Below, in pieces: positions 1 to 64,000 of a stretch of 64,000 bases of DNA; within the stretch, counting starts at the first letter, position 1; the number at the start of each line of letters is the position of its first letter. The stretch comes from an uncultured Acidobacteriota bacterium (GTDB lineage: Bacteria > Acidobacteriota > Vicinamibacteria > Vicinamibacterales > UBA2999), in contig CAVRUW010000018.1 of assembly GCA_963724485.1 (NCBI GenBank), positions 66,215-130,214 of the forward strand. The letters are read 5' to 3'. A program made the translations under genes and the position numbers. A model generated the notes under the pieces. That model did not search any database, was not told the origin of the DNA, and saw nothing but the letters and a program-made list of their open reading frames with translations.

Positions 1-67
1 GTGTGGTTGCTAAAGGCAAGGATCGAAGAACTTGCCGCGCAGCCTGAAAACCCCAATTGAAATTTCT

Positions 68-145
68 GCACTGAGGCACCCAAGCACCAAAAGCACCCAG
101 GCACCAGCACCCAGGCACCCAGGCACTTGAGGCACACTAGGCACC
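68..145. repeat. Phased array of 10 GCAC(C) words with an 8-9 bp period, ending 7 nt before the mtaD start codon
   Basis: Word starts read at 68, 76, 84, 93, 101, 107, 115, 123, 132 and 141, all in the same orientation. Unit GCACCCAG occurs three times. Confidence 0.8.
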
Positions 146-151
146 AACGCT

Positions 152-1468
152 GTGTCTCTCCTTTTCCGCAACGCAACGATCCTGACGATGAACGATGCGC
201 TCGAAATTATCTCGGGCGACGTCCTGGTCGACGCGGGTCGCATCGTCGAGATCGGTAATCTCTCGGCGCGGCAGGCTTCACGCACGATCAATGCGGGTGG
301 CGGTTATCTCCTTCCGGGATTCATTCAGACGCACGTCCACCTCTGCCAGACGCTGTTTCGTGGATACGCGGACGACCTCGCGCTGATGGAATGGCTGAAG
401 ACGCGCATCTGGCCAATGGAAGCCGCTCACACGCCAGCGTCACTCGCGGCCGCAACTCGGTTGGCCGCCTCAGAACTACTCCTCGGCGGCACGACCACGG
501 TGTTGACGATGGAGACCGTGCACGATACCGAGGCCGTTTTCGAAGCGCTGGAGCCGATGGGGCTGCGAGCCGTGGTTGGCAAGTGCATGATGGACGCCGA
601 TGCGGCCGTCCCAGCGCGCCTGCTGGAACAGACCTCCGCATCGATTGACGAGAGCCTGGCGATTGCTTCACGTTGGCACGGTCGCGCCAACGGCCGGCTC
701 CGGGCGGCCTTCGCGCCGCGATTCGCCGTGTCATGTACACGCGAGCTGCTCGAGGCTGTTGGGTCGCTGTCCACCGAACGCCAGTTGCTCGTGCACACGC
801 ATGCGTCGGAGAACAAAGACGAGATCGCGCTCGTGCGATCCCGCACCGGTCGCGCGAACGTCGCCTATCTGGACGAAGTGGGCCTGGCATCTTCGAGCCT
901 CTGTCTGGCGCACTGTGTGTGGGTGGACGAATCGGAGCAGGAGCTGATCGCGAGCCGGCAGGTCAAGGTCCTCCACTGCCCAGGATCGAACCTCAAGCTC
1001 GCGTCAGGAATCGCTCCAATCGTTGAAATGCGGAAGCGCGGAATTTCAGTCTCGCTGGGAGCTGACGGCGCCGCGTGTAACAACCAGCTCGACATGTTTG
1101 CGGAGATGCGGCTTGCCGGCGGCCTCCAGGCAGTCGCTGTCGGCCCGGGCGCGATCCGCGCAGCCGATCTTCTGCAAATGGCCACACGCGAAGGGGCTCG
1201 TGCCCTCGGACTCGATGATCAACTCGGATCGATCGAAGTCGGTAAACGTGCCGATCTGATCCTGATCGACCGCGATCGACCGCATTTGGCGACCAGCCCC
1301 GACCCTGTGTCGGCCATCGTCTATTCGGCGCGGCCATCCGACGTCCGAACGACCGTCGTCGACGGCGAGCTGCTGGTTGACGACTTCCGCCTCGTTCGGG
1401 AAGACGTGCCGGCGATTGTCGCGGCCGCGCTCGCCGAGGCTACGGCGTTGGCCGCGCGGGCGTTTTGA
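152..1468 (+). CDS. mtaD: Amidohydrolase, 5-methylthioadenosine/S-adenosylhomocysteine deaminase-like
   Basis: 438-aa ORF with a GTG start. Metal-binding motif GFIQTHVHLCQTLFRG, plus HASE and GADGAACNN motifs typical of the MtaD/guanine deaminase amidohydrolase family. Confidence 0.8.
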   Translation: MSLLFRNATILTMNDALEIISGDVLVDAGRIVEIGNLSARQASRTINAGGGYLLPGFIQTHVHLCQTLFRGYADDLALMEWLKTRIWPMEAAHTPASLAAATRLAASELLLGGTTTVLTMETVHDTEAVFEALEPMGLRAVVGKCMMDADAAVPARLLEQTSASIDESLAIASRWHGRANGRLRAAFAPRFAVSCTRELLEAVGSLSTERQLLVHTHASENKDEIALVRSRTGRANVAYLDEVGLASSSLCLAHCVWVDESEQELIASRQVKVLHCPGSNLKLASGIAPIVEMRKRGISVSLGADGAACNNQLDMFAEMRLAGGLQAVAVGPGAIRAADLLQMATREGARALGLDDQLGSIEVGKRADLILIDRDRPHLATSPDPVSAIVYSARPSDVRTTVVDGELLVDDFRLVREDVPAIVAAALAEATALAARAF

Positions 1469-1469
1469 A

Positions 1470-1720
1470 CTTCGAGCCGCGATCGGCGCTCAACGGGGTT
1501 CGCTGCTTCGATTGATCGTTCGGCAAGGCTTGGTCACCGCCGCCATTGGCGTCATCGTCGGCATCGGCGCCAGCATCGCCGCGACACAAGGCTTGGGAGC
1601 GATGCTGTATGAAACCCGGCGAACGATCCGCAACGTTCGCCATCACGGGCACGCTCCTGCTGGTCGTCGCAACGGTGGCCGCTTACTCCCGGCCCGGCTC
1701 TAGCGCAGAATCCAGCTGAA
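1470..1720 (+). pseudogene. 3' remnant of an FtsX/ADOP-type ABC permease gene, multiply frameshifted and lacking the N-terminal part
   Basis: GAQRGSLLRLIVRQGLVTAAIGVIVGIGASIAATQGLGAMLYE parallels the C-terminus of the intact copy at 44912..47548 (LGASRWDIVRLVLTRGLLMAGGGLLVGLIGSIGSAQLLRRFLF). The following motif pieces NDP, ATFAITGTLLLVVATVAAY and LPARL lie in three different frames. The remnant starts right after the mtaD stop. Confidence 0.55.
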
Positions 1721-1784
1721 CCTTCGTGAGAACCTCCGTAAAGAACCACCGTAAAGACCTTCGAAAAGAACCCCCGTTCAAACC
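1718..1784. repeat. Array of 6 GAACC-type words with a 12-13 bp period (unit about GAACCTCCGTAAA) upstream of hrcA
   Basis: Words at 1718, 1730, 1743, 1756 (GACC), 1768 and 1780 (AAACC). Same unit as the rpsT-upstream array at 14393..14556. Confidence 0.75.
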
Positions 1785-1794
1785 CCTGCTATAA

Positions 1795-1821
1795 TTAGCA
1801 GTCGAGACTCTCGACTGCTAA
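1795..1821 (+). promoter_or_regulatory. CIRCE operator (HrcA binding site), preceded by a TATAAT box at 1790..1795
   Basis: TTAGCAGTC-N9-GACTGCTAA is a perfect inverted repeat matching the CIRCE consensus TTAGCACTC-N9-GAGTGCTAA. It ends 1 nt before the hrcA ATG. Confidence 0.9.
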
Positions 1822-2871
1822 ATGATCTCTCCGGCGCTTTCCGACCGGACGCGGCGCATTCTTGCGGCGCTCATCCGCGAGTACATCGAGACTGGTGAAC
1901 CTGTGGCGTCCGCGGCGTTGACGCGGCGCACCGGCCTCACCGTGTCTTCCGCCACGATCCGCAACGTGCTGGCCCAGCTCGAAGAGATGGGCTTCGTGTG
2001 GCAGCCCCACACGTCTGCCGGACGTGTGCCGACGGACCTCGGCTATAGGTTTTTCGTCGACCTGCTGCTCGAGACGAAGCGGGCAACCAAGGACGCTTCC
2101 GGTGTCGAAGCTCGGCTTCGCCAGCAGGCCGGCGATTCGCCGCTCATCGATGACCTGCTCTCCAGCGCCTCACATGTGCTGTCGGAAGTGTCGAGGCATG
2201 TCGGATTTGCCATCGCACCAGCCAATGCGGATGCGGTATTTCATCGCATCGAGTTCGTGCCGCTGAGCCGCAATCGAATCCTCGTGGTCATGGTGGCGAG
2301 GGGCAATCAGGTATCGCAGAAGACCATCGACATGGGCGAGGAGGTCGACCCGAGCGAGCTCGTGCGGGCGGCCAATTACCTGAACGAGCAGTTTTGCGGT
2401 CAGACTCTCGATCAAGTGCGCGAGGGTGTACTCTCGCGCCTTCGCGAAGACCGCACGCTGTACGATCAGCTGCTCGGTTTGGCGCTCCGGCTTGCGAGCA
2501 GCTCGCTCGAGAACCTCGAGCGGACGACGGTTAGCGTTGAGGGCACGTCATCACTGCTCGAAGAGGTGGTCCGGGCGAGCGGTCTTTCGCCCTCCACACT
2601 CCGGGCATTGCTGGTCATGGTCGAAGAGAAACAGCGCCTGGTCCGAATGTTGAACGAGTACATCGATGGCCCCGGCTTGACCGTGGTCATTGGCGCTGAG
2701 CACAGCGATCCGGAGATGCGACCGTTCAGCTTGATCGCCTCGACATACTTCGATGGACGAAGCACCGGCATGGTCGGCGTCATCGGTCCAACACGAATGC
2801 GATATTCCCAGACGATCGACGTCGTCGAGAACGCCGCCAAGGCGATGGGAAAGGTGCTCCGCGATAACTAG
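1822..2871 (+). CDS. hrcA: Heat-inducible transcription repressor HrcA
   Basis: 349 aa. The N-terminal winged-helix region LSDRTRRILAALIREYIETGEPVASAAL is typical of HrcA. Operon context with grpE and dnaJ, and CIRCE lies upstream. Confidence 0.95.
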   Translation: MISPALSDRTRRILAALIREYIETGEPVASAALTRRTGLTVSSATIRNVLAQLEEMGFVWQPHTSAGRVPTDLGYRFFVDLLLETKRATKDASGVEARLRQQAGDSPLIDDLLSSASHVLSEVSRHVGFAIAPANADAVFHRIEFVPLSRNRILVVMVARGNQVSQKTIDMGEEVDPSELVRAANYLNEQFCGQTLDQVREGVLSRLREDRTLYDQLLGLALRLASSSLENLERTTVSVEGTSSLLEEVVRASGLSPSTLRALLVMVEEKQRLVRMLNEYIDGPGLTVVIGAEHSDPEMRPFSLIASTYFDGRSTGMVGVIGPTRMRYSQTIDVVENAAKAMGKVLRDN

Positions 2872-2903
2872 ATCCTGATAACTTGACCTTCGGTGTGTGT
2901 GAC

Positions 2904-3461
2904 ATGTCCAGCAAGACCAGATCAATCGACGAGATGAACGATAAACACGACAACGAGCCTGATCAGGAAGAGGCACCAGCCGACGCCGTCGAGAATGGCG
3001 AAGACGAACGCACCCCCCTCGAGTCAATGACTCGCGAACGGGACGAAATACGCGATCGTCTTTTACGAAAGACGGCCGAGTTCGACAACTACCGTAAGCG
3101 TGTCGACAAAGAACGCCGCGAACTGAGCGAGTGGGCCGCGGCCGAGGTGCTGACCGATCTGGTTGCGATCCTCGACGATTTCGATCGGGCGTTGGCGGCC
3201 GATGCTCCGGCCGAAGCGCAGCCGTACCTGGCAGGCGTGGAGTTGATTCATCGCCAGCTTGGAGAATTGCTGCGCAAGCGCGGTGTCACAGCCATCGAGA
3301 CGCTGGGCACCGACTTCGATCCACACTTGCACCAGGCAGTCGCGTACGAAGAGACACCGGGAGCGCGCGAAGGAGAGGTCGTCGGCGAGATGCGCAAAGG
3401 GTATCGTTTGGGTGAAAGACTGCTGCGGCCTGCTCTCGTCCGCGTCGCCAAAGCATCGTGA
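2904..3461 (+). CDS. grpE: Nucleotide exchange factor GrpE
   Basis: GrpE motifs [19 protein letters not shown] and DPHLHQAV...[19 protein letters not shown] at 2904 preferred over the TTG at 2883. Confidence 0.9.
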
Positions 3462-4603
3462 GCAAACGCGATTACTACGCCGTGCTGGGGCTCGCCCGTG
3501 ACGCGAGCGACCAGGATATCAAGAGTGCGTACCGCAAGCTCGCGCTCAAGTACCACCCCGATCGCAATGCCGGGGACAAGACCGCGGAAGATAGGTTCAA
3601 GGAAGCTGCCGAGGCCTATTCGGTTCTGGCGGACTCTGACAAACGCGCCCGCTACGATCGGTTCGGTCACGCCGCGGTCGCGGGCAGTGGAGCTGGTGCC
3701 GGCGGCTTCGATCCCACGATCTTCGCCGAGTTCGACGACATCTTCGGCAGCATCGGAGACATTTTTGGTTTCGGCGGCATGTTTGGCGGCCGCCGTCGCA
3801 GTGGCCCGCAACGTGGAGCCGACCTGCGCTACGACCTCGAGATTTCCTTCGAGCAGTCGGCCGCAGGCGCCGAAACGATCATCCAGATTCCGCGTCATGA
3901 GACCTGTGAGACGTGCAGTGGATCGGGAGCCGCACCAGGATCGTCCCCGACCACGTGTCCTCAGTGCCGTGGCACCGGTCAGCTTCGCTACCAGCAAGGG
4001 TTTTTCACCGTGGCGCGCACGTGTGGACAGTGCCGCGGCAGCGGCCGCGTGGTCGCCAATCCGTGCCAGACGTGTCGTGGCGCCGGGGCTATCGAGCGGC
4101 TGCGAAAGCTGACCGTCAAAGTTCCGCCCGGCATTGCGACCGGGCAGCGACTGCGCTTGACCGGTGAAGGCGAAGCCGGGGCTCAAGGCGGCCCGCCGGG
4201 CGACCTCTACGTGGTCATCTCGGTTCAGGAGCATTCGTTTTTTACCCGGGATGGCAACGACCTCGCGTGCGAAATTCCGGTGAACTTCACCACCCTGGTG
4301 CTCGGCGGCGAGATCAAAGTGCCGAACGTCTCGGGCGAACCACAGTCGCTGAAGATTCCGGACGGCACCGCAACTGGCTCGGTGTTTCGATTGCGAGGCA
4401 AGGGAATGCCGGACGTGGCTGGCCGCGGACGCGGTGATCTGCTGGTCACCGTGCAAGCCATCACGCCTCGAAAGCTCACGCGCGATCAACGCAAGCTGCT
4501 CGAACAGTTTGCCTCGACCTTACCAGCGCAGGAATTCGAGCCGACTCCCCGAGAAGCAGACGACCGGGGCCTCTTCGACAAGGTCAAAGACATCTTTGGG
4601 TGA
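3458..4603 (+). CDS. dnaJ: Molecular chaperone DnaJ
   Basis: J domain (DYYAVLG...YHPDRN), a G/F-rich region and four CxxCxGxG zinc-finger repeats. The GTG start overlaps the grpE stop. Confidence 0.95.
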
Positions 4604-5513
4604 GTCGAAGGTCTGGCCCGCTCTCCATCTGAAGAGCAGCGCGATCGACCTCGACCTTCCTGACCTGCTCTGGAGCACGCTCGACGAGTTCGCGCCGGTG
4701 GCCGTGCAGGATCTCGCCGAGCAGCCCTTGCCGCCGGGCGGCCTGTGGGATCCCACTTTCCCACCTCCGCCTGATCCACCGCCCGCGCCACTCGACTGGC
4801 GCGTCTTTTTTGCGAACCGTCGCGATCGCGACTTGGCCGCCACCGCACTCAGAGGATCGCATCCCACCCTGAGCGTCTCTGAAGACGACGTTCCAGATGA
4901 GGATTGGGCGGCGCGCTCTCAGCGGGAAGTCACCTCGATCCGCGCTGGCAGGTTCGTCGTGGCCCCGCCGTGGGATCTGCCGTCGAAACTCGTCGAGGGC
5001 GCGACGCTGATTGTCATCGAACCATCTCGCGGATTCGGGACAGGGCATCATGCCAGCACAAGATTGTGTCTTCGTGGTCTCTCGGACATCGATGTTCGCG
5101 GGCGACGCGCGTTGGACCTGGGAACAGGATCTGGTGTGCTGGCAATGGCCGCCGCGTTTCGAGGCGCGCGACAGGTCGTGGCAATCGACGTCGATCCAGA
5201 TGCCATTGAAGCCGCGCAAAGCAGCCTGGCGCTCAACGCAGGAACGTGGCCCGTTGAGTGGCTCGTTGGCGACTATCGCACCGGAGGCCTCGCACACGCG
5301 AAAGAACCTTGGGACGTCGTGGTGGCCAATCTCACCGGCGGCATGCTGACCTCATCCGCCGCCAGGATTCGCGAATTGCTGGCCTCGCCTGGCCATTTGA
5401 TCGTCAGTGGCTTCGACGAACGCGAACGCGCCGGCGTCGAATCTGCGCTGGCACTCCAACCCGTGGCGACGTTCGTCGAAGACGGCTGGGTCGGTCTGGT
5501 GCTATCCACCTAG
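4596..5513 (+). CDS. prmA: Ribosomal protein L11 methyltransferase
   Basis: PrmA motifs [19 protein letters not shown] and SAM-binding [15 protein letters not shown]. The start is uncertain; the TTG at 4596 overlapping the dnaJ stop was chosen because the upstream part of ORF 4434.. overlaps dnaJ. Confidence 0.75.
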
Positions 5514-6274
5514 CCGACAGGCTTCTGCTGGTTTTTCGCGCGGCGCTCGTTCCACCCGTCGATCAGCCGCCGCATCTCCTTGAGCGGCTCGGGGCTGTCA
5601 TCGACCTGAAGTCGCAACACCACATCGTTGTTGAGCCACACGCCCATCCCCTTTCCGACGATGAGCACGGCTGCGGATTGCATCCCGCGTTTGTCGCCAC
5701 CGGCGGCCTGGCCGGCGTCGAGAGCCGCCATCAGTCGCGTCGAGAGGTGACCGGAGGTTTCCTCGAATGCCTTCACCATGTTGTCGACCACTGGCTGCCC
5801 CGCGAGGATGTTGCCTTGTGCGGTGGCGAATTTGCCCTGACGATGACCCGCCCACGCGGAGGCTTTCTGACCCGTGAACACGGCTGTGTTTCCCTTCGCG
5901 TCGATGACAGCAAACTGTCGCCCCTGCTTGGTCCAGTTCTCCGGCCGCGGATCCGGATCGCTATCCCAAATCGCTTTGATGATCGCTTCGGGTGCCATTC
6001 CGGCGCGCAGCAACGCGAGCCCTTTGGGGCCGTAGCTGACGTCGACGATCGCCTGCGTCGCCACGACGCCAACTCCCGCCTCGCCCCACAACACGCCGTT
6101 CCCGACTGAGAACACTCGCGACTGAACGGCGCCGCCCACTTCTCCCGTGGCCGGATCGAATCCCAGGATCGAAAACGTCGCGACAGGATCCGGCATCGCC
6201 TGTTGCGCCAGACCAATAACGTCACCCACCCCCATCGCCGCGAACAAGACGATTGCAATCCCTGCACGCTTCAT
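5510..6274 (-). CDS. DUF1028 family (Ntn-hydrolase-like) secreted protein
   Basis: Signal peptide MKRAGIAIVLFAAMG, then TFSILGFDPATGEVGGAVQSRVFSVG, which is typical of DUF1028. Confidence 0.7.
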   Translation of the reverse strand: MKRAGIAIVLFAAMGVGDVIGLAQQAMPDPVATFSILGFDPATGEVGGAVQSRVFSVGNGVLWGEAGVGVVATQAIVDVSYGPKGLALLRAGMAPEAIIKAIWDSDPDPRPENWTKQGRQFAVIDAKGNTAVFTGQKASAWAGHRQGKFATAQGNILAGQPVVDNMVKAFEETSGHLSTRLMAALDAGQAAGGDKRGMQSAAVLIVGKGMGVWLNNDVVLRLQVDDSPEPLKEMRRLIDGWNERRAKNQQKPVG

Positions 6275-6387
6275 GACCACTCCTGCTTCAACCTCGCCCT
6301 GCACAGCGCCCTGTGGCCGGCCGCCATCGGCCAGTGGCCTACCAACTTACTGAAAGACCGACAGCGATCACGAACGATGCACAGAAA

Positions 6388-6433
6388 CGCGGAAACACTG
6401 AAAATAGTTTTCCGGTGCTTCCGTGTTTCCGCG
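6388..6433 (-). terminator. Hairpin downstream of rsmE (11-bp perfect stem CGCGGAAACAC/GTGTTTCCGCG)
   Basis: Inverted repeat read at 6388-6398 and 6423-6433. On the minus strand it is followed by TTTCTGTGC. It lies between the rsmE stop and the DUF1028 start. Confidence 0.4.
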
Positions 6434-6463
6434 CATCGTACGTAGTCCTCATCGCGCAAACCG

Positions 6464-7202
6464 CTAGAGATCGCCCCAGACCGTACGCAGCGCCGTAATC
6501 GCCACCAGCGGGGCGGCATCGGCGCGAAGCGTCAGCGCCCCCAACGTCGCGAGTTGAACGCCGTTTCCGTGTGCGGCCTCGAGTTCGGACGACGCCCAAC
6601 CACCTTCGGGACCTACGAACAATACCGCCTCATTGGACCGCGGGAGATCGTGAAGCCTCCGAGCGCCCGAGACGTTGGCATTCGGCTCGACCAACATGAT
6701 CCGCGGCGCGGTAGAAGATTCTTCGAGGAGATCCACGACCCGGACGGGCGCCCCGACGTCTGGTACTGACCGATCGACCACACTGCTTGGCCGACGCAAC
6801 CGCGATGCGGCGCCATCGCTCGACTCGGTGACCGCGCTCGACGACTTTTGGTGAGAACTCGACCCGCTCACTGACGAATGTCATGATTCGGCTCACGCCG
6901 AGCATCACTGCGTCCCGCACCACGTCATCCATCTTGTCGCCCTTCAGCAGCGCTACCGCTAGCGTCACACTCACCTGCGGCTCGACGGCAGGCGCTATCG
7001 ACGCCTCGAGCTGTACTCGCGCGTGCGATTTGCCAATCTCGTCCACCCGGCCGCGCCACTCATGGCCTCGCCCGTCGAACACCTGAATGGCATCGCCGGC
7101 TCTGAGTCGCAACACGTGAACCAGGTGCGCCGCTTCATCGTCCGGCAATTGCACGACTGAGCCCGGTGAATCGGCATCGGGCACAAAGAAGCGCGGTAAC
7201 AC
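6464..7202 (-). pseudogene. rsmE: 16S rRNA (uracil1498-N3)-methyltransferase RsmE, reading frame broken near 6755-6775
   Basis: The N-terminal PUA-like part (RFFVPDA...LLKGDKMDDVVRDAVMLGV...AKQCGRS) is in the frame of ORF 6630..7283. The C-terminal SPOUT part (VPDVGAPV...LFVGPEGGWASSELE...LGALTLRADAAPLVA) is in the frame of ORF 6464..6871, which is offset by 1 nt. Confidence 0.8.
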
Positions 7203-7239
7203 GGGGTGAGTATACGGAGAGGCTCTATACTTTGCAGAC

Positions 7240-8262
7240 ATGTTTCTCCGCGGCCAGACCATTGGAAAGTACCGCATCGTCACGCCGCTCGGAAGTGGAG
7301 GCTTCGGTGCCGTCTACCTTGCGGAGGACACCTGGATTGACAAGAAGGTCGCGATCAAGATTCCCCATCGTCAGAACCTGGACTTCGGGGAGCTGTTGCG
7401 CGAGCCTCGATTGCTCGCCAGCCTGAATCATCCCAACATCGTCACGGTCCTGACCGCCGAAAAGCAGGACAACACGTTCTTCATCGTGATGGAGTACGTC
7501 GCCGGTGAAACCCTCGAGCAGATCATCGAGCGCGAGGGTGCCCTCGACCTGGCCCGAGCGCTCGATTACACCTGCCAGATCAGCAACGCGATGGATCACG
7601 CGCACCGGCAAGGGGTCATTCACCGGGATCTGCGGCCTGGCAACGTCCTCGTCACCGAGAACGGTATGGTCAAGGTCGCTGACTTCGGTACCTCCCGCTT
7701 TCTGGAGATCGCCGCGCACGGGACGACCGTGATCGGCAGTCCTCCGTACATGGCGCCCGAACAGTTTCAAGGCAAGGCGGTGTTCTCGTCGGATATCTAC
7801 TCGCTCGGGGTGACGATGTATCAGATGCTGACCGGGTCGTTGCCGTACGCGACGCCATCGGCCGCCGACCTCGAGAAGCTAATCAAAGGCGATCTCGCGC
7901 CGCCCCCGCGCACGCGCAACCGAAAGATCCCGAAAGGCATCAGCGACATCGTCATGAAGGCGATGGCGCCAGAGATCCCAGCGCGTTACCAACGTGCTTC
8001 CGAGGTGCTCGACGCCGTTCTCGCGGCGCGGGACAATCGCCCGACCGCCACCCGAACCACCCCGCCCGTCGCCGCTGACGGACAGGCGAGCCGGCGGCCG
8101 TGGCGTCCCGCGCCACTCGACAGTCCCGGGCCGGAGCACGTGGACGACATTCAGGCGCGGCTCAAAGCTCGCGAAGCGCCGCAGGCCCGATTTTGTTGGC
8201 ACTGTCACAAGGCCCTCCATGCCCGAACCGATCAATGTCCTTTCTGTGGCGAGGCCCAGTGA
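7240..8262 (+). CDS. Hanks-type Ser/Thr protein kinase with a C-terminal zinc-ribbon
   Basis: GxGxxG loop (LGSGGFGAVY), AIK, HRDLRPGN, DFG and APE motifs. C-terminal CWHCH...CPFCG. No transmembrane segment. Confidence 0.85.
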   Translation: MFLRGQTIGKYRIVTPLGSGGFGAVYLAEDTWIDKKVAIKIPHRQNLDFGELLREPRLLASLNHPNIVTVLTAEKQDNTFFIVMEYVAGETLEQIIEREGALDLARALDYTCQISNAMDHAHRQGVIHRDLRPGNVLVTENGMVKVADFGTSRFLEIAAHGTTVIGSPPYMAPEQFQGKAVFSSDIYSLGVTMYQMLTGSLPYATPSAADLEKLIKGDLAPPPRTRNRKIPKGISDIVMKAMAPEIPARYQRASEVLDAVLAARDNRPTATRTTPPVAADGQASRRPWRPAPLDSPGPEHVDDIQARLKAREAPQARFCWHCHKALHARTDQCPFCGEAQ

Positions 8263-8390
8263 CGGATGACGCGTATTCATCCGCAAGTGTGAAAAGATTC
8301 ATCGGCGGGTCGCCCGGAGGCGGCGTGCCGAATCGGCCGATGCACGATAATTAGAGGAGATCCTCAATCATTCGCTTTTGGGAGTAGCTC

Positions 8391-9332
8391 ATGGCTTTCA
8401 GCGAGACCGGCAAAGTCTGGATGAACGGTAAGCTCGTGGACTGGAAGGACGCGACGATGCACGTGGCCTCACACGTCGTCCACTATGGCTCTGGCGTGTT
8501 CGAAGGCATTCGTTCTTATGATTCCAAGAAGGGCGCCAACGTCTTCCGGCTGCCCGAGCACATGCGGCGGCTCATGGATTCGTGCCGCGTCTACCGGATG
8601 GAGCTGTCCTACACGATGGAGCAGCTCAATGACGCCGTGCTGGAAACGATTCGGGCCAACAACTTCAAGTCGTGCTACATCCGCCCGCTGATCTATCGAG
8701 GTTACGGTCAGCTGGGGGTCAACCCGATGCCCTGCCCCGTCGAGGCCGCCGTGATCGTCTGGGAATGGGATTCGTTCCTCGGAGAAGATGCGCTGGCCAA
8801 AGGGGTGGACGTGGGCGTGAGCTCCTGGACGCGGATTGCGCCCAACACGTTCCCCGCTATGGCCAAGGCGACCGCCAACTACGCGAACTCCGCTCTGATC
8901 AAGATGCAGGCGACCGTCGACGGCTACGCCGAGGGCATCGCTCTCGACGAATCCGGACTTCTCAGCGAAGGCAGCGGCCAGAATCTGTTCCTGGTCCGCG
9001 ACAACGTCGTCTATACCCCGTCGCTGACCTCGTCGATTCTCCAGGGGATCACCCGTGATACGGTGATCACGCTCACGCGCGATCTCGGTTTCGAGGTCAG
9101 AGAACAAGCCCTTCCGCGCGAGTTCCTGTATCTGGCCGACGAAGCGTTCTTCTGCGGAACGGCCGTCGAGATCACCCCGATCCGGTCGATCGACAAGGTG
9201 ACGGTCGCCAACGGCCGGCGTGGACCGGTCACTGCTGCATTGCAGGAGCGCTTCTTCGGCATCATCAAGGGCGACTTGCCCGATGAGCACAACTGGTTGA
9301 CGCCGGTTGGAGCAGCGGTCGCTGCCAAGTAG
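8391..9332 (+). CDS. ilvE: Branched-chain amino acid aminotransferase
   Basis: 313 aa. Class IV aminotransferase motifs (HYGSGVFEGIR, KATANYANS, EGSGQNLF, GITRD). Confidence 0.9.
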   Translation: MAFSETGKVWMNGKLVDWKDATMHVASHVVHYGSGVFEGIRSYDSKKGANVFRLPEHMRRLMDSCRVYRMELSYTMEQLNDAVLETIRANNFKSCYIRPLIYRGYGQLGVNPMPCPVEAAVIVWEWDSFLGEDALAKGVDVGVSSWTRIAPNTFPAMAKATANYANSALIKMQATVDGYAEGIALDESGLLSEGSGQNLFLVRDNVVYTPSLTSSILQGITRDTVITLTRDLGFEVREQALPREFLYLADEAFFCGTAVEITPIRSIDKVTVANGRRGPVTAALQERFFGIIKGDLPDEHNWLTPVGAAVAAK

Positions 9333-10441
9333 TGGACCTCGACGATCTGCTGAAGCTGGCGGTCCAGCGCGGGGCCTCAGACGTCCACCTCAAAGTGGGC
9401 AACGTCGCGATGGCCCGGGTGAATGGCCAGCTCCAGCCGATCGGCGATCGCAAGCTGGACGCTGGCGAGCTCGCGGCGATGGCAAGCGCCATCCTGCCGT
9501 CTTCCGTCAGCGATCGATTCGGACCCAATCAGGAGCTCGACTTCGCCCATAGCGTGTCGGGCGTCGGCCGTTTTCGCTGCAACGCGTTCCATCAGCGAGG
9601 CAGCATCGGGCTCGTCCTTCGTGTCATCCCCGTCAACATCAAACGTCTCGACGAGCTTGGACTGCCAGCGATCTTGAAAGAGATTGCGGAGGAAGAGCGC
9701 GGGCTGGTGTTGGTCACCGGCACCACCGGGAGCGGCAAGAGCAGCACGCTCGCGGCTATGCTCGATCACATCAACCGGTCACGACCCGGTCACATTGTCA
9801 CGGTCGAGGACCCCATCGAGTTCCTGCATCGCGACCAGTCCTGCATCGTGAATCAGCGTGAGATTGGCCAGGACACGCAATCGTTTGCGACCGCACTTCG
9901 GAGTGCGCTCCGTCAGGATCCCGATGTCATCTTCGTAGGCGAGATGCGGGACGTGGAAACCATCGAGACTGCCCTGCACGCCGCCGAGACCGGCCATCTG
10001 GTGCTCTCGAGCCTGCACACACTCGACGCCAAGGAAACGATCAACCGCATCATTTCGGTGTTCTCACCGCACCAACAGGCCCAGATTCGTCAGCAGCTCG
10101 CTGCAGTCTTGAAAGCAGCCATCGCACAACGGCTCTTGCCGACGGCCGATGGCAGTCGCCGAGTACCGGCGGTCGAAGTGCTGGTTGCGACACCGTACAT
10201 CCGCGATTGCATCGCGGATCCGCAAAAGACCGACCTCATTACCAACGCCTTGGCGCAAGGTACATCGCAGTACGGCACCCAGACTTTCGATCAGTCGATC
10301 TTCGGCCTGTACTCGGCTGGCATCGTCACTCTCGACGAAGCCTTACGCTGGACATCGAACCCCGACGAGTTCAAGCTCAAGGTTCAGGGGGTTTCGAGCA
10401 CTGCGGATCAGGCACCCTCGATCGAACGATTCAGCAACTGA
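9332..10441 (+). CDS. pilT: Type IV pilus twitching-motility ATPase PilT
   Basis: Walker A GTTGSGKSST, Asp box, Walker B and His box. The AIAQRLLP motif is typical of PilT. Confidence 0.9.
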   Translation: MDLDDLLKLAVQRGASDVHLKVGNVAMARVNGQLQPIGDRKLDAGELAAMASAILPSSVSDRFGPNQELDFAHSVSGVGRFRCNAFHQRGSIGLVLRVIPVNIKRLDELGLPAILKEIAEEERGLVLVTGTTGSGKSSTLAAMLDHINRSRPGHIVTVEDPIEFLHRDQSCIVNQREIGQDTQSFATALRSALRQDPDVIFVGEMRDVETIETALHAAETGHLVLSSLHTLDAKETINRIISVFSPHQQAQIRQQLAAVLKAAIAQRLLPTADGSRRVPAVEVLVATPYIRDCIADPQKTDLITNALAQGTSQYGTQTFDQSIFGLYSAGIVTLDEALRWTSNPDEFKLKVQGVSSTADQAPSIERFSN

Positions 10442-10454
10442 GAACCTCACAGGC

Positions 10455-10919
10455 GTGGACTGCTACACCGCCGCACTGACTCTGCTTTCCCGGCGCGAAC
10501 TTTCGACTCGACAGCTTCGCGATCGACTCGTCCGCCGGAAGTTCTCTGCCGACGAAATCGAGCCAGTGATTGCGCGGCTGACCCAGGACGGAACGCTGGA
10601 CGACCGGCGAGTGGCCCGCGCGTCCGCCCGTTCAGGCGCCGTCATCAAGCGGCGCGGACGGCGACGGGTGCTGCAAGAGGTCAAACAACTGGGGATTGGT
10701 GCGGCGACCGCGAAGGAAGCGGTAGATGACGTGTTCGCGGAAGTCGACGAGATCGCTCTTCTCGACCGAGCGATCGAGCGACGGCTCAAGGGCGTCGCCG
10801 CCGCCGATCTCGATCGGCAGGGCCGTGCTCGAGTCGTCCGCAGTCTGGTGGGTCAGGGTTTCGATGCATCGCAGGTCTACGCTCGCCTTCGGGCCAGGGG
10901 CGCCGAACGCGACGAGTAA
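10455..10919 (+). CDS. recX: Recombination regulator RecX
   Basis: ALTLLSRRELSTRQLRDRLVRRKF... matches the three-repeat RecX pattern. GTG at 10455 was chosen because the longer ORF overlaps pilT. Confidence 0.8.
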   Translation: MDCYTAALTLLSRRELSTRQLRDRLVRRKFSADEIEPVIARLTQDGTLDDRRVARASARSGAVIKRRGRRRVLQEVKQLGIGAATAKEAVDDVFAEVDEIALLDRAIERRLKGVAAADLDRQGRARVVRSLVGQGFDASQVYARLRARGAERDE

Positions 10920-10928
10920 AATAGAAGC

Positions 10929-13616
10929 GTGCACCCTAACGAGATCCGCGCGTCGTTTCTGAAATATTTCGAGCGCCACAATCACCGCGTCGTTCCGAGC
11001 TCACCGCTGGTCCCATCTGATGATCCGACGTTGCTCTTCACCAACGCCGGGATGAACCAGTTCAAGGACGTGTTTCTCGGGCGTGAGAAGCGGGACTATG
11101 CGCGCGCAGCCTCCTCACAGAAGTGCATGCGGGTCAGCGGCAAGCACAACGACCTCGACACCGTCGGTCCATCACAACGGCACCACACGTTTTTCGAAAT
11201 GCTCGGGAACTTTTCGTTCGGCGACTACTTCAAGACAGAGGCCATTCCGATGGCCTGGCAGCTGCTCGTGGACGAGTGGAAGCTCGATCCAAAACGACTC
11301 GTCGCGACCATCTTCAAGGGCGAGCAAGGCATTCCGCGTGACGACGAGGCGTACGACATCTGGCGACAGTTCCTGCCCGCCGAGCAGATCCACGAGCTCG
11401 GGATGAGCGACAACTTCTGGGCGATGGGCGACACCGGGCCCTGCGGACGCTGCTCCGAAATCTATTACGACCGTGGAACGGCCGTGCCAGGCACGGGTGA
11501 TTTCGTGGCCGATACCGCGAGCGGTTCCGAACGCTTCGTCGAGATCTGGAACAACGTCTTCATGGAATTCGAGCGGCAGGCCGATGGCACCCTGCGTGAC
11601 CTGCCCGCGCGCTCCATCGACACGGGCATGGGGCTCGAGCGCATTTCGGCGGTGCTGCAAGGCGTCCTGTCCAACTACGACACCGAGCTGTTCCAACCGA
11701 TCCTGCGCACGCTCTCGGCCATGGCCTCGCTCCCGTATCGGGGTGGCATGGACGCAAGCGACGTCTCGATGCGTGTGGTGGCGGACCATATCCGCGCCAC
11801 TACGTTTCTCATCGGCGATGGTGTCGTGCCGTCGAACGAATGGCGTGGCTACGTCCTTCGCAAGATCATGCGGCGTGCGATGCGGCATGGGCGGAAGCTG
11901 GGGTTGAAGGACCCGTTCATGTTCAAGCTCGTCGACGTGGTCGTCGACGAAATGGGCGGCGCCTACCCCGAGCTCCGTTCGAGCCGCGACACGATCGCCC
12001 AAGTCGTTCGAAGCGAGGAGGAGCGATTCGGCATCGTCCTCACCGAAGGCCTGCCAAGGCTCGAGGAAGTTCTCGAGCAGGCGGCCCGTGGCGACAAGGT
12101 CGTGCCCGGCGAAGAGGCGTTCAAGCTGTACGACACATACGGCCTACCCAGGGACTTCATCGAGGATCTGACCAGCGCTCAGGACCTGCGCTTCGATACC
12201 GATGGCTTCGAACAGGCCATGCAGCGACAACGTGAGATGGCGCGAGGCAAAAGCGCTTTCTCTGGCGCGCAGAAGGTTGCGTGGAACACTCGGCCGGAGG
12301 CCGGTGGGGACCTCCAGACACCAGACGATTTCCGCGGTTACGACTCCATCTCGGTCAATACGCAAATCATCGAGCTGCTCAAGGAATCCGATGATCAGCG
12401 AGTCCCCGTCGACGAGCTTCACGAGGGAGAGCATGGGTTTGTCGCGCTCGTAGCGACGCCTTTCTATCTCGAATCAGGCGGCCAGGTTTCGGACACCGGG
12501 TCATTGCAATCGCCCACCGCCGAAGCCCGAATCACGGGAGTCCTCAAGGCGGGAGCACTACGCCGATTCCATCGCGTCGAGGTCACGCGGGGCGTCCTGA
12601 GGTTCCGCGATCTGGTTACGGTCACCGTGGACGAGGCGCTTCGAGATGCGACGCGACGTAACCACACTGCCACCCATTTGTTGCACGCCGCTCTCCGCGC
12701 CGTACTCGGTGACCACGTGAAGCAAAAGGGCTCGCTCGTGGCACCAGATCGGTTGCGGTTCGACTTTGCGCACTTCAACCCAGTGACACCGGAGGAGCGA
12801 GCGAGAGTCGAACGGCTCGTTACCGAGCACATCGTCGCCAACACCCCAGTTGCGACTGACGTTCGGGATACGCAGGAAGCAATCGCTGCCGGCGCCATGG
12901 CACTCTTCGGCGAGAAGTACGGCGATCGGGTCCGCGTGGTGACCATTCCCGGATTCAGTGTCGAGTTGTGCGGAGGCACTCACGTGCGCTCGACTGGCGA
13001 TATTGGTCCGTTCTTCATCACCGAGGAATCCGGCGTGTCAGCGGGCGTCCGCCGGATCGAAGCCGTCACCGGTCTTGGCGCTTATGACCATGCCAGGACG
13101 AGACTCACCCAGTTTGATGGTGCGCTCGGCTTGCTTGGCGCAAGACCGGACGGACTGGTCGAGACGATCTCCCTTCACCTCGCGTCAGAGTCAAAGTTGC
13201 GCAAAGAGGTCCAGCAGCTCAAGACGCGCTTAGCGGTTGGCGGCGGCGCAGCCGGAGAATCCGATGATCGCGTCGACATCAAAGGCGTGACGTTCATCGC
13301 GCGACGTGTCGAAGATACCGACAAAGAATCGCTGCGCGCGCTTGCGGACGCGCTGAAGTCGAAGCTGAAGACGGGCATCATCTTTTTGGCTGCGCCGTCC
13401 GCCGAGGGACGGGTCGCAATCATTGCGTCAGTGACGCAGGATCTCACCAAGCGCACCCCCGCGGGTCAGTTGGTCAAACAGCTCGCACCCATCGTCGGTG
13501 GCGCGGGCGGCGGCCGACCAGACTTCGCAGAAGCGGGCGGCAAGGACGCATCCAAGATCAACGAATTGCTGATCGCCAGCCGCCGGCTGGTTGAAGAGCT
13601 GTTGGCCACTTCCTGA
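10929..13616 (+). CDS. alaS: Alanine--tRNA ligase
   Basis: 895 aa. Class II core (FTNAGMNQFK, QKCMR..GKHNDL), editing-domain HTATHLL...CGGTH, and a C-terminal DHHA1 domain. Confidence 0.97.
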   Translation: MHPNEIRASFLKYFERHNHRVVPSSPLVPSDDPTLLFTNAGMNQFKDVFLGREKRDYARAASSQKCMRVSGKHNDLDTVGPSQRHHTFFEMLGNFSFGDYFKTEAIPMAWQLLVDEWKLDPKRLVATIFKGEQGIPRDDEAYDIWRQFLPAEQIHELGMSDNFWAMGDTGPCGRCSEIYYDRGTAVPGTGDFVADTASGSERFVEIWNNVFMEFERQADGTLRDLPARSIDTGMGLERISAVLQGVLSNYDTELFQPILRTLSAMASLPYRGGMDASDVSMRVVADHIRATTFLIGDGVVPSNEWRGYVLRKIMRRAMRHGRKLGLKDPFMFKLVDVVVDEMGGAYPELRSSRDTIAQVVRSEEERFGIVLTEGLPRLEEVLEQAARGDKVVPGEEAFKLYDTYGLPRDFIEDLTSAQDLRFDTDGFEQAMQRQREMARGKSAFSGAQKVAWNTRPEAGGDLQTPDDFRGYDSISVNTQIIELLKESDDQRVPVDELHEGEHGFVALVATPFYLESGGQVSDTGSLQSPTAEARITGVLKAGALRRFHRVEVTRGVLRFRDLVTVTVDEALRDATRRNHTATHLLHAALRAVLGDHVKQKGSLVAPDRLRFDFAHFNPVTPEERARVERLVTEHIVANTPVATDVRDTQEAIAAGAMALFGEKYGDRVRVVTIPGFSVELCGGTHVRSTGDIGPFFITEESGVSAGVRRIEAVTGLGAYDHARTRLTQFDGALGLLGARPDGLVETISLHLASESKLRKEVQQLKTRLAVGGGAAGESDDRVDIKGVTFIARRVEDTDKESLRALADALKSKLKTGIIFLAAPSAEGRVAIIASVTQDLTKRTPAGQLVKQLAPIVGGAGGGRPDFAEAGGKDASKINELLIASRRLVEELLATS

Positions 13617-13677
13617 CGGGCCGATACCCCTTTACGAGAATCCTCGCGCGCCCCTCGTCGCGCGATTTCCTGCAACC

Positions 13678-14382
13678 ATGCGCAGTCTCTGGCTTCTGCC
13701 GTTCGTCTGCCTCGCGATGGCCCAACCGGCCTTTGCGCAGATCTACACCTGGCGCGACGATGCCGGGCATCTGGTGCTGTCGAACAAACCGCAGGCTGGC
13801 GCCACAGAGGTGGCAACCTATGCCGTTCCCGGCCGGTCGATGATGCGCACGACGACACCGCCGGCGAAGGCTCAGACGCGCGCACGGTACGACGATCTGA
13901 TCGAGCAACATGCCGCCAACCACGGCCTGTCACCCGACTTGGTGCGAGCAGTGATTCAAGCCGAGTCCGGGTTCAACCCACGCGCGATTTCTGCGAAGGG
14001 CGCCATGGGCCTGATGCAGTTGATGCCGGCCACGGCCCGCGAACTGGGCGTCAACGACCCGTTCCGTCCGGACGACAACATCCGCGGAGGCGTCTCCTAT
14101 CTCGCGCAGCTGATGACCCGCTACAACCAGAATCTCGAGCTTGCCCTCGCCGCTTACAACGCCGGCCCTGGCAACGTCGAGCGCTACGGGGCCGTGCCAC
14201 CCTTCCGCGAGACTCGCGCCTATGTGAAGAAGATTACGGGCGCCACATCTTCGAGCAAGCCCCCGGCGCCGCGTGGGCCGGTCATCTACAAGTGGGTGGA
14301 AGTCGTGGATGGCAAGTCGCGCACCCGCTACTCGAATATCCCGCCTCGGGAAGGCGAATACGAGATCGTCGGACGACGATAA
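13678..14382 (+). CDS. Lytic transglycosylase (SLT domain) with a signal peptide and DUF4124-like terminal segments
   Basis: Signal MRSLWLLPFVCLAMAQPAFA. SLT catalytic region QAESGFNPRAISAKGAMGLMQLMPATA...AYNAGPGNV. IYTWRDDAGHLVLSN and IYKWVEVVDGKSRTRYSN at the ends. Confidence 0.8.
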   Translation: MRSLWLLPFVCLAMAQPAFAQIYTWRDDAGHLVLSNKPQAGATEVATYAVPGRSMMRTTTPPAKAQTRARYDDLIEQHAANHGLSPDLVRAVIQAESGFNPRAISAKGAMGLMQLMPATARELGVNDPFRPDDNIRGGVSYLAQLMTRYNQNLELALAAYNAGPGNVERYGAVPPFRETRAYVKKITGATSSSKPPAPRGPVIYKWVEVVDGKSRTRYSNIPPREGEYEIVGRR

Positions 14383-14392
14383 GCTCCACTGA

Positions 14393-14556
14393 GGTTCTCC
14401 GCGGAGGTTCTACACAAAGGTTCTACACAAGGGTTCGCCGTTGGTGCGAACCGTCGAAAAGAACCACCCCAAGAACCTCCGTCAAGAAGCTCCGTGGAGA
14501 ACCCTCCGTGGAGAACCTCCGTTAAGAACCTCAGTGACGAACCATCGGCTAGAACC
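14393..14556. repeat. 13-unit phased array: 4 x GGTTC then 9 x GAACC (one is GAAGC), period 13 bp, palindromic about roughly 14442
   Basis: GGTTC starts at 14393, 14406, 14419 and 14432. GAACC starts at 14448, 14461, 14473, 14486, 14499, 14513, 14526, 14539 and 14552. Units such as GAACCTCCGTCAA/GAACCTCCGTTAA are nearly identical to the hrcA-upstream units. Confidence 0.85.
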
Positions 14557-14611
14557 GTGTAAAATAGTGGATTCAGTCGGCTCCCTGACAGGAGCCCTAG
14601 AGGACTAATCT

Positions 14612-14872
14612 GTGGCAAAGCGAAACAAGTCGGCTCTGAAGGCAAACCGGCAGAACGTCAAGCGCCGAGAGGCCAATCGGCGCCTCCGCTCGAAGCTCCG
14701 TACGGGGCTCAAGACCCTCCGGAAGACCGTGGACAGCACTGACAAGGCAGCCGCCAGCACCGCCCTGCAAGGGGCGCAGTCACTGGTCGATCGAATGGCG
14801 ACCAAGGGCATGATCCACCGGAACACGGCCGCCCGTTACAAGTCCCGCCTGTCTGCCCGCGTCGCCAAGTAG
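14612..14872 (+). CDS. rpsT: 30S ribosomal protein S20
   Basis: AKRNKSALKANRQNVKRREANRRLRSKLRT... is the typical S20 N-terminus. GTG start, with GAGGA about 10 nt upstream. Confidence 0.9.
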   Translation: MAKRNKSALKANRQNVKRREANRRLRSKLRTGLKTLRKTVDSTDKAAASTALQGAQSLVDRMATKGMIHRNTAARYKSRLSARVAK

Positions 14873-15136
14873 TTTTGCAATCGGCAGGCCGCGGAAGCCG
14901 ATCCGCGAAATAGGATCTGCGGAACAACAGGATCGACTGGGCGTTCGGTTCGATCGTGGACTTACCGGGCCTTTCGATTCTTCCATGGAATATGGAATCC
15001 GTGCATTCGCACATTGTCTGCGAAACGATGGACACGCTGAGGTTGGTCTTCCCTGAGTGTCGGCGTTCGAATCCGATTCTCCTCACCTTCATTGGCTCTT
15101 CGAGCTGATTTTTGAGGCTCCTCAGCACTAAGCTTG

Positions 15137-15180
15137 TGAAGGTGAAATCAAGGTGCGCCCACCAGGAGCGCCCACCACCA
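15137..15180. repeat. Small word palindrome: AAGGTG x2 then GCGCCCACC x2 (GGTG/CACC words)
   Basis: gtgAAGGTGaaatcAAGGTGcGCCCACCaggagcGCCCACCacca, read directly from the sequence. Confidence 0.5.
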
Positions 15181-15892
15181 TGACGTCCTCGTAGCGATTC
15201 GCCTTTCGCACGCTTACCGAGGGGCGACGCCGCGGCAATCCTGGGATGTGAAATCGACTTGCCCGGCCAGTTCGAAATTGTGGACTCCGCTGGTTTAGCC
15301 TCGAACCAGCAACCCTCCGGTTAACAGGTCATGCAGGTGTTTGAACTCGTGGGTTCTTCGTGTCGGTAGCTCGGACGGGGCCCTGCTGTTACCCGGTGTT
15401 CGGGAGCAAATTGTTCACGATTGTTACCGAGCCTCTTGAGGGCCCAGGCCCGAAACTGCTGGTTCGAATCGCGGGCGTGCAACGGGCGGGTACTTGCGCT
15501 TGTGGAGCGTGGCGCGCGAGCTATTTCAGGGGCTCTCGGCAAAGGCTCCCCGTCCGAGCATTCACGTGTCATCCGAATCCCACCCGGAAGTCAGATCGCC
15601 GGTCGATTCTTGCGGTACGAGTTCGTGATGGCGATCTTGGCGTCGCGAATGACGTAGCTTCAGGAAACGATCGTTCGAGTAGAACCGCAAGTCCGGGAAC
15701 TTCTGATCGCGGAGAGGAATCAGGCCGCCAGCGCAACGTGGGCTCCGAGAACTTCCCAACGTGCGCAACCGCTGTCACATTGCCTATGCGCAAGCCGATC
15801 CGCCGCAGATTGGGCCTCCTCCAGCGAATGGTAGTGGTACGTGCTCTCAGTTTTGATTACCAAACATTAGCGCTGCGCCAGAACTGCCCACG

Positions 15893-17234
15893 TTAGCGGA
15901 CAACTAGTTGTTGTTCGGCCGATAGCCCACTGGCGCCAATGGCGTTGACTCCCCGCACACGAACGTAGTACGTGCCGGGCGGTACAGCATCGAGCGTGAA
16001 CATCGTCTGATCGGAATCCGTGAGAAGGGTGGCTACGACGCGGCCTCCTGGTTGGAGGCTCGCGTCAATCGCGTATGTGTTGGCTGCGGGCGAATGCGCC
16101 GCCAATTGCCATGAGAGTGTCACGCGGCGGTTCGTCGCGCTGACCTTGACGTTCTCAGGCGGAAGCGGAGGCGACGCGATGCCCACACCCGGGAATAACC
16201 CACACGTGCTGGAATAACTAGAGCGCTCAACGGCGCGCATCTGTACATCGATCAGCACTGCTAAACACCGGGCGCCGGGACGAATGTCCCAATTCGCAAT
16301 CGCGACAGCTTTGCGACCATCGGGAGTAAACACAAGGGATGAAAGTGGAATGGGGGCTGATGCGACGTTCGTCAATGTGTCAAATCGGTAAATGCGAGTC
16401 TCCCCAGCTTCGCCGGTAGTGAAGTCAGTGAACAGGAAGCCGGCATATATTTCAGTCCGGGTAGCATTCACGCTCAGGCTCCCAAACCGAGCATGTGCGC
16501 AGCAAGGGGGACCCGTCGGCACGCTGCCCAAGCCGAGCGGCTGCCCCGTCTGTCCGTCATATACAGCAAGAGAAAACTCAAACGGGGACCGATCGCTGAG
16601 TGTCACAAGTCTCGAGCCATCCCCATTTACTTCGATCAGCGACCAAGAATGCGGCTGCGGAAGCACAATCTCACGAACGATTGCTTCCCGCTGCGTGTCA
16701 AACACCTGTACGCGGCCGTCCCCGCACGCGACGAACAACTTAGAGCCATCGAGAGTGATGGCCATGTCACCCGCGCAGGCTGGAGTCTGGCGGAAGCCCG
16801 ACGACTCGATGATGATGAGGCCGACGGTCGTCGCGGCAAACAGCATCGGTTTCCGCGGGTGCCCGACCACGTCCCCTGCAAATCCACCAGGCAATTCACC
16901 TTTCAGGACCGAGCCTGTGACCAGATCGCGCGCGACGAAGCCACCATGTATCAGGAATTGCTGGATGATCTTTCCTGCCATCCACACGACAAGCCGTCCA
17001 TCCGAACTGATCGCTGGCGCGCCGTACCAGTACCCACCCGTCCAGCGGCGGGGTGAGGGCAGACATCACCCAATTCACCGCGCCCGAATCCAAGTCGATG
17101 TCGGTGATTTGTCCCCGATCGTTGAGAGTACCGCCGAAATTCGTGAGAATGACATGTGTCTGGGCGTGGACAGATGTCGTGGCCAGTACGAGGACCAGCA
17201 GGGCCGAGTTCACTGAGCAGAAGAGACGTATCAT
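15893..17234 (-). CDS. Secreted beta-propeller repeat protein with a C-terminal fibronectin type III domain; frame broken near 17030-17046
   Basis: The signal peptide MIRLFCSVNSALLVLVLATTSVHAQ (frame of ORF 16896..17297) continues in another frame as YWYGAPAISSDGRLVVWMAG... (ORF 15893..16987). The C-terminal FN3-like region reads PPENVKVSATNRRVTLSWQ...PPGTYYVRVRGVNAIGASG. Confidence 0.65.
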
Positions 17235-17347
17235 TCGCAAACCTCTCCCTCCGGCGGCGTGTCCTTGCGTAGAAGGAGCATCGGCGGGATGAATCAAGCC
17301 TTCACCGCAGGAGTCTACGACACTTCGATTGCGTCAGATCGGACACC

Positions 17348-17553
17348 ATGGCCAAGAAGACCACACGCAAGACCGACAGGCCGCAGCCAAACGAGAACTG
17401 ATCGACACTGGCAGCGACAAGCGATACGTGCGCCGCGGTGCAAAGGGCCGCTTCAAGTAATCCGACGATGTCGGCAAGTCGCTCACGTCGGATCGCCGTC
17501 GAAAGGCCAAGATCAAGGCGAAACGCGGTCAAGGCGATCGCGGGGATCGCTGA
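17348..17553 (+). pseudogene. Small basic conserved hypothetical protein, disrupted by one frameshift and one in-frame TAA
   Basis: MAKKTTRKTDR.. (frame 1), then AAAKRELIDTGSDKRYVRRGAKGRFK-TAA(17458)-SDDVGKSLTSDRRRKAKIKAKRGQGDRGDR-stop in the next frame. The joined sequence resembles a small lysine/arginine-rich family recalled from other bacteria; the family identity is from memory only. Confidence 0.45.
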
Positions 17554-17914
17554 CCATCGCTGTCCTTGAAGCAGGAAGCAGCTTCTGATCGCTCTCCAGG
17601 CGCGACTCGAGTGATCGCAGTCTCGAGTGTGACGAGTCTGCCAGTGCTGCATTCTCGTCCTCGAGGTACGCCTGTAGTACGAGAGCCCGCACTCGTTCCT
17701 GCGCCGCACATCAGCGACCTTGCGCAGCAACGCAAAGCTGCCGCGATCACCCTTGACTGTGTACTGGTGGGCTGGGAAGGTGACGTTGCGGCCGGTGCCG
17801 CTCCGTCGCTCCCAGAGGGAGAACCCGATCAGATTCAAGCCGCCGAGCACGACGTCGGTGAAACGCAGCCGGCATCCGCGAGTTTGCCGGGCGGGTCAGG
17901 CCGCCTGTCAAGGG

Positions 17915-19169
17915 CTACGAACCGGCCTCGGCCGTTACTTGTGGCGAGGCGAAGCGCGTCCGATTGCCACTTAAGGTCGTGCCAATGAAGGTGTAGCGCA
18001 CGAAGACCTGATACGTCACGAGACAGAAGCTCATGGCGCCACAAACGATGACCGCATACTTCGTGGCGCCAGGCCATGCGACACGCGCTAGGAGTATCTG
18101 CAGTATGACCACGATTGGCAGATGCACCAGATAGCACCAGTAGGACGCGTCAGCCAGCCATCGCACCCACACACGCGGCCGAGAGAGATATCGCACGAAA
18201 CAACCGATGAACAGGAGCGTGAGCTCCCACGTGAGGACTGCACCGCAATAGAGGCTGATAACCCTCAAACCGGGGTCTATCATGTGATCGAGCACTTCGC
18301 GTGCGGCCAAGAAGGCGCATGGAACTGCTGCTATGACGACGATGACGAGCCCGGTCGGGAGCCGATGCCCAAGCTCCGACACGAGGTCACGTCGCCGGTG
18401 GAGAAACCAGCCAACAGCGAGAAACATCCCGTAGTACGCAAGTAGCCGTGGTTGCGGCACCACGCTCAGCGGCGTGTCCGGTAATCCGGGCAGCTCCATG
18501 AACCATAGAACCGATGCCATCGGTAAGGCCATCACGAACGAGAGATACCGTCGCTGGATCGCGCCAGCGAACTGGCTATCGACTCTGCTCGTGAGACGTT
18601 CGACCGATGAATGACGCAGCATCCAAATGATACCGATGACAATCGCGAGTAGTGACAGCCAAATAGTAGAGAAACCAGAGGTGGGCTAGTGACGACACCA
18701 TCGCCGCTCCCATGTCGAAGCGAGGCAGTGCATAACCCGAGGGCTGCACATATCCCGGGATTGCTTGGGAGCCACCCCAGCGCCAGAGTGCGTCGAGTGC
18801 CGGCGACAACAACGGGAGCGCCACGACGAGCGGAACGACAATCCGCTGCACGCGATGCAAGACGAAACCTCCGATCCCCAGACGCACATAGATCAGCCGC
18901 GCGAAGAAACCCGAAAGGAGAAAGAACACCGGCATCCGGAACAGATGGATGACGCCTATAAAGAGATCTGCCGTGATGTTCGCTGAGGGATCCCGGACAG
19001 CCCAGCCGATTGGAGTGACCACGAATGAAGCCGCGGCGTGGAGAAGAACTCCAAGCGACATCGCAGCTGCACGACACGCGTCCAGTGCGTGGAATCTTTC
19101 AGTCGCCGGCACGCATATCACCTTGGAGACAAAGGCAGCATGTTCACGTGAGCCGAGAGCCGATCTCAC
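17915..19169 (-). CDS. Acyltransferase family 3 (integral-membrane O-acyltransferase); frame broken near 18655-18670
   Basis: The N-terminal part RFHALDACRAAAMSLGVLLH...FRMPVFFLLSGFF...HLWFLYYL (ORF 18576..19169) continues in another frame as LSLLAIVIGIIWMLRH...multi-TM...SYWCYLVHLPIV (ORF 17915..18622). Confidence 0.7.
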
Positions 19170-19436
19170 TCTTCACTCCGAGCGCGCTCGCCATTGTGAC
19201 ATAAGGGTGAAACGCAACTCTCAGCAACAAATTGACAGGACCTTCACATCTCGAATGGAGCCTGAACAGGTACAGCCACGGTCGAGACGGTTCAGGTGGG
19301 TCGCAATAGCTACAGCGAGCAGCGACATCACTTCGGCGCTGTCGTATCCCGACAGGCCGCAAAGTCGAAGCGGTCACATCACTTGCTCTCGCGAGCGGTC
19401 AAATCATGTACCCGCTATATTGTGTTCTGTGGGTGG

Positions 19437-19464
19437 TTGACAGGCGCGCGATCGTAGGGATAAT
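19437..19464 (+). promoter_or_regulatory. Sigma70-like promoter candidate for the ligase gene (TTGACA-16-GATAAT)
   Basis: TTGACA at 19437-19442 and GATAAT at 19459-19464, 50 nt upstream of the ATG at 19515. Confidence 0.3.
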
Positions 19465-19514
19465 GGCAGTCGACGAGAGCGCGACCCTCCGGACAACCGA
19501 GTCGATTCGTTCTC

Positions 19515-20900
19515 ATGTCTGTTCTGGAGCAACTTCAGTTCGGCCGGACGCTCAGCCACGTACAGCGGGTTTCTCTGTGGCCGGCTTCGCGAATCCAACG
19601 ACTCCAGGAGCAGCGCTTTCGACATCTGCTCGCTCATACTGTTGCGCGGTCGCCGTTCTATCGGGCGAGGTACGGCAAGATCGATGTCGCTCGAATCCCA
19701 CTCAATCAGCTCCCCCCGGTAAGCAAGGAGGAGTTACGGGAACACTTGGACGCGGTCTTCACTGATCGACGTCTCCGCAGGGACGATCTCGAGCGCTACA
19801 TCGCGGATGAGCAGAACCTTGGGCGCTTGTATCTCGGCGAGTTCGTCGTAGGTTACACCTCCGGCACTCAGGGGACACCGCTTCTCCTCGTGCACCATCG
19901 AAGTTGCCTCCAGCTGATTACCGCGCTGATGGCCACGCGTTCTTCACCGAATGGTGCTCATTCGCTGCTCGACGCCACTCGTCTGATGATCAATCCCAAG
20001 CGGGTCGCCACGATTGCGTTTAGGCGCGGGTTTTATCCTTCCGGGATAGTCCTGGAGTTCATGCCACGGATGCTCGCTCCGTTCGCACGTGTCTCGCACT
20101 TGTCGTCCATGGATCCTGAGCTGGTCGAGCGCCTCAACGAGCTACAACCGCACATCATCACCGGGTATGCCAGCGTACTCGGGGCGCTTGCTCTGCAGGC
20201 CCACGGTTTGCGTCTCTCGAACCTGGAGTTCATCAGGAATTCGAGTGAGCAGCTGTCGTCAGCTGCTAAGACGCGTATCGAAAGCGCATTCGGCGTGAAG
20301 GTGTTCGACCACTACGGAACCGGGGAATGTTTGCACCTGGCCGACACCTGTCGAGACTGCGGCAATTTGCACGTCAATGCCGACTGGGCGATTCTCGAAG
20401 CCGTCGACGACGATTGTCGTCCAGTTCCGGCAGGTACGGTGGGCGCAAAAGTTCTCGTGACGAATCTTGCCAACCGGATTCAACCGTTCATCCGGTACGA
20501 AGTTGGCGATCGCGTCGCGCTCTCCGCGGAGGGGTGTCGCGCGAGCCACCTCCCGCGGATCGAATGCATGGAGGGGCGCTCGGCGGAGGTCTTCTGGGTT
20601 CGCGATGGAGGTCGGGATCGCTTCGTGTCGTGGACCCTGTTCCAAGACGCAGTGGAGGCGGCTGGTGTTCTTCTCGAATGGCGTGCGATTCAGCTGCAGC
20701 GCAATAGCGTAGAGCTGCAGGTACGATTTCTGCCCGGGACGCGTGGGCACGAAGAACGGATCGCCGCAGAACTCAGCGCGAGGCTGTTCGAGTATGGGCT
20801 TCCCACAAGCGTGGCGCTCTCCGTCACGATCGTCGATGAGGTCGCTCCCGACCCGCGAACAGGCAAGATTCGGCGCATGATCAGCCCCGACGCGACGTAA
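19515..20900 (+). CDS. Adenylate-forming enzyme, phenylacetate-CoA ligase / coenzyme F390 synthetase-like (PaaK/CapK family)
   Basis: 461 aa. GYTSGTQGTPLL (AMP-binding P-loop-like), YGTGEC, and an overall length and layout typical of the PaaK-like family. Confidence 0.7.
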   Translation: MSVLEQLQFGRTLSHVQRVSLWPASRIQRLQEQRFRHLLAHTVARSPFYRARYGKIDVARIPLNQLPPVSKEELREHLDAVFTDRRLRRDDLERYIADEQNLGRLYLGEFVVGYTSGTQGTPLLLVHHRSCLQLITALMATRSSPNGAHSLLDATRLMINPKRVATIAFRRGFYPSGIVLEFMPRMLAPFARVSHLSSMDPELVERLNELQPHIITGYASVLGALALQAHGLRLSNLEFIRNSSEQLSSAAKTRIESAFGVKVFDHYGTGECLHLADTCRDCGNLHVNADWAILEAVDDDCRPVPAGTVGAKVLVTNLANRIQPFIRYEVGDRVALSAEGCRASHLPRIECMEGRSAEVFWVRDGGRDRFVSWTLFQDAVEAAGVLLEWRAIQLQRNSVELQVRFLPGTRGHEERIAAELSARLFEYGLPTSVALSVTIVDEVAPDPRTGKIRRMISPDAT

Positions 20901-20941
20901 AGGGCGAGACGCTCGAGCGGAACAGCCAAGGGCTCGCCCTT
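20900..20941. terminator. Hairpin between convergent genes (AAGGGCGAG...CTCGCCCTT; inner CAAGGGC/GCCCTTG)
   Basis: 9-bp inverted repeat at 20900-20908 and 20933-20941. No clear U-run. Confidence 0.3.
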
Positions 20942-20972
20942 GCTGTGAGCACGCTATCTGTCCAGCACCAAA

Positions 20973-22247
20973 TCAGAAGCTGTACCGAGCCGACAGCGAC
21001 AGGTGCGAGTTGCGGCGGTATTGGCCGATAAAGTCATCCGGCTCACCCCGAATCAATCCAACGCCTGCTGTCGCGCGCCAGTGCGGCCCGTACGCGAACG
21101 AGTACTCAGCCTTGAGGTACAGGCCATCGAGGTCCTGACGGACGACGCCTTCGACAGCGACACTGCTGCTGGGGTCGATGTTGTAGGAAGCACGCCCGAG
21201 GAACGCTCGCGACAATCCACGATCTGGGTTGAAGTCGAATTCCGCCCGACGCACCGTCACGACTTCGCCAGCGTAGCCACCGACGACGGTCCATTCGGCG
21301 AACTGGCGCTCGGCCTGGACGACGAACAGCACGTACTCGTCCGTGTTCGGCGAGTCGGACGTGAAATACGCCACCTCGCCCTTGAACGTGGCCCACTGTG
21401 TCGGTAGCGCGGCCTCAGCGCCCACGGATCGCATCGCGGGATAGGTTCTGGTGAGCACGACCTCCGGCACTGGAATGCCCGGAGTCTCACCGGGCGTCTC
21501 AGGCTCTCCGAGACGCGGTTGGAGGTTCGGCAGGTGATTGAAGCCCTCGAAGTACGAGAGAGCAAACTCGACCGCACCGGCATGGTTCAAGCGGATGCCA
21601 CCCTGCCCTCTCTGTGGAAAGACCGCGCCGCCATCGATGATCCGAACGTTCTCAAACTCGGCCGGCACGACGAACCATCGCTGATCGAGCAGCGGCATGC
21701 GGCTGGGCGTGAAGCGGGGGACCCACACGCCTTCGATGGTGTTGCGATCGTCCAATTGAGCGACCACGCGCACGCCCGTGACGGCGATCAACTCCGGGTC
21801 GATCACGTTAAGAAAGTCGTGCGGCGCGAATCGGTCGGTGGGGCTGATGATGTCAGTCTTGCCCCATCGGAAGAACTGCCTTCCGACATCGACGGTGAGC
21901 GGGCGGTAGGTCAGCGTCGCGGCCAATCGCCGGAGCGCAACTGCCGGCCTCTTGATCGTTCGATCGGAGTCATAGAGCCGAAAGCTGTCGTCGACCTGGT
22001 CGTGCGAGTTGACGCGGAAGTCGAAGCCCGCGGCGAACTGCAGCCATTCCGTGGCCTTCACGAACACGTCCTCCCGAACTAGCAGGTCGCCGACGAAATT
22101 GGTCGGATCCTTAGGAACACTCTCGAAATACCGCACGCCGCGATACTCGATGAAGCCGTCGTGGGTAATGGACTGTGTCCACGCGGTGCCGGGAAGGAGA
22201 CAGACCGCGGCGAGCACAATCCCGATTGCCACCGAAGGTTGCGCCAC
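20973..22247 (-). CDS. Outer-membrane beta-barrel protein (porin-like, DUF1302-like)
   Basis: Signal peptide MAQPSVAIGIVLAAVCLLPGTAWTQ, alternating beta-strand pattern and a C-terminal ...LSARYSF aromatic terminus. Last gene of the ABC/LolA-like operon. Confidence 0.65.
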   Translation of the reverse strand: MAQPSVAIGIVLAAVCLLPGTAWTQSITHDGFIEYRGVRYFESVPKDPTNFVGDLLVREDVFVKATEWLQFAAGFDFRVNSHDQVDDSFRLYDSDRTIKRPAVALRRLAATLTYRPLTVDVGRQFFRWGKTDIISPTDRFAPHDFLNVIDPELIAVTGVRVVAQLDDRNTIEGVWVPRFTPSRMPLLDQRWFVVPAEFENVRIIDGGAVFPQRGQGGIRLNHAGAVEFALSYFEGFNHLPNLQPRLGEPETPGETPGIPVPEVVLTRTYPAMRSVGAEAALPTQWATFKGEVAYFTSDSPNTDEYVLFVVQAERQFAEWTVVGGYAGEVVTVRRAEFDFNPDRGLSRAFLGRASYNIDPSSSVAVEGVVRQDLDGLYLKAEYSFAYGPHWRATAGVGLIRGEPDDFIGQYRRNSHLSLSARYSF

Positions 22248-22254
22248 GTCGGAC

Positions 22255-23082
22255 CTACTGTCGCCGGAGCGCCGACAACGTGAACTCTCCGTCGTTGAGC
22301 GGCACGTTGTATTCCAGTTTGTCGAGCGTCAGACGCGTCCGGCTCCCGCGTCGCAGGTCGGTCATCTCAAGCTGCCGGGCGGTCCAGATGCCCTGGATGT
22401 TCTGAATGTCTGAATACGAAAGCCGCCGAGCGATCTCGATCTCGTATGTGGTTCTCCATCCGGGCGAACACGTAATCAACCTTGCGCACCCACACGATGG
22501 ACTTTGTGTACTGGGAGGACTTGCCTGGTTTCGGGATTGCTTCGATGCGCCAGCAAGGGACGCCATCGACCGCTTCCTCGCCGAGCATGCGGTAATCGTA
22601 CTGATTGACATCTCGCTCCTCGAGATCCTCGAAGCTGAAGTCGGTGCCGAAAAAGCGCGTCGAGCGGTCCTGGAGCGCTATGCGGCGATCCCGCTCGAGG
22701 GCGGGAGTCCACATCCATTGGTCGGACGCACGATCCGGATTGTTGATCACGAGAAGCGCGACACCCTTCACCTCGGGGGGCGTCGTGAAACGTAGCATTG
22801 ACTTGCTTTGCCCGTGCGCTCCGAGGCGCTCGAAAGTCCACCGTTTGTCGCTGACCTTGCCCCCGGCATCGAAGACTTGGATGAGTCCCTCGTAGCGCTG
22901 AGATTTGGTTGTGCTGCGGCGCTGCGCCTCGGCAATGATCTCTCTGCATCGTCCGACGCGGCGTCGACGCGACCGCTCCCGAGCGGTCCATGCATCGCCA
23001 CGGTAGATGCTATCAACAGCGATACCATGTGCAGCCTGCGTACCAACAGCGGCGTGTTCGCTCGATGCCGATGCATCCTCAT
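22255..23082 (-). CDS. Outer-membrane lipoprotein-sorting (LolA-like) protein; frame broken near 22445-22455 and 22938-22950
   Basis: A signal-like region MVSLLIASTVAMHG..DAASDDAE (ORF 22768..23082) is followed by EIIAEAQRRS...WMWTPALERDRRI...FFGTDFSFEDL...CWRIEAIPK (ORF 22367..23098). The third piece, YEIEIARRLSYSDIQNIQGIWTARQLEMTDL...LNDGEFTLSAL (ORF 22255..22611), is in a further frame. Confidence 0.65.
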
Positions 23083-23141
23083 ACCCGATCCCTCCCACGA
23101 GCCATGCCGAGAATCGCGACCCTAGCTCGATGACTGCGCGC

Positions 23142-25694
23142 CTATTCGTACTCGAGCGCCTCGACGAGAGACCCGCGCACGGCCGACTCCGCAGGCCAGA
23201 CGGCGGCTACCCCGGCGGCCGCCAACATCGCCGGCACGAGCATCCCCATCACCTCGACCGGGAACTGGTAAGCGAGACGCATCCCGGCCAAGTCGAGACG
23301 AACGATTTCCAGCGTGTAATACAGGTTCACGGCACCGAGCCCGCACCCCAGCACGAGGCCAATCGCCGCGATGGCGAGCGCCTCCATCCAGATCGTTCGC
23401 CTGATCTGCCAATGACGTCCGCCCACCGCACGAAGCACGCCAAGCTCTCGCCGGCGATCCGTGATCGAGACGGTCAGCGTGTTCACGATTCCCAGGATCG
23501 CCACGAGTACGGCAACCGCGATCTGTACTGACGACAGACTGAGCCACTGATTGGTGAGCCTGAGGATGTAGTCCTTCAACTCGCGATTGGTGAGCACAAA
23601 GACCTGCTGTTCCCCGGCAAAGCGGCTCAGGATCCGGTCCTTCACGTGGAGCGGATTTACGGTGGCCGCAACATAGACACGGAAGGCATTCGCTGAATCG
23701 TCGTGCCAATACTGGGCGAACAGCGCGCGGTCCATGATGATCGAGCCCTGCTGCTCCGAGAAGTCAACAACGATTCCGACGATCGGCAGCCGGATGACTC
23801 CGAATGGCGCCGCGAGCTCGATCTGTTCGCCGAGGCTCAAGCGCTGAAGCTGCGCGAGATTCTCCGAAACCATCAAGCCCTTCCCTTCAGCAGTGAGCCG
23901 ATGCATCGCTACCGGATCACCTGCCACGGCCTGGCGGCGTGTCGTCTGCGCGACGCTGGCGACATCAATCGCGACGATCATGACCGGTGTGTCCCTGAAA
24001 GCGATACGGGTGTCGCGTACCAGCTGCACACGTTCGACGCCGGCAATCGCTGCCAACGTTGGGGCAATAGTCGCCGGCAGGCGCGTCGTCCGATCGGTTA
24101 CACTTTCCGACGGAAGAACGATGAGATCAGGATTGAGCGTTGCATCCATCCACCCGATGATGGAGTCGTAGCTCGCTCGAGCAGTGCCAGCGAAGCCCAC
24201 CGCGGCCGCCAGCGACAACATCAGCGCCGCGACGCTTGCCGACGTGCGTCGCGGTGCCTGGATCAAGCTGTCTGCCGCAAGTGCACCCTCGACCGGCCGC
24301 ACCACTTTGAGAATCGGCCGGAGCGCCTTGGCCAGGAAGAGCGAGAGGAGCGGCGTTAACAGGAGCGCGACGAGAATGGCGAGGAAGTAGCCAACGTAGA
24401 ATACGGTTCTCGATCCGACATTCGTCAGGCACACGACTGAGATCACTGCCGCAGCGACCGCTAGAATCGCACGCCAACGATTCTCACCGGCCGATAGCAC
24501 CTGATACTTGCCTTTCTGCAGCGCTTGAACCGGATCCACTCTTGCAGCGTTCCACGCAGGGACAAGGGCCGCCACCATGCTCGTCCCCACGCCAATCCCG
24601 AGTGCCCCGGCAAGAAGCACTTTGCTGGCTGCCAACTCGCCAACGTGCTGAGCCACACCATAGACGTCGGCGATCAGCATGCCGACCGAGGCGGCAATGG
24701 CTCTCGCGATCAGGATTCCTAGTGCAACACCCGCGACCGAGCCGATCAGCCCGGTGACAGCACTCTCACCGAGAAACAACCAACGGATCTGGCCGCGGGT
24801 CGCGCCAAGCGCCCGCAGAATACCGATCTCATTGCGGCGTTCGGTCACCGCGATCGAGAACGAGTTGTAGATGATAAACATGCCGATGAAGAGAGCGAAC
24901 AGACTAGAAATCGTCATCATCAGCGCGTAGGAAGAGAGCAGCGCCTCGAATTGCTGCCCGCGAGCCGACGGTGGCGCAACCTGAAAACCAGGTCCGAGCA
25001 GCGACTGGAGCTCACGCTGGCTCTCGGGGATTGTTCGTTGCGCCTTGACCGCGAGATCAATGCGATCGAACTTCCGACCGCGGCCGAACATCTTCTGGGC
25101 CGCGTAGATGTCCATGATGGCGAGGTTGCCACCAAACGCACTCGTCAATCCGGACGGCTTCATGATGCCGCGAATGACGAACGCTTTCTCGCCGACCGCT
25201 GTGCTGAGCACGAGTTCGCCGCCAACGTCGAGGCCATTCCTCTCAGCGAACGGTTGTGTGACGATGAGCGAATCGGGCTGCGCGAGAAAGACGAGTGGAT
25301 CGTCGACTATGGCCTCTTCACCACTCTCGAGATCGTAGTCACGCAGGCTGCGGTCTCCTGTCATGTCTACGCCGAGCACGAGAATGCTGCCTTGCTCTTT
25401 GTCTTTCAGGTTCACAACGGATTCGATGACGGGAACGGCAACCTGCACGGAGGGGACGCTCTGCACGCGATCGAGAACGTCCTCATCGAAGCCGCTTTCG
25501 CCGGCCGTGACCTGCAGCTGGGTCTTGCCCGCAATGCGATCGACCGTCTCAGAAAAACCGCGCAACACGCTCTGGTTTGCCACGTGCATCCCCACGAAGA
25601 CGGAGACGCCGAGCACGATGCCTGCCGTCGTGAGTAGGGATCGCAGCACGTGCCTGCGGAAATATGGCCAGCTAATAAGTTTGAGCAGAATCAT
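23142..25694 (-). CDS. ABC transporter permease, duplicated FtsX/MacB-type (YbbP-like)
   Basis: 850 aa with two FtsX modules, each with a large extracytoplasmic domain (EIGILRALGATRGQIRWLFLGE and ELGVLRAVGGRHWQIRRTIWME). 4-nt overlap with the upstream ATPase gene. Confidence 0.85.
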   Translation of the reverse strand: MILLKLISWPYFRRHVLRSLLTTAGIVLGVSVFVGMHVANQSVLRGFSETVDRIAGKTQLQVTAGESGFDEDVLDRVQSVPSVQVAVPVIESVVNLKDKEQGSILVLGVDMTGDRSLRDYDLESGEEAIVDDPLVFLAQPDSLIVTQPFAERNGLDVGGELVLSTAVGEKAFVIRGIMKPSGLTSAFGGNLAIMDIYAAQKMFGRGRKFDRIDLAVKAQRTIPESQRELQSLLGPGFQVAPPSARGQQFEALLSSYALMMTISSLFALFIGMFIIYNSFSIAVTERRNEIGILRALGATRGQIRWLFLGESAVTGLIGSVAGVALGILIARAIAASVGMLIADVYGVAQHVGELAASKVLLAGALGIGVGTSMVAALVPAWNAARVDPVQALQKGKYQVLSAGENRWRAILAVAAAVISVVCLTNVGSRTVFYVGYFLAILVALLLTPLLSLFLAKALRPILKVVRPVEGALAADSLIQAPRRTSASVAALMLSLAAAVGFAGTARASYDSIIGWMDATLNPDLIVLPSESVTDRTTRLPATIAPTLAAIAGVERVQLVRDTRIAFRDTPVMIVAIDVASVAQTTRRQAVAGDPVAMHRLTAEGKGLMVSENLAQLQRLSLGEQIELAAPFGVIRLPIVGIVVDFSEQQGSIIMDRALFAQYWHDDSANAFRVYVAATVNPLHVKDRILSRFAGEQQVFVLTNRELKDYILRLTNQWLSLSSVQIAVAVLVAILGIVNTLTVSITDRRRELGVLRAVGGRHWQIRRTIWMEALAIAAIGLVLGCGLGAVNLYYTLEIVRLDLAGMRLAYQFPVEVMGMLVPAMLAAAGVAAVWPAESAVRGSLVEALEYE

Positions 25695-26536
25695 AAAGGG
25701 CGCAACCGAGGCGTCGATCCGCCACGCTGACTCCGCACAAATGCGCTCCGGCTGACGTCATCGACGATGCGCCCGTCGCGGAGGGTGATGGTTCGCTCGC
25801 AGCTCTCGGCAACCTTCGAGTCGTGGGTCACAATCACGACAGTCGAACCGAGTTCGGCGTGCAGAGTCCCCATCAGCGTGAGAATCTCTTCGCCGGTGTG
25901 GGAGTCGAGATTGCCCGTAGGCTCGTCCGCCAACAGCACCGGCGGAAACACTGATAGTGCCCGCGCGATGGCCACGCGCTGACGCTCACCCCCGGACAAC
26001 TCCTCGGGCACGTGCTGCAGGCGATGCCCGAGCCCAACGAGGGTCAGCAGCTTGCTTGCGCGTTCGTGAACCTTGCGCCGCGGCCATCCGCGCAAATGCA
26101 GCGGAAGACCGACGTTCTCCAAGGCGGTCAACGTCGGCAGCAAATTGAAGAACTGAAAAATGAATCCAACCTTGTCTCGTCGCACGCGCGCGAGCTCGTC
26201 GTCTGAGAGCCCAGACAGCGCTTCGCCATCAACGACCACGACGCCACTGGTCGGACGGTCAAGGGCACCGACAAGATTCAGCAACGTCGACTTTCCGGAG
26301 CCCGACGGCCCGACGATGGACACCATCTGGCCGCGCGGAATCGCGACTGTGACAGCGTCGAGCGCAACGACGCGGCGCTTGTCGTCGAACTGCTTGGTGA
26401 CTGCATCAAGCCGAATCGCGAATTCCGACCGAGCCGCCACCTCGCGTTGATCATGCTCAATGCCTTCGGCGCGTCGCGAAAGTGGCTCCATGCTGCTCAA
26501 TGACTGAGCCTCAGCATGCCGCGCGTCATGCGGCAT
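25691..26536 (-). CDS. ABC transporter ATP-binding protein (MacB/LolD/YbbA-like)
   Basis: Walker A GPSGSGKST, Q-loop, signature LSGGERQR, Walker B LLADEPT. The start may instead be at 26491. Confidence 0.9.
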   Translation of the reverse strand: MPHDARHAEAQSLSSMEPLSRRAEGIEHDQREVAARSEFAIRLDAVTKQFDDKRRVVALDAVTVAIPRGQMVSIVGPSGSGKSTLLNLVGALDRPTSGVVVVDGEALSGLSDDELARVRRDKVGFIFQFFNLLPTLTALENVGLPLHLRGWPRRKVHERASKLLTLVGLGHRLQHVPEELSGGERQRVAIARALSVFPPVLLADEPTGNLDSHTGEEILTLMGTLHAELGSTVVIVTHDSKVAESCERTITLRDGRIVDDVSRSAFVRSQRGGSTPRLRPL

Positions 26537-26748
26537 ACGTGATTGGTCGACTGAAATACGGCGTAGGGATTGCGATAGATATGGACGAAGCGCGAATCGG
26601 GAAACGTGAGCTCTTCCGAGGGGATTCCCGCAAGTGTCAGATGGCGAATCTTCGCTTCGCGTGCGTTGTATGTCGTGTTGGTTGAAATTGGCTGCCCAAG
26701 GATCGCCGAGTTGGGGGTTGGCGATTGGGAGTTGACCGTTTGCAGCAT
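26497..26748 (-). pseudogene. Sulfotransferase gene fragment (central part only)
   Basis: The 83-aa ORF contains FPDSRFVHIYRNPYAVFQST, the 3'-phosphate-binding region typical of PAPS sulfotransferases. The N-terminal PSB loop and the C-terminal third are absent. It is squeezed between the carbamoyltransferase stop and the ABC ATPase start. Confidence 0.4.
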
Positions 26749-26752
26749 CCTT

Positions 26753-28948
26753 TTAGATCCTACTCGTTGCGTAGGCGCCTACTCGCGCAGTGTCGACCTG
26801 CCAATCGCGATACCACGCCAGAAGGGATTGTCCACCGTCCTTAGGGGGGCTCACGATGTTGTGCCAGGCGATGAACGCGTCGCCCTGGGCACCAATCATC
26901 ACGAGACCACTCAGGCCCCGGGAGCGCTTCAGTACTTGCAACGCCTGCGCAGGGGTTTGCACAATCGGGCTTGCCACATTGAGCGAGGTGTTCACCGACA
27001 CTTCTACACCCAGCCGCCGTCCCATTGCCCTGAGGTACGCGTGGGTGAATGCATCGATTTCCGCTCGTCCGATCTGGACCCTCGACGTCCCGTCGTGATG
27101 CACAACGGCGGGGATGAGCGCGGCGCTCTCGGCGCGTACCGGTGCGGTCAGGACCATGTAGTCATACGCGTTGTGGTTGTCGTCCGACGCGCCAGGCGAT
27201 AGCGCGAAATGGCGCTGCGCCGCTTCATACGTCGCCATCGGGGCGAGCGGGCGTATCCGCTCGCGGAACTTGACCAGCCGATTGATGTTGGCCAGCGTAT
27301 TCGGGTTGCATGGGTTGGCCACGATGCTGCGGTGGCCGAGCGCGCGCGGGCCGGTTTCTGCCGTACCGTGGAAGAGTCCCAGGATGCCGTCATGCGCCAC
27401 GACGTAGGCAAGCCAATCGGCGATCTGTTCTCTTTCCTCCACGCGCCCCACGTTGCCCAAACACATGCTGGAGATTTCCTCCGTGCTCTCGAGGGCTTGA
27501 CGAATGCTCGCGGTGGAGGCGGGCATACCGCAGTAGAAGGCGTGGCGAAGAGGCTCGCCTGGCGGTACACCGTTTGACAGCGCGAAATTGTACGCGGCAC
27601 CCATCGCCACGCCAGCATCACCGGGCGTCGGCGGAACCCACAAATGCAGACGGGCTTTCATACCCAGGTAGCGTTGATAATACGCCGTGTCGAAGTGCTC
27701 GAGCAGGCGCATGTTCGCGACGCCGTTGAGCGCAGTACCGCCGGTCATGACCAGCTTGTCGCTTCTCGTCGTGCGAATCAAATAGTCCACAACGTGGAAG
27801 ACGAGGTCCTCGAACAGCAATTGTGTCGCCGCGGCTTTGTCCAGACGCTCCTGTGTATGGGGCGAGTGCTTTATGTCTTCAACCTGCAAGACGGCATCCG
27901 GATTCCACATATCCTCCGGCGGGATGGGTTCGCCGAGGACTTCTGTGAGCGCCACGTTGTACGGTCGGCGCTCACCCGCGTTGTGCCAGTTCATCATGGC
28001 CCGATTGGCGTAAACCTGGCCGGCGCTGCCGAAATAGAACAGCTGACGCAACTGCCGATAATAAGGATTGGTAAGTCGGTTGTTGTTCCCCCAGGCAGAG
28101 GCGCCCATATATCGTCCTTCGCTACTCAGCGACGTCCACCCTCCCTGCGTCGAGCTGATGATGCCATACAGCGCACCCAACGAGTCCACCGCGCTCTCGT
28201 TCTTCCGAATGCATCTCAGCTTGTTATCCTGTGTCACGTACAGCGATATCGAGCCGTTATCGCCGTAGCCATCGAGCACAGTCACCATGACCGGGTCCTT
28301 ACAGCGATTGAATGGAGAGACACCATAGGAAAAATAGGCGTGATTGTCGTGGTGACACATGGCAATGATGGGCGCCGGCCCATCCAGATCGAGTTGTCGT
28401 CCGAAACGCTGCGGCGCCTTCGCCGCCTGCATCACGTGATGGCCATTGAATTTGGGTGACGAATCCCGGTGGAGCAGCGGCAAACTGAAGGGGAGATGTT
28501 CCGCAAACCCGCGCAGGCCAAACGGAATGAAGTCAATGTAATTCCAGCTCGCAAGGTATGCGTGAATATCACCGGGTCGGAGACCCATGTCACTCAGGCG
28601 CCTTCGTAAAGACTCGACGCTCTGTTCGGGGTAGCCGCTGTAATGTTTGATGCCGGTGTAGCGCTCTTCTTCGTCATTGCAAATGAGACGAATTCCGTGC
28701 TTCAGCGATGCCTCGACAAGGGCCACACCTGAATTGTGACCGGCGGGTCCAATACCCAGCAGGTAAACGCGCTCGTTTCGCTGCAGCTTTTCCTGCATTG
28801 AGGTAATGCGCTCGCGCGCGTACCGGCTGTTCGAGCGGTAGAAGTTCCGGTTGGCGAAGAACCGCGTCGCGAGCGGTTGAGCCGCTTTGAAGAGCCACTT
28901 TCCAAGGTAAGGATGAGCAGGTCCGAATTCGCCGAACACGCGCGACAT
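26753..28948 (-). CDS. Carbamoyltransferase (NodU/CmcH/TobZ family), long form
   Basis: YLLGIGPAGHNSGVALVE...EEERYTGIKHYSGYP (ASKHA/Kae1-like N-domain), followed by a YrdC-like C-domain. GGAGG lies 7 nt upstream of the ATG at 28948. Confidence 0.85.
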   Translation of the reverse strand: MSRVFGEFGPAHPYLGKWLFKAAQPLATRFFANRNFYRSNSRYARERITSMQEKLQRNERVYLLGIGPAGHNSGVALVEASLKHGIRLICNDEEERYTGIKHYSGYPEQSVESLRRRLSDMGLRPGDIHAYLASWNYIDFIPFGLRGFAEHLPFSLPLLHRDSSPKFNGHHVMQAAKAPQRFGRQLDLDGPAPIIAMCHHDNHAYFSYGVSPFNRCKDPVMVTVLDGYGDNGSISLYVTQDNKLRCIRKNESAVDSLGALYGIISSTQGGWTSLSSEGRYMGASAWGNNNRLTNPYYRQLRQLFYFGSAGQVYANRAMMNWHNAGERRPYNVALTEVLGEPIPPEDMWNPDAVLQVEDIKHSPHTQERLDKAAATQLLFEDLVFHVVDYLIRTTRSDKLVMTGGTALNGVANMRLLEHFDTAYYQRYLGMKARLHLWVPPTPGDAGVAMGAAYNFALSNGVPPGEPLRHAFYCGMPASTASIRQALESTEEISSMCLGNVGRVEEREQIADWLAYVVAHDGILGLFHGTAETGPRALGHRSIVANPCNPNTLANINRLVKFRERIRPLAPMATYEAAQRHFALSPGASDDNHNAYDYMVLTAPVRAESAALIPAVVHHDGTSRVQIGRAEIDAFTHAYLRAMGRRLGVEVSVNTSLNVASPIVQTPAQALQVLKRSRGLSGLVMIGAQGDAFIAWHNIVSPPKDGGQSLLAWYRDWQVDTARVGAYATSRI

Positions 28949-29142
28949 AGATCTGCCTCCGCAACAAATCATTCCGTTGCTGGTGTTAGTAAACCCGCGC
29001 ACCTCTAGTGCTCAGCAAGGGGCGTAGGGGGCTTCGACGAGCTCGTGGCTGCGCTGGAGCCCGACGCTGTCTATTGCTGAGCCAGGTCTTACTTACTTCC
29101 TTCTGTTCTAAGGTTGCACAGTTTGTTCACGATAAAGTGTTT

Positions 29143-30021
29143 ATGGCACTCCCCAGTACGTTCTTACTGTCTAAGCCTGTAGACGGCGCTGAGCCCATCC
29201 GGCTCGCTATCGCCAGCAAGCACCGCATGCTCCGCGCTGCGCTTCGCCTTCTGGTCGAAACGGACGACAGAATCAATGTCATAGCGGAAATGGACTCGGT
29301 CGCTGCTCTCTTCGCATTCGCGCAGATCGACCATCTGGACATCATCCTGCTTGACGAGGACTTGGCCGACCCCGCTCCAGAGGCGTTTTGGATAGCTCTG
29401 CAATTGAGTGCGCCCACTGCACGCCTGCTCCTCTTGCACGAGGGAGCCGCGCGGGCGTTTCCCAGCACGCTTGCGAGATTCCGGGGCCTCCGAATGGTCT
29501 CAAAAGGAGATTCCCCGGAAGCGCTGCTCGACGCCATCCGCAGCGCTCACGCCGGAAAAACGCTCGATTCCGCCTCCGATGCCAACAAGTCGTTCCAAGC
29601 CGCCGTGCGGCTGACGGGAGATGCGAAACAACGGGTGGTGAAAACCGGCACTTCAGCGCAACGACAGACCATCTCCGACAAGCGCGTACTCGCTGTCCTC
29701 GAAACGGTCGAAAACGACCTGCAGAAATCCGACTCCATCGACACCCTTGCCGCAAAGGTCGGCATCGGCGCTTCGCGGCTACGCCACTTGCTGCGCGATC
29801 TCGTCGGAACGTCACTGAGTAAGTTTCGGACAGAACGCCGGTTGCAAGTCGCGGCGCGTCTTCTCGCGCATAGCCACAAGCGAGTATCTGAAATCGCATA
29901 TCAAGTCGGGTTTGCTGATCCTGCAAACTTTGACAAAGCGTTTCGAAAACGTTTCGGCCTATCGCCCACCCGTTATCGACAATCGAGCTCCGATGGAGCC
30001 GCCTCGCGGGATGCTTCGTAA
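29143..30021 (+). CDS. Transcriptional regulator with an atypical receiver-like N-domain and an AraC/XylS HTH C-domain
   Basis: The C-terminus LAAKVGIGASRLRHLLRDLVGTSLSKFRTERRLQVAARLL..SEIAYQVGFADPANFDKAFRKRFGLSPTRYR is a canonical AraC HTH pair. The N-domain has a REC-like layout, but IASKH replaces the DD pocket and H replaces the conserved T. Confidence 0.8.
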   Translation: MALPSTFLLSKPVDGAEPIRLAIASKHRMLRAALRLLVETDDRINVIAEMDSVAALFAFAQIDHLDIILLDEDLADPAPEAFWIALQLSAPTARLLLLHEGAARAFPSTLARFRGLRMVSKGDSPEALLDAIRSAHAGKTLDSASDANKSFQAAVRLTGDAKQRVVKTGTSAQRQTISDKRVLAVLETVENDLQKSDSIDTLAAKVGIGASRLRHLLRDLVGTSLSKFRTERRLQVAARLLAHSHKRVSEIAYQVGFADPANFDKAFRKRFGLSPTRYRQSSSDGAASRDAS

Positions 30022-30127
30022 TCATTTGAAGGCGAATGCCCTGTGCGAACTGGGCAGGTGCCCCTGCGTCGGCGACCGCGTGAACTCGAACCGTCCCGTG
30101 TTTCACGGCTTTTATTTCCTTCTGCTT

Positions 30128-30982
30128 TCAGAAGCGAATCACGCTGTTCACGTACAAGCCGCGCAGGGCAACGGAGCCGGCATCGGCGTTCCGCCGATAG
30201 TTCACGTCCAGCGTGCGATAGCCTGCCTGGATGCCCACGTTCTGCGTAAACGTGAAGAGACCCGAGGCGTCGAAATCAATCGATCGCCCGCCGCCGCCCC
30301 ATCCATCGAAGAGCTCTGGCAGTGGAAACCACGTTAGCTCTCCCGTCAGCGCGACCCGGCGGTGCAGGTAACCCCGGGCGACTCCGCCGACAACGGGAAT
30401 GAACCCGTTGGTCACCGATGATTCCACGCCCAGGGATCCACTGCTCACCTCGGCGCCGACTCTCACGTATCTCACTTCGCCGATCACACCAGCAAACCCG
30501 CGGGGGCGCGAGATGAGGTCGTACTCGTACCCGAAATACGAGGTGTGAAAAGTGAGGCTGGCGCTCACCGGAATGCCGATGTCGAAGCTGGTTCGCCCGA
30601 ACGAAATGGTTCGTCGCAGCGTTCGTTCCGCCTCGAAGCTCGTCGGCACGTACCCCACCCGAATCTTGTGGCGCGGCGCGGGCTTCAACACGACGCGCAC
30701 CTGCGGCAGCCGCTTTCGAAGCAGACCGAGGTCGCCGACGAAATCGATGTCGGACGCTTCGATTCCCAGCGTGCCCGAAGAAATCACAACGTCGGGAGAC
30801 GCGTTCCACAGCCCGACAGCAATCTCTGCGCGGTAGGCCTCACTCCTCTCATCGCTCGGTGCCGCGGGACCCAATGCTTGTGCGTTCGCTCGCGGCACGA
30901 CCGTCATGGCAATCGCGAGAACGAGCCCGGCGGAGCCGAGGGGGGGCGGAAGGCGCCCGCGGAGTCCTCTGAACAGTTCCAT
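30128..30982 (-). CDS. Predicted outer-membrane beta-barrel protein, last gene of the PKS operon
   Basis: Signal-like MELFRGLRGRLPPPLGSAGLVLAIAMTVVPRANAQA, amphipathic beta-strand periodicity and a C-terminal ...YVNSVIRF. An alternative start exists at 31033. Confidence 0.55.
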   Translation of the reverse strand: MELFRGLRGRLPPPLGSAGLVLAIAMTVVPRANAQALGPAAPSDERSEAYRAEIAVGLWNASPDVVISSGTLGIEASDIDFVGDLGLLRKRLPQVRVVLKPAPRHKIRVGYVPTSFEAERTLRRTISFGRTSFDIGIPVSASLTFHTSYFGYEYDLISRPRGFAGVIGEVRYVRVGAEVSSGSLGVESSVTNGFIPVVGGVARGYLHRRVALTGELTWFPLPELFDGWGGGGRSIDFDASGLFTFTQNVGIQAGYRTLDVNYRRNADAGSVALRGLYVNSVIRF

Positions 30983-31139
30983 AAACACCTCTTGGGTGGT
31001 GGCGCGGTTTCTCTTTGCCTTCCCCTTTGCCATGTGCGTATCCAAGTCGGCGTTCGGACTGCACGGAACTAAAACCGCGCGGGCCCACCGACGGGCGCCG
31101 CCAAGCCAGCAAGGCGTTACCGAGCCTCGCATGCGGGGC

Positions 31140-32478
31140 TCAGAACGTTCCGACACCAGCGGGCGGTGGAGCGACGAAGCCACGGCTGATGAACTGCTGG
31201 AAGTAGTTGCCGAGCACGCGGTCATCGACCGGAGAGCAGCGAATCGAGCTGTCGGCGAGACCCACGAGCGTGTTCTGGCAGTCGAAGTTCGGCAAAAATT
31301 TCATGACTTTGTCCCCTTCTCCGCTGATGCTCAGCGAGAACACGGGGACAAGCGACGACACGACGTCTTCGCGGGACGGGCTTCGCCGCGTCAGCAACTC
31401 GGATAGCCACGAGTCATATGGCAGGGATTTCAGCCGGTAACCGAAGGTCCGCATCCAATCGGCAACTTGCCCGAGGCGGACGCGGCGCGGATTGGCAAGA
31501 TGAAAAATCTTGCCCAAAGAATCCTTCCGGCCCGCGAGATGCACGATCGCCTTGCTGATATAGTCGACTGGCGTCATATCCGTCTCGTCGAAGCGGAATA
31601 CCGGGGCCGCTTCGAGCTCGATCCAAGACCTCAGCATGCGTGAGGTCACGTCGCTCGGGTTCCAGGCACCGGTTTCGCTGTGTCCGGTAATGAGCCCGGG
31701 ACGATAGATGCACACCGGTAGGCCCCTGGCGCGCGCGGCCTGCACCAGCTTGTCCGCAACCCATTTGCTCTGGACATAGCCGCCGTACAGCGAGCCCCCG
31801 TGATCGAGCGTATCGTCTTCACGAACGACGACGAGACCGGACATCCCGATCAGCGGGAATACACCAAGACTCGACACGAAGTGCACCGGCTTCAGCTTGA
31901 TTCGAGTTGCCAGCCGCAGGAGCTCCAGCGTGCCGAGCACATTAGGCGCTTTTAACCGCTCGTATGGATAGATCCAGTTCACGCTCGCGCCGCTGTGATA
32001 GATGACGTCGATGGTGCTCGCCAGCTGCGCTGCCAATTGCGACGAGAGGCCGAGCCCCGGCATGCCGAGGTCGCCGGGGACCGGCACGATTCGCGCGCTG
32101 AAATCGTCGTGCCAGATCGAGTACCCCTGCAGCGTCTGCCGCAGCCGATTTCGAGCCTCGTCTGCGCTTCGGCGCGCACGAGGCAATGGATATCGGCGCT
32201 GGTCCGATCGAGCAGTTCCGAAGCAGGAACGCGCCAAGAAAGCCGGTCGCGCCCGTCAACAACACGTGGCGTGGTTGATCGGCCGATCGTTCGAAGGGCA
32301 GGCCTTCGGGATCGATGGACGCGTCGAGCATCGCTTCACCACTCAGCGTCGCGACATTGACCGCGAGATGGTCCACGTTGAGAGATGACTTCCCGACGTG
32401 CTTTTGCAGCAGGCGGGTGAGCAATGCGCGCTTCGCCTCCGCCGAAAGGCGGTCGAGCGCTGTCGGGGTGGGCTTCAT
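31140..32478 (-). CDS. Stand-alone thioester reductase (terminal-domain type, SDR); frame broken twice (about 32161-32179 and 32211-32224)
   Basis: HVLLTGATGFLGAFLLR / ELLDRTSADIHCLVRA / SADEARNRLRQTLQGYSIWHDDFSARIVPVPGDLGMPGLGLS...VIYHSGASVNWIYPY lie in three frames. Joined, they match the thioester-reductase domain pattern (GATGFLG...CLVRA...GDL..p.LGL). Its ATG overlaps the PKS stop (ATGA). Confidence 0.8.
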
Positions 32479-35400
32479 CCTCCCGTCTCCTCGGGTTCCT
32501 CCTCATCGTGAGCCACTGCTTCCTCGTTGAGCATGTTCTTCAGCAGCGAGTCCACGGCCGCGTCGGAGAGCTGCTCCATCTTCGATAGCAGCTCTGCGGC
32601 AGTTCCGTGTTCGACCGACGACGAGAACGTCACGTGTTCAGCAAGCGGAACGGCGTCAACCGTGGCTGCCATGGCTGGCACCGGCAGCTGGCTCGCGAGA
32701 CGAGCGCCCAGTTGGGAGAGACTCGGGCCTTGAAGAAGCGCTGTGACTGGAATGGTCAGCTCCAGGTCGACCTCGACGCGGTTCTTCAGCTCGACGGCCA
32801 TCAACGAGTCGATGCCCAGCCTCGTCAGCGGCTGATGCACATCGATCTTCGACGGCGAGCATCGCAGGACTCGTGCAATTTGCTCCACGAGGAATGCCTC
32901 GATCATCCCTTGACAGTCCTCTGGTGCGGCCGCGAGCAGCTTGTCGCGCGTCAGTCCGTCCTTGGGCCGCTGCGCCTTGGCCGATGATTTCTGATCCACC
33001 TCGGCCGCAAGCGCCGAGAGGATGGGCGGTGAAACCAGACTCAGCAGCTTGCCCCACTCGACGGAAAGGGCGATCACCTGCGGTGAATCGAGCTGAAGCG
33101 CACGTTCCAGAAGCTTCATGCCCTGAGCCGGTGAGAACGGGTGAATCCCCTGCTGCATCAGGCGCCTGGTGATGTCCGGCTGCGCGGCGAAGCCGACCTC
33201 GGCCCAGAGACCCCAATTGATCGAGAGGCCAGGAAGTCCGCGAGCGCGGCGATGGTGCGCCAGCACATCCAGGAACGTATTGGCCGCGACGTAGTTGCCC
33301 TGGCCCGGTGACGCCAGCACCGACGCCACAGACGAGAAGAGCACAAAGAGGTCGAGCGGCTTGTCGAGCGTCAGTGTATGGAGATTCCAGGCGCCGTACA
33401 CCTTCGGCGCCATCACGCGCTGGAACCGGTCCTGATTCATTTGAAGCAGGATCCCGTCGTCGAGGACTGCCGCGAGGTGAATGATACCCCGCAACGGCGG
33501 CATCGTCCCGTCGATGTCGTCGATCACGCGAGCGATTTCCTGCGTGTCGGCGACGTTGGCCCGGGCAACCACCACAGACGCGCCGCGCTTCTGCATTGCG
33601 GCCAACGCTTCGTGGGCTGCCGCCGACGTGGCACCGCTCCTGCCCACGAGCACGAGGTGGCGCGCTCCCCTCTCGACCATCCATTGGGCGAGGACCAGAC
33701 CGAGACCGCCAAGTCCACCCGTCACGAGGTAGGTCGCGTCGGATCGGAACGTGACCGGGCGAGGCGATGGCGGAGCGACCAGGAACTCCTTCTCATCCAA
33801 CGTGATGACGACTTTGCCGATGTGTTTCGCCTGAGCCATGTAGCGAAAGGCGTCGGGTGCCTGCGACAACGGAAAGATCTGAAGCGGAAGCGGCTTCAAG
33901 CTGCCGTCGACAAAGCGGTCGAGCACCTCCCGCAGCATGTCTCCGCAGAATGCCGGTCGGGACAGGAACATGCGGGCCAGGTTGATGGCGGAGAAGGACA
34001 GGTTCTTGTGGAATTCGCGAAGACCGAGCGGATTGTCCTGCAGGATATCGGCCATGCCGATTTCGAGGAACCGGCCGCCGGGACGCAGCGTCGCCAGGCT
34101 CCTGGGGATGAATTCTCCTGCCAGGGAGTTCAGGACAACGTCTACGCCTTCTCCGTTGGTGATTCGCATCACCTCGTCGGCGAACTCCAGCGACCGCGAA
34201 TCCATGACATGTCGAACGCCCTGCGCCTTGAGGAATTCCCGCTTTTCGGAGGTTCCGGCCGTGGCGTAGATCTCCGCACCGACCTGCTTCGCGATCTGAA
34301 TCGCGGCCTGTCCGACGCCGCCGGCCGCCGCATGGATCAACACGCGCTCGCCCCTACTCAACCTGCCGAGGTGATGCAGCGCGTAGTACGCGGTCATGAA
34401 CGTGATTGGGATCGTGACCGCTTCCTCGAAACTGAGATGGGCCGGCTTGCGGGCGACGAGCGCGATGTCGGTCGTGACGAACGACCCAAGGCAGGACGGC
34501 GCTAGCGCCACGACGTCGTCGCCTGGCTTCAGGTGATCGACGCCCGCACCACACCTCACGATCGTTCCGGCGCATTCCCAACCCAGATCGAGCGACTGCT
34601 CGAATACCGGCGGGATGAGGCCCATGGCCACGAGAACGTCGCGAAAGTTGAGGCCGACGGCGCGGATCTGGATCTGTACCTGGCCCGGCCCGGGCTCCTG
34701 GTGTGTGGTGCTTCGCAGCGTGAGATTGTCGAGGATCCCGGCTGTGGCGATCTCCAGCCGGAACGGCTCGCTTGCCGGGACCGATCGTCGCTTTTCGTCT
34801 GCGGCTTCGGGCGAATGCCGCACCACACGCGGCACCCATCGCTTGCCGTCTCGAAATGCAATTTGATCTTCCCGATCGCCGGACAACTGCAGCTCCTGGA
34901 ACAGTGCCTCGATCGCTTCAGGTGTCGCCGACGAGCTTAGATCTACTCTCGTGCAGCGAAGCTCCGGATGCTCGATCCCGATAACCCCCGCCACGCCCCA
35001 GAGCGGCGATTGTGCGATAGAAACGGGCGCGATCGTGTCACCAGGGGCCTGCGTTCCCACCGTGACAAACCACAGCCGGGGAACTCTCGTCCGGTCGAGA
35101 TCAGCCAACGCGTGCACGAGGTTCAATGCGCTGAGGCATCCAACGTCCTGGGCCTTCTCGATCGAACTGAGCGTATCCATTTCGTTGGACGACGAGTCCG
35201 CAGCCCACAGGTGCAGAATGCCAGCGCACGGTGAGCCGTCGGCGTCACAGGCTGTGCGACGAGTTGCCGGTAGTCCTCCGGCCGGGTCGGGTTGATCTGA
35301 AAGTGGGAATCCCCCAGCACGGCGTACGTTTCACCGGGGAACACGACAACACAACTGTCGCCACGTGCGCTCAGAAGACTCTGCAGTTCCGGACCGATCC

Positions 35401-38400
35401 GGCTGTCGCTGAAGATTATCCAGCGCTTCGGCTCTTCCGGCTTGTTGACCTCCTCGCTTCGTGCTGGCTGTGTGCGCGGCGCGGGCTGCCACTGAATCTC
35501 ATAGATCCAGTCGGCAATCGCACTCGCCGATGCATCGCGCCCGACGCGCTGCAGGCTGAAGCCGAGCGCCTCGAGAACAACGCGGCCATCTTCGTCAATC
35601 AGGAAGATATCGCCTTCGAGTGTGTCCGTGCTTCCCTGCGCTGGCGACCGAAGCACGGCATGGCTCCAGAACCCCGCACGCGGACGCTCGTGCAAGCGCA
35701 AAGTCTTGAGACCGACGGGAAGAAAGATGCTTCCTTCGGTCAACCCCAAGCCTTCTCTCGGTAGCGCCGCCGCCAACGCCTGAAAGGAGGCGTCGAGGAA
35801 AGCCGGGTGGACGTGATAACTGGCGGCTTCCGCTTCGACCACGTCCGAAAGGCGCAGTTGGCCGATCGCTTCACCATCCCGCCTCCACAGCTGCTCGATT
35901 CCTTGGAACGTGCGCCCGTACTCGAGACCGCGGTCGTGCGTTTCGCGGTAGAAGTCCGGACCCGAGAGGACGCTGGGACAGCGAGCGCGGATCACATCGA
36001 CCGTCTCGTGCGCCGGCGGCTCCGCTGTCGCGCCGCCTCCAATCCCGATGCTGCCGCTCGCGTGGAGCGTCCCGGTCGCCTCCGGTGTCTCGCCCTTCTG
36101 GATGCTGAAGAACTTGAGCGACGCCTCCCCGGGGGTTCCCGGCGAGAGCACGACCTGGACGGTCTTTGACAGATCGTCGGCCAGGAACAGCGCCTTCTGA
36201 AACGCGAGATTCCTCAGCGCATGTGGCCCGTCGCCAAACGCCTCGGACGCGGCAGCGAGCGCCATTTCGCAGAACGCCGCAGCCGGTACCACAACCGCGC
36301 CCTGCACTTGGTGATCGGCGAGGTACGGAAACGAGCGCGTGCTCAATTCCGTCTCCCAGAAATGCGTGCCGAAGTGGGCAGCCGACTTGAAGTACCGATC
36401 GAGAAGCCGATGCCCGCCCTTTCGTGCGCTCTTCGGGGGCGGCCCGTGTCCATTGTTGTCGACCCAGAAACGCTCACGCTGCCAAGCGTAGGCCGGCAGC
36501 GGAACGACGCGACCTCCCGACGGATACAGACGCGTCCAGTCTACGGGGTAGCCGTCAGCGTAGAGCGCGCCGAAGGACTCCAGCATGACGTCTCTGTCGT
36601 TCTCTTCCCGCCGCATCGATGGCAGGACGATCCCCGTCCGACGCTCCGACTGGAGGCACTGAGAGATGGACATCGCCAGCGCGGGGTGCGCGCTCAGTTC
36701 GAGAAAGATGTTGTGCCCGGTGCTTGCCAGCTCGCGGATCGCCCGGACAAAGAACACTGGTTGACGCAGGTTGCGGACCCAGTACTCTGCGTCACATTCG
36801 CGCCCGTCGAGCATCGCCGCCGCTCCGGTCGTCGACATCATCGCAACCGACGCCTGGCGCGGATGGATGTCGCCGAACACTTCGAGCAGCTCGTCGCGCA
36901 ACGGGTCCATCTGCGGGCTGTGCGACGCATAGTCGACCTTCACGAATTGAAAGAAGATCTCCTGGTTCTGCGCCGTCTGGCTGATCTCGCAGAGTGCCTC
37001 CGCCTCACCTGAGATGACCGTCGTCGTCGGGCCGTTGCAGGCGGCGACAACGACGCGGCCTTCGTAACTTTGCAAGCAGCCGCTCGACATTTTCGACCGG
37101 GAGCTCGACGACCGCCATCTTTCCATGTCCCGAGGCCCGGCGCTTGACCACCTGGCTACGACGGCCGATGATTCGCGCTGCCTCATCGAGATTGATGATG
37201 CCGGCGACGTGCGCCGCCGCAACCTCTCCCATGCTGTGACCGACTACGGCATCGGGCTCGATTCCCCACGACCGCCAGAGCGCCGCGAGCGCGACTTGAA
37301 CGGCGAAGAGAACAGGCTGCACGACATCGAGCTCCTCCAAGCGCGAACTCGACGCGTCGGCGCGGATCTCATCGAGCAGGGACCACTCCGCGTCCCGGCT
37401 CAGTGCTTCGGCACATCGCTCGATGGCCTCGCGAAAGATCCGCTCCTCGTCGACCAGCCGCCGGGCCATCCCAAGCCACTGCGACCCCTGCCCTGGACAG
37501 ACGAACACGACTTTTCGCTCGAGATCGGGGATTTGCGCCCGGTAACAACCCCGCGCCGAGTCTCGCGCTTCAAGAAGGCGTCCAGCTGCTCGTTGATGTC
37601 CTCGCAGGAACGCGCGAGCACTGAGAGACGAAAATCGTGGTGCGTCCGTCTTGCGCTTGCCGTGTAGCAGATGTCGTGAAAGGCGGCGCCGTGTCCGTTG
37701 TCATGGAGCACGCGCTCTTGATACACGCGGGCCATCGCATCGAGCGCCTCAGCCGTATGAGCGGAGATCGGCAGGAGGTGCGACTTGCACGAAGAACCCA
37801 CGTCGCGCCCCGTGCTTATCGAACGCTCGGGCGCCTCGGTCAACACCACGTGGGCGTTGGTCCCGGAGATACCAAAGGAGCTCACACCCGCAATCGCCGG
37901 CCCGACGTCAGCCGGCCACGGGGTTGTCTGCTGTTGGACAACGAGCGGAATGTCACTCCATGGAATCTGCGGGTTCGGCTGGTCGAAGTGCAGGCTCGCG
38001 GGAAGCACGTGGTGCTTCAACGCGAGCGCCACCTTGATGATGCCCGCAATGCCGGCCGCGCCCTCGGTGTGCCCGATGTTCGTCTTGACAGAGCCGATGC
38101 GGCACGGTCGATCGGAGGGTCGATCGACGCCGAGGACCGCTCCGAGAGCCATCGCTTCGATGGGATCGCCGACGCTGGTACCCGTGCCGTGCGCCTCCAC
38201 ATACTGCACCTGACTCGGCGCAATACCGCTGTCGTGATAGGCCTGGCGCAGTACCGCCTCCTGTCCCGCGCGACTCGGCGTCATCAGGAGCCCGCCGCTA
38301 CGGCCGTCGTTGTTGACGGCGCTGCCACGGATCACCGCGTAAATCGGGTCGTTGTCGGCAATCGCCTGGCTCAGCCGTTTCAAAACGATGATTCCCATTC

Positions 38401-39112
38401 CATCGCTGCGGACGAAGCCATCGCCCCTGGCATCGAATGCCTTGCAGCGGCCGTCGGCCGCCAGCATCTGCGCCTGACAGAAACCGATGCTCGGTTCCGG
38501 GAGCAGCACGAGATTCGCTCCACCGGCAAGGGCGACGGCAGATTCGCCACTTCGCAGGCTCTGGCAGGCGAGGTGCACAGCGACGAGCGACGTCGAGCAT
38601 GCGGTGTCGACGACGACACTCGGGCCTTCGAGCCCAAGCGCATGCGACAATCGGCCCGACAGAACGCTTCGGGCGTTGCCCGCCGCGAAGTAGATATCGA
38701 TCTGAGAAGGGTGATCGATGATGTTCTCGTAGTCGTTCGTGCACACGCCGACGAACACACCGACTCGTCGACCTACCAGCTGATCCGGCAATTCTCCGGC
38801 GTCCTCCAGCGCCTCCCACGCCACTTCGAGCAGCAGTCGATGCTGCGGATCCATACCGGCCGCTTCACGAGGCGAGATGCCGAAGAAGTAAGGGTCGAAC
38901 TCATCGACGTGATCGAGGAAGCCTCCCCATCGGCTATACAGCTTGCCAGGGATGCCCGGCCGCGGATCGTAAAAATCGGCGATGTCGAAACGATGCGGCG
39001 GGACCTCCGTGATCGCGTCCCGCCCGGTGAGGAGACGCCAGAAAGATTCGGGTTCCTTCGCACCGGGGAAACGACAACCGATACCAGTAATCGCAATCGG
39101 ATCGTGCGCCAT
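32475..39112 (-). CDS. Type I polyketide synthase, single fully reducing module KS-AT-DH-ER-KR-ACP (MAS-like); frame broken at about 37525-37540, 37068-37082 and 35245-35262
   Basis: - Segments: 37400..39112, 37005..37508, 35123..37222 and 32475..35180.
- KS: DTACSTS (Cys about 38597), HGTGT, NIGH.
- AT: PGQGSQW, GHSMGE (37227-37241), YASH (36920-36931).
- DH: [10 protein letters not shown] (about 36313).
- ER: [15 protein letters not shown].
- KR: [26 protein letters not shown].
- ACP: [10 protein letters not shown] (Ser about 32805).
- Start: AAGGAGG lies 11 nt upstream of the ATG at 39112. Confidence 0.9.
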
Positions 39113-39360
39113 TGCGATGCGACCTCCTTACTCCGGAGCACAGCTGCGCCGCTGGTTTTGTCAACCAACCTAACGCGTAAGGGGGAAAACGGAGAGTAGG
39201 GCAAGACCCCTCAATGCAGCAACGGGGAATCCGCGGAAATTTCAGCAATTACTAGGTCAGAACGGCAATATTTCGGAGGGGTCAGGCAAGACTGTAAAAA
39301 AACAAATCTAAGTGTCGATGGTCCGACGTTGCTTTAGGCGAACAACCAGAATGGCGAGTG

Positions 39361-40614
39361 TCAGTGTGATTCGTTTAGCTCAGGCATAACCGAAGCTAGA
39401 AACTCGACGGGCAGTCGCCGAAACCCGCGAAGTGTCGGATCGGTAGTGCGCTCGGGATCGCCTGTCAGGCGCGCGACCGCAACGCGCTTAGCAAGAAGGC
39501 GCAGGAGCACCGCTGCTTCCAGACGCGCTAGCGCGGCTCCCAGGCAGTAGTGAATGCCCGCGCCGAACGCGAGATGATCCGTCGGGTTCCGCTCGATCAG
39601 GAATCGATCGGGCTCAGGGTAGCGAGCTGGATCGCGGTTGGCCGCGCCGAAGAGCAACAGGCATCGCGCGCCTCGCGGAATTGACGCGCCGCCAATTTGA
39701 CACGGCTGAGTCGCGGTCCTGAAGAAACCCTGGATTGGCGCATCGTAACGGAGCACTTCCTCTACGGCCAATGGCACGAGATCCGGCCGCGCTCGCAACA
39801 ACGCCCATTGCTCGGGGTGCGTGGCGAAAGCGACCAGCATATTGCCAAGCAGCCCGGTGGTCGTTTCGTTTCCCGCTACCAGGAGCAGGAGCAGGAACCA
39901 CAAGAGCTCCGTCTCACTGAGTCGGCCGTCCGCACTGGGCTGGAGCAGCTTGGTGACGAGATCGTCGCGCGGCCGCTCGCGTCGTTGCTCGATAAGCCCG
40001 GCCAAATACACCTGAAGCTCCAAGACAGGCTGTGTGACAGGCGAGATCCTCCACTCGTGGTCGGCGCGTCCGGGCCGAAACCCTTCGACGAGCGCGTCCG
40101 ACCAGCTCCGAAACTTCGCGTGATCCTCGGGGGGGATGCCCAGCACCGTGGCGATAACCATCACGGGAAATGGTCCGGCAACGGCGTCGACGAAGTCGAA
40201 GCGTCCACTACCGACCAACGGATCGATCGCATCTACTGCCAGCTGCTCAATCTTTCCCGCCCATGATTCGACCGCGCGCGGCGAGAAGTCCCGCGCCACG
40301 ATCTTCCGCAGCCGGGTGTGATCGGGAGGATCCATTGTGAGCATCATCTGGAGCTTCATCCGCTGATACGCAACACCTTCGGCGGATGACAGCCGGTCGT
40401 GGGCGCGGGCTCCTTCCCACACATGACGATGCCGTGCAAGCACCCAGAGGTTGTATCGAGGAAGCAGGACGGGGGTATCGCAGTCAAGAAGGCGTGCGTA
40501 CGGAGGGTATGGGTTTGCGATCACTTCGGAGGCGAACGGATCGTAGGCCTCGCTGATGGAAACGCCGCGGGGCGGCCCCGATGACATTGAGCGAGATTGT
40601 TTGTCGCGGTGCAT
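39361..40614 (-). CDS. Cytochrome P450
   Basis: 417 aa. I-helix LLLLVAGNETT, ExxR (EEVLRYD) and heme-binding loop FGAGIHYCLGAALAR. Confidence 0.9.
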   Translation of the reverse strand: MHRDKQSRSMSSGPPRGVSISEAYDPFASEVIANPYPPYARLLDCDTPVLLPRYNLWVLARHRHVWEGARAHDRLSSAEGVAYQRMKLQMMLTMDPPDHTRLRKIVARDFSPRAVESWAGKIEQLAVDAIDPLVGSGRFDFVDAVAGPFPVMVIATVLGIPPEDHAKFRSWSDALVEGFRPGRADHEWRISPVTQPVLELQVYLAGLIEQRRERPRDDLVTKLLQPSADGRLSETELLWFLLLLLVAGNETTTGLLGNMLVAFATHPEQWALLRARPDLVPLAVEEVLRYDAPIQGFFRTATQPCQIGGASIPRGARCLLLFGAANRDPARYPEPDRFLIERNPTDHLAFGAGIHYCLGAALARLEAAVLLRLLAKRVAVARLTGDPERTTDPTLRGFRRLPVEFLASVMPELNESH

Positions 40615-40627
40615 CGTCTGTCAACGT

Positions 40628-40726
40628 TCAAATGCGTGCCACGCGAACGACGCACATACGAGCGCCAGAGCAAAAGACTGTTCCGGCGCCGAAGGCCGCG
40701 ACAAATAGCAGAGAGTGGTGCTTCAT
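40628..40726 (-). CDS. Hypothetical 32-aa ORF ending 13 nt upstream of the P450 start
   Basis: MKHHSLLFVAAFGAGTVFCSGARMCVVRVARI. No clear Shine-Dalgarno sequence and no recognisable family. Listed only because of its tight spacing to the P450 gene. Confidence 0.15.
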   Translation of the reverse strand: MKHHSLLFVAAFGAGTVFCSGARMCVVRVARI

Positions 40727-41876
40727 CAGACGCCGAACCACTTTGCCGCGATCTCTGTGAGGCCTGCCGGCTGACGCCGGCTCGCCCAGGGTCTTAAACC
40801 CGAGACTTCGCACTATCCGTGGAGCGGATTTTGGGGGCAGGAGCTACTTCACAGTTCTAGTGAGCTCGACTTTCCAGCCAGGTTTTTAAAGGCCATCAGC
40901 GTGTGTCGTGCTCCCAGGACAGTGGCTAGATCGACCGCAATCCCGCGATGGCGGTGAAAAGCTCGGAGGTCGAGCCGAATCCAACTCTGCCGTTCAGCGA
41001 CGACGAAGTCGAGCGCGTTCTCGTCGCAGCGCGCACGCTCGAACATCACGTTCTGCGACGACCTAATTTGGCTCTTCCGAAGACTCTTATTCGTTCGTTG
41101 AGGGCCTACTCAAGACCCGGGTATGTCAGCGTCAAGTGTGGCCGATCGTATTTCGCACAACCGGATGCTGAAGTCGGCGTATTAGCCTTTGGCTCAGCCC
41201 ATCCACGTGACCTACCACTGGTCGCGGAGTAGGAACCTACTTGTTGCACGCCGCGACTCTCGATCTCTCAAACCGGTCATGCTGCTGACAACGCAAACGA
41301 CTGACGATTTCAGCTCGGCCGATCTGTGCGGACGTGTTGAGAGTTGTCCTACCAAGCTCCCGCTCGCCGATCTAGTTTTTGACCGCAGCCAGTACGCGGA
41401 TCTGTTCGAGCTCAACGACAATGAGTTGGAGCTGCTAACCGCGCTCGTTCGCCGGCAACAGCTCTTGCTCAGGATCCTCATCGCACAGTTCTCGGTCGAT
41501 CTCCATCCGCTATCCTACTGGCTGGACACCAATACACCGCCGACACCAGCGTGTCCAAGCGGCGCTGAACTACGACTCAAGGCCGCCTCGATCACTTGGT
41601 CGCGTTCAACGAAAGGGATTCTTGAGGTTGTCCCTGCCTCGGATTCCGCTGCAAACCGGCACCCTGCTACTGATGATTGCGGGATCACTTCGCAGTGATT
41701 TTAGCCCTTCAAGGTGTTCCGCATTCCACAGGCTCGTAGTGCTGCCGGAGGGAGAAGGCACTGGAGCGGCGCTTGTACCCGATGCACGGACGCAGGTCGG
41801 TCAACTTTGCCACTTCGCTCACCGGAATTGATAGTTTTTCTCACTCTATTGACCGCCCGCGTCGCCAAGTAGTCCG

Positions 41877-42638
41877 TTACAACGGTCTCCCGAGCACCTG
41901 GACGACGCGCCCGCGGTAGGTGCGACTGAGGATGAGCGATGTGCCGTCGCGAAGGATGACGCTGTAGTCGCCCGACGGCAGCGGCTTGAGCTCGTGGACT
42001 CGATCGATCCGCACGATGGTAGATCGGTGGATACGGACGAACTGATCCGGGTCGAGTTCGTCGAGTAACCCGTCCATCGTCTCCCGCAACAAGTGCTCGC
42101 GACCGCCAGCCATCAAGCGGATGTAGTTGCCCGCCGCAATGATGCAGTCGATCTCCTGCACATCAATGACGCGAATGCGACCGCCGATGCGAGCCGGGAT
42201 CCGTGTGAGATATCGCGACCTGACGGACAGGCGCTCCACGAGTGCGGCCAGGCGGGCGGGGAGCTCAGGATCGCTCCCGATGCGCCGCGCCCGCACCCGC
42301 GCGACCGTATCGGCGAACCGTTCCGGAGTAAATGGCTTGAGCAAGTAGTCGAGCGCGTGCACCTCGAACGCGCGCAATGCGTACTCGTCATACGCGGTGA
42401 CAAAGACAATCGTCGGTGGATGATTGCCGAGCTCGGCGACGACGCCGAAGCCATCGAGCTCGGGCATCTGCACATCGAGAAACACGACGTCCGGTGACTG
42501 CTCGCGAATGACCTGGACCGCCGTGCGGCCGTCGGCTGCTTCCGCTACAACTGTGACGTCGGGCTCACGTTGCAGGAGCCGCCTGATACGACGACGCGCC
42601 ACCGCCTCGTCGTCTACGATCACTGCACGCAGCATCAT
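41877..42638 (-). CDS. LytTR-family response regulator
   Basis: REC domain (VIVDDE...VFLDVQMPELDG...YLLKP) plus a C-terminal LytTR DNA-binding domain (...FVRIHRSTIVRIDRV). Confidence 0.9.
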   Translation of the reverse strand: MMLRAVIVDDEAVARRRIRRLLQREPDVTVVAEAADGRTAVQVIREQSPDVVFLDVQMPELDGFGVVAELGNHPPTIVFVTAYDEYALRAFEVHALDYLLKPFTPERFADTVARVRARRIGSDPELPARLAALVERLSVRSRYLTRIPARIGGRIRVIDVQEIDCIIAAGNYIRLMAGGREHLLRETMDGLLDELDPDQFVRIHRSTIVRIDRVHELKPLPSGDYSVILRDGTSLILSRTYRGRVVQVLGRPL

Positions 42639-43693
42639 GTGCGATCACCCGACGCGGGAATGATCATTCGCACCATGAGGCCAGGAGACTGGCGCTCCAC
42701 TTCAAGCGAGGCCCGACTACCATACAGTTCCTGGAGCCGTGCGCGGGTGTTGCCGAGCCCGACACCCTCGCGCAGGTCCTCGAGAGGCGCAATGCCGGCG
42801 CCGTTGTCCGATACCTCGACACGCAGGTGATCATCGCTGCGGGATGCCACGATCGCAATACGGCCCGCGGCCGCTCGTGGTCCAAGACCATGCGTGATGG
42901 CATTTTCGACGAGCGGCTGCAGGATCAGGCTTGGAACCAGGCATCCGCGTGCACGGGGTTCGACGTCGACCTGCACGGTGAGTCGTTCGCCGAAGCGGGC
43001 GGTCTGAATGTCCAGATAGCGACCCACGAGCTCCAACTCGCGGTCGAGCGGCACCTGCCGGACGCTGCCCACATCCAGCGCCTCGCGTAGAAGCGCGCTC
43101 AGCGCTCCAATCATCCGATCGGCCGCCTCGGGATCCTCGTGCACGAGCTCGGAGATCGCGTGCAGCGTGTTGAACAGAAAGTGCGGCTGCAGCTGCATTT
43201 GCAGCAGCTGCAGTCGCGCTTCGGCGAGTCGAGCTTCGAGCTGCGACGCTTGGACCTCGCCCTCGCGGCTCCTCGTGTAATACGTCAGGCCGTGCGCCCC
43301 GGCGACGATGATCCAGTAGATGACGAAGTGCGGAGCGAGGCTGCTGATGAGAAAATAGCTCACCGGAAAGCCAAAGAGCGAACGGCGGATCCACCGATCG
43401 ACCGCCACCTTCCCGATCGCAATCGCTACGGCGATCACAATGTGCAACGGCAAGTGGGGACGCCAGCGGCCCGTGGTCAAGGGAAATCGCCGCGCCAGCC
43501 ACAGTAATGGAAACGTCAGGGCCGCCCACACCATCCAGTCGGCCAGCGCCATGCGGATCGTCAGTCCCCACAGCGCAGGACGACCGGTCGCCAGATAGGT
43601 GAGCGAGTTGGTGGCGGCGAAGAGAAGCGCGAGCGCTGCCCAGCCGGCGATCACCGCGACCGCCACGGCGGCCACCCTGGCGCGACTCGTCAC
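42635..43693 (-). CDS. Sensor histidine kinase, LytS/YehU type (His_kinase + HATPase_c)
   Basis: Five to six N-terminal TM helices, LQMQLQPHFLFNTLHAISELV (PF06580-type H-box), and N/G boxes (ENAITHG, DNGAG). 4-nt overlaps with both neighbouring genes. Confidence 0.85.
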   Translation of the reverse strand: MTSRARVAAVAVAVIAGWAALALLFAATNSLTYLATGRPALWGLTIRMALADWMVWAALTFPLLWLARRFPLTTGRWRPHLPLHIVIAVAIAIGKVAVDRWIRRSLFGFPVSYFLISSLAPHFVIYWIIVAGAHGLTYYTRSREGEVQASQLEARLAEARLQLLQMQLQPHFLFNTLHAISELVHEDPEAADRMIGALSALLREALDVGSVRQVPLDRELELVGRYLDIQTARFGERLTVQVDVEPRARGCLVPSLILQPLVENAITHGLGPRAAAGRIAIVASRSDDHLRVEVSDNGAGIAPLEDLREGVGLGNTRARLQELYGSRASLEVERQSPGLMVRMIIPASGDRT

Positions 43694-44430
43694 TGCTTGC
43701 CTTCGAGCGCGTCGAGTGCACGCCGAGCCGCGACGTTCTTGGGCTCCTTTTGCAGCACCATGCGATACCGCGCGATCGCTTTATCCTTCTCGCCGCGCTG
43801 GCGGTGGAGCTCGGCGAGGCCCATGTCGATGGCCGCGGACTTCGGATAGTACTCCCCATTCAGCTCGAGCATGGCAATCGCGGCGTCAGTCTTGCCTTCT
43901 TCGCTGAGTGACCGCGCGAGTTCGTTCATCGACCACTCGCCGAAGTCGAAGCGCCCGCTGGCCATGCCGTCCCGCAACTCTTTGTAGCGATTAACCGCGG
44001 CCGGAATGCCGTTGGCGCCGACCACCCGCGTCAACTCGGCCGCCAGCGTCGTCGGCACGACCGATCCGCGATGGCAATGCACGCAGTCCATCTTCACCGG
44101 CGGAGTGCGTCGTTCCGGCGATGCCGCTAGCGTGGTCTGGTTGAGGGTATCGACCATCCGCAGCATGAACCGGGCGGTACGTTTGGCCGGCTTGTCGTCA
44201 GACGCAAAGTTCACTCCCTCGAACGAGATACCGTCGCCACCCGCGTGGCAATACTGGCACCGGACGTTCAGCGCGAAGGAGAATTCTCGCATGCGCTGCG
44301 TGAGCCGTTCGCGAGTGATGTCTTTGGGAAAGTACTGAAGGTTTTCGAGCGGCGCCGGTGTTTGCGCAGACGCCGCCGCCACAAATACGTAAACAAACAT
44401 CGCGATCGCCAGCCTTCGGATGTGCGCCAT
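43690..44430 (-). CDS. Periplasmic dihaem c-type cytochrome (photosynthetic-reaction-centre cytochrome c subunit family) fused to TPR repeats
   Basis: Signal MAHIRRLAIAMFVYVFVAAASAQ. Two CxxCH motifs (CQYCH, CVHCHRG..VP). The context RFMLRMVDTLN...CVHCHRG is typical of the PRC cytochrome family. TPR-like C-terminus (AIAMLELNGEYYPKSAAIDMGLAELHRQRGEKDKAIARY). Confidence 0.75.
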   Translation of the reverse strand: MAHIRRLAIAMFVYVFVAAASAQTPAPLENLQYFPKDITRERLTQRMREFSFALNVRCQYCHAGGDGISFEGVNFASDDKPAKRTARFMLRMVDTLNQTTLAASPERRTPPVKMDCVHCHRGSVVPTTLAAELTRVVGANGIPAAVNRYKELRDGMASGRFDFGEWSMNELARSLSEEGKTDAAIAMLELNGEYYPKSAAIDMGLAELHRQRGEKDKAIARYRMVLQKEPKNVAARRALDALEGKQ

Positions 44431-44529
44431 TGGAGCCTCCGGCCGCGACTATGACCGCTGGGCTGTGTGACCGCCTACGTCGAAGGGATGAAGCGTGGCC
44501 CGCTGGGGCGAGACGTGTGAGGTCGTGCC

Positions 44530-44597
44530 TTTGACTTACCGCCAACCTGATCGATGATCCCTCCGTCTAAGTCTACATAGGTAGTCTTCGACGGAGG
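44530..44597 (+). promoter_or_regulatory. padR upstream region: TTGACT box and a nested palindrome (CCTCCGTC-N22-GACGGAGG) overlapping the RBS
   Basis: TTGACT at 44530-44535. An 8-bp perfect inverted repeat at 44560-44567 and 44590-44597, with an inner GTCTAC/GTAGTC half-sites pair. It ends 3 nt before the ATG at 44601. Confidence 0.35.
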
Positions 44598-44600
44598 ACC

Positions 44601-44909
44601 ATGCGACTGACCTACCCGACCACGCTCGTCCTGCAGGCGCTCCTGCACGGCCATCATCACGGCTTCGACATCATGGACGCCACCGGGCTGCCCAGCGGGA
44701 CGGTCTACCCGATCCTCCGCCGCCTCGATGTCGAAGGGCACGTGCGGTCGCGATGGGAAAAAGAAGGGGTTGCGCGTCGCGAACAGCGGCCCCCTCGCCG
44801 CTACTACGAGCTCACTGCCGTCGGACGGCAAACCGCCATCGAAGCCGCGGCACGATACCGGGCGCTGCAGGACATCGCGTCCATGAGCGCGGCGAAATCG
44901 GAGAGATAA
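44601..44909 (+). CDS. PadR family transcriptional regulator
   Basis: 102 aa. LVLQALLHGHHHGFDIMDATGLPSGTVYPILRRLDVEGHVRSRWE is a typical PadR winged helix. Confidence 0.85.
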   Translation: MRLTYPTTLVLQALLHGHHHGFDIMDATGLPSGTVYPILRRLDVEGHVRSRWEKEGVARREQRPPRRYYELTAVGRQTAIEAAARYRALQDIASMSAAKSER

Positions 44910-44911
44910 CC

Positions 44912-47548
44912 ATGAGCCCTGACCGTCATCACGCGCTGGCTCGTCTCATCATCCGCGCGGCCGCCGTGCTGGTCCCCGGCGGACTGCGAGACGACTGGAC
45001 ACACGAATGGAACGCTGAGCTGGCGGCACTGGGTGACACGGCGGTGCGTTACCGGCGTCCGGTTCGCAGGGCGCTCGGCGCGTTTGCCGATGCGTTCTGG
45101 TTGCGCCAGCAGAGCATTGCCGACTTCGACTGGATAGACGATGTCCGTCACGGCTTGCGACAGCTCGCGCAACATGCGGGCTTCGCCGCGACAGCCATCG
45201 GCATCCTCGCACTGGGCCTCGCGGCAACGGTGACCATGTTCAGCGTCACCGATCAGATCCTGCTCCGTCCCCTCCCCTATTCGGACTCGGATCGCATTGT
45301 CACCCTCTGGGAAACCCGGGCGCCGGACCAGGAGCCGCTCGAAGTTGCACCGGGTAATCTCCTGGATTGGCGGCAGCGAGCACAATCCTTCGAGCACCTC
45401 TCGGGCGTCGATCCGTGGTCGCTGGACATCGCCGGCAATCCCCGGCCAGAGGTGTGGTTTTCTGCGAAGGTCACCGAAGGCTTCTTCGAGAGCTTCGGCG
45501 TCAAGCCGCTCCTTGGCCGTTTCTTCAACGCCGAGGAGTTCCAGAAGGGGCGCGATCAGGTGCTGGTGCTCGGTGAGGCGTTCTGGCGGCAGCGCTTCGG
45601 CGCCGATCCCTCGGTCATCGGCCGGACCGTCCGCGCCGAAGATCAGACGCTGACGATCATTGGCGTCGTCCCCAGCGAGTTCGAGCCTCGGCTGCTCCCG
45701 ACTGGCACCGGTTACCGAAACGTCTGGCAGCCCAAGGCCATCGAGCAGTGGGAGCCGAACATCCGTGGCAGCGGCTACTGGTCCGTCGTCGGCCGATTGA
45801 AGCCCGGCGTTCCCATCGAAACGGCTCAGGCCGAGATGCAGCGGATCTCGCAACAACTCGCCACCGAATATCCGCGTAGCAACGCCAGGACGGGTGCGAC
45901 CGTGCTGCCCCTTCGCGATCATCTCGTGGGCAACGTGTCGCTCGCCGTTACTTTGCTCGCGGCGGCTGTCGGAGTCGTGCTTCTCATTGCGTGCGTGAAC
46001 GTCGCCAACTTGCTGCTCGCGAGGGGCTCGGCGCGAGAGCGGGAAATCGCCGTGCGCATCGCGCTTGGCGCGCGACGCGGACGCGTGATCCAACAGCTGT
46101 TGCTGGAGAGCCTGGTCATCGCGATGCTTGGCGCCCTGGCTGGATCGCTTGCGGCATTCTGGACGCTCAAAGCGATTTCATGGCTCGGTCCCCCGACCGT
46201 GCCGTGGATTGAAACGCTGCAACTCGATTGGCGCGCGCTCGTCTTTGCCGGTGTCATGGCCGTCACCGTGGCAATTCTGTCTGGACTGCTGCCGGCAATC
46301 CGGGTCGCGCGAACCGGTCTGGCCAACGCCGGGCGCGGCACGACAACCGCGGATCGTTCTCAGCATCGCCTGCGAGCCGGCTTGGTGGTCGCCGAGGTGG
46401 CGTTGGCCCTGATACTCGTGACTGGCGCCGGGCTCCTGATTCGCAGTTTCGTCGGCTTGATGGGTGTCGATCCCGGCTTTCAGCGCGAACGCGTGCTGGT
46501 AACGCAGGTCTTCGCCTGGGACTACAACCCCACGCCGGCTCAACTGCGGACTTTCTTCGACAACGCGATCGCCCGCCTGGCGTCTCTGCCCGCGGTTCAG
46601 CATGTCGGCGCGGTTTCCGCCATGCCCTTCATCGAGTCGAACATCAACATTCAGAACGTGATCACGATCGTGGGGCGGCAAGAACCCACGGAAGGCGAAG
46701 CGCCGCGAGCGTACCTGTCCGTCGCAACGCCGGGATTCTTCGACGCGATGCGGATCCCGCTAAAAGCTGGCCGTGCGCTCGACTCCCGAGATGGATCGGA
46801 GAACAAGAGGGTGGCCGTGATCACAGAAGCGCTGGCGCACCGTTACTGGGCATCCCTGGAAGATCCGATCGGCGATAAGCTGCGCTTTCGCTTCTCGGGC
46901 GCGCCAACCGAGGTGGAGATCGTTGGCGTAGTCGGCGCACTACGCCACGACAGCCTCGATCGTGACGCGCGAGACGAGCTGTTCATGCCTCTCGCGCAGA
47001 TGCCGTTCGGTTCGATGACATTCGTGGTGCAGAGCGCCGGCGACGCGACGAGCTTGATCGAGCCAGCCCGCGCGGCCATCTGGGCGGTCAACCCGGCGCA
47101 GACCATTTATCGAACCGCGACGCTCGACGAGCTCGTGCAAAAGACCGTCTCGCCGCGGCGGTTCGCTCTCGCCGTCGTCATCGGCTTCGCAGTCGTCGCT
47201 CTGCTGCTCGCCATCGCTGGCGTCTACGGCGTGTTGAGCGCAATCATGACCTCGCGGCTGCGCGAAGTGGGGTTGCGCATGGCGTTGGGCGCGAGCCGCT
47301 GGGACATCGTGCGGCTGGTCCTCACCCGCGGCCTCCTGATGGCGGGCGGTGGGTTGCTCGTAGGGTTGATAGGCTCGATCGGCAGCGCGCAACTGTTGCG
47401 GCGGTTCTTGTTTCAGATCGCTCCAGCCGATCCGTTGGCGCTCATCGGATCCGCGGTGTTGATGACACTCGCCGCGTTGGCGGCCTGTTATTTCCCTGCA
47501 CGTCGCGTCGTGGCCTCTGATCCGGTCACCGTGTTGCGGACTGAATAG
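44912..47548 (+). CDS. ADOP-family duplicated FtsX/MacB-type permease
   Basis: 878 aa. N-terminal RDDWTHEWNAELAAL motif, two MacB_PCD+FtsX modules and a C-terminal ...YFPARRVVASDPVTVLRTE. The PadR-permease pairing is typical. Confidence 0.9.
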   Translation: MSPDRHHALARLIIRAAAVLVPGGLRDDWTHEWNAELAALGDTAVRYRRPVRRALGAFADAFWLRQQSIADFDWIDDVRHGLRQLAQHAGFAATAIGILALGLAATVTMFSVTDQILLRPLPYSDSDRIVTLWETRAPDQEPLEVAPGNLLDWRQRAQSFEHLSGVDPWSLDIAGNPRPEVWFSAKVTEGFFESFGVKPLLGRFFNAEEFQKGRDQVLVLGEAFWRQRFGADPSVIGRTVRAEDQTLTIIGVVPSEFEPRLLPTGTGYRNVWQPKAIEQWEPNIRGSGYWSVVGRLKPGVPIETAQAEMQRISQQLATEYPRSNARTGATVLPLRDHLVGNVSLAVTLLAAAVGVVLLIACVNVANLLLARGSAREREIAVRIALGARRGRVIQQLLLESLVIAMLGALAGSLAAFWTLKAISWLGPPTVPWIETLQLDWRALVFAGVMAVTVAILSGLLPAIRVARTGLANAGRGTTTADRSQHRLRAGLVVAEVALALILVTGAGLLIRSFVGLMGVDPGFQRERVLVTQVFAWDYNPTPAQLRTFFDNAIARLASLPAVQHVGAVSAMPFIESNINIQNVITIVGRQEPTEGEAPRAYLSVATPGFFDAMRIPLKAGRALDSRDGSENKRVAVITEALAHRYWASLEDPIGDKLRFRFSGAPTEVEIVGVVGALRHDSLDRDARDELFMPLAQMPFGSMTFVVQSAGDATSLIEPARAAIWAVNPAQTIYRTATLDELVQKTVSPRRFALAVVIGFAVVALLLAIAGVYGVLSAIMTSRLREVGLRMALGASRWDIVRLVLTRGLLMAGGGLLVGLIGSIGSAQLLRRFLFQIAPADPLALIGSAVLMTLAALAACYFPARRVVASDPVTVLRTE

Positions 47549-47705
47549 GACTGACGTGCATCGACGTCGCCGAAACGAAGACTGGAGAGCCGCGAACTAG
47601 GCTCAAGAGAGACCGGCGATCTCGATTAGCGCACTTCTTCGCTCCAAACCAAACCGACTCTAACGAGCAGCCGTCTAAACCTCAACCCTGACCGAAGGAG
47701 GCGGC

Positions 47706-48293
47706 ATGCGTGCAAAGGCATTGGTCGCTCTGTTGGCTCTCAATCTGGTTGTGGCTGGTGTCATTGCAATCGGTGCCGATGATCCGATTGCTTCCCTCAA
47801 CCGATCCATTCAAGACCGCTTCAAGGATGTCGACAAGAATTTCGGCCTTCGGCGCATCGTCGTCCTTGGCGACACGCCGCATCAATTCAGGCCCGAGAGC
47901 GTGCCCGAATTCTCGGCGGTCAAGGAACTGAAAGACGCCGGACTCGAGGTCGCGCTCTATGTCGCGGGGCGAAGAGTGCTCGACCGTGAACCGCACCTGA
48001 CGACGAAAGAGCCGACACAACTCGATCGACGTGTCATCTTCGGGCCAATCGCGGTCACTGACCCGCAGGCCCTGCCGAGTCTGCCTGCTGCCGTTGATCT
48101 CATCGACGAAAGCCGAACCGCGTTCTACACGCTGACCAGGCGAGAGCGACACGACTTCGATATCGGGGATGTGAGCTTCACGGCTCGCGCCGTGCGCGCC
48201 ACGACCGAACAGTGCCTCACATGTCACCGCGGCCGAGCGGTTGGCGACCCGCTCGGCGTGGTCCTCTACGCTTATCGACAGAGCGCCCGTTAG
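47706..48293 (+). CDS. Secreted protein with a C-terminal CxxCH motif (DUF3365/Tll0287-like, tentative)
   Basis: Signal/TM MRAKALVALLALNLVVAGVIAIGA, and TEQCLTCHRGRAVGDPLGVVLYAY near the C-terminus. Confidence 0.5.
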   Translation: MRAKALVALLALNLVVAGVIAIGADDPIASLNRSIQDRFKDVDKNFGLRRIVVLGDTPHQFRPESVPEFSAVKELKDAGLEVALYVAGRRVLDREPHLTTKEPTQLDRRVIFGPIAVTDPQALPSLPAAVDLIDESRTAFYTLTRRERHDFDIGDVSFTARAVRATTEQCLTCHRGRAVGDPLGVVLYAYRQSAR

Positions 48294-48946
48294 CGAGCGA
48301 AACAGTAGACGCGTCCGGCGCCGCCTCCCGGTGCGGTGTTCGCACAAGTCTGGTTGAGGTGCGCCGCGTTCCAGGACGACAACGGGGGGGCAGTGTTCTG
48401 TTGGGGGCCCATCCCATCCGAATGACCAACTTGTGCCCTCAGCGTCGCCGAGTCCGACGTCCAGTCACCGCACGTCAAGCCGGCGGCCAGCGTTCCGTCC
48501 GCGTTCGATCCGGTGAGAATGTCGTGCTCGACCGGCGTCGGCGAACCGGTCCACTGCCCGTTGATGCGTCGACCACGTTCGTCGACAAAGAGATCGGCAT
48601 TGCCCGTACGCGAATGTAGTTCGGCTACGTTGTTCGCAACCAGCACGCCGTTCGCGTTATGCCAGGGCCCGGTGCCAATCCGGTCTCGCGCGTCGATCGC
48701 CTGATTCCTGTTTCCCGCATCGCGCTCGACGCTCAAGTAGGCTCGCCAGCTTCGATCGCCCTGGCCAGCCGCCGAAGCGAGCCGCTGACATGTGGCGTCA
48801 GCTCCTTCCAAACCTCCGAGATTCCCGGTCACGCTCGTCGCGCTCGAGACGAAGAAACTCAGTGACGAACCGGAGGGTCCGGTTGGCGTGTCGTCACCGC
48901 AACTCACGCCGAGGAGGATCACAATCGACAGCAGGTAGCGTTTCAT
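48290..48946 (-). CDS. Lipoprotein with a DUF1554 / endostatin-like (C-type-lectin-fold) domain
   Basis: Lipobox LLGVSCG. GNLGGLEGADATCQRLASAAGQGDRSWRAYLS, ...LTCGDWTSDS... and a C-terminal VYCFA parallel the endostatin/DUF1554 pattern. Confidence 0.55.
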   Translation of the reverse strand: MKRYLLSIVILLGVSCGDDTPTGPSGSSLSFFVSSATSVTGNLGGLEGADATCQRLASAAGQGDRSWRAYLSVERDAGNRNQAIDARDRIGTGPWHNANGVLVANNVAELHSRTGNADLFVDERGRRINGQWTGSPTPVEHDILTGSNADGTLAAGLTCGDWTSDSATLRAQVGHSDGMGPQQNTAPPLSSWNAAHLNQTCANTAPGGGAGRVYCFAR

Positions 48947-49077
48947 CGCTTTGCCTTTCTGGGCTGCATCGACGGCGATGGCGCGGCGCCGCGACTACCA
49001 AGGATTCGTGCGGCAGCGATTGTAGCGCTATGCAGGACGCAACCGGCTCGGCCGCGGGATCAACAACTCAGCAATTG

Positions 49078-50073
49078 CTAGCTGCCGCACAGTTCGACGA
49101 CAAGCGTTTCGAGCAGGTAGCGAGGTGCTCGTGGATCGCCGGCAGTCTTGATCGCCAGATCGGTCCGAAACACCGCGTCGAGACCGCGCTTTGCGCGATC
49201 GTCGGAGAAGCCGCGCACCACGGAACGAATCAAGCCGAGAATCTGAACGTCCTTGAATCCGGCATCGAACTGCGCGTCGACTTCTCGTAACGCCGCCCGC
49301 GCATTGCGGGCGCTCAGCGCGTCGCGGATCGCAAACCAGTCGCCCGGCCTCAGCTCCGGGGAAATGAGATCGCGGATATGTTGCACGGTCACGCTGCGCT
49401 CACCAGCGGCGAATAGCACCAGCTTCTCGACCTCGGCACGAATCCGTCCGGGATTGTGCGACGCGGCTTCGAGAAGCACCGATATCGCCTGTGGTTCGAT
49501 GGACAACCCCTCCTTCTCGAGACGAGCCTTCACCCACCTGGCGGCGTCAGCCGTGGTTTCGAAACTCCCGCAGTCGACGGCAACAGCATGCTTGCGGATC
49601 AACTTGACCAGCCGGCGGTTCTCTTCCATGTCGCCGGCGACGAAGACGATGGTCGTGAGCGGCTCGGGCGCCTCGAGATACTGCTCGAACTCCTCGCTCG
49701 GTGTAATCGCCCTCTTACGTTTCTTACTTCCATCAGCCGGCGACGACGGCGCCTCAGCCTCGTCGTCTCTTCCCTTACGTGGAGAGAGGAGGCGTTCGGC
49801 CTGGTGCACGATCAGCACGCGACGAGGCGCCATCATCGGCAGGGTGCGTGCCGCGGCCAGAAGGCCCGTAATCAGTTGATCTCGACCACCAGCAGACGAG
49901 GCCTCGTTGGCGTGAAAGCTTTCGACGTTGAACGGCTGGAGCGCTTCATCGACGACGGAAGCGAACTCACCGGCGAGATCGAGGCGGGCCTGAAAATCGT
50001 CACCTTGGAGCAGATAGAGTGGTGCCGTCTCACCAGACGCAATCTGCTGGCGTACGGCAGCGGGTTTGGCCAT
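49078..50073 (-). CDS. holA: DNA polymerase III subunit delta
   Basis: APLYLLQGDDFQ...FNVESFHANE...LPMMAPRRVLIVHQAERL. Conserved leuS-lptE-holA synteny. The ATG at 50073 was chosen because the longer ORF overlaps lptE. Confidence 0.8.
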   Translation of the reverse strand: MAKPAAVRQQIASGETAPLYLLQGDDFQARLDLAGEFASVVDEALQPFNVESFHANEASSAGGRDQLITGLLAAARTLPMMAPRRVLIVHQAERLLSPRKGRDDEAEAPSSPADGSKKRKRAITPSEEFEQYLEAPEPLTTIVFVAGDMEENRRLVKLIRKHAVAVDCGSFETTADAARWVKARLEKEGLSIEPQAISVLLEAASHNPGRIRAEVEKLVLFAAGERSVTVQHIRDLISPELRPGDWFAIRDALSARNARAALREVDAQFDAGFKDVQILGLIRSVVRGFSDDRAKRGLDAVFRTDLAIKTAGDPRAPRYLLETLVVELCGS

Positions 50074-50090
50074 CGTAGTAGAGCGGAGCC

Positions 50091-50663
50091 TCAGAAGGCT
50101 TCGAGGATCGCGGACACCACGCTTTTGGCAAAGTCCGTCGAGAGGCGATCGATTGCCGCGCGCTCCTGCTCGAGAAACGCCGTCGCGTCGAGGCCTACAC
50201 TGGTGCGGCTTGCAAGATCGTACTCGTCCGAAAAGCTGAGCGCGCCGTTCTCCCAAAGCGTCTTCTTCTGGGATACATCGTCGAATTTCACGCTCACTAT
50301 CACCGTGAAGCGATACCGCGTGGCCAGCTGCTGGTCGGAGTATCCAACCGGCGCCGCGTTGATACCGATGATGTCGCCGCGAACGACGCCATCGGCACCG
50401 GGCTCCGTCGGTTGAACCGAGTAGCTGCCGCGACCCTGGAACTCGACCCGGACCTTTTCGGTGAACATCTGTTCGACCGTGAGATACGGCGTTCGATTCG
50501 CGAACAAGGGAATCGCGATCGAGCGGATGTACGCCGGTAGGAACGAGCCGCGGCCGGCCAGCGAGTAGCCGCAGGCTCCGGTTGTCAGCCCCGCGACTGC
50601 CACGGTCAATGCCCGTAAGCACTCGCGCCGACTTACGCCGAAGGGTTCAACTGACGACGACAC
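50091..50663 (-). CDS. lptE: LPS-assembly lipoprotein LptE
   Basis: Lipobox-like GLTTGACGY, then [26 protein letters not shown]. Positioned between leuS and holA. Confidence 0.7.
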
Positions 50664-53157
50664 TGATGAGACGCCCTTTCGCGATCACGACTTTACGAAC
50701 GGTCTTGCCCTGAATGTACGGCAGAACGGCCGGGTGTGCCAGCGCGAGTTGCTCCAGCTCGGAATCCCCAACCGTCGGCGACACTGTCAGGCGAGCCCGT
50801 ACCTTCCCGTTCACCTGGACTGGAATGACGATCTCCTCAGCCTTGGCAGCCTCGGCGTCGAAAATGGGCCAGGCGGCCGCAGCCAACGTTCCGGCGTGAC
50901 CAAACTGCTCCCACAGCTCCTCCGCGGTATGCGGGGCAAATGGCGACATCATGACAATCAGTGCGCTCAGCGCCTCCCCCACGACAGCACTCGCCTGCGG
51001 CAACGGTGACTCCTGATGCTGCTTGGAGAAGCTGTAGAGATCGTTGACGAGCTCCATCATCGCCGAGATGGCGGTATTGAACTGCTTACGAACGTCTACG
51101 TCCAGCGTAACTCGCCGAATCGTGTCATGGGTCTTGCGTCGAATAGCGCGTTCGGCGTCGGTCAGCGAACTTACGTCGAGTGCTGGAGCCTCGCTCACAG
51201 CTGGCTTCCACTGCTGCGCGATGTGCCAGACACGCGCCAGCCATCTGAAGCTGCCGTCGAGACCGCTGTCGCTCCACTCCACCTCCTTTTCTGGCGGCGC
51301 CACGAACATCACGTACAGGCGCAAGGCATCGGCACCCACTTTCGCAATCATCGAGTCGGGATCAACGACGTTGCCCTTGGACTTCGACATGACGTCGCCG
51401 TTCTTCAGCACCATTCCCTGCGTAAGCAGGTGAGTGAAGGGCTCGGCGTGGTTCACCATCCCCAGATCGCGGAAGACGCGCGCAAAAAACCGCGAGTAGA
51501 TCAGATGCAGAATCGCGTGCTCAATACCACCGCTGTAGAAGTCGACGGGACACCAATATGCGACCTTGGCCGGATCAAACGGCTGACGGTCGTTGTGTGC
51601 GTCCGCAAACCGATAGAAGTACCAAGATGAGTCAACGAACGTGTCCATCGTGTCCGTTTCGCGACGAGCCGGACCGCCACACTTAGGGCACGTGACGTTT
51701 ACGAACTCGGGCACTTGCGCCAGCGGCGAATCGCCGCGACCCGAGAACTGCGCGAGCCGCGGCAACTCGACGGGCAACTGGTCGTCAGGAACGGCGACGA
51801 TGCCGTCGACCGGGCAATGAATCATGGGGATTGGGGTCCCCCAATAGCGCTGGCGCGAAATTCCCCAATCTTTCAGCCGAAACTGTACCGTGCCCTGACC
51901 GATGCCTTGTTCGGCTGCGTGGGCCGTGAGCCGACGCCGCGCTTCGTCCGAGGGAAGCCCGTCCCATCCGTTGGAGTTGACCAGCACGCCGTCATTAGAG
52001 ACCGGCTCGGTCATCGCATCCACGTTGGCGACCTCCCCATCTTCGGGGCGAACCACCACGCGAATCGGCAGGTTGTACTTCCGGGCAAACTCGAAGTCGC
52101 GCTCGTCGTGGGCAGGCACGGCCATCACGGCTCCGGTTCCGTATTCGCCCAGGACGAAGTTGGCGACCCACACCGGGACCTGTTCCTGGGTGAACGGATT
52201 GATCGCGTACTGGCCGGTGAAGAATCCTTCCTTCTCGACCTCCCCGCTTACACGTGCGGCCCGGTCCTGCCCTCTGAACCTTGCCGCTCGTTCACGAAAT
52301 GCTGCGGGCTCGCTGGACACCTCCGCGAACATATTGACCAGAGAATGCTCGGGACCAATCAGCACGAACGTGGCGCCATAGATCGTGTCGATACGCGTCG
52401 TGAAAACTTCGATGACCTCAGGGGGCCCTGGCTTTAGCCCGGGCATCAGCAGCGGAAACTTCACGAAGGCGCCTTCCGACCGCCCAATCCAGTTCCGCTG
52501 CATCGTCAGAACCTTTTCGGGCCAGCTCGACATGTGCTCGGTCGCTGACAGCAGATCGTCCGCGTAGGCGGTGATTCGGAAGAACCACTGTTCGAGGTCC
52601 TTCTGCTCCACGCGGGTTCCGCATCGCCAACAAACGCCGTCATCGATGACCTGTTCGTTGGCGAGAACGGTTTCGTCGTTGGGACACCAATTGACCGTCG
52701 ACCGCCGGCGATAAGCCAGGCCTCGCTCGAACATCCGGGTGAACAGCCACTGATTCCAGTGGTAGTAGTCCGGCAGGCACGTCGCCAGCTCGCGCTCCCA
52801 GGCGTAACTGATCCCCAGCCGCTGGAGCTGCCCTTTCATGTGGGCGATGTTGTCGAGCGTCGACGTTTCGGGATGGATGCCGCTCTTGATCGCGGCGTTC
52901 TCCGCGGGCAGACCAAAAGCGTCCCAGCCAAACGGGTGCAGGACGTTGAACCCCTGCAGCCGCTTCACCCTCGCGACGATGTCACCGATGATGTAGTTGC
53001 GAACGTGGCCAACGTGGGCGTGTCCGGAGGGATACGCGAACATCTCGAGGCAATAGAATTTCGGCTTCGAGCGGTCTTCCGTGACCTCGAAGGCACGAGT
53101 TTTGGCCCACCGTTCCTGCCACTTACGATCCAGCTCTTGCGGATGATAGTCAGACAC
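50647..53157 (-). CDS. leuS: Leucine--tRNA ligase
   Basis: Class I motifs HVGHVRNY (HIGH) and VMSKSKGN (KMSKS), plus a CP1 editing domain. GTG at 53157 gives the typical N-terminus [16 protein letters not shown]. Confidence 0.95.
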
Positions 53158-53239
53158 TGCGCGTCCAGCCGCTGAGGCCCCTTCCAATTTGCTGGCACCA
53201 AAGCCAGCTCCTCGGGGCCACGCGGATCCGTTAAGGATA

Positions 53240-54253
53240 TCAGCGCCGGTGCGCCCGGCGAAAATCGGCCAGAGAGCGTTCGCCGCGGCGTGTGTCGCCC
53301 TCGATTGACGCTGGAGCCGGCAGCGACTCGGATGCACAGAGGGTGAGCACCCGCTGGCAGCATTCTGCCAGGGCCTGCGTGTCGTAACCGCCCTCGCTCA
53401 CGAAAATCACCCGGCCGTCACACTGCTCGTCCGCCGCCCGCAGCAGGCGTGTCGAGAGGACACCGAACCCATCGGTCGTCACGCCCATCTGACCAAGCGG
53501 ATCGCGTTCGTGCGCGTCGAAGCCAGCGGATACCAGCACCAGCTCAGGGCGAAACTGCTGTAGAAGCGGGATGACCGCCGCACTGTAGACGTGATCGAAG
53601 TCGGCGTCAGTCGCTCCCGCCTCCAGCGGAAAATTGACGGTGTAGCCGACGCCGGCCTCCTTCCCGGTCTCGCCTGCAGCGCCGGTGCCCGGATAGAACG
53701 GGTATTGATGCGACGACACGAAAAGCACCGTCGGGTCGTCGTAAAACATCCATTGGGTCCCGTTGCCGTGATGCACGTCGTAGTCGACGATGGCGACGCG
53801 CGAGAGGCCTCGCGTTCGAGCCCACGCCGCCCCCACGGCGATGTTGTTGTAAAGGCAGAAGCCCATCCCGCGGTTCGCCTCGGCATGGTGACCCGGCGGG
53901 CGCACCAGGACAACCGCTCGCCGGCCAAATCCGTCCAGCACCTGGTCGACTGCAACCAGCACAGCTCCCGCGGCGAGCCTGGCAACCTCTTCGGAATCCG
54001 GTGACAAGTAGGTGTCGGCGTCGAGCATTCCGGCGCGACCTCTTGCGGCCTTCAGGCTCTCGACATAGTTGGCACCATGGACTCTCAGAAGATCCTCATC
54101 CGTCGCCTCTCGTGGTGCGACAACCTCGCCGCCTTGCTGGCGCCATCGTGACGTCACCACCTGCATGGTTTCTGCCCGCTCCACGCGCTCCGGATGGCCC
54201 GGCGGCGTGAGGTGATCAGCAAACCGATCGCTCGTAACGAGCACTACCGACAT
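53240..54253 (-). CDS. Histone deacetylase-family protein (AcuC/acetylpolyamine amidohydrolase-like)
   Basis: [26 protein letters not shown] and GFD..E.DPLG motifs. Confidence 0.85.
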
Positions 54254-54915
54254 AGCAGCTCCATGCAGCGTTGCTCGCAGCCGCGCAACGCCTCTTCCAG
54301 ATGACGATTGATCGCGGTCAATTCTGCGTCATCCGCGCGCGAGGGCACTTGAATCGGGGGGGCAAACGACAGCGCGATGGTCGCGAATGGCTTTGGGATC
54401 TGCGTGCGGTCCCAACTCTTGAGCGACCAGTAGCGATTCGCTTCGAGGTGAAACGGGATGAGCGGATTGGCGGTCGCCTTGGAGAGCCACACCGCGCCCG
54501 GCTGTGCCACCCGAGCAGGCCCGCGTGGCCCATCGAGAGCAAACGCGACCGGCCGAGACTTGATATCACGAACCATTTGCAACAATGCCTTGCGCGCGCC
54601 TCGAGACGATGAACCACGCGCGGTCCCGTAGCCAAACCTGCTGATGATGCGCGCGATCCATTCACCGTCGAAGTTTTCGCTGGTGATGACGACGATACCG
54701 CGGCGCTTGAAGTAGATGGTGCCGGGAAGAATGCGTCCGTGCCAGAACGCGTGAATGGGGTGGCCGAGCGCCTGGGCGGCACGTAGATGTTCGAGCCCGT
54801 CGACGCGAAATTTGTAGGTGGCGCCGAGCCCCGCGAGCAACGGGTAACCGAGGCCACTGATGGCGGCAATCTTCGCGCGCTGCGAGGGGGAGGCGCGCCA
54901 GCGGGGCTGTTCCAT
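54244..54915 (-). CDS. DUF374 domain protein (lysophospholipid-acyltransferase-like)
   Basis: FWHGRILPGTIYFKRRGIVVITSENFDGEWIARIISRFGYGTARGSSSRGARKAL is typical of DUF374. Confidence 0.75.
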   Translation of the reverse strand: MEQPRWRASPSQRAKIAAISGLGYPLLAGLGATYKFRVDGLEHLRAAQALGHPIHAFWHGRILPGTIYFKRRGIVVITSENFDGEWIARIISRFGYGTARGSSSRGARKALLQMVRDIKSRPVAFALDGPRGPARVAQPGAVWLSKATANPLIPFHLEANRYWSLKSWDRTQIPKPFATIALSFAPPIQVPSRADDAELTAINRHLEEALRGCEQRCMELLCR

Positions 54916-54917
54916 GT

Positions 54918-54962
54918 CAGTTTCCAGTCACCTTTGAACTGGAAACTGGTTACTGACAACTG
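54918..54962. repeat. Heptad word palindrome: 2 x CAGT then 4 x ACTG, period 7 bp
   Basis: CAGT at 54918 and 54925; ACTG at 54938, 54945, 54952 and 54959. Shares the strings CAGTTTCCAGT, CCTTTGAACTG and CTGACAACTG with the array at 62743..62827. Confidence 0.8.
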
Positions 54963-54964
54963 TC

Positions 54965-56629
54965 CTACATCCCATCGTACTGAGGCCCGCCGCCGCCTTC
55001 CGGCGGCACCCAGGTGATCACGCCATACGGGTCCATGATGTCGCAGGTCTTGCAGTGCACACAGTTGGACGCGTTGATCTGCAGTCGCAGGGCTCCGCGG
55101 CCGTCATCCACCATCTCGTAGACATTGGCTGGGCAGAACCGTACGCATGGGTGTCCAAACTCGGAGCCGCAGATGGTATGGCACACCTCGGTGTGAACCA
55201 GGAGGTGGACTGGCTGGTCTTCGTCGTGCTGCGTTCCCGAATAGTGGACGTTGGTGACCTTGTCGAAGAGAAGCTTGCGATCGGGTGCGACCTCGTTCGA
55301 CGCCGAAATGATGTCGCGCTTGCGAATGCCGTAGTAGTCGTCGAGGTGCGTCAGCCGTGTGTGACCAGGCGACCCGTGCAGATCCTCGGCCATCCGCCCG
55401 CCCGTCACCATGGCAAGCCCAGCGAAGGCGGATCCCGCATACAAACCCTTGCTGAATGCCTGATGGACGTTGCGGACCGGATAGAGCTCGGCTTTGATCG
55501 CGCTCTCGTCGACCAACGTCTTGTAGCGTCTCAGCGAGGCGGATGACACATCGCCGGAACGCACGGCATCGAATGCGACTTCGGCCGCCAGCATGCCGCT
55601 GCGCATCGCGAGATGAATCCCCTTGAGGCGCATCGAGTTGACGAAATTCGCAGCATCGCCAGCGATGAGCCCACCGTTGAAGTAGAGCGTCGGTTGCGTG
55701 TTCCACCCGCCTTCGGGAATCGCTTTCGCGCCGTAGCGGAGCATCTGCCCGCCCTCGAGGATGCGCCTGATGAAGGGGTGCATCTTGAAGTGCTGGAAGG
55801 CAGCGTGTGGATCGAACAACGGGTCCTTGTAGCTCAATCCGACAACGAAGCCGATTGAGATTCGTCCGCCCGGCATTGAATAGAGGAAGCTGCCGCCAAA
55901 CTCCTCTTCGCGTAGCGGGTAGCCGAGCGTGTGAATCACCGTTCCAGCTGGAAGCCGATCGGCCGGAACGTCCCATGTTTCCTTCAGGCCGATTGCGTAT
56001 TCGGCGGGATGCCCGGGATCGGCGAGCTGCAACGTCCGAATCAGCTCCTTGGTCAGGTTGCCGCGAACGCCGTCAGCAAAGATCGTGAGCTTGGCAAGAA
56101 CATCAGCGCCGGGTTCGAAGTTGGCTTTCTGTTCGCCATGTCGTCCGATACCCTTGTCGCCGGTACGGACACCGACCACCCTGGTGCCATCAGACAGCAC
56201 CGACTGCCCAGGAAAGCCGGTGAAGAAATCGACACCCGCCGCTTCGACTTGTTCAGCCATCCACCGGGTGAACTTGTTGAGCGAGATGATGTAGTTCCCG
56301 TGGTTGCGAAACGGCGGTGGTGTAATCGGCAGGCGAATCTGCCGCTTCGGCGAGAGATAGTAGACGCTGTCGCGATGAACCTCGGATTCCAAAGGCGCGC
56401 CGCGAGCCTTGAAGTCGGGCATCAGCTCGTTCAGCGTCGATGGATCCAGCAGAGCGCCCGAGAGCTGATGCGCGCCAGCCTCGCGCGCTTTCTCCAACAC
56501 CGCGATCGACAGCGCGCTGCCACCGCGCTGCTGCTGCAATTGAGACAGTCGCAACGCCGCGGACAGGCCCGCGGGGCCGCCACCGACGATGAGAATGTCG
56601 ACTTCGAGCGTGTCGCGGGTCGCGGCCAC
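54965..56629 (-). CDS. Electron-transfer flavoprotein:ubiquinone oxidoreductase
   Basis: 554 aa. FAD-binding [12 protein letters not shown] and a C-terminal 4Fe-4S region (CPANVYE...CVHCKTCDI). Confidence 0.9.
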
Positions 56630-56632
56630 CCT

Positions 56633-57610
56633 CTACCCCTTCTCCAATTCGGCCACCAATGCAGGTGCGATCTCGAAGATGTCGCCGTTGATGCCGTAGT
56701 CGGCCACCTCGAAGATCGGCGCCTCGGCGTCCTTGTTGATGGCCACGATCGTCCGGGCGCCCTTCATGCCGACGAGATGCTGAATCGCGCCAGAAATGCC
56801 GAGCGCGATATACAACTTGGGTGCGACGGTCTGACCGGAACTGCCGATCTGACGTTCCATCGGCAGCCAGCCGTTGTCACAGATGGGTCGCGACGCCGCC
56901 AACTCGGCGCCAAACGCCTTGGCCAGCTTCTCCGCGATCGCCAAATTCTCTTGAGCCTTGATGCCGCGTCCGACGGCGACGATGCGCTCGGCCTGTGACA
57001 GGTCCACGGCCTGCTTGGCTTCCTGAAACGGGGCCTCGGGCGATTGGCGGATCTTCGCGGTGTCAATGTCGACCGAACCGGCCGTGACGGGCGCCGCAGC
57101 GGAACCCCGCTTCACGGAATCGGCACGGAACGCGCCGATCTGAAAGGAGATCAGGTGTGGGGTCGCTCCCTCGGGCACGACGTCGGCCGTCAGCTTGCCT
57201 TGAAACATCGGTCGAGAAAATGCCGGGCCCGCAGAGCTGGCCTTCACGCCGATGACATCGGTGATGATTGGCCGGTCGATCGCAGCTGCCAGAGACGGAG
57301 CGAAGTCACGCGTCTGGTAGGTGTGGGCAAAGACGACGTACGTCGGCTTGGCGGCGTCGATCGCCTGCCGCATGGCCGCGCTGAACGCGTCGGCCGTATA
57401 CGTGCCCAGCGCCTCGTGATCCAGCGTCGTCACCCCGCTCAGTTCAGCCGCGGCGAGCTCGCTCGCCACTCCGGAGATGTTCTTACCGGCGACGACGACA
57501 CCCACTTCGGATGGTCCGGCGATCTGTGCGAGCTGTTGAGCGCCGGCGATGGCTTCCCAACTGGCGCGATTGAGCTTGCCGTCCTTCTGCTCGGCAACGA
57601 CGAGAATCAT
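56633..57610 (-). CDS. etfA: Electron transfer flavoprotein subunit alpha
   Basis: C-terminal FAD-binding motif [20 protein letters not shown]. Confidence 0.9.
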
Positions 57611-58383
57611 AGGACGCGAGCCTCTTCTCGCAGCCGCTTGATCAATTCCTTGGCCGCCTCGGCGGGACCGCCGCCAATCATCACGGTCTGCTTGGCCTTC
57701 TGCGGAGCGTAGAGGGCCAGGATCTTCTGACGGGACTGCACGGGGTCAGAGGGAGCGACTTTCTTGATCTCCTTCTTCTTCGCCGCCATGATTCCTTTGA
57801 GCGTGGCATAACGCAGCTGGTTGATGCCGCTCTGAATCGTCAGCAACGCCGGCAGCTGCATCCCCACGTACTGAAACCAGCCGCCTTCGAGCTCGCGTTT
57901 GACACGCAGCGTGCCGCCCGAGCCCGTCGAGGGGTCCACCTGCACCTCCATGATGATGGTGGAGTGAGGCATGCCCAGCTTGGTCGCAAGCACCGGCCCG
58001 AACTGCGCGTGGCCCTGATCGTCTGACTGAAGGCCAGTGAGAATCAGGTCGAACTTCTCCTCAGCCATCGCCGCTGCCATCCCGGCCGCGGCCGCATAGG
58101 CGTCGGCCGCGCCGAGCGCCTGGTCCTCGAGGTGGATTGCGCGATCCGCTCCACGCGCGAGCGCCTCGCGAATCACCTGCTGCACGCGCGCGGGACCGGC
58201 CGAGCAGACTACGACCTCGCCGCCGTGCTTCTCGCGGAGCCGGAGCCCCTCTTCCAGCGCATAAGCGTCGGGCTCGTTCATCTCATACGAGACGTCCTGC
58301 TCGCGGATCCACGTCTTGTCGTCGTTGAGACGCGGCTGCCACTCGCGAGTCGGCACTTGTTTGATGCAGACGGCAATCTTCAT
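57607..58383 (-). CDS. etfB: Electron transfer flavoprotein subunit beta
   Basis: MKIAVCIKQVP...NEPDAYALEEGLRL is typical of EtfB. 4-nt overlap with etfA. Confidence 0.9.
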   Translation of the reverse strand: MKIAVCIKQVPTREWQPRLNDDKTWIREQDVSYEMNEPDAYALEEGLRLREKHGGEVVVCSAGPARVQQVIREALARGADRAIHLEDQALGAADAYAAAAGMAAAMAEEKFDLILTGLQSDDQGHAQFGPVLATKLGMPHSTIIMEVQVDPSTGSGGTLRVKRELEGGWFQYVGMQLPALLTIQSGINQLRYATLKGIMAAKKKEIKKVAPSDPVQSRQKILALYAPQKAKQTVMIGGGPAEAAKELIKRLREEARVL

Positions 58384-58420
58384 CAGATTTACCTGAGTGT
58401 CCGGGCTTCAGCCCTGTCAA

Positions 58421-59662
58421 CTACTCTTCGAACTTTCTGAACAAAAGCGAACCGTTCGTGCCGCCGAACCCGAACGAGTTCGACAAGGCGTATCGAATCG
58501 GCATTTCACGGAAGACATTCGGCACGTAGTCCAGATCCAGGTCATCGTCTGGATGGTCGTGATTCACCGTCGGCGGCACCTTCTGATGATGGACGGCGAG
58601 GACAGTGATTCCCGCTTCCAGCCCACCGGCTGCGCCGAGCAGGTGCCCTGTCATCGACTTGCTCGACGACACGGCGACCTTTGAAGCGTGGGCGCCGAAG
58701 GCACGCTTGATCGCACGAGTCTCGATGCGATCGTTGTGTGGGGTCGACGTGCCGTGGGCGTTGATGTAGTCCACGGCCTCGGGCTTCACGTTGGCCGATT
58801 CCAACGCCGATACCATCACCCGATACGCGCCGTCGCCATCTTCCGACGGGGCAGTCATGTGATACGCGTCCGCCGACATCCCGTAGCCCACCATTTCCGC
58901 GTAGATTGGTGCGCCGCGGCGCCGGGCGAACTCGAGTTCTTCGAGGATCAGCATGCCGGCGCCTTCACCCAGCACAAAGCCATCGCGATCACGATCGAAC
59001 GGCCGGCTGGCCCGCCCCGGTTCGTCGTTACGCGTCGACAGCGCGCGCAGCGCGCCGAATCCGCCGATGCCCATGGCACAGACGGCCGCCTCGGCACCGC
59101 CGGAAATCATCACGTCAGCCGCGCCGCGTTTGATGATTTCAAACGAATCGCCGATGGCGTGCGCCGATGCGGTGCACGCCGTACAAGTTGCCAGGTTTGG
59201 TCCCTTGGCGCCGAAGCGAATCGAGACCTGCCCGGCCGCGAGGTTGATGATTGCTGAAGGTATGAAGAATGGGGAGATCTTTCGGGATCCCCCTTCGAGA
59301 TATGCGATGTGCTCCCGTTCGATGGTGGTGAATCCACCTATGCCCGAGCCAATGAACACGCCGACTCGCGGTGCGAACTCCGGCGTGATCACGAGCTTGG
59401 CGTCGTCTACCGCGAATTGCGAAGCGGCCACGGCGAACTGAATGAAGATGTCCATCTTCTTCAGTTCCTTTTTCTCGATCCATTGCAGGGGGTCGAAGTC
59501 CTTGACCTCCCCGGCAAATCGCGTCGCGAATGCCGACGCGTCGAAGCGGGTGATCGGGCCGATTCCACTCACGCCGCTACAGAGGGCCTCCCAGTTTGCC
59601 TGGGTGCCGATACCAACCGGCGACACCAGGCCGATGCCGGTCACGACGACTCGCCTGCTCAA
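58421..59662 (-). CDS. fabF: Beta-ketoacyl-ACP synthase II
   Basis: RRVVVTGIGLVSPVG, active-site ATCTACTASAHAIG, HGTST and GFGGTN. TTG start at 59662 with GGAGGGA upstream. Confidence 0.92.
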   Translation of the reverse strand: MSRRVVVTGIGLVSPVGIGTQANWEALCSGVSGIGPITRFDASAFATRFAGEVKDFDPLQWIEKKELKKMDIFIQFAVAASQFAVDDAKLVITPEFAPRVGVFIGSGIGGFTTIEREHIAYLEGGSRKISPFFIPSAIINLAAGQVSIRFGAKGPNLATCTACTASAHAIGDSFEIIKRGAADVMISGGAEAAVCAMGIGGFGALRALSTRNDEPGRASRPFDRDRDGFVLGEGAGMLILEELEFARRRGAPIYAEMVGYGMSADAYHMTAPSEDGDGAYRVMVSALESANVKPEAVDYINAHGTSTPHNDRIETRAIKRAFGAHASKVAVSSSKSMTGHLLGAAGGLEAGITVLAVHHQKVPPTVNHDHPDDDLDLDYVPNVFREMPIRYALSNSFGFGGTNGSLLFRKFEE

Positions 59663-59702
59663 AATCCCTCCGTCCCTCCTGGCTGACGCACCAGGGCGCC
59701 CG

Positions 59703-59942
59703 CTACTTCTTCTTCGCGTGCGCCTCGATGTACTCGACGGCTTCCTTGACGCGAGTGATCTTCTCCGCGTCTTCGTCGGGGATCTCAATCCCGAATTCTT
59801 CCTCGAACGCCATGACGAGTTCGACGGTATCGAGCGAGTCGGCGCCCAAGTCGTCGACGAACGAGGCATCCGGCGTCACTTCTTCTTCGTCGACGCCCAG
59901 CTGCTCCACGATGATGCTCTTGACCTTATCGGCAACGGCCAC
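59703..59942 (-). CDS. acpP: Acyl carrier protein
   Basis: [29 protein letters not shown] start at 59942 with GGAGGG upstream. Confidence 0.92.
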
Positions 59943-59998
59943 TGTGTGCCCTCCAATGAATCCGAATCGAATCTGACTTTCCGCCGCTGAACACATCA

Positions 59999-60015
59999 CC
60001 AGGTCAACGACCTGG
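59999..60015 (-). other. Perfect 7-bp hairpin (CCAGGTC-aac-GACCTGG) in the fabG-acpP spacer, next to three GAATC words (59958-59973)
   Basis: Read directly from the sequence. Located 5 nt downstream of the fabG stop, in the acpP leader. Confidence 0.4.
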
Positions 60016-60020
60016 CGTTC

Positions 60021-60761
60021 CTACATGTACATCCCGCCGTTTACGTGCAGAACCTGACCAGTAATATACGATGCCTCGTCCGACGCGAGAAAGCAGACAG
60101 CCGCCGCCACATCGGCAGGCGTGCCGGCGCGACCCAATGGAATCTGCGCCGCCCAGTCGGCCTGTGCGTTCGCGGTGATGGCACGAGTCATGTCGGTGTC
60201 AATCAATCCAGGCGCCACAACATTGACGGTCACGTTCCGTGAGGCAACTTCCTTCGCGAGTGACTTGCAAAAGCCGATCAAGCCAGCCTTTGATGCCGCA
60301 TAGTTGGCCTGGCCGGCATTGCCGACCTGTCCAACAATCGAGCTGATCGCCACGATACGTCCGCTGCGCTGGCGAATCATCGGCTTGAGGGCCGCCTGAC
60401 ACAGCACGAAGTTGGCACTCAGGTTCGTCGCCAGAACCTCGTCCCAGTCGGATCGCTTCATGCGAAGCATCAACTGATCGCGCGCAATCCCGGCGTTGCT
60501 GACCAGCACATCAATCTTGCCGTGACGCTCGACTACCCCGGTGATTAGCGCAGTCAGCGAATCCGCGTCGGTCATGTCTGCCGAGACCATCTCAGCCCGT
60601 CCTGCGGCCGCCGCGATCTCGTCGACCGTGCCTCGTGCGTTGTTCCCGCGCGCCGCCGCAACGACGAGTGCGCCGCGATTCGCGAGCTCGCGGGCAATCG
60701 CGCGGCCAATCCCTCGTGACGCACCGGTCACGATCACCACTCGGTCGGCAAACTGGCTCAT
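60021..60761 (-). CDS. fabG: 3-oxoacyl-ACP reductase
   Basis: TGASRGIGRAIA, NAG, and YAASKAG catalytic motif. 246 aa. Confidence 0.92.
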   Translation of the reverse strand: MSQFADRVVIVTGASRGIGRAIARELANRGALVVAAARGNNARGTVDEIAAAAGRAEMVSADMTDADSLTALITGVVERHGKIDVLVSNAGIARDQLMLRMKRSDWDEVLATNLSANFVLCQAALKPMIRQRSGRIVAISSIVGQVGNAGQANYAASKAGLIGFCKSLAKEVASRNVTVNVVAPGLIDTDMTRAITANAQADWAAQIPLGRAGTPADVAAAVCFLASDEASYITGQVLHVNGGMYM

Positions 60762-60769
60762 GGTGTGGT

Positions 60770-61717
60770 TCAGGACCGCACGCCCCGTTGAGCGGCAACG
60801 AGCGCAACGATGTCCTCGAGATGTTCGGGACTGTCGATGCGCATGAAGGTGGCGTCCGGTACGACCTTGCGGCCAAGTCCGGAGAGCACGCTGCCGGGTC
60901 CCACCTCAATGAAGATCTTCGCGCCGTCGCCGACCATCCGTCGCATGACGGCCTCCCAGCGAACCGGGGCGGATACCTGGGCGACCAGGGCGTCTATGGA
61001 GGACTGAAGATCCCGCTTGGGCATGGCGTCGACGTTGGCGACCACGGGCACGCCGGGAGACTGAGCGGAAAGGGCTCGCAACTCCGGAGCGAGACGCACT
61101 TCGGCGGGCTTCATCAAGGCACAGTGAAATGGGGCGCTTACTTGGAGGGCAATGACCCGCTTTGCGCCCAGCGCCTTGGCGCGCTCTGAGGCCCGCGCTA
61201 CCGCGGCAGCCGTACCGGCGATCACCACTTGACCTGGCGCGTTGAGATTTGCTGCGCTGACGATGTCACCTTCGGCGGCCTCGCGGCACGCTTGCTCAGC
61301 CTTCTCCGCGTCCAATCCGAGAATCGCGGCCATCGCTCCGGTGCCGACCGGTACGGCCTCCTGCATATATCGACCACGATTGCGGACGATGCGAACCGCA
61401 TCGGCGAACTCAAAAGTTCTGGCAGCGACATGTGCGGAATATTCGCCCAGGCTGTGCCCGGCCACCATTTCGGGCTCGATGCCCTGCGAAGCCAGGGCGC
61501 GACACGCCGCAATGCTCGTCGTGAGTATCGCCGGCTGGGTGTTCTCGGTCAGCGTCAGCTCCTCGGCCGGGCCCTCGAAGATCAGCTTGCTGAGTGGTTC
61601 ACCAAGCGCCGCATCAGCCTCCTCGAATACCTCGCGACATTCAGGAAACTGCTGCGCGAGGGCCTTCCCCATCCCGACGGCCTGCGAGCCCTGTCCGGGG
61701 AAAATGAAGGCGATCAC
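60770..61717 (-). CDS. fabD: Malonyl-CoA:ACP transacylase
   Basis: IAFIFPGQGSQAVGMG, GHSLGEYSA and SAPFHCALM. The GTG start overlaps the plsX stop (GTGA). Confidence 0.9.
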   Translation of the reverse strand: MIAFIFPGQGSQAVGMGKALAQQFPECREVFEEADAALGEPLSKLIFEGPAEELTLTENTQPAILTTSIAACRALASQGIEPEMVAGHSLGEYSAHVAARTFEFADAVRIVRNRGRYMQEAVPVGTGAMAAILGLDAEKAEQACREAAEGDIVSAANLNAPGQVVIAGTAAAVARASERAKALGAKRVIALQVSAPFHCALMKPAEVRLAPELRALSAQSPGVPVVANVDAMPKRDLQSSIDALVAQVSAPVRWEAVMRRMVGDGAKIFIEVGPGSVLSGLGRKVVPDATFMRIDSPEHLEDIVALVAAQRGVRS

Positions 61718-62727
61718 TGCTCGGTCACCACTGCTGACGCAATCTCCTGTTCCACACGACCGAGCACGTTGCTGCCCACGAAACGCGACGCCATCGCAAC
61801 CGCATTGCGAATCGCCTTGGCTGACGAGCGGCCATGGCAAACGATGCACAGCCCGGCGACGCCCATCAGCGGCGCTCCACCGTATTCCGAATAGTCGACG
61901 CGGCGTCGAAACCGCCGAAACGCCCGGCGCGACAGCAGGTAGCCCACCTGGCTCGAGAACGTGCTCTGGAGTTCACTGCCAAGAAGCTCCTCCACCATTT
62001 CCACCAGGCCCTCGCTCAGTTTTAGAGCGACGTTGCCGGTGAAACCGTCACACACAATTACGTCTGCCTGGCCCGAGAAGATGTCCCGAGCCTCGACATT
62101 CCCGACAAAGTGCAACCGCGACGCCTTGAGCAGCCGATGAGCCTCCCGCGTCAGTTCGTTGCCTTTCGTCTCTTCCTCGCCAATCGACAGCAAACCAACC
62201 CGCGGCCGCTCGATCCCCATCCACGTGCGCGCATAAACCGAGCCCATCACCCCGAACTGCAGCAGGTAACTCGGCCGGCACTCGACGGTGGCGCCGGCGT
62301 CGATCAACACCGCGGAGCCATCGCGCGTGGGAACCGAAGGTGCCAACGCCGGACGGTCGACACCTGGAAGCATTCCAAACGCAGCATGCGCAGCCACCAC
62401 GGCAGCCCCAGTGTGTCCCGCGCTGACTACCGCCGCCGCATCACCCTTGGCAACCAGTTCGGCCGCCACACGGATCGACGAGCGCGGTTTGCGTCGAAGG
62501 GCCTGGATGGGCGACTCCGCCATCTCGACCACGTCCGGCGCTTCGATCACCCGCACATCGAGTGCCGACGCATCCTCGTGCCGTCCGAGCTCGTCACGAA
62601 TGAGGTCAGAACGCCCAACGAGGTCGACGCCGATTCCGAGATGCCGTGCAGCCACCAGCGCGCCGTCCACAATTCGACCCGGCGCGTGGTCGCCGCCCAT
62701 TGCGTCAACTGCGATACGCATGTCCAA
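61714..62727 (-). CDS. plsX: Phosphate acyltransferase PlsX
   Basis: IAVDAMGGDHAP...CDGFTGNVALK. Confidence 0.92.
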   Translation of the reverse strand: MDMRIAVDAMGGDHAPGRIVDGALVAARHLGIGVDLVGRSDLIRDELGRHEDASALDVRVIEAPDVVEMAESPIQALRRKPRSSIRVAAELVAKGDAAAVVSAGHTGAAVVAAHAAFGMLPGVDRPALAPSVPTRDGSAVLIDAGATVECRPSYLLQFGVMGSVYARTWMGIERPRVGLLSIGEEETKGNELTREAHRLLKASRLHFVGNVEARDIFSGQADVIVCDGFTGNVALKLSEGLVEMVEELLGSELQSTFSSQVGYLLSRRAFRRFRRRVDYSEYGGAPLMGVAGLCIVCHGRSSAKAIRNAVAMASRFVGSNVLGRVEQEIASAVVTEQ

Positions 62728-62742
62728 AGAGGCTGCGGCGGT

Positions 62743-62827
62743 CAGTCTTCAGTTATCAGTTTCCAGTTCAAAGGAAGCTCACAAATTCCCTTTGAACTGA
62801 CAACTGGCAACTGGCAACTGGCAACTG
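62743..62827. repeat. Heptad word palindrome: 4 x CAGT then 5 x ACTG, period exactly 7 bp, with an 11-bp perfect core stem
   Basis: CAGT at 62743, 62750, 62757 and 62764; ACTG at 62796, 62803, 62810, 62817 and 62824. Core stem CAGTTCAAAGG (62764-62774) / CCTTTGAACTG (62789-62799). ACTGGCA is tandem x3. Confidence 0.85.
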
Positions 62828-62845
62828 ACGTTGAGTCAACGTGCA

Positions 62846-63028
62846 CTATTCGTCGTCGACCGGTCGAACCTGTCGTTCTTTGTAGAAGCCGCAGTAGCGG
62901 CACACGGTGTGCGGTGCCTTCGGCTCGCCGCACTGCGGGCACTTGCCGGCAGAGGTGACGGGCAAGGCATCGTGCGTCCGCCGCTTGCGTCCCCGTGTCT
63001 TGGAGTGTCGTCGTTTTGGATTAGGCAT
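62846..63028 (-). CDS. rpmF: 50S ribosomal protein L32
   Basis: MPNPKRRHSKTRGRKRRTH, with a CPQCG...CRYCG zinc ribbon. Confidence 0.9.
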   Translation of the reverse strand: MPNPKRRHSKTRGRKRRTHDALPVTSAGKCPQCGEPKAPHTVCRYCGFYKERQVRPVDDE

Positions 63029-63551
63029 CGTCGTTATCCCGTGTGACCAGTGCTTTCAACCCGGCCAAGCGGGGATCCTCCCACCTTACCTGGCAGCCGC
63101 ACGTCTCTTCGTTCAAGTTCGTACCGCAGCTGGCGCACAACCCCTTGCAGTCCTGGCGGCAGAGCGGTTTCATGGGGAGAGCCAGATAGAACTGTTCCTC
63201 CATCAACTGTCCAAGGTCGATCTGCTCGTCGCGATAAAACGCGTCGGATAGATCGTCCTCTTCCACTTCCCGTTCTTCACCGGTGTTCTCCGACTGCGGC
63301 AAATACCGCACGTCGAATCTCGCATTGACCGGCAGCTGGAACGGCTCGAGACAGCGGCTACAGGTCAGCTCCAGCGCCGTCGTCAGGGTGCCGACGAGCC
63401 GAAACCGGTCCTTGTCCTTCTGGACCGTCGCCAGCAGCGCCACCGGCGTCACGACGCGGAACTGACTGGAACGCCCGTCGAACGCCGACGGATCGTACCG
63501 GCGGGACAGGGTTGTTTCGCCCTGCCGGAGATTAGTGAGGTCCAGAATCAT
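63021..63551 (-). CDS. yceD: DUF177 protein (YceD-like)
   Basis: C-terminal CxxxCxGLCxxCGxNLN pattern (CRQDCKGLCASCGTNLNEETC). Classical position upstream of rpmF. Confidence 0.8.
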   Translation of the reverse strand: MILDLTNLRQGETTLSRRYDPSAFDGRSSQFRVVTPVALLATVQKDKDRFRLVGTLTTALELTCSRCLEPFQLPVNARFDVRYLPQSENTGEEREVEEDDLSDAFYRDEQIDLGQLMEEQFYLALPMKPLCRQDCKGLCASCGTNLNEETCGCQVRWEDPRLAGLKALVTRDNDDA

Positions 63552-63655
63552 GGTGCCGCGTACTTCCCGGTCCCCGAAGGCACCGCCAACCCACAATTAT
63601 AGCCCGGGCCCACAGGTGCCTCGAAAGGCTATTTCTACCGCAGAATCCGGCTCGT

Positions 63656-64000
63656 TCAGGCATGGATGTCCATCCATGGCTTGGGTATGAACAGCTGTTC
63701 GTAGAGACTGACGGCAAAGCGATCGGTCATTCCGGCCACAAAGTCCTGCGCGGCGACATCGAGTCCCTCAGCGTCGATGGTGCGCTGGTCCAGAAACTCC
63801 GCTGGACGCTGCCGAACCTTCTCCCACAGGCCGCCAAGTATTCCTTCCGCCTTGCTGAACTCGGCGGTCGCTGCTTCGTTTTCGTAGACCGACTCAAACA
63901 GGAAGCTGCGGAGCTTGAGGGTCGCCTCCAGAATGCGATCGCTCATCCGAATCTCGGACAGGCCGCCGTCCAATGTTTCGTGCACCACATCAGTGACCAT
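63656..64000 (-). CDS. dGTP triphosphohydrolase-like HD-domain protein, C-terminal part (gene continues beyond the window)
   Basis: DFVAGMTDRFAVSLYEQLFIPKPW is the typical Dgt-family C-terminus. The ORF is open to the window edge. Confidence 0.7.
   Translation of the reverse strand: MVTDVVHETLDGGLSEIRMSDRILEATLKLRSFLFESVYENEAATAEFSKAEGILGGLWEKVRQRPAEFLDQRTIDAEGLDVAAQDFVAGMTDRFAVSLYEQLFIPKPWMDIHA

Follow-up and report, generated by a model that had tools for sequence, protein, structure and literature searches.

REP families are found downstream of coding regions, where they form inverted dimers that prefer one polarity and vary in their spacers (PMC3733652), and REPINs consist of inverted REP pairs (PMC3116915). 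STRR are dispersed 7-bp tandem repeats whose function is unknown (PMC2670836). Our analysis of a 64,000-nucleotide stretch of DNA (the window) revealed that an array of phased pentamers in front of rpsT is one member of a family of intergenic tandem arrays that is lineage-specific and spread genome-wide. Like REP, BIME and REPIN elements, these arrays are high-copy, extragenic and lineage-specific, lie mostly just 3' of coding regions and are sometimes clustered; they also often occur as inverted dimers of one polarity with variable spacers, are not conserved at orthologous sites, and may give dimer transcripts that fold into a large hairpin. However, the unit of REPs (repetitive extragenic palindromes), known from Proteobacteria and other phyla, is a stem-loop or imperfect palindrome of 20-40 bp, whereas the array unit is a 13-bp non-palindromic tandem direct repeat, and, unlike REPs, arrays also lie between divergent genes (28 of 104 array-bearing gaps), have arms that are not kept complementary and have no RAYT-type transposase visible nearby, the few genes that they flank being ordinary. 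REPs often flank a cognate RAYT (Y1 transposase). With STRR, the arrays share the presence of one short unit in tandem at many intergenic loci of one lineage, although the STRR unit is 7 bp long and comes from heterocystous cyanobacteria, whereas the array unit measures 13 bp, contains two constrained words and comes from Acidobacteriota. To our knowledge, neither a strict stop-codon placement nor a tail-to-tail arrangement has been described for STRR.

A second point of comparison is provided by PhoB/OmpR-type repeats and plasmid omega/ParR-type arrays, which are contiguous direct repeats of fixed period that are used in either orientation and in some cases take the place of the −35 region. 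The arrays resemble these operators of cooperative binders in their fixed period, contact-like conserved positions, use of both orientations and occasional replacement of the −35 element, but the operators have periods of 7 or 10-11 bp, whereas the arrays have a period of 13 bp and probably occupy hundreds of loci. In addition, no regulon and no linked regulator gene were found among the listed neighbors of arrays, and no orthologous-promoter conservation was found at the rpsT site.

The array in front of rpsT

The rpsT array (14385-14559) comprises four GGTTC and nine GAACC-type words at a period of 12-14 bp, located in the gap between the stop codon of an SLT-domain gene and rpsT (Table 1). 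On the plus strand, GGTTC begins at 14393, 14406, 14419 and 14432 and GAACC at 14448, 14461, 14473, 14499, 14513, 14526, 14539 and 14552, with GAAGC at 14486, giving word spacings of 13, 13, 13, 16, 13, 12, (13, 13), 14, 13, 13 and 13. These word positions match those of the preliminary description, and the array is far from random: GAACC-N8-GAACC was observed eight times in the window as compared to 0.11 expected, none of 100 shuffles reached eight, and all eight pairs belong either to this array or to another one at 1718-1784. A period of 13 was also called at the rpsT array by Tandem Repeats Finder (TRF). Only one change was found in 65 core positions, whereas CGT is intact in approximately 5 of 12 units and spacer sequences are highly variable. 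The array does not resemble a CRISPR, as had been stated, since CRISPRs have repeats of 23-50 bp with unique spacers of similar length rather than a 13-bp period with semi-conserved spacers of 8 nt.

Table 1. Coordinates of features at the two array loci of the window
Feature	Position	Strand	Description or basis
Array in front of hrcA	1718..1784	+	5-6 units, GAACCTCCGTAAA-like
Extended −10 element of hrcA, TGcTATAAT	1787..1795	+	read from sequence; whole promoter/operator region 1787..1821
Inverted repeat TTAGCAGTC-N9-GACTGCTAA, presumably CIRCE	1795..1821	+	
TAA stop of SLT-domain (lytic transglycosylase) gene 13591-14382	14380..14382	+	ORF list; Pfam SLT 1.7e-32
Left arm of rpsT array	14385..14436	−	4 units (3' ends 14385-14423) and bare GAACC core of an innermost fifth (14432-14436)
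Center spacer gccgttggtgc between tail-to-tail arms	14437..14447		
Right arm of rpsT array	14448..14559	+	9 units GAACC-yyCGT-nnn, one GAAGC; unit length 12-14 nt
Probable −10 box of rpsT, TAAAAT	14560..14565	+	alignment of five orthologous leaders
GGCTCC/GGAGCC hairpin in rpsT leader, then GAGGA ribosome-binding site	14579..14596	+	
rpsT (ribosomal protein S20), GTG start	14612..14872	+	Pfam Ribosomal_S20p 1.3e-23; homologues

The array starts 5 nt past the SLT-gene stop codon, a distance to which the left arm is brought by a fifth, degenerate reversed unit, GAACCTCAGT, at 14388-14397 on the minus strand. It is present in five independent assemblies, all encoding an identical S20 protein, which answers the earlier proviso that it might be missing from other assemblies. 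Near-identical strains differ in the array by whole units, with three or four copies in the left arm and, in one strain (L005), a right arm that is one unit shorter.

At its other end, the array extends into the −35 region of the rpsT promoter with its last two right-arm units, and the penultimate GAACC begins 21 nt ahead of TAAAAT. The earlier suggestion that the last units overlap the likely promoter agrees with the orthologous leaders, which make TAAAAT a reasonable candidate for the −10 box: it aligns with TAGTAT, TATGAT, TATGAT, TATCAT and TACACT in five of them, with the T, A and final T invariant. A scan for consensus σ70 promoters found no full −35/−10 pair at the rpsT array or at the hrcA-side array. 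The GGCTCC/GGAGCC hairpin noted previously does exist in the leader, but at 14579-14596 instead of 14577-14594, and the fold of the leader (14566-14625) was no better than that of shuffles (z = −0.4).

The orthologous SLT-rpsT gap, the only orthologous site compared, lacks an array in four of five related species (L244-L247), all four of which retain the SLT C-terminus and the rpsT −10 box. Truncation of the SLT protein by the array was considered and rejected, because the C-terminus ...YEIVGRR is common to the array-free orthologues.

The second array of the window starts on the TGA (1717-1719) closing a frameshifted FtsX-like remnant and stops 5 nt short of the −10 box of hrcA, whose ATG lies at 1822 and whose product, HrcA, is supported by a Pfam match. 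The inverted repeat at 1795-1821 is one that we take to be CIRCE from the consensus of the HrcA operator, TTAGCACTC-N9-GAGTGCTAA.

Unit and sequence constraint of the array family

Scans of genomes and metagenomes, which favored well-preserved arrays, yielded at least 234 arrays with the same unit in at least 147 loci. The source labels of the listed arrays were almost all Acidobacteriota/Vicinamibacterales, and the only match in a viral collection was an unrelated low-GC phage repeat. A limited literature search found no prior description of a 13-bp repeat family of this kind, which apparently is undescribed so far.

The family unit is 13 bp long, w-GAACC-yy-CGT-s-n, or (GAACCTCCGTnAA)n when written out in tandem. 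Arrays reach up to 17 units, spacing is exactly 13 bp in 928 of 1122 neighboring units (83%) among the arrays listed, and GAACC or GGTTC was present in 226 of the 256 period-13 repeats called by TRF in array loci. In arrays detected blind to the motif, the mismatch per position within arrays was.004,.015,.013,.002,.036,.222,.197,.055,.015,.049,.114,.249 and.057 for positions 1-13, such that wGAACC and CGT vary by 0.2-5.7% per position as compared to 11-25% for positions 6, 7, 11 and 12. The claim that the core word is conserved and the spacers less so therefore extends from rpsT to the family. Older arrays showed the same pattern, with intact core words and 23-42% divergence at the other positions.

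Unit variants are genome-specific. Arrays in different gaps shared variable positions at 60% within a contig but 37.5% between contigs, a difference reached in 0 of 2000 permutations, and at L189, GAACG replaces GAACC in five of six arrays. The only palindromic form of the unit is this L189 sister variant, ACGATCGT, the 13-bp unit GAACCyyCGTsnw itself not being self-complementary. Arrays gain and lose whole units, and unit identity drops equally at both array ends, leading us to reject directional growth at one end. No conserved leader, terminus, center sequence, internal sequence or target duplication was found among the arrays listed. LexA-type boxes have the form GAAC-N4-GTTC, or GAAC-N7-GAAC with an 11-bp period; they were rejected here, because the period is 13 bp and only 7% of units have T at position 11.

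Placement and orientation of the arrays

Placement was assessed with gene calls from a home-made codon model, which were checked only against Pfam matches and the annotated genes of a few database loci. Of the 234 arrays listed, 218 lie outside called genes and 16 inside. As to whether the motif might be randomly distributed, including inside genes, the answer differs for word and array: with arrays masked, the bare word occurs at ~1.0-1.3 per kb about equally in genes and upstream regions, whereas phased arrays alone are intergenic.

Within the intergenic DNA, arrays fill the dispensable sequence from the stop codon to the promoter or leader of the next gene. In 54 co-directional gaps, the median distance was 2.5 nt from array to stop versus 46.5 nt from array to start; the stop codon was nearer than the start in 43 gaps versus 11 (p = 1.4e-5), and the array lay ≤13 nt from the stop codon in 45. 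Stop codons are abutted in both array orientations (median 1 nt each), single arrays between co-directional genes are oriented 16 to 15, and the heads of about half of all listed arrays face gene ends. Some arrays reach to within 11-18 nt of a start codon, and arrays are also found in operon gaps, including one of the sigma/anti-sigma type. Two simpler placement rules were dropped. That the array head always faces the nearest gene did not survive splitting gaps by type (head over tail 37 to 24, p = 0.12, single arrays), and targeting of insertion to TA fails on stop codon usage, TAA/TAG being only mildly enriched (65% vs 51%, odds ratio 1.8, p = 0.02) and TGA making up 28 of the 80 stops abutted by arrays.

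Adjacent arrays are paired with a strong polarity, 41 pairs being tail-to-tail and one head-to-head among the arrays listed. The center gap of pairs ranges from 0 to 70 nt across the family, indicating that there is no fixed palindromic core, and the arms of a pair resemble each other no more than they do other arrays of the genome (0.606 vs 0.600), which led us to reject the idea that arms are kept complementary for a hairpin. About half of the stop-adjoining arrays have no inverted partner. When compared with the hairpin dimers of REP, the family thus combines a polarity of 41 to 1 and a fold of the window pair at z = −6.2 with arms that are unlike and with about half of its arrays single.

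The z-score of the window pair also bears on whether the arrays act as RNA, be it as a TRAP/HutP-like platform, as a loading site for the Rho hexamer or as a terminator or stabilizer hairpin, which we regard as very unlikely. The RNA of 14383-14560 folds at −75.2 kcal/mol versus −49.2 for shuffles, the forward strand of arrays is C-rich with a pyrimidine-rich CCyyC in each unit, and Rho contacts ~13 nt per subunit. Arrays also sit directly past stop codons, where 3'-UTR elements are found, and some reversed units provide a Shine-Dalgarno-like GGAGG 5-10 nt ahead of a start codon, implying that arrays are sometimes transcribed. However, because orientation to the upstream gene is random, transcripts would carry the G-rich or the C-rich strand equally often, and the stop-adjoining arrays that have no inverted partner cannot form a hairpin. 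Further points against an RNA role are the lack of complementarity between arms, the location of the array upstream of the −10 box at both rpsT and hrcA, and the lack of any Rfam match in the whole window, in which a tRNA scan found no tRNA or tmRNA either. TRAP and HutP, which the preliminary description had offered as RNA precedents, do have sites of short conserved words with fixed period and variable spacers, but these are trinucleotides 2-4 nt apart (period 5-6 nt) in transcribed leaders of fixed orientation, whereas the arrays have pentamer and trimer words at 13 nt, upstream of a −10 box and in random orientation (16 to 15); these precedents are therefore a poor match.

The genes adjoining arrays are diverse, with 83 Pfam families among 66 genes. 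Those flanked by arrays include one integrase-core fragment. No transposase-like gene was found consistently near arrays, the flanked genes being ordinary enzymes and transporters. The preliminary description had treated the rpsT array as a binding platform or regulator site and had suggested a test for enrichment at translation or stress genes. That the array serves as a dedicated operator, bound by a regulator of rpsT or of such genes in general, is now extremely improbable, being largely refuted by the orthologue comparison. Such an operator would fit the observations that each window array runs up to a promoter and places a unit at −35, and that 13 of 62 arrays facing a gene start, as compared to 3 of 95 facing a gene end, have a TAnnnT box at 20-22 nt from their last GAACC. 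In contrast, the −10 box and leader are retained without an array at four of five orthologous rpsT promoters; relatives conserve the word and period but not the rpsT site itself. Moreover, the ≥234 arrays in ≥147 loci have unrelated neighbors, downstream genes show no shared theme, ruling against a regulon of array-linked genes, and gene ends are faced by roughly one array in two. No enrichment of solitary GAACC was seen at the −35 distance from −10 boxes; it showed no preferred distance to TAnnnT boxes, where TTGAC gave a weak canonical peak, and we therefore also rejected GAACC as a general −35 element of the lineage.

A different promoter function, which we consider decidedly unlikely, is that the arrays are tandem overlapping promoters of ECF-sigma type, in which GAACC would serve as −35 and the CGT of the next unit as −10, firing outward from the head and producing sense transcripts from arrays facing a gene start and antisense transcripts from those facing a gene end. 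EcfG promoters have the consensus GGAAC-N16-CGTT, in which AAC hardly varies (PMC7083833). In the arrays, the 13-bp period produces the corresponding GAAC-N16-CGT geometry, and both constrained words, which vary by <6%, are the −35 and −10 words of ECF promoters. Solitary GAACC-N16-CGT upstream of genes on the same contigs was found seven times versus ~1.5 per spacing, six cases being CGTC, and the genes with this solitary motif include two orthologous outer-membrane-protein genes. Outward firing would also account for the tail-to-tail pairing, and arrays ending 11-18 nt before a start leave no room for a separate promoter. Nevertheless, ECF promoters, whose −10 word CGT(T/C) stands 16-17 nt from the −35 GGAAC and 6-8 nt ahead of the transcription start, point to the regulated gene, whereas single arrays between co-directional genes face the end of the upstream gene or the start of the downstream gene about equally (16 to 15), and arrays between convergent genes would yield antisense RNA only. 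The spacing is 1 bp under that of the solitary motifs, which peak at GAACC-N16-CGT whereas arrays give N15. In addition, hrcA and rpsT have their own TATAAT-type −10 boxes directly after the array, up to 17 overlapping promoters would have no known precedent, and ~75% of units have A or T rather than G before GAAC. A literature search found no description of a TGAACC-type ECF −35 element.

The arrays may instead be selfish or near-neutral DNA with no host role, either a REPIN-like non-autonomous element or a minisatellite formed by slippage and ectopic conversion, with words kept only as needed by a mobilizing enzyme or by the amplification process; we judge this unlikely but give it some weight. 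The whole-unit copy-number changes between strains, the loss or absence of the rpsT site in related species, and the genome-specific unit variants, including a variant of the core word, are all expected of such DNA, as is the occupation of dispensable DNA only, right up to stop codons and −10 boxes and even in sigma/anti-sigma-type and other operon gaps. Unit identity declines at both ends as in homogenized satellites, and REP dimers and REPINs typically show inverted pairing of a single polarity. In light of these strain differences and the REP-like placement, the earlier statement that the array is unlike slippage products or REP elements was too strong. Against a selfish origin, the arrays lack conserved termini, conserved internal sequence, target duplications and a consistently linked transposase, and the similarity of pair arms (0.606 vs 0.600) gives no indication that a hairpin is selected or that the two arms move together. 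Furthermore, the retention of core words by older arrays that have diverged elsewhere looks like purifying selection in place.

A candidate protein partner

The constancy of the words together with the indifference of array orientation to neighboring genes suggests that the words are most likely read on double-stranded DNA by a protein. Cooperative DNA binding had been proposed as one option, and the constant wGAACC and CGT do fit a sequence-specific protein that would read each unit. We tentatively favor, at somewhat less than an even chance, a family of extragenic repeats resembling REP/BIME or STRR, the units of which would be recognized in duplex DNA by a candidate co-evolving protein. This protein would act in trans and bind one unit per protomer, head to tail, with two arrays in one gap lying tail-to-tail; candidates are an architectural or nucleoid factor and a transposase-like enzyme, which would also spread the arrays. 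At the rpsT locus, the right arm reaches the conserved −10 box, placing a unit where the −35 hexamer would be. There, the array could insulate rpsT from read-through from the SLT gene, the read-through RNA of which would form a long imperfect hairpin, or the bound protein could contact RNA polymerase.

Several observations weigh against this REP- or STRR-like family with a protein partner. No binding protein and no consistently linked transposase-like gene were identified among the loci surveyed; the 13-bp period is off the helical repeat, unlike that of most cooperative DNA binders; the unit is not a palindrome, unlike REPs; and the 28 of 104 array gaps that are divergent would be unusual for REPs. 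The constancy of the words could also stem from biased unit amplification rather than from host benefit.

The two constrained words, the exclusively tail-to-tail pairs, the genome-specific co-variation of words and the units at −35 leave room for another reading, to which we assign a rather low probability: that arrays are polar outward platforms, either ladders of overlapping ECF-type promoters for a single sigma factor, which would turn adjacent genes on by sense or off by antisense transcription, or filaments of a dedicated co-evolving protein, which would mark and insulate gene boundaries.

Implications for Vicinamibacteria

Vicinamibacteria rank with the most abundant bacteria of soil, and their gene control is poorly understood. 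For these genomes, the arrays account for unit-length assembly differences between strains and should be masked in the prediction of promoters and regulatory motifs. The clean grammar of the family, namely two protected words, placement at stop codons, tail-to-tail pairing and genome-specific variants, points to a specific candidate protein partner, and the family could become a tractable model for the origin, spread and upkeep of bacterial extragenic repeats. If the arrays were promoter arrays or boundary elements, they would represent a new way to organize transcription at gene borders; as polar outward platforms, they would constitute a bacterial gene-boundary element without a described counterpart.

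The word array upstream of rpsT and a second array at hrcA

The phased word array reported upstream of rpsT in the preliminary description is confirmed, with every word at the position assigned to it there (see table), steps of 12–14 bp and a period of 13 returned by Tandem Repeats Finder (TRF). The arrangement GAACC-N8-GAACC occurs eight times in the 64-kb window versus 0.11 expected, a count reached by 0 of 100 shuffles. With a fifth, degenerate reversed unit included, only 5 nt separate the left arm from the stop of the SLT-domain gene. All five other assemblies encoding an identical S20 protein carry the array, which is therefore no assembly artefact; reversed units number three or four among them and one assembly lacks one forward unit, and the array therefore changes by whole units.

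Array features in the window
Feature	Position	Remark
TAA stop codon of SLT-domain gene	14380-14382	borders left arm
GGTTC starts (left arm)	14393, 14406, 14419, 14432	
GAACC starts (right arm)	14448, 14461, 14473, 14499, 14513, 14526, 14539, 14552	GAAGC at 14486
TAAAAT	14560-14565	right-arm end; 46 nt upstream of rpsT GTG
Second array, same 13-bp unit (GAACCTCCGTAAA-like)	1718-1784	in front of hrcA

The array is not a device specific to rpsT, as the same unit forms the second array at hrcA and arrays at many loci elsewhere. The hrcA array starts on the TGA terminating a frameshifted FtsX-like remnant and stops 5 nt short of TGcTATAAT, which is followed by what we take to be a CIRCE operator and then hrcA. 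The remnant, an FtsX/MacB-type permease C-terminus (1377-1719), has an amidohydrolase gene (152-1468) on one side and the array on the other, the TGA of its last reading frame overlapping the first GAACC. Two other tandem repeats in the window, of period 8 (GCACCCAA, 6.5 copies, 76-126) and period 7 (AACTGGC, 4.7 copies, 62795-62827), are unrelated to the 13-bp family.

A dispersed family of 13-bp arrays

Scanning one genome per species with four phased GAACC words returned, among the matches listed, many unrelated 13-bp repeats and a separate group built on the unit GAACC-yyCGT-nnn, almost confined among those matches to MAGs labelled Acidobacteriota or Vicinamibacterales. A metagenome scan with this unit added at least 120 further contigs, many of them bearing names that recur in groups and probably stem from a small number of related sample sets. 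The set, which leans towards well-preserved arrays owing to scan selection, comprised 234 arrays of 3–17 units in 147 loci (877 kb) among the matches listed. Of 1122 unit-to-unit spacings in these arrays, 928 were exactly 13 bp and 81 were 12 bp. Genes were called with a home-made codon log-odds model trained on these same loci, and the calls were checked afterwards against strong Pfam matches and, at the rpsT loci, database gene calls.

Typical family arrays also occurred on a 2.6-Mb contig labelled Acidimicrobiia (L099; unit GAACCGTCGTGCT) and a contig labelled Bifidobacteriaceae (L074; unit GAACCTCCGTGAG); either these contigs are mislabelled or misbinned, or the family extends past Acidobacteriota. 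Seven Acidobacteriota/Vicinamibacterales MAGs (L017, L041, L045, L061, L062, L073 and L076) carried GAACC every 7–8 bp (GAACCccGAACCcg...) without the CGT word, and the GAACC word may have significance there beyond the 13-bp family. Two IMG/VR viral contigs of a low-G+C phage (L248, 1-600; L249, 1-580) carried two inverted arrays of the 13-bp unit GAACCAGCGTAGC, in 6 and 8–10 copies on either side of ~380 bp of AT-rich DNA, a layout that looks like an iteron or origin arrangement; this repeat was rejected as a family member, being an unrelated, chance match to the search pattern.

Placement and polarity

Analysis of the 147 loci among the matches listed, using our own codon-model gene calls, placed 218 of the 234 arrays in intergenic regions, the array-bearing gaps being tandem (54), convergent (22) or divergent (28). 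Within the 54 co-directional gaps of this set, median distances from the array were 2.5 nt to the upstream stop and 46.5 nt to the next start codon; the array was nearer the stop in 43 versus 11 gaps (p = 1.4e-5) and within 13 nt of it in 45, and the stop fell inside the first units in 18. Adjacency to the stop codon held for both array orientations (median 1 nt each), and single arrays pointed one way in 16 cases and the other in 15. The rule that the unit head always faces the gene was rejected because it arose from lumping paired arrays together with single ones.

Adjacent opposite arrays among these matches were tail-to-tail (GGTTC...GAACC) in 41 cases versus head-to-head in one. The centre gap of such pairs varied from 0 to 70 nt, and they therefore lack a fixed palindromic core. 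No conserved flanking, terminal or central motif was found at the family loci among the matches listed, where unit identity drops towards either end of the array, the usual picture for homogenised tandem repeats.

The orthologous site in relatives

Starting from S20 homologues, we reached five loci that keep the alaS-SLT-rpsT gene order. One (L243, S20 88% identical) has a tail-to-tail array at the orthologous site with different spacers; in the other four (L244-L247, S20 74–87% identical) the SLT-rpsT gap is 45–106 nt and array-free, and no arrays were found elsewhere in 20 kb of each locus. A TAnnnT box occupies one aligned position in all six sequences (window and five loci), and the SLT C-terminus ...YEIVGR(R/K) is common to all but L244; conserved sequence thus bounds the array on both sides. 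Retention of the -10-type box in the array-free orthologues means that the rpsT promoter can do without the array, so that comparison of orthologous upstream regions also counts against an rpsT-specific function. Truncation of the SLT protein by the array was ruled out by the C-terminus kept in array-free orthologues.

A lone GAACC is present in L244 (~9940-9975), 23 nt ahead of the rpsT -10 box and in alignment with one of the array units in the window; it could be a remaining unit of a lost array or a seed from which an array might form. Following rpsT, the part of the window at ~14900-20500 has a G+C content of 0.58–0.60 versus 0.62–0.64, weak coding signal and only an fn3-like ORF, an acyltransferase fragment and a weak AMP-binding ORF; it stands where L243-L246 have PadR-MacB genes and may be an insertion or decaying island.

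Constraint within the unit

Period-13 arrays were re-detected motif-blind by TRF and each position was scored against its own array's consensus. Among the matches listed, mismatch at positions 1 to 13 was.004,.015,.013,.002,.036,.222,.197,.055,.015,.049,.114,.249 and.057, with a matching profile in more diverged arrays; fixing the register on GAACC slightly favours positions 1–5 and leaves CGT and position 13 unbiased. Drift thus falls on positions 6, 7, 11 and 12, and the words wGAACC and CGT stay constant. At variable positions, arrays agreed by 60% across gaps of one contig versus 37.5% between contigs (0 of 2000 permutations), and the two arms of a pair were 60.6% alike, no more than unlinked arrays of the same contig (all among the matches listed). 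Five of six arrays on contig L189 had GAACG in place of GAACC. Together, the constant words and genome-specific variants indicate that each unit may be recognised sequence-specifically by something differing between genomes, with rapid turnover or exchange among loci.

The L189 arrays (JADMIO012736327.1, ~7196-11516) form a GAACG-core sister family of 13-bp period, with unit GAACGATCGTnnn containing the palindrome ACGATCGT; they fill gaps around genes for an M20-dimerisation-domain protein, a phytase-like protein and an amidase, and also follow a MacB gene.

Recognition as DNA or RNA

The predicted RNA fold across the window pair (-75.2 kcal/mol, z = -6.2) would be expected of any inverted word array. 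About half of the stop-adjacent arrays among the matches listed have no inverted partner, arms are not kept complementary and arrays are randomly oriented with respect to the upstream gene, three points that argue against a general RNA-level role and disfavour the TRAP- and HutP-type precedents proposed earlier. Orientation indifference points instead to recognition on double-stranded DNA, or to the absence of any host function.

Several arrays among the matches listed fill whole gaps inside operons, where the reversed unit (ACGGAGGTTC) places a Shine-Dalgarno-like sequence 5–10 nt before the start codon. At six loci (L118, 734-798; L018, L086, L209, L236 and L238) the array tail lies 0–7 nt from ATG or GTG, and the reversed unit (ACGrrGGTTC) puts a GGAGG- or GAGGG-type sequence at the usual distance, which places these arrays within the leader that would be transcribed with the neighbouring gene; some arrays are thus very probably transcribed. 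In L118, L086 and L236 the array also abuts the preceding stop codon, filling the whole gap.

Arrays and promoters

An array unit occupies the -35 hexamer position at both hrcA (AGAACC, 17-bp spacer, TATAAT with extended TGn) and rpsT (CGAACC, 16-bp spacer, TAAAAT). Among the matches listed, 13 of 62 arrays facing a gene start with sufficient room had a TAnnnT box 20–22 nt from their last GAACC, versus 3 of 95 facing a gene end; one of the 13 lies, by eye, upstream of a putative tRNA gene. Solitary GAACC on the same contigs showed no preferred distance to TAnnnT boxes, TTGAC giving only a weak hint of canonical spacing, and the idea that GAACC serves as the -35 element throughout the lineage was accordingly rejected. 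Either the -35 position tolerates overlapping arrays, or its role is taken by a putative bound factor. Neighbouring genes are diverse (83 Pfam families among 66 genes, among the matches listed), so they form no regulon.

Adjacent units spell GAAC-N16-CGT, and arrays might instead be ladders of ECF-sigma-type promoters, as exemplified by EcfG (GGAAC-N16-CGTT, AAC nearly invariant; PMC7083833). The two constrained words coincide exactly with ECF promoter words, solitary GAACC-N16-CGT is enriched upstream of genes on contigs among the matches listed (7 versus ~1.5 per spacing, six being CGTC), and outward promoter activity would account for paired arrays not facing each other. However, arrays are oriented at random with respect to genes, the spacing after GAACC is N15 in arrays but peaks at N16 in solitary motifs, and hrcA and rpsT each possess a separate -10 box; we consider this minority reading improbable. 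A solitary GAACC-N16-CGTC at 7118-7142 precedes a gene for a Ser/Thr protein kinase (7240-8262) by 98 nt; it resembles an ECF-type promoter but is insignificant alone (2 in the window versus 1.36 expected).

Relation to known repeats and proposed mechanism

REP families are extragenic, mostly downstream of coding regions, and species-specific, and their inverted dimers have family-specific preferred polarity and variable spacers (PMC3733652); in REPINs the doublet is the replicative unit (PMC3116915). STRRs, tandem repeats with a 7-bp unit, are scattered through the intergenic regions of cyanobacteria and have no known function (PMC2670836). The 13-bp family shares the ecology of both but lacks the palindromic stem-loop unit that defines REPs, and differs from STRRs in unit length, bipartite constraint and taxon. 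It belongs to the dispersed extragenic repeat families, outside the REP, CRISPR and TRAP types. A window scan assigned the arrays to no Rfam family, and a limited literature search found no prior description.

The protein-binding platform first proposed finds partial support, in its DNA version and not as an rpsT-specific device; its RNA version is disfavoured. We tentatively favour a concertedly evolving extragenic repeat family, lying between stop codon and next promoter, with 13-bp units read on duplex DNA by a putative co-evolving protein. This reading builds on the distribution, placement, pair polarity, position-specific constraint, genome-specific variants and site lability of the arrays; from these we infer the protein's existence and nature, any effect on transcription and the way arrays spread. 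Arrays would colonise dispensable DNA from the stop codon to the next promoter, where their units would be bound on duplex DNA by this putative protein.

Follow-up and report, generated by a model that had tools for sequence, protein, structure and literature searches.

A reducing polyketide synthase, thioester reductase and O-carbamoyltransferase locus of an uncultured Acidobacteriota bacterium that probably makes a carbamate-capped fatty alcohol

On the minus strand of the window (the whole 64,000-nucleotide stretch that was analysed), part of a soil Acidobacteriota contig, we found a polyketide cluster. It encodes a cytochrome P450, a single-module polyketide synthase (PKS), a thioester reductase (TR) as a protein of its own and, with 284 aa, a predicted outer-membrane barrel; an AraC-type regulator and a carbamoyltransferase (CT) lie beyond them. 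Everything that a preliminary description had reported as present was found in its place, but the limits it had drawn (26753-40726) proved too narrow. The functional unit reaches down to about 17.9 kb and also takes in an ABC exporter of the MacB type, a LolA-like protein and a DUF1302-like barrel, as well as a PaaK-like ligase and an acyltransferase:

17918..19172, minus strand: Acyl_transf_3 membrane acyltransferase, split over two frames (N- and C-terminal halves of PF01757 in different frames)
19515..20900, plus strand: PaaK/F390-synthetase-like adenylate-forming enzyme, candidate starter-activating ligase (weak AMP-binding match)
20973..22247, minus strand: DUF1302-like putative outer-membrane protein, 424 aa (weak DUF1302 match)
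22255..23098, minus strand: LolA-like periplasmic lipid/lipoprotein carrier (PF17131 split over two frames)
23142..25694, minus strand: duplicated MacB/LolCE-type (ADOP-like) permease, 850 aa, intact (FtsX x2, MacB_PCD x2)
25691..26536, minus strand: ABC transporter ATPase (ABC_tran E=5e-33), directly downstream of the CT on the same strand
26753..28948, minus strand: O-carbamoyltransferase of the NodU/CmcH/TobZ/GdmN superfamily, 731 aa, intact (Carbam_trans_N and Carbam_trans_C)
29143..30021 (ORF from 29008), plus strand: AraC-family regulator with a receiver-like N-terminal domain (HTH_18 E=6e-24)
30128..30982, minus strand: predicted outer-membrane beta-barrel, 284 aa (signal peptide, C-terminal Phe, AlphaFold2/Foldseek)
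31140..32478, minus strand: stand-alone TR, 446 aa after correction of two 1-nt deletions (NAD_binding_4 E=4e-55)
32475..39112, minus strand: single-module type I PKS, KS-AT-DH-ER-KR-ACP by Pfam domains, 6638 nt, 2212 aa after three ±1-nt corrections
39361..40614, minus strand: cytochrome P450, 417 aa, intact (PF00067 E=1e-24)

As sequenced, the PKS lies in four reading-frame pieces and not in one uninterrupted frame. Its Pfam matches (KS, KS-C, AT, DH as PKS_DH_N and PS-DH, ER as ADH_N/ADH_zinc_N, KR and PP-binding) are all far above the cut-offs, which bears out the proposed reducing loop with its ER and KR. Each of the KS, AT, DH, ER, KR and ACP domains carries its own catalytic motif; DTACSTS, HGTGT, NIGH, GHSMG, YASH, HxxxGxxxxP, a stretch of 25 residues not spelled out here and LGIDSL were all found. 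The AT combines GHSMGE with YASH both in the window and in the orthologous PKS-TR of Mycobacterium neglectum, to which the window PKS is 69.7% identical over 2209 aa. YASH is the methylmalonyl signature of AT domains. Judged by this motif rule, the AT is of the methylmalonyl type, and the presence of the signature in both proteins makes the methyl branching once raised as a possibility likely.

The stop codon of the PKS and the start codon of the TR share the expected ATGA overlap. The TR is split over three frames as sequenced and, once corrected, contains TGATGFLG and YVQSK. Its orthologue on the sister contig L001, about 93% identical over the large TR fragment, scores 359.5 bits against TIGR01746 (cut-off 213) and has MxaA as its nearest solved relative (E=2e-102). 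MxaA is a four-electron, alcohol-forming reductase. Because the TR passes the TIGR01746 threshold and stands closest to MxaA among solved structures, release of the chain as a primary alcohol is likely, and of the aldehyde or alcohol considered earlier we favour the latter. The view of the TR as detached is right for the window, but the separation is lineage-specific, since in mycobacteria the reductase is fused to the PKS.

The ORF of the CT spans 26753-29002, and the length of 731 aa counts from M19 (28948). Both domains exceed their cut-offs (Carbam_trans_N 77 bits against 24, Carbam_trans_C 144 against 27), which agrees with the NodU/CmcH-type assignment, and the top PDB matches are GdmN, NovN and TobZ. 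The protein reaches 81 bits against the NodU equivalog NF041651, whose cut-off is 1000, so it is named as a superfamily member only. To call it giant was an overstatement: GdmN and NovN measure 682-702 aa, and the protein belongs to a large uncharacterised clade with over 100 homologues that are about 725-730 aa long.

The P450 was confirmed by its PF00067 match and by the heme motif FGAGIHYCLG (FxxGxxxCxG, with the Cys ligand), and its translation also holds the I-helix sequence AGNETT. Its nearest solved structures belong to the CYP125 family (E=2e-78), followed by CYP130 and PikC, and it shares 96% identity with the L001 protein. In the actinobacterial loci compared, no homologue of the P450 turned up, and the hydroxylation that had been suggested as a possible step therefore falls outside the conserved core.

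The protein encoded at 30128-30982 gave no Pfam, NCBIfam or PDB sequence match. Its AlphaFold2 model (pLDDT 80, pTM 0.73) is all-beta after the signal-peptide helix, Foldseek matches it to omptin (Pla/OmpT), FadL and OpcA (prob 1.0, TM ~0.55), and the sequence ends in the aromatic residue of VIRF. The model supports the fold of the predicted outer-membrane barrel. Among its 47 homologues is one from a Vicinamibacterales (Acidobacteriota) MAG, and homologues adjoin the same cluster in L001, L014 and L027. The AraC gene is placed divergently between the two operons. Its HTH_18 domain is clear, the NarP-like receiver match of residues 16-143 is weak, and the usual acidic pair after beta-1 is missing by eye.

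Downstream of the CT, the permease shares 96% identity with that of L014, and its lolCE/ADOP-like NCBIfam matches lie under the cut-off. Comparison with L014 places 1-nt deletions at 22598 and 22946 of the LolA-like gene. The PF06980 match of the neighbouring protein (22.1 bits) does not reach the gathering score of 23.2, which is why we call it DUF1302-like only. The adenylate-forming enzyme matches DVU_1553, F390-related, FlxY and PaaK models, all under cut-off, and has an 80%-identical homologue beside a P450 in L027. It is not a fatty-acyl-AMP ligase (FAAL) by family. The window had been described as free of a loading module, FAAL, thioesterase and PPTase; neither of the last two was found among the window ORFs that were scanned, but an adenylate-forming enzyme does exist at 19515-20900.

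Several of these accessory genes recur in related loci. In L026 and L027, P450 and PKS are separated by an orthologue of the acyltransferase. L026 has a LolA-like gene after the TR, the last gene of the L027 cluster is a faint DUF1302 match, and comparable LolA-like, DUF1302 and MMPL genes occur in L026 and L027. DUF1302, DUF1329 and RND proteins have been tied in the literature to trans-envelope handling of hydrophobic compounds. The MacB-type exporter, LolA-like protein and DUF1302-like barrel after the CT, together with another barrel after the TR, fit the idea of an envelope lipid.

We compared 11 loci of Mycobacterium/Actinomycetota, whose PKS shares about 70% identity with that of the window. 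In 9 of them the CT stands immediately upstream of a fused PKS-TR; it is absent from this position in L007 and L008. The CT and PKS-TR ORFs overlap or abut in Actinomycetota. Their flanks differ from locus to locus, and only these two genes are conserved together. Another metagenomic contig holds an intact operon of a PKS (with cMT), TR and CT; the intact PKS-TR-CT arrangement was seen in L028, where the genes are co-directional, and in a JGI contig. This adjacency and the independent intact operon suggest a functional link between the CT and the PKS-TR. Nor is the combination confined to the window: judged by gene order, it is a recurrent cross-phylum cassette, with a two-gene form in environmental mycobacteria.

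The window CT is 69% identical to that of L028 and 50% to the mycobacterial proteins, and the PKS is 38-45% identical to that of L028 and 70% to those of Mycobacterium. The similarity patterns of the CT and the PKS-TR are thus discordant, which we counted against our best explanation.

These data allow us to propose that the cluster probably serves to make and export a methyl-branched fatty alcohol with a carbamate cap. The KS-AT-DH-ER-KR-ACP module would extend an acyl starter, supplied by the PaaK-like ligase or by fatty-acid synthesis, with methylmalonyl units, each fully reduced, and may be used once or iteratively. The MxaA-like reductase would then free the acyl chain from the ACP as a primary alcohol. 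Going by synteny, the PKS product would be the substrate of the CT, a GdmN/TobZ-type enzyme that could turn the alcohol into an alkyl carbamate with carbamoyl phosphate and ATP. In the Acidobacteriota version, the CYP125-like P450 and the Acyl_transf_3 enzyme may add optional hydroxylation and acylation, and the MacB-type ABC pump, the LolA-like carrier and the two beta-barrels would carry the lipid to the outer membrane. A literature search found no characterised pathway for this gene combination, as the preliminary description had supposed.

The broken frames raise the question of whether the cluster is a decaying relic, with true breaks that would have turned the PKS, TR, LolA-like and acyltransferase genes into pseudogenes of an accessory island now being lost by this lineage. 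Nine frame breaks were detected in the 64-kb window; eight of them lie between 17.9 and 39.1 kb, in some cluster genes only, and core genes such as AlaRS, LeuRS, DnaJ, FabD and PlsX are intact; the clustering also fits a recent real decay. The indel sites are runs of 2-3 nt at most, with no long homopolymers, and of the PKS breaks (37531, 37071 and 35253, each ±1 nt) the one at 37071 is common to the window and L001. If 37071 were an ancestral lesion, however, the gene would have evolved neutrally since the split, and this is rejected by its dN/dS of 0.27 against the 95%-identical L001 (135 synonymous and 115 non-synonymous differences over 2197 codons). This value is far from 1, matches those of the CT and the permease, which are intact (0.27; P450 0.21), and speaks against a long-dead relic. 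Five single-base edits, which include the TR deletions at 32221 and 32172, restore a PKS of 2212 aa and a TR of 446 aa with no stop codons and all catalytic motifs, and neither nonsense codons nor larger deletions were seen. The housekeeping gene rsmE, elsewhere in the window and outside the island, is frame-split too. In sister contigs of this assembly type, the indels differ and lie at other sites, and the related long-read contigs L025-L027 from ENA show many 1-nt indels, also in a P450 and in MMPL genes. Contigs of the sister MAG end within the locus, which suggests that it is difficult to assemble. We therefore regard the five PKS and TR breaks as most likely long-read consensus errors, and decay as a fairly improbable account of the locus.

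Two further readings concern the chemistry of the cluster. The PKS could be a true iterative lipid synthase of the mycobacterial MAS/Pks5 clade that makes a multi-methyl-branched, mycocerosate-type chain; its domain order is that of MAS, its AT is methylmalonyl-type and its closest full-length relatives are mycobacterial. In a ranking of PDB scores, which we used as a proxy for phylogeny, its KS-AT nevertheless matches CurL (767 bits), PikA (737) and DEBS (about 709) better than MAS (646-674), which suggests that the earlier label "MAS-like" fits the architecture only. No FadD28-type FAAL or PapA-type acyltransferase partner is present, and release would be by a reductase and not by acyl transfer. 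We consider this reading unlikely. Less likely still is that the terminal alcohol is not the substrate of the CT, either because the TR stops at the aldehyde or because the CT targets a P450-made hydroxyl or an unrelated envelope glycan, in which case its adjacency to the PKS would reflect co-regulation and not a shared substrate. Long CTs of the same family do occur in an NRPS/TauD/P450 cluster and beside a fab operon, the window CT lies outside the PKS transcription unit with the AraC gene in between, and L007 and L008 have no CT in this position. Against this stand the joint conservation of CT and PKS-TR, and of no other genes, in Actinomycetota, the lack of a P450 homologue in those loci and of glycan genes among the L004 ORFs scanned, the single co-directional string of L028 and the closeness of the TR to alcohol-forming MxaA.

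On balance, we see about an even chance that the gene set is a genuine locus, functional until recently, for the synthesis and export of a reduced polyketide lipid, with a conserved core of PKS, TR and O-carbamoyltransferase. A broader proposal is put forward tentatively, and we doubt it more than we trust it: the PKS-TR-CT cassettes may be an unrecognised, horizontally mobile pathway of soil Acidobacteriota and environmental mycobacteria that supplies methyl-branched long-chain alkyl carbamates to the outer membrane or mycomembrane. We found no description of such carbamates as a class of bacterial lipids.

If the proposal is true, a primary carbamate on a polyketide alcohol would be a new head group for bacterial envelope lipids, and carbamate chemistry would be tied to a compact two-gene cassette moved between phyla. 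The prediction is directly testable, as one carrier, Mycobacterium neglectum CECT 8778, is a cultured strain. For genome mining, a long CT next to a highly reducing PKS and a TR could serve as a synteny rule for a family now annotated as anonymous "T1PKS". The window also gives reason for caution, since broken frames in long-read MAGs can make large biosynthetic genes look like pseudogenes.

Among known systems, MAS and MAS-like PKSs share with the window PKS the single KS-AT-DH-ER-KR-ACP polypeptide and the methylmalonyl-type AT, and their products are envelope lipids, as predicted here. MAS, however, hands its chain to PapA5, whereas the window system would release it by a thioester reductase, has a carbamoyltransferase and no FAAL as partner, and by score is more similar in its KS-AT to the modular cis-AT PKSs CurL, PikA and DEBS. 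With MxaA and other PKS/NRPS R domains, such as the CpkC TR and the reductase of heterocyst glycolipid synthesis, the window TR shares the TIGR01746 family, the TGxxGxxG and YxxxK motifs and the place after the ACP, but it stands alone, joined to the PKS gene by the ATGA overlap, unlike its fused mycobacterial orthologues. In heterocyst glycolipid synthesis, a reduced polyketide alcohol is made and then decorated on its hydroxyl. The logic would be the same here, with a predicted carbamate in place of the sugar. The CT has the two-domain Carbam_trans_N/C architecture of GdmN (geldanamycin), NovN (novobiocin), TobZ (tobramycin) and NodU, but its identity to them is low and its predicted acceptor is a simple lipid alcohol and not a macrolactam or sugar. 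Finally, as in AmeABCD-type and DUF1302/DUF1329/RND trans-envelope systems, LolA-like and DUF1302-like proteins accompany an inner-membrane transporter; that of L027 is MMPL/RND-like, whereas the window pump is a MacB/LolCE-type ABC transporter.

We listed the ORFs of the window and scanned them with Pfam, which bore out the minus-strand series set out in the preliminary description: a P450, a polyketide synthase (PKS), a thioester reductase (TR) and a predicted barrel. The genes of the locus, including the O-carbamoyltransferase of the NodU/CmcH/TobZ/GdmN superfamily (CT), are as follows.

Genes of the locus (window coordinates; called from ORFs and Pfam unless stated otherwise)
39361-40614, minus strand: P450
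32475-39112, minus strand: PKS, KS-AT-DH-ER-KR-ACP
31140-32478, minus strand: TR, its start codon sharing ATGA with the PKS stop
30128-30982, minus strand: predicted beta-barrel ORF, 284 aa (AlphaFold2 and Foldseek)
29143-30021, plus strand: AraC-type regulator with a weak receiver-like N-terminus
26753-28948, minus strand: CT, 731 aa, with both Carbam_trans domains
Downstream of the CT, minus strand like the CT: ABC ATPase
Downstream of the CT, minus strand: duplicated MacB/LolCE-type permease
Downstream of the CT, minus strand: LolA-like protein gene, frame-broken
Downstream of the CT, minus strand: DUF1302-like protein gene
19515-20900, convergent to the export-type genes after the CT: PaaK/F390-synthetase-like adenylate-forming enzyme
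17918-19172, beyond the PaaK-like enzyme gene: Acyl_transf_3 gene, frame-broken

In two related ENA long-read contigs (L026 and L027), the ligase and the acyltransferase have homologues adjoining the P450 and PKS, and the TR is followed by LolA-like, MMPL and DUF1302 genes as well as the barrel. Because homologues of the flanking genes accompany the P450, PKS and TR there, we place the functional unit at ~17.9-40.6 kb; the boundaries drawn earlier (26753-40726) were too narrow. Published work has tied DUF1302/DUF1329 (LolA-like)/RND sets to the trans-envelope handling of hydrophobic molecules. The fn3-like/PAS region and the Acyl_transf_3 gene lie beside the P450 and PKS in relatives; the window has them at the opposite end of the island, at a distance of ~20 kb (compared over window 15761-19230, L025 5235-6958 and L026 6132-7434). 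Close relatives thus differ by a rearrangement or circular permutation of the locus.

Directly upstream of the P450, at 41877-44430 on the minus strand, are genes for a LytTR response regulator, a LytS-type His_kinase sensor and a TPR/cytochrome-c-like protein, which may regulate the cluster; in the related contig L025, this position is taken by genes for a PAS-domain and a receiver-domain protein. The interval that separates the P450 from the LytTR regulator (40615-41188 and 41189-41698, ~1.2 kb) is gene-poor and lower in GC, and its 169-aa ORF (41189-41698, plus strand) has no family match. Another duplicated permease of the MacB/ADOP type (931 aa; 44571-47548, plus strand), distinct from the cluster's own ABC system, directly follows a PadR-family regulator. 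A canonical operon for fatty-acid synthesis (yceD, plsX, fabD, fabG, acpP, fabF) occupies 58421-63596 on the minus strand, ~20 kb away from the PKS. A tRNA scan found no tRNA genes, hence no hint of an integration site.

The 284-aa ORF had no match in Pfam, NCBIfam or PDB sequences, and since the PDB search was empty, we predicted its structure. The AlphaFold2 model, built from 37 homologues (pLDDT 80, pTM 0.73), is an all-beta protein after a signal-peptide helix, and Foldseek placed it near the outer-membrane barrels Pla/OmpT, FadL and OpcA (probability 1.0, TM ~0.55). These neighbours support reading it as a probable outer-membrane barrel, and the predicted fold thus backs the initial beta-barrel call.

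The PKS is split over four frame pieces and the TR over three. We mapped the lesions by aligning the window to L001, a 95%-identical locus from a sister Acidobacteriota MAG, and to three further long-read contigs.

Frame breaks in the PKS and TR
37531, PKS: 1-nt deletion, window only
37071, PKS: extra A in CAAAG, common to the window and L001, not in L025 or L026
35253, PKS: 1-nt deletion, window only
32221, TR: 1-nt deletion, window only
32172, TR: 1-nt deletion, window only

Editing these five bases yields ORFs without internal stops for a PKS of 2212 aa and a TR of 446 aa, in which no catalytic motif is lost. We discarded programmed frameshifting at the CAAAG that the window has in common with L001: the run consists of three A's, and by eye no motif unites the other four breaks. 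Beyond the PKS and TR, the LolA-like gene has two breaks (22946 and 22598) and the Acyl_transf_3 gene at least one (near 18.6 kb); the window-wide search for frameshifts used codon-usage tiling with Pfam checks of split domains. The only break detected outside the lipid island splits rsmE (16S rRNA methyltransferase, PF04452; 6467-7313, minus strand) near 6.78 kb, profile positions 3-72 and 72-164 falling in different frames. A GC3 frame-plot was dropped as too noisy, GC1 also being high. Suspected breaks at 49-50.7 kb are actually two separate genes, lptE and holA, and overlapping ORF pairs at 4.4-6.1, 9.3-10.9, 42.6-43.9 and 60.8-62.7 kb are ordinary neighbours or spurious overlaps.

Are these breaks errors, or is the cluster decaying? 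Recent real decay would fit their distribution, as 8 of the 9 lie within 17.9-39.1 kb while AlaRS, LeuRS, DnaJ, FabD, PlsX and other core genes have intact frames. However, housekeeping rsmE is broken too, and 1-nt indels are numerous in the related ENA long-read contigs, non-PKS genes included. A lesion inherited from a common ancestor would entail neutral evolution after the split, which Nei-Gojobori dN/dS between the window and L001 rejects: the PKS gives 0.27 (2197 codons; 135 synonymous and 115 non-synonymous differences), and the intact genes give 0.27 (CT), 0.27 (850-aa permease) and 0.21 (P450). A systematic error in the consensus, or a slip that recurred, therefore explains the shared break at 37071 better. 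Overall, we consider the frame breaks probably a sequencing artefact, and recent decay rather unlikely.

In the sister MAG (MFD04850.bin.2.364), L001 (end of contig_1919; window 40733-30165) and L014 (start of contig_46911; window 32522-21477) both end inside the cluster and overlap over the TR and barrel genes, where their identity to the window is 95% and 89-94%, respectively. This points to either two haplotypes or a break in the assembly graph at the locus, and the contig ends hint at strain heterogeneity and poor consensus there.

With the TR as query, a scan of a genome collection recovered both sister-MAG loci and eleven Mycobacterium/Actinomycetota loci (TR identity 70-74%). A KS protein search gave only proteins below 1000 aa, and full-length orthologues came from genome loci instead. 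In M. neglectum (L004; NZ_NVQE01000009, 127418-148431), KS-AT-DH-ER-KR-ACP-TR form one protein of 2627 aa, whose beginning is overlapped by a 749-aa CT ORF; the window PKS is 69.7% identical to this protein over 2209 aa. The CT lies directly upstream of PKS-TR in 9 of the 11 actinobacterial loci, the remaining flanks differ, and the conserved unit there is just CT and PKS-TR. A chimeric contig or binning artefact as the source of the 70% Mycobacterium identity was rejected, four related contigs having the same arrangement.

A 69%-identical CT also occurs in an intact, co-directional PKS-TR-CT string (2664, 463 and 730 aa) on a 96-kb JGI contig and on contig L028. The combination thus recurs and is not unique to the window. 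The PKS of this string has a C-methyltransferase domain; methyl branches may come from SAM there and from methylmalonyl-CoA in the window. The window PKS-TR is ~70% identical to Mycobacterium and 38-45% to L028, whereas its CT is 50% identical to Mycobacterium and 69% to L028. Such discordance implies that horizontal transfer has put the partnership together anew, and this makes the functional link stronger; at the level of sequence, it indicates a putative xenologous replacement within a conserved CT/PKS-TR partnership. An NRPS cluster also contains a member of the CT family, and a fab operon adjoins another, so the acceptor is not fixed by family membership alone. On a Planctomycetaceae contig (L030), a long CT homologue lies directly upstream of the operon equivalent to the window's fatty-acid synthesis operon, rpmF-plsX-fabD-acpP-fabF.

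A full-text literature search found no characterised pathway uniting CT, PKS and reductase, and none for alkyl carbamate or Acidobacteria combinations, in agreement with the initial assessment. Each kind of enzyme in it is well known, and soil MAGs often contain orphan PKS clusters. The cluster is of above-average interest for its conservation across two phyla, its minimal two-gene form and its occurrence in culturable Mycobacterium, an interest tempered by the frame breaks.

The AT of the window PKS carries GHSMGE and YASH, the methylmalonyl signature; the KR has an LDD motif, and ER and DH motifs were found. The TR scores above the TIGR01746 cut-off and is nearest to MxaA (E=2e-102), whose product is a primary alcohol. 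The CT is nearest to the O-carbamoyltransferases GdmN, NovN and TobZ. As a lead only, the nearest relatives of the P450 are CYP125-type enzymes, which act as oxidases of branched alkyl termini. For the conserved two-/three-gene core, the most economical product would be a 1-O-carbamoyl, methyl-branched alkanol, to which the Acidobacteriota version would add optional hydroxylation or acylation and dedicated export. The PKS had been called MAS-like. Both iterative use of its single module and membership of the MAS clade are at most putative. As matches to its KS-AT, CurL, PikA and DEBS all outscore MAS, and we therefore limit the term to the architecture.
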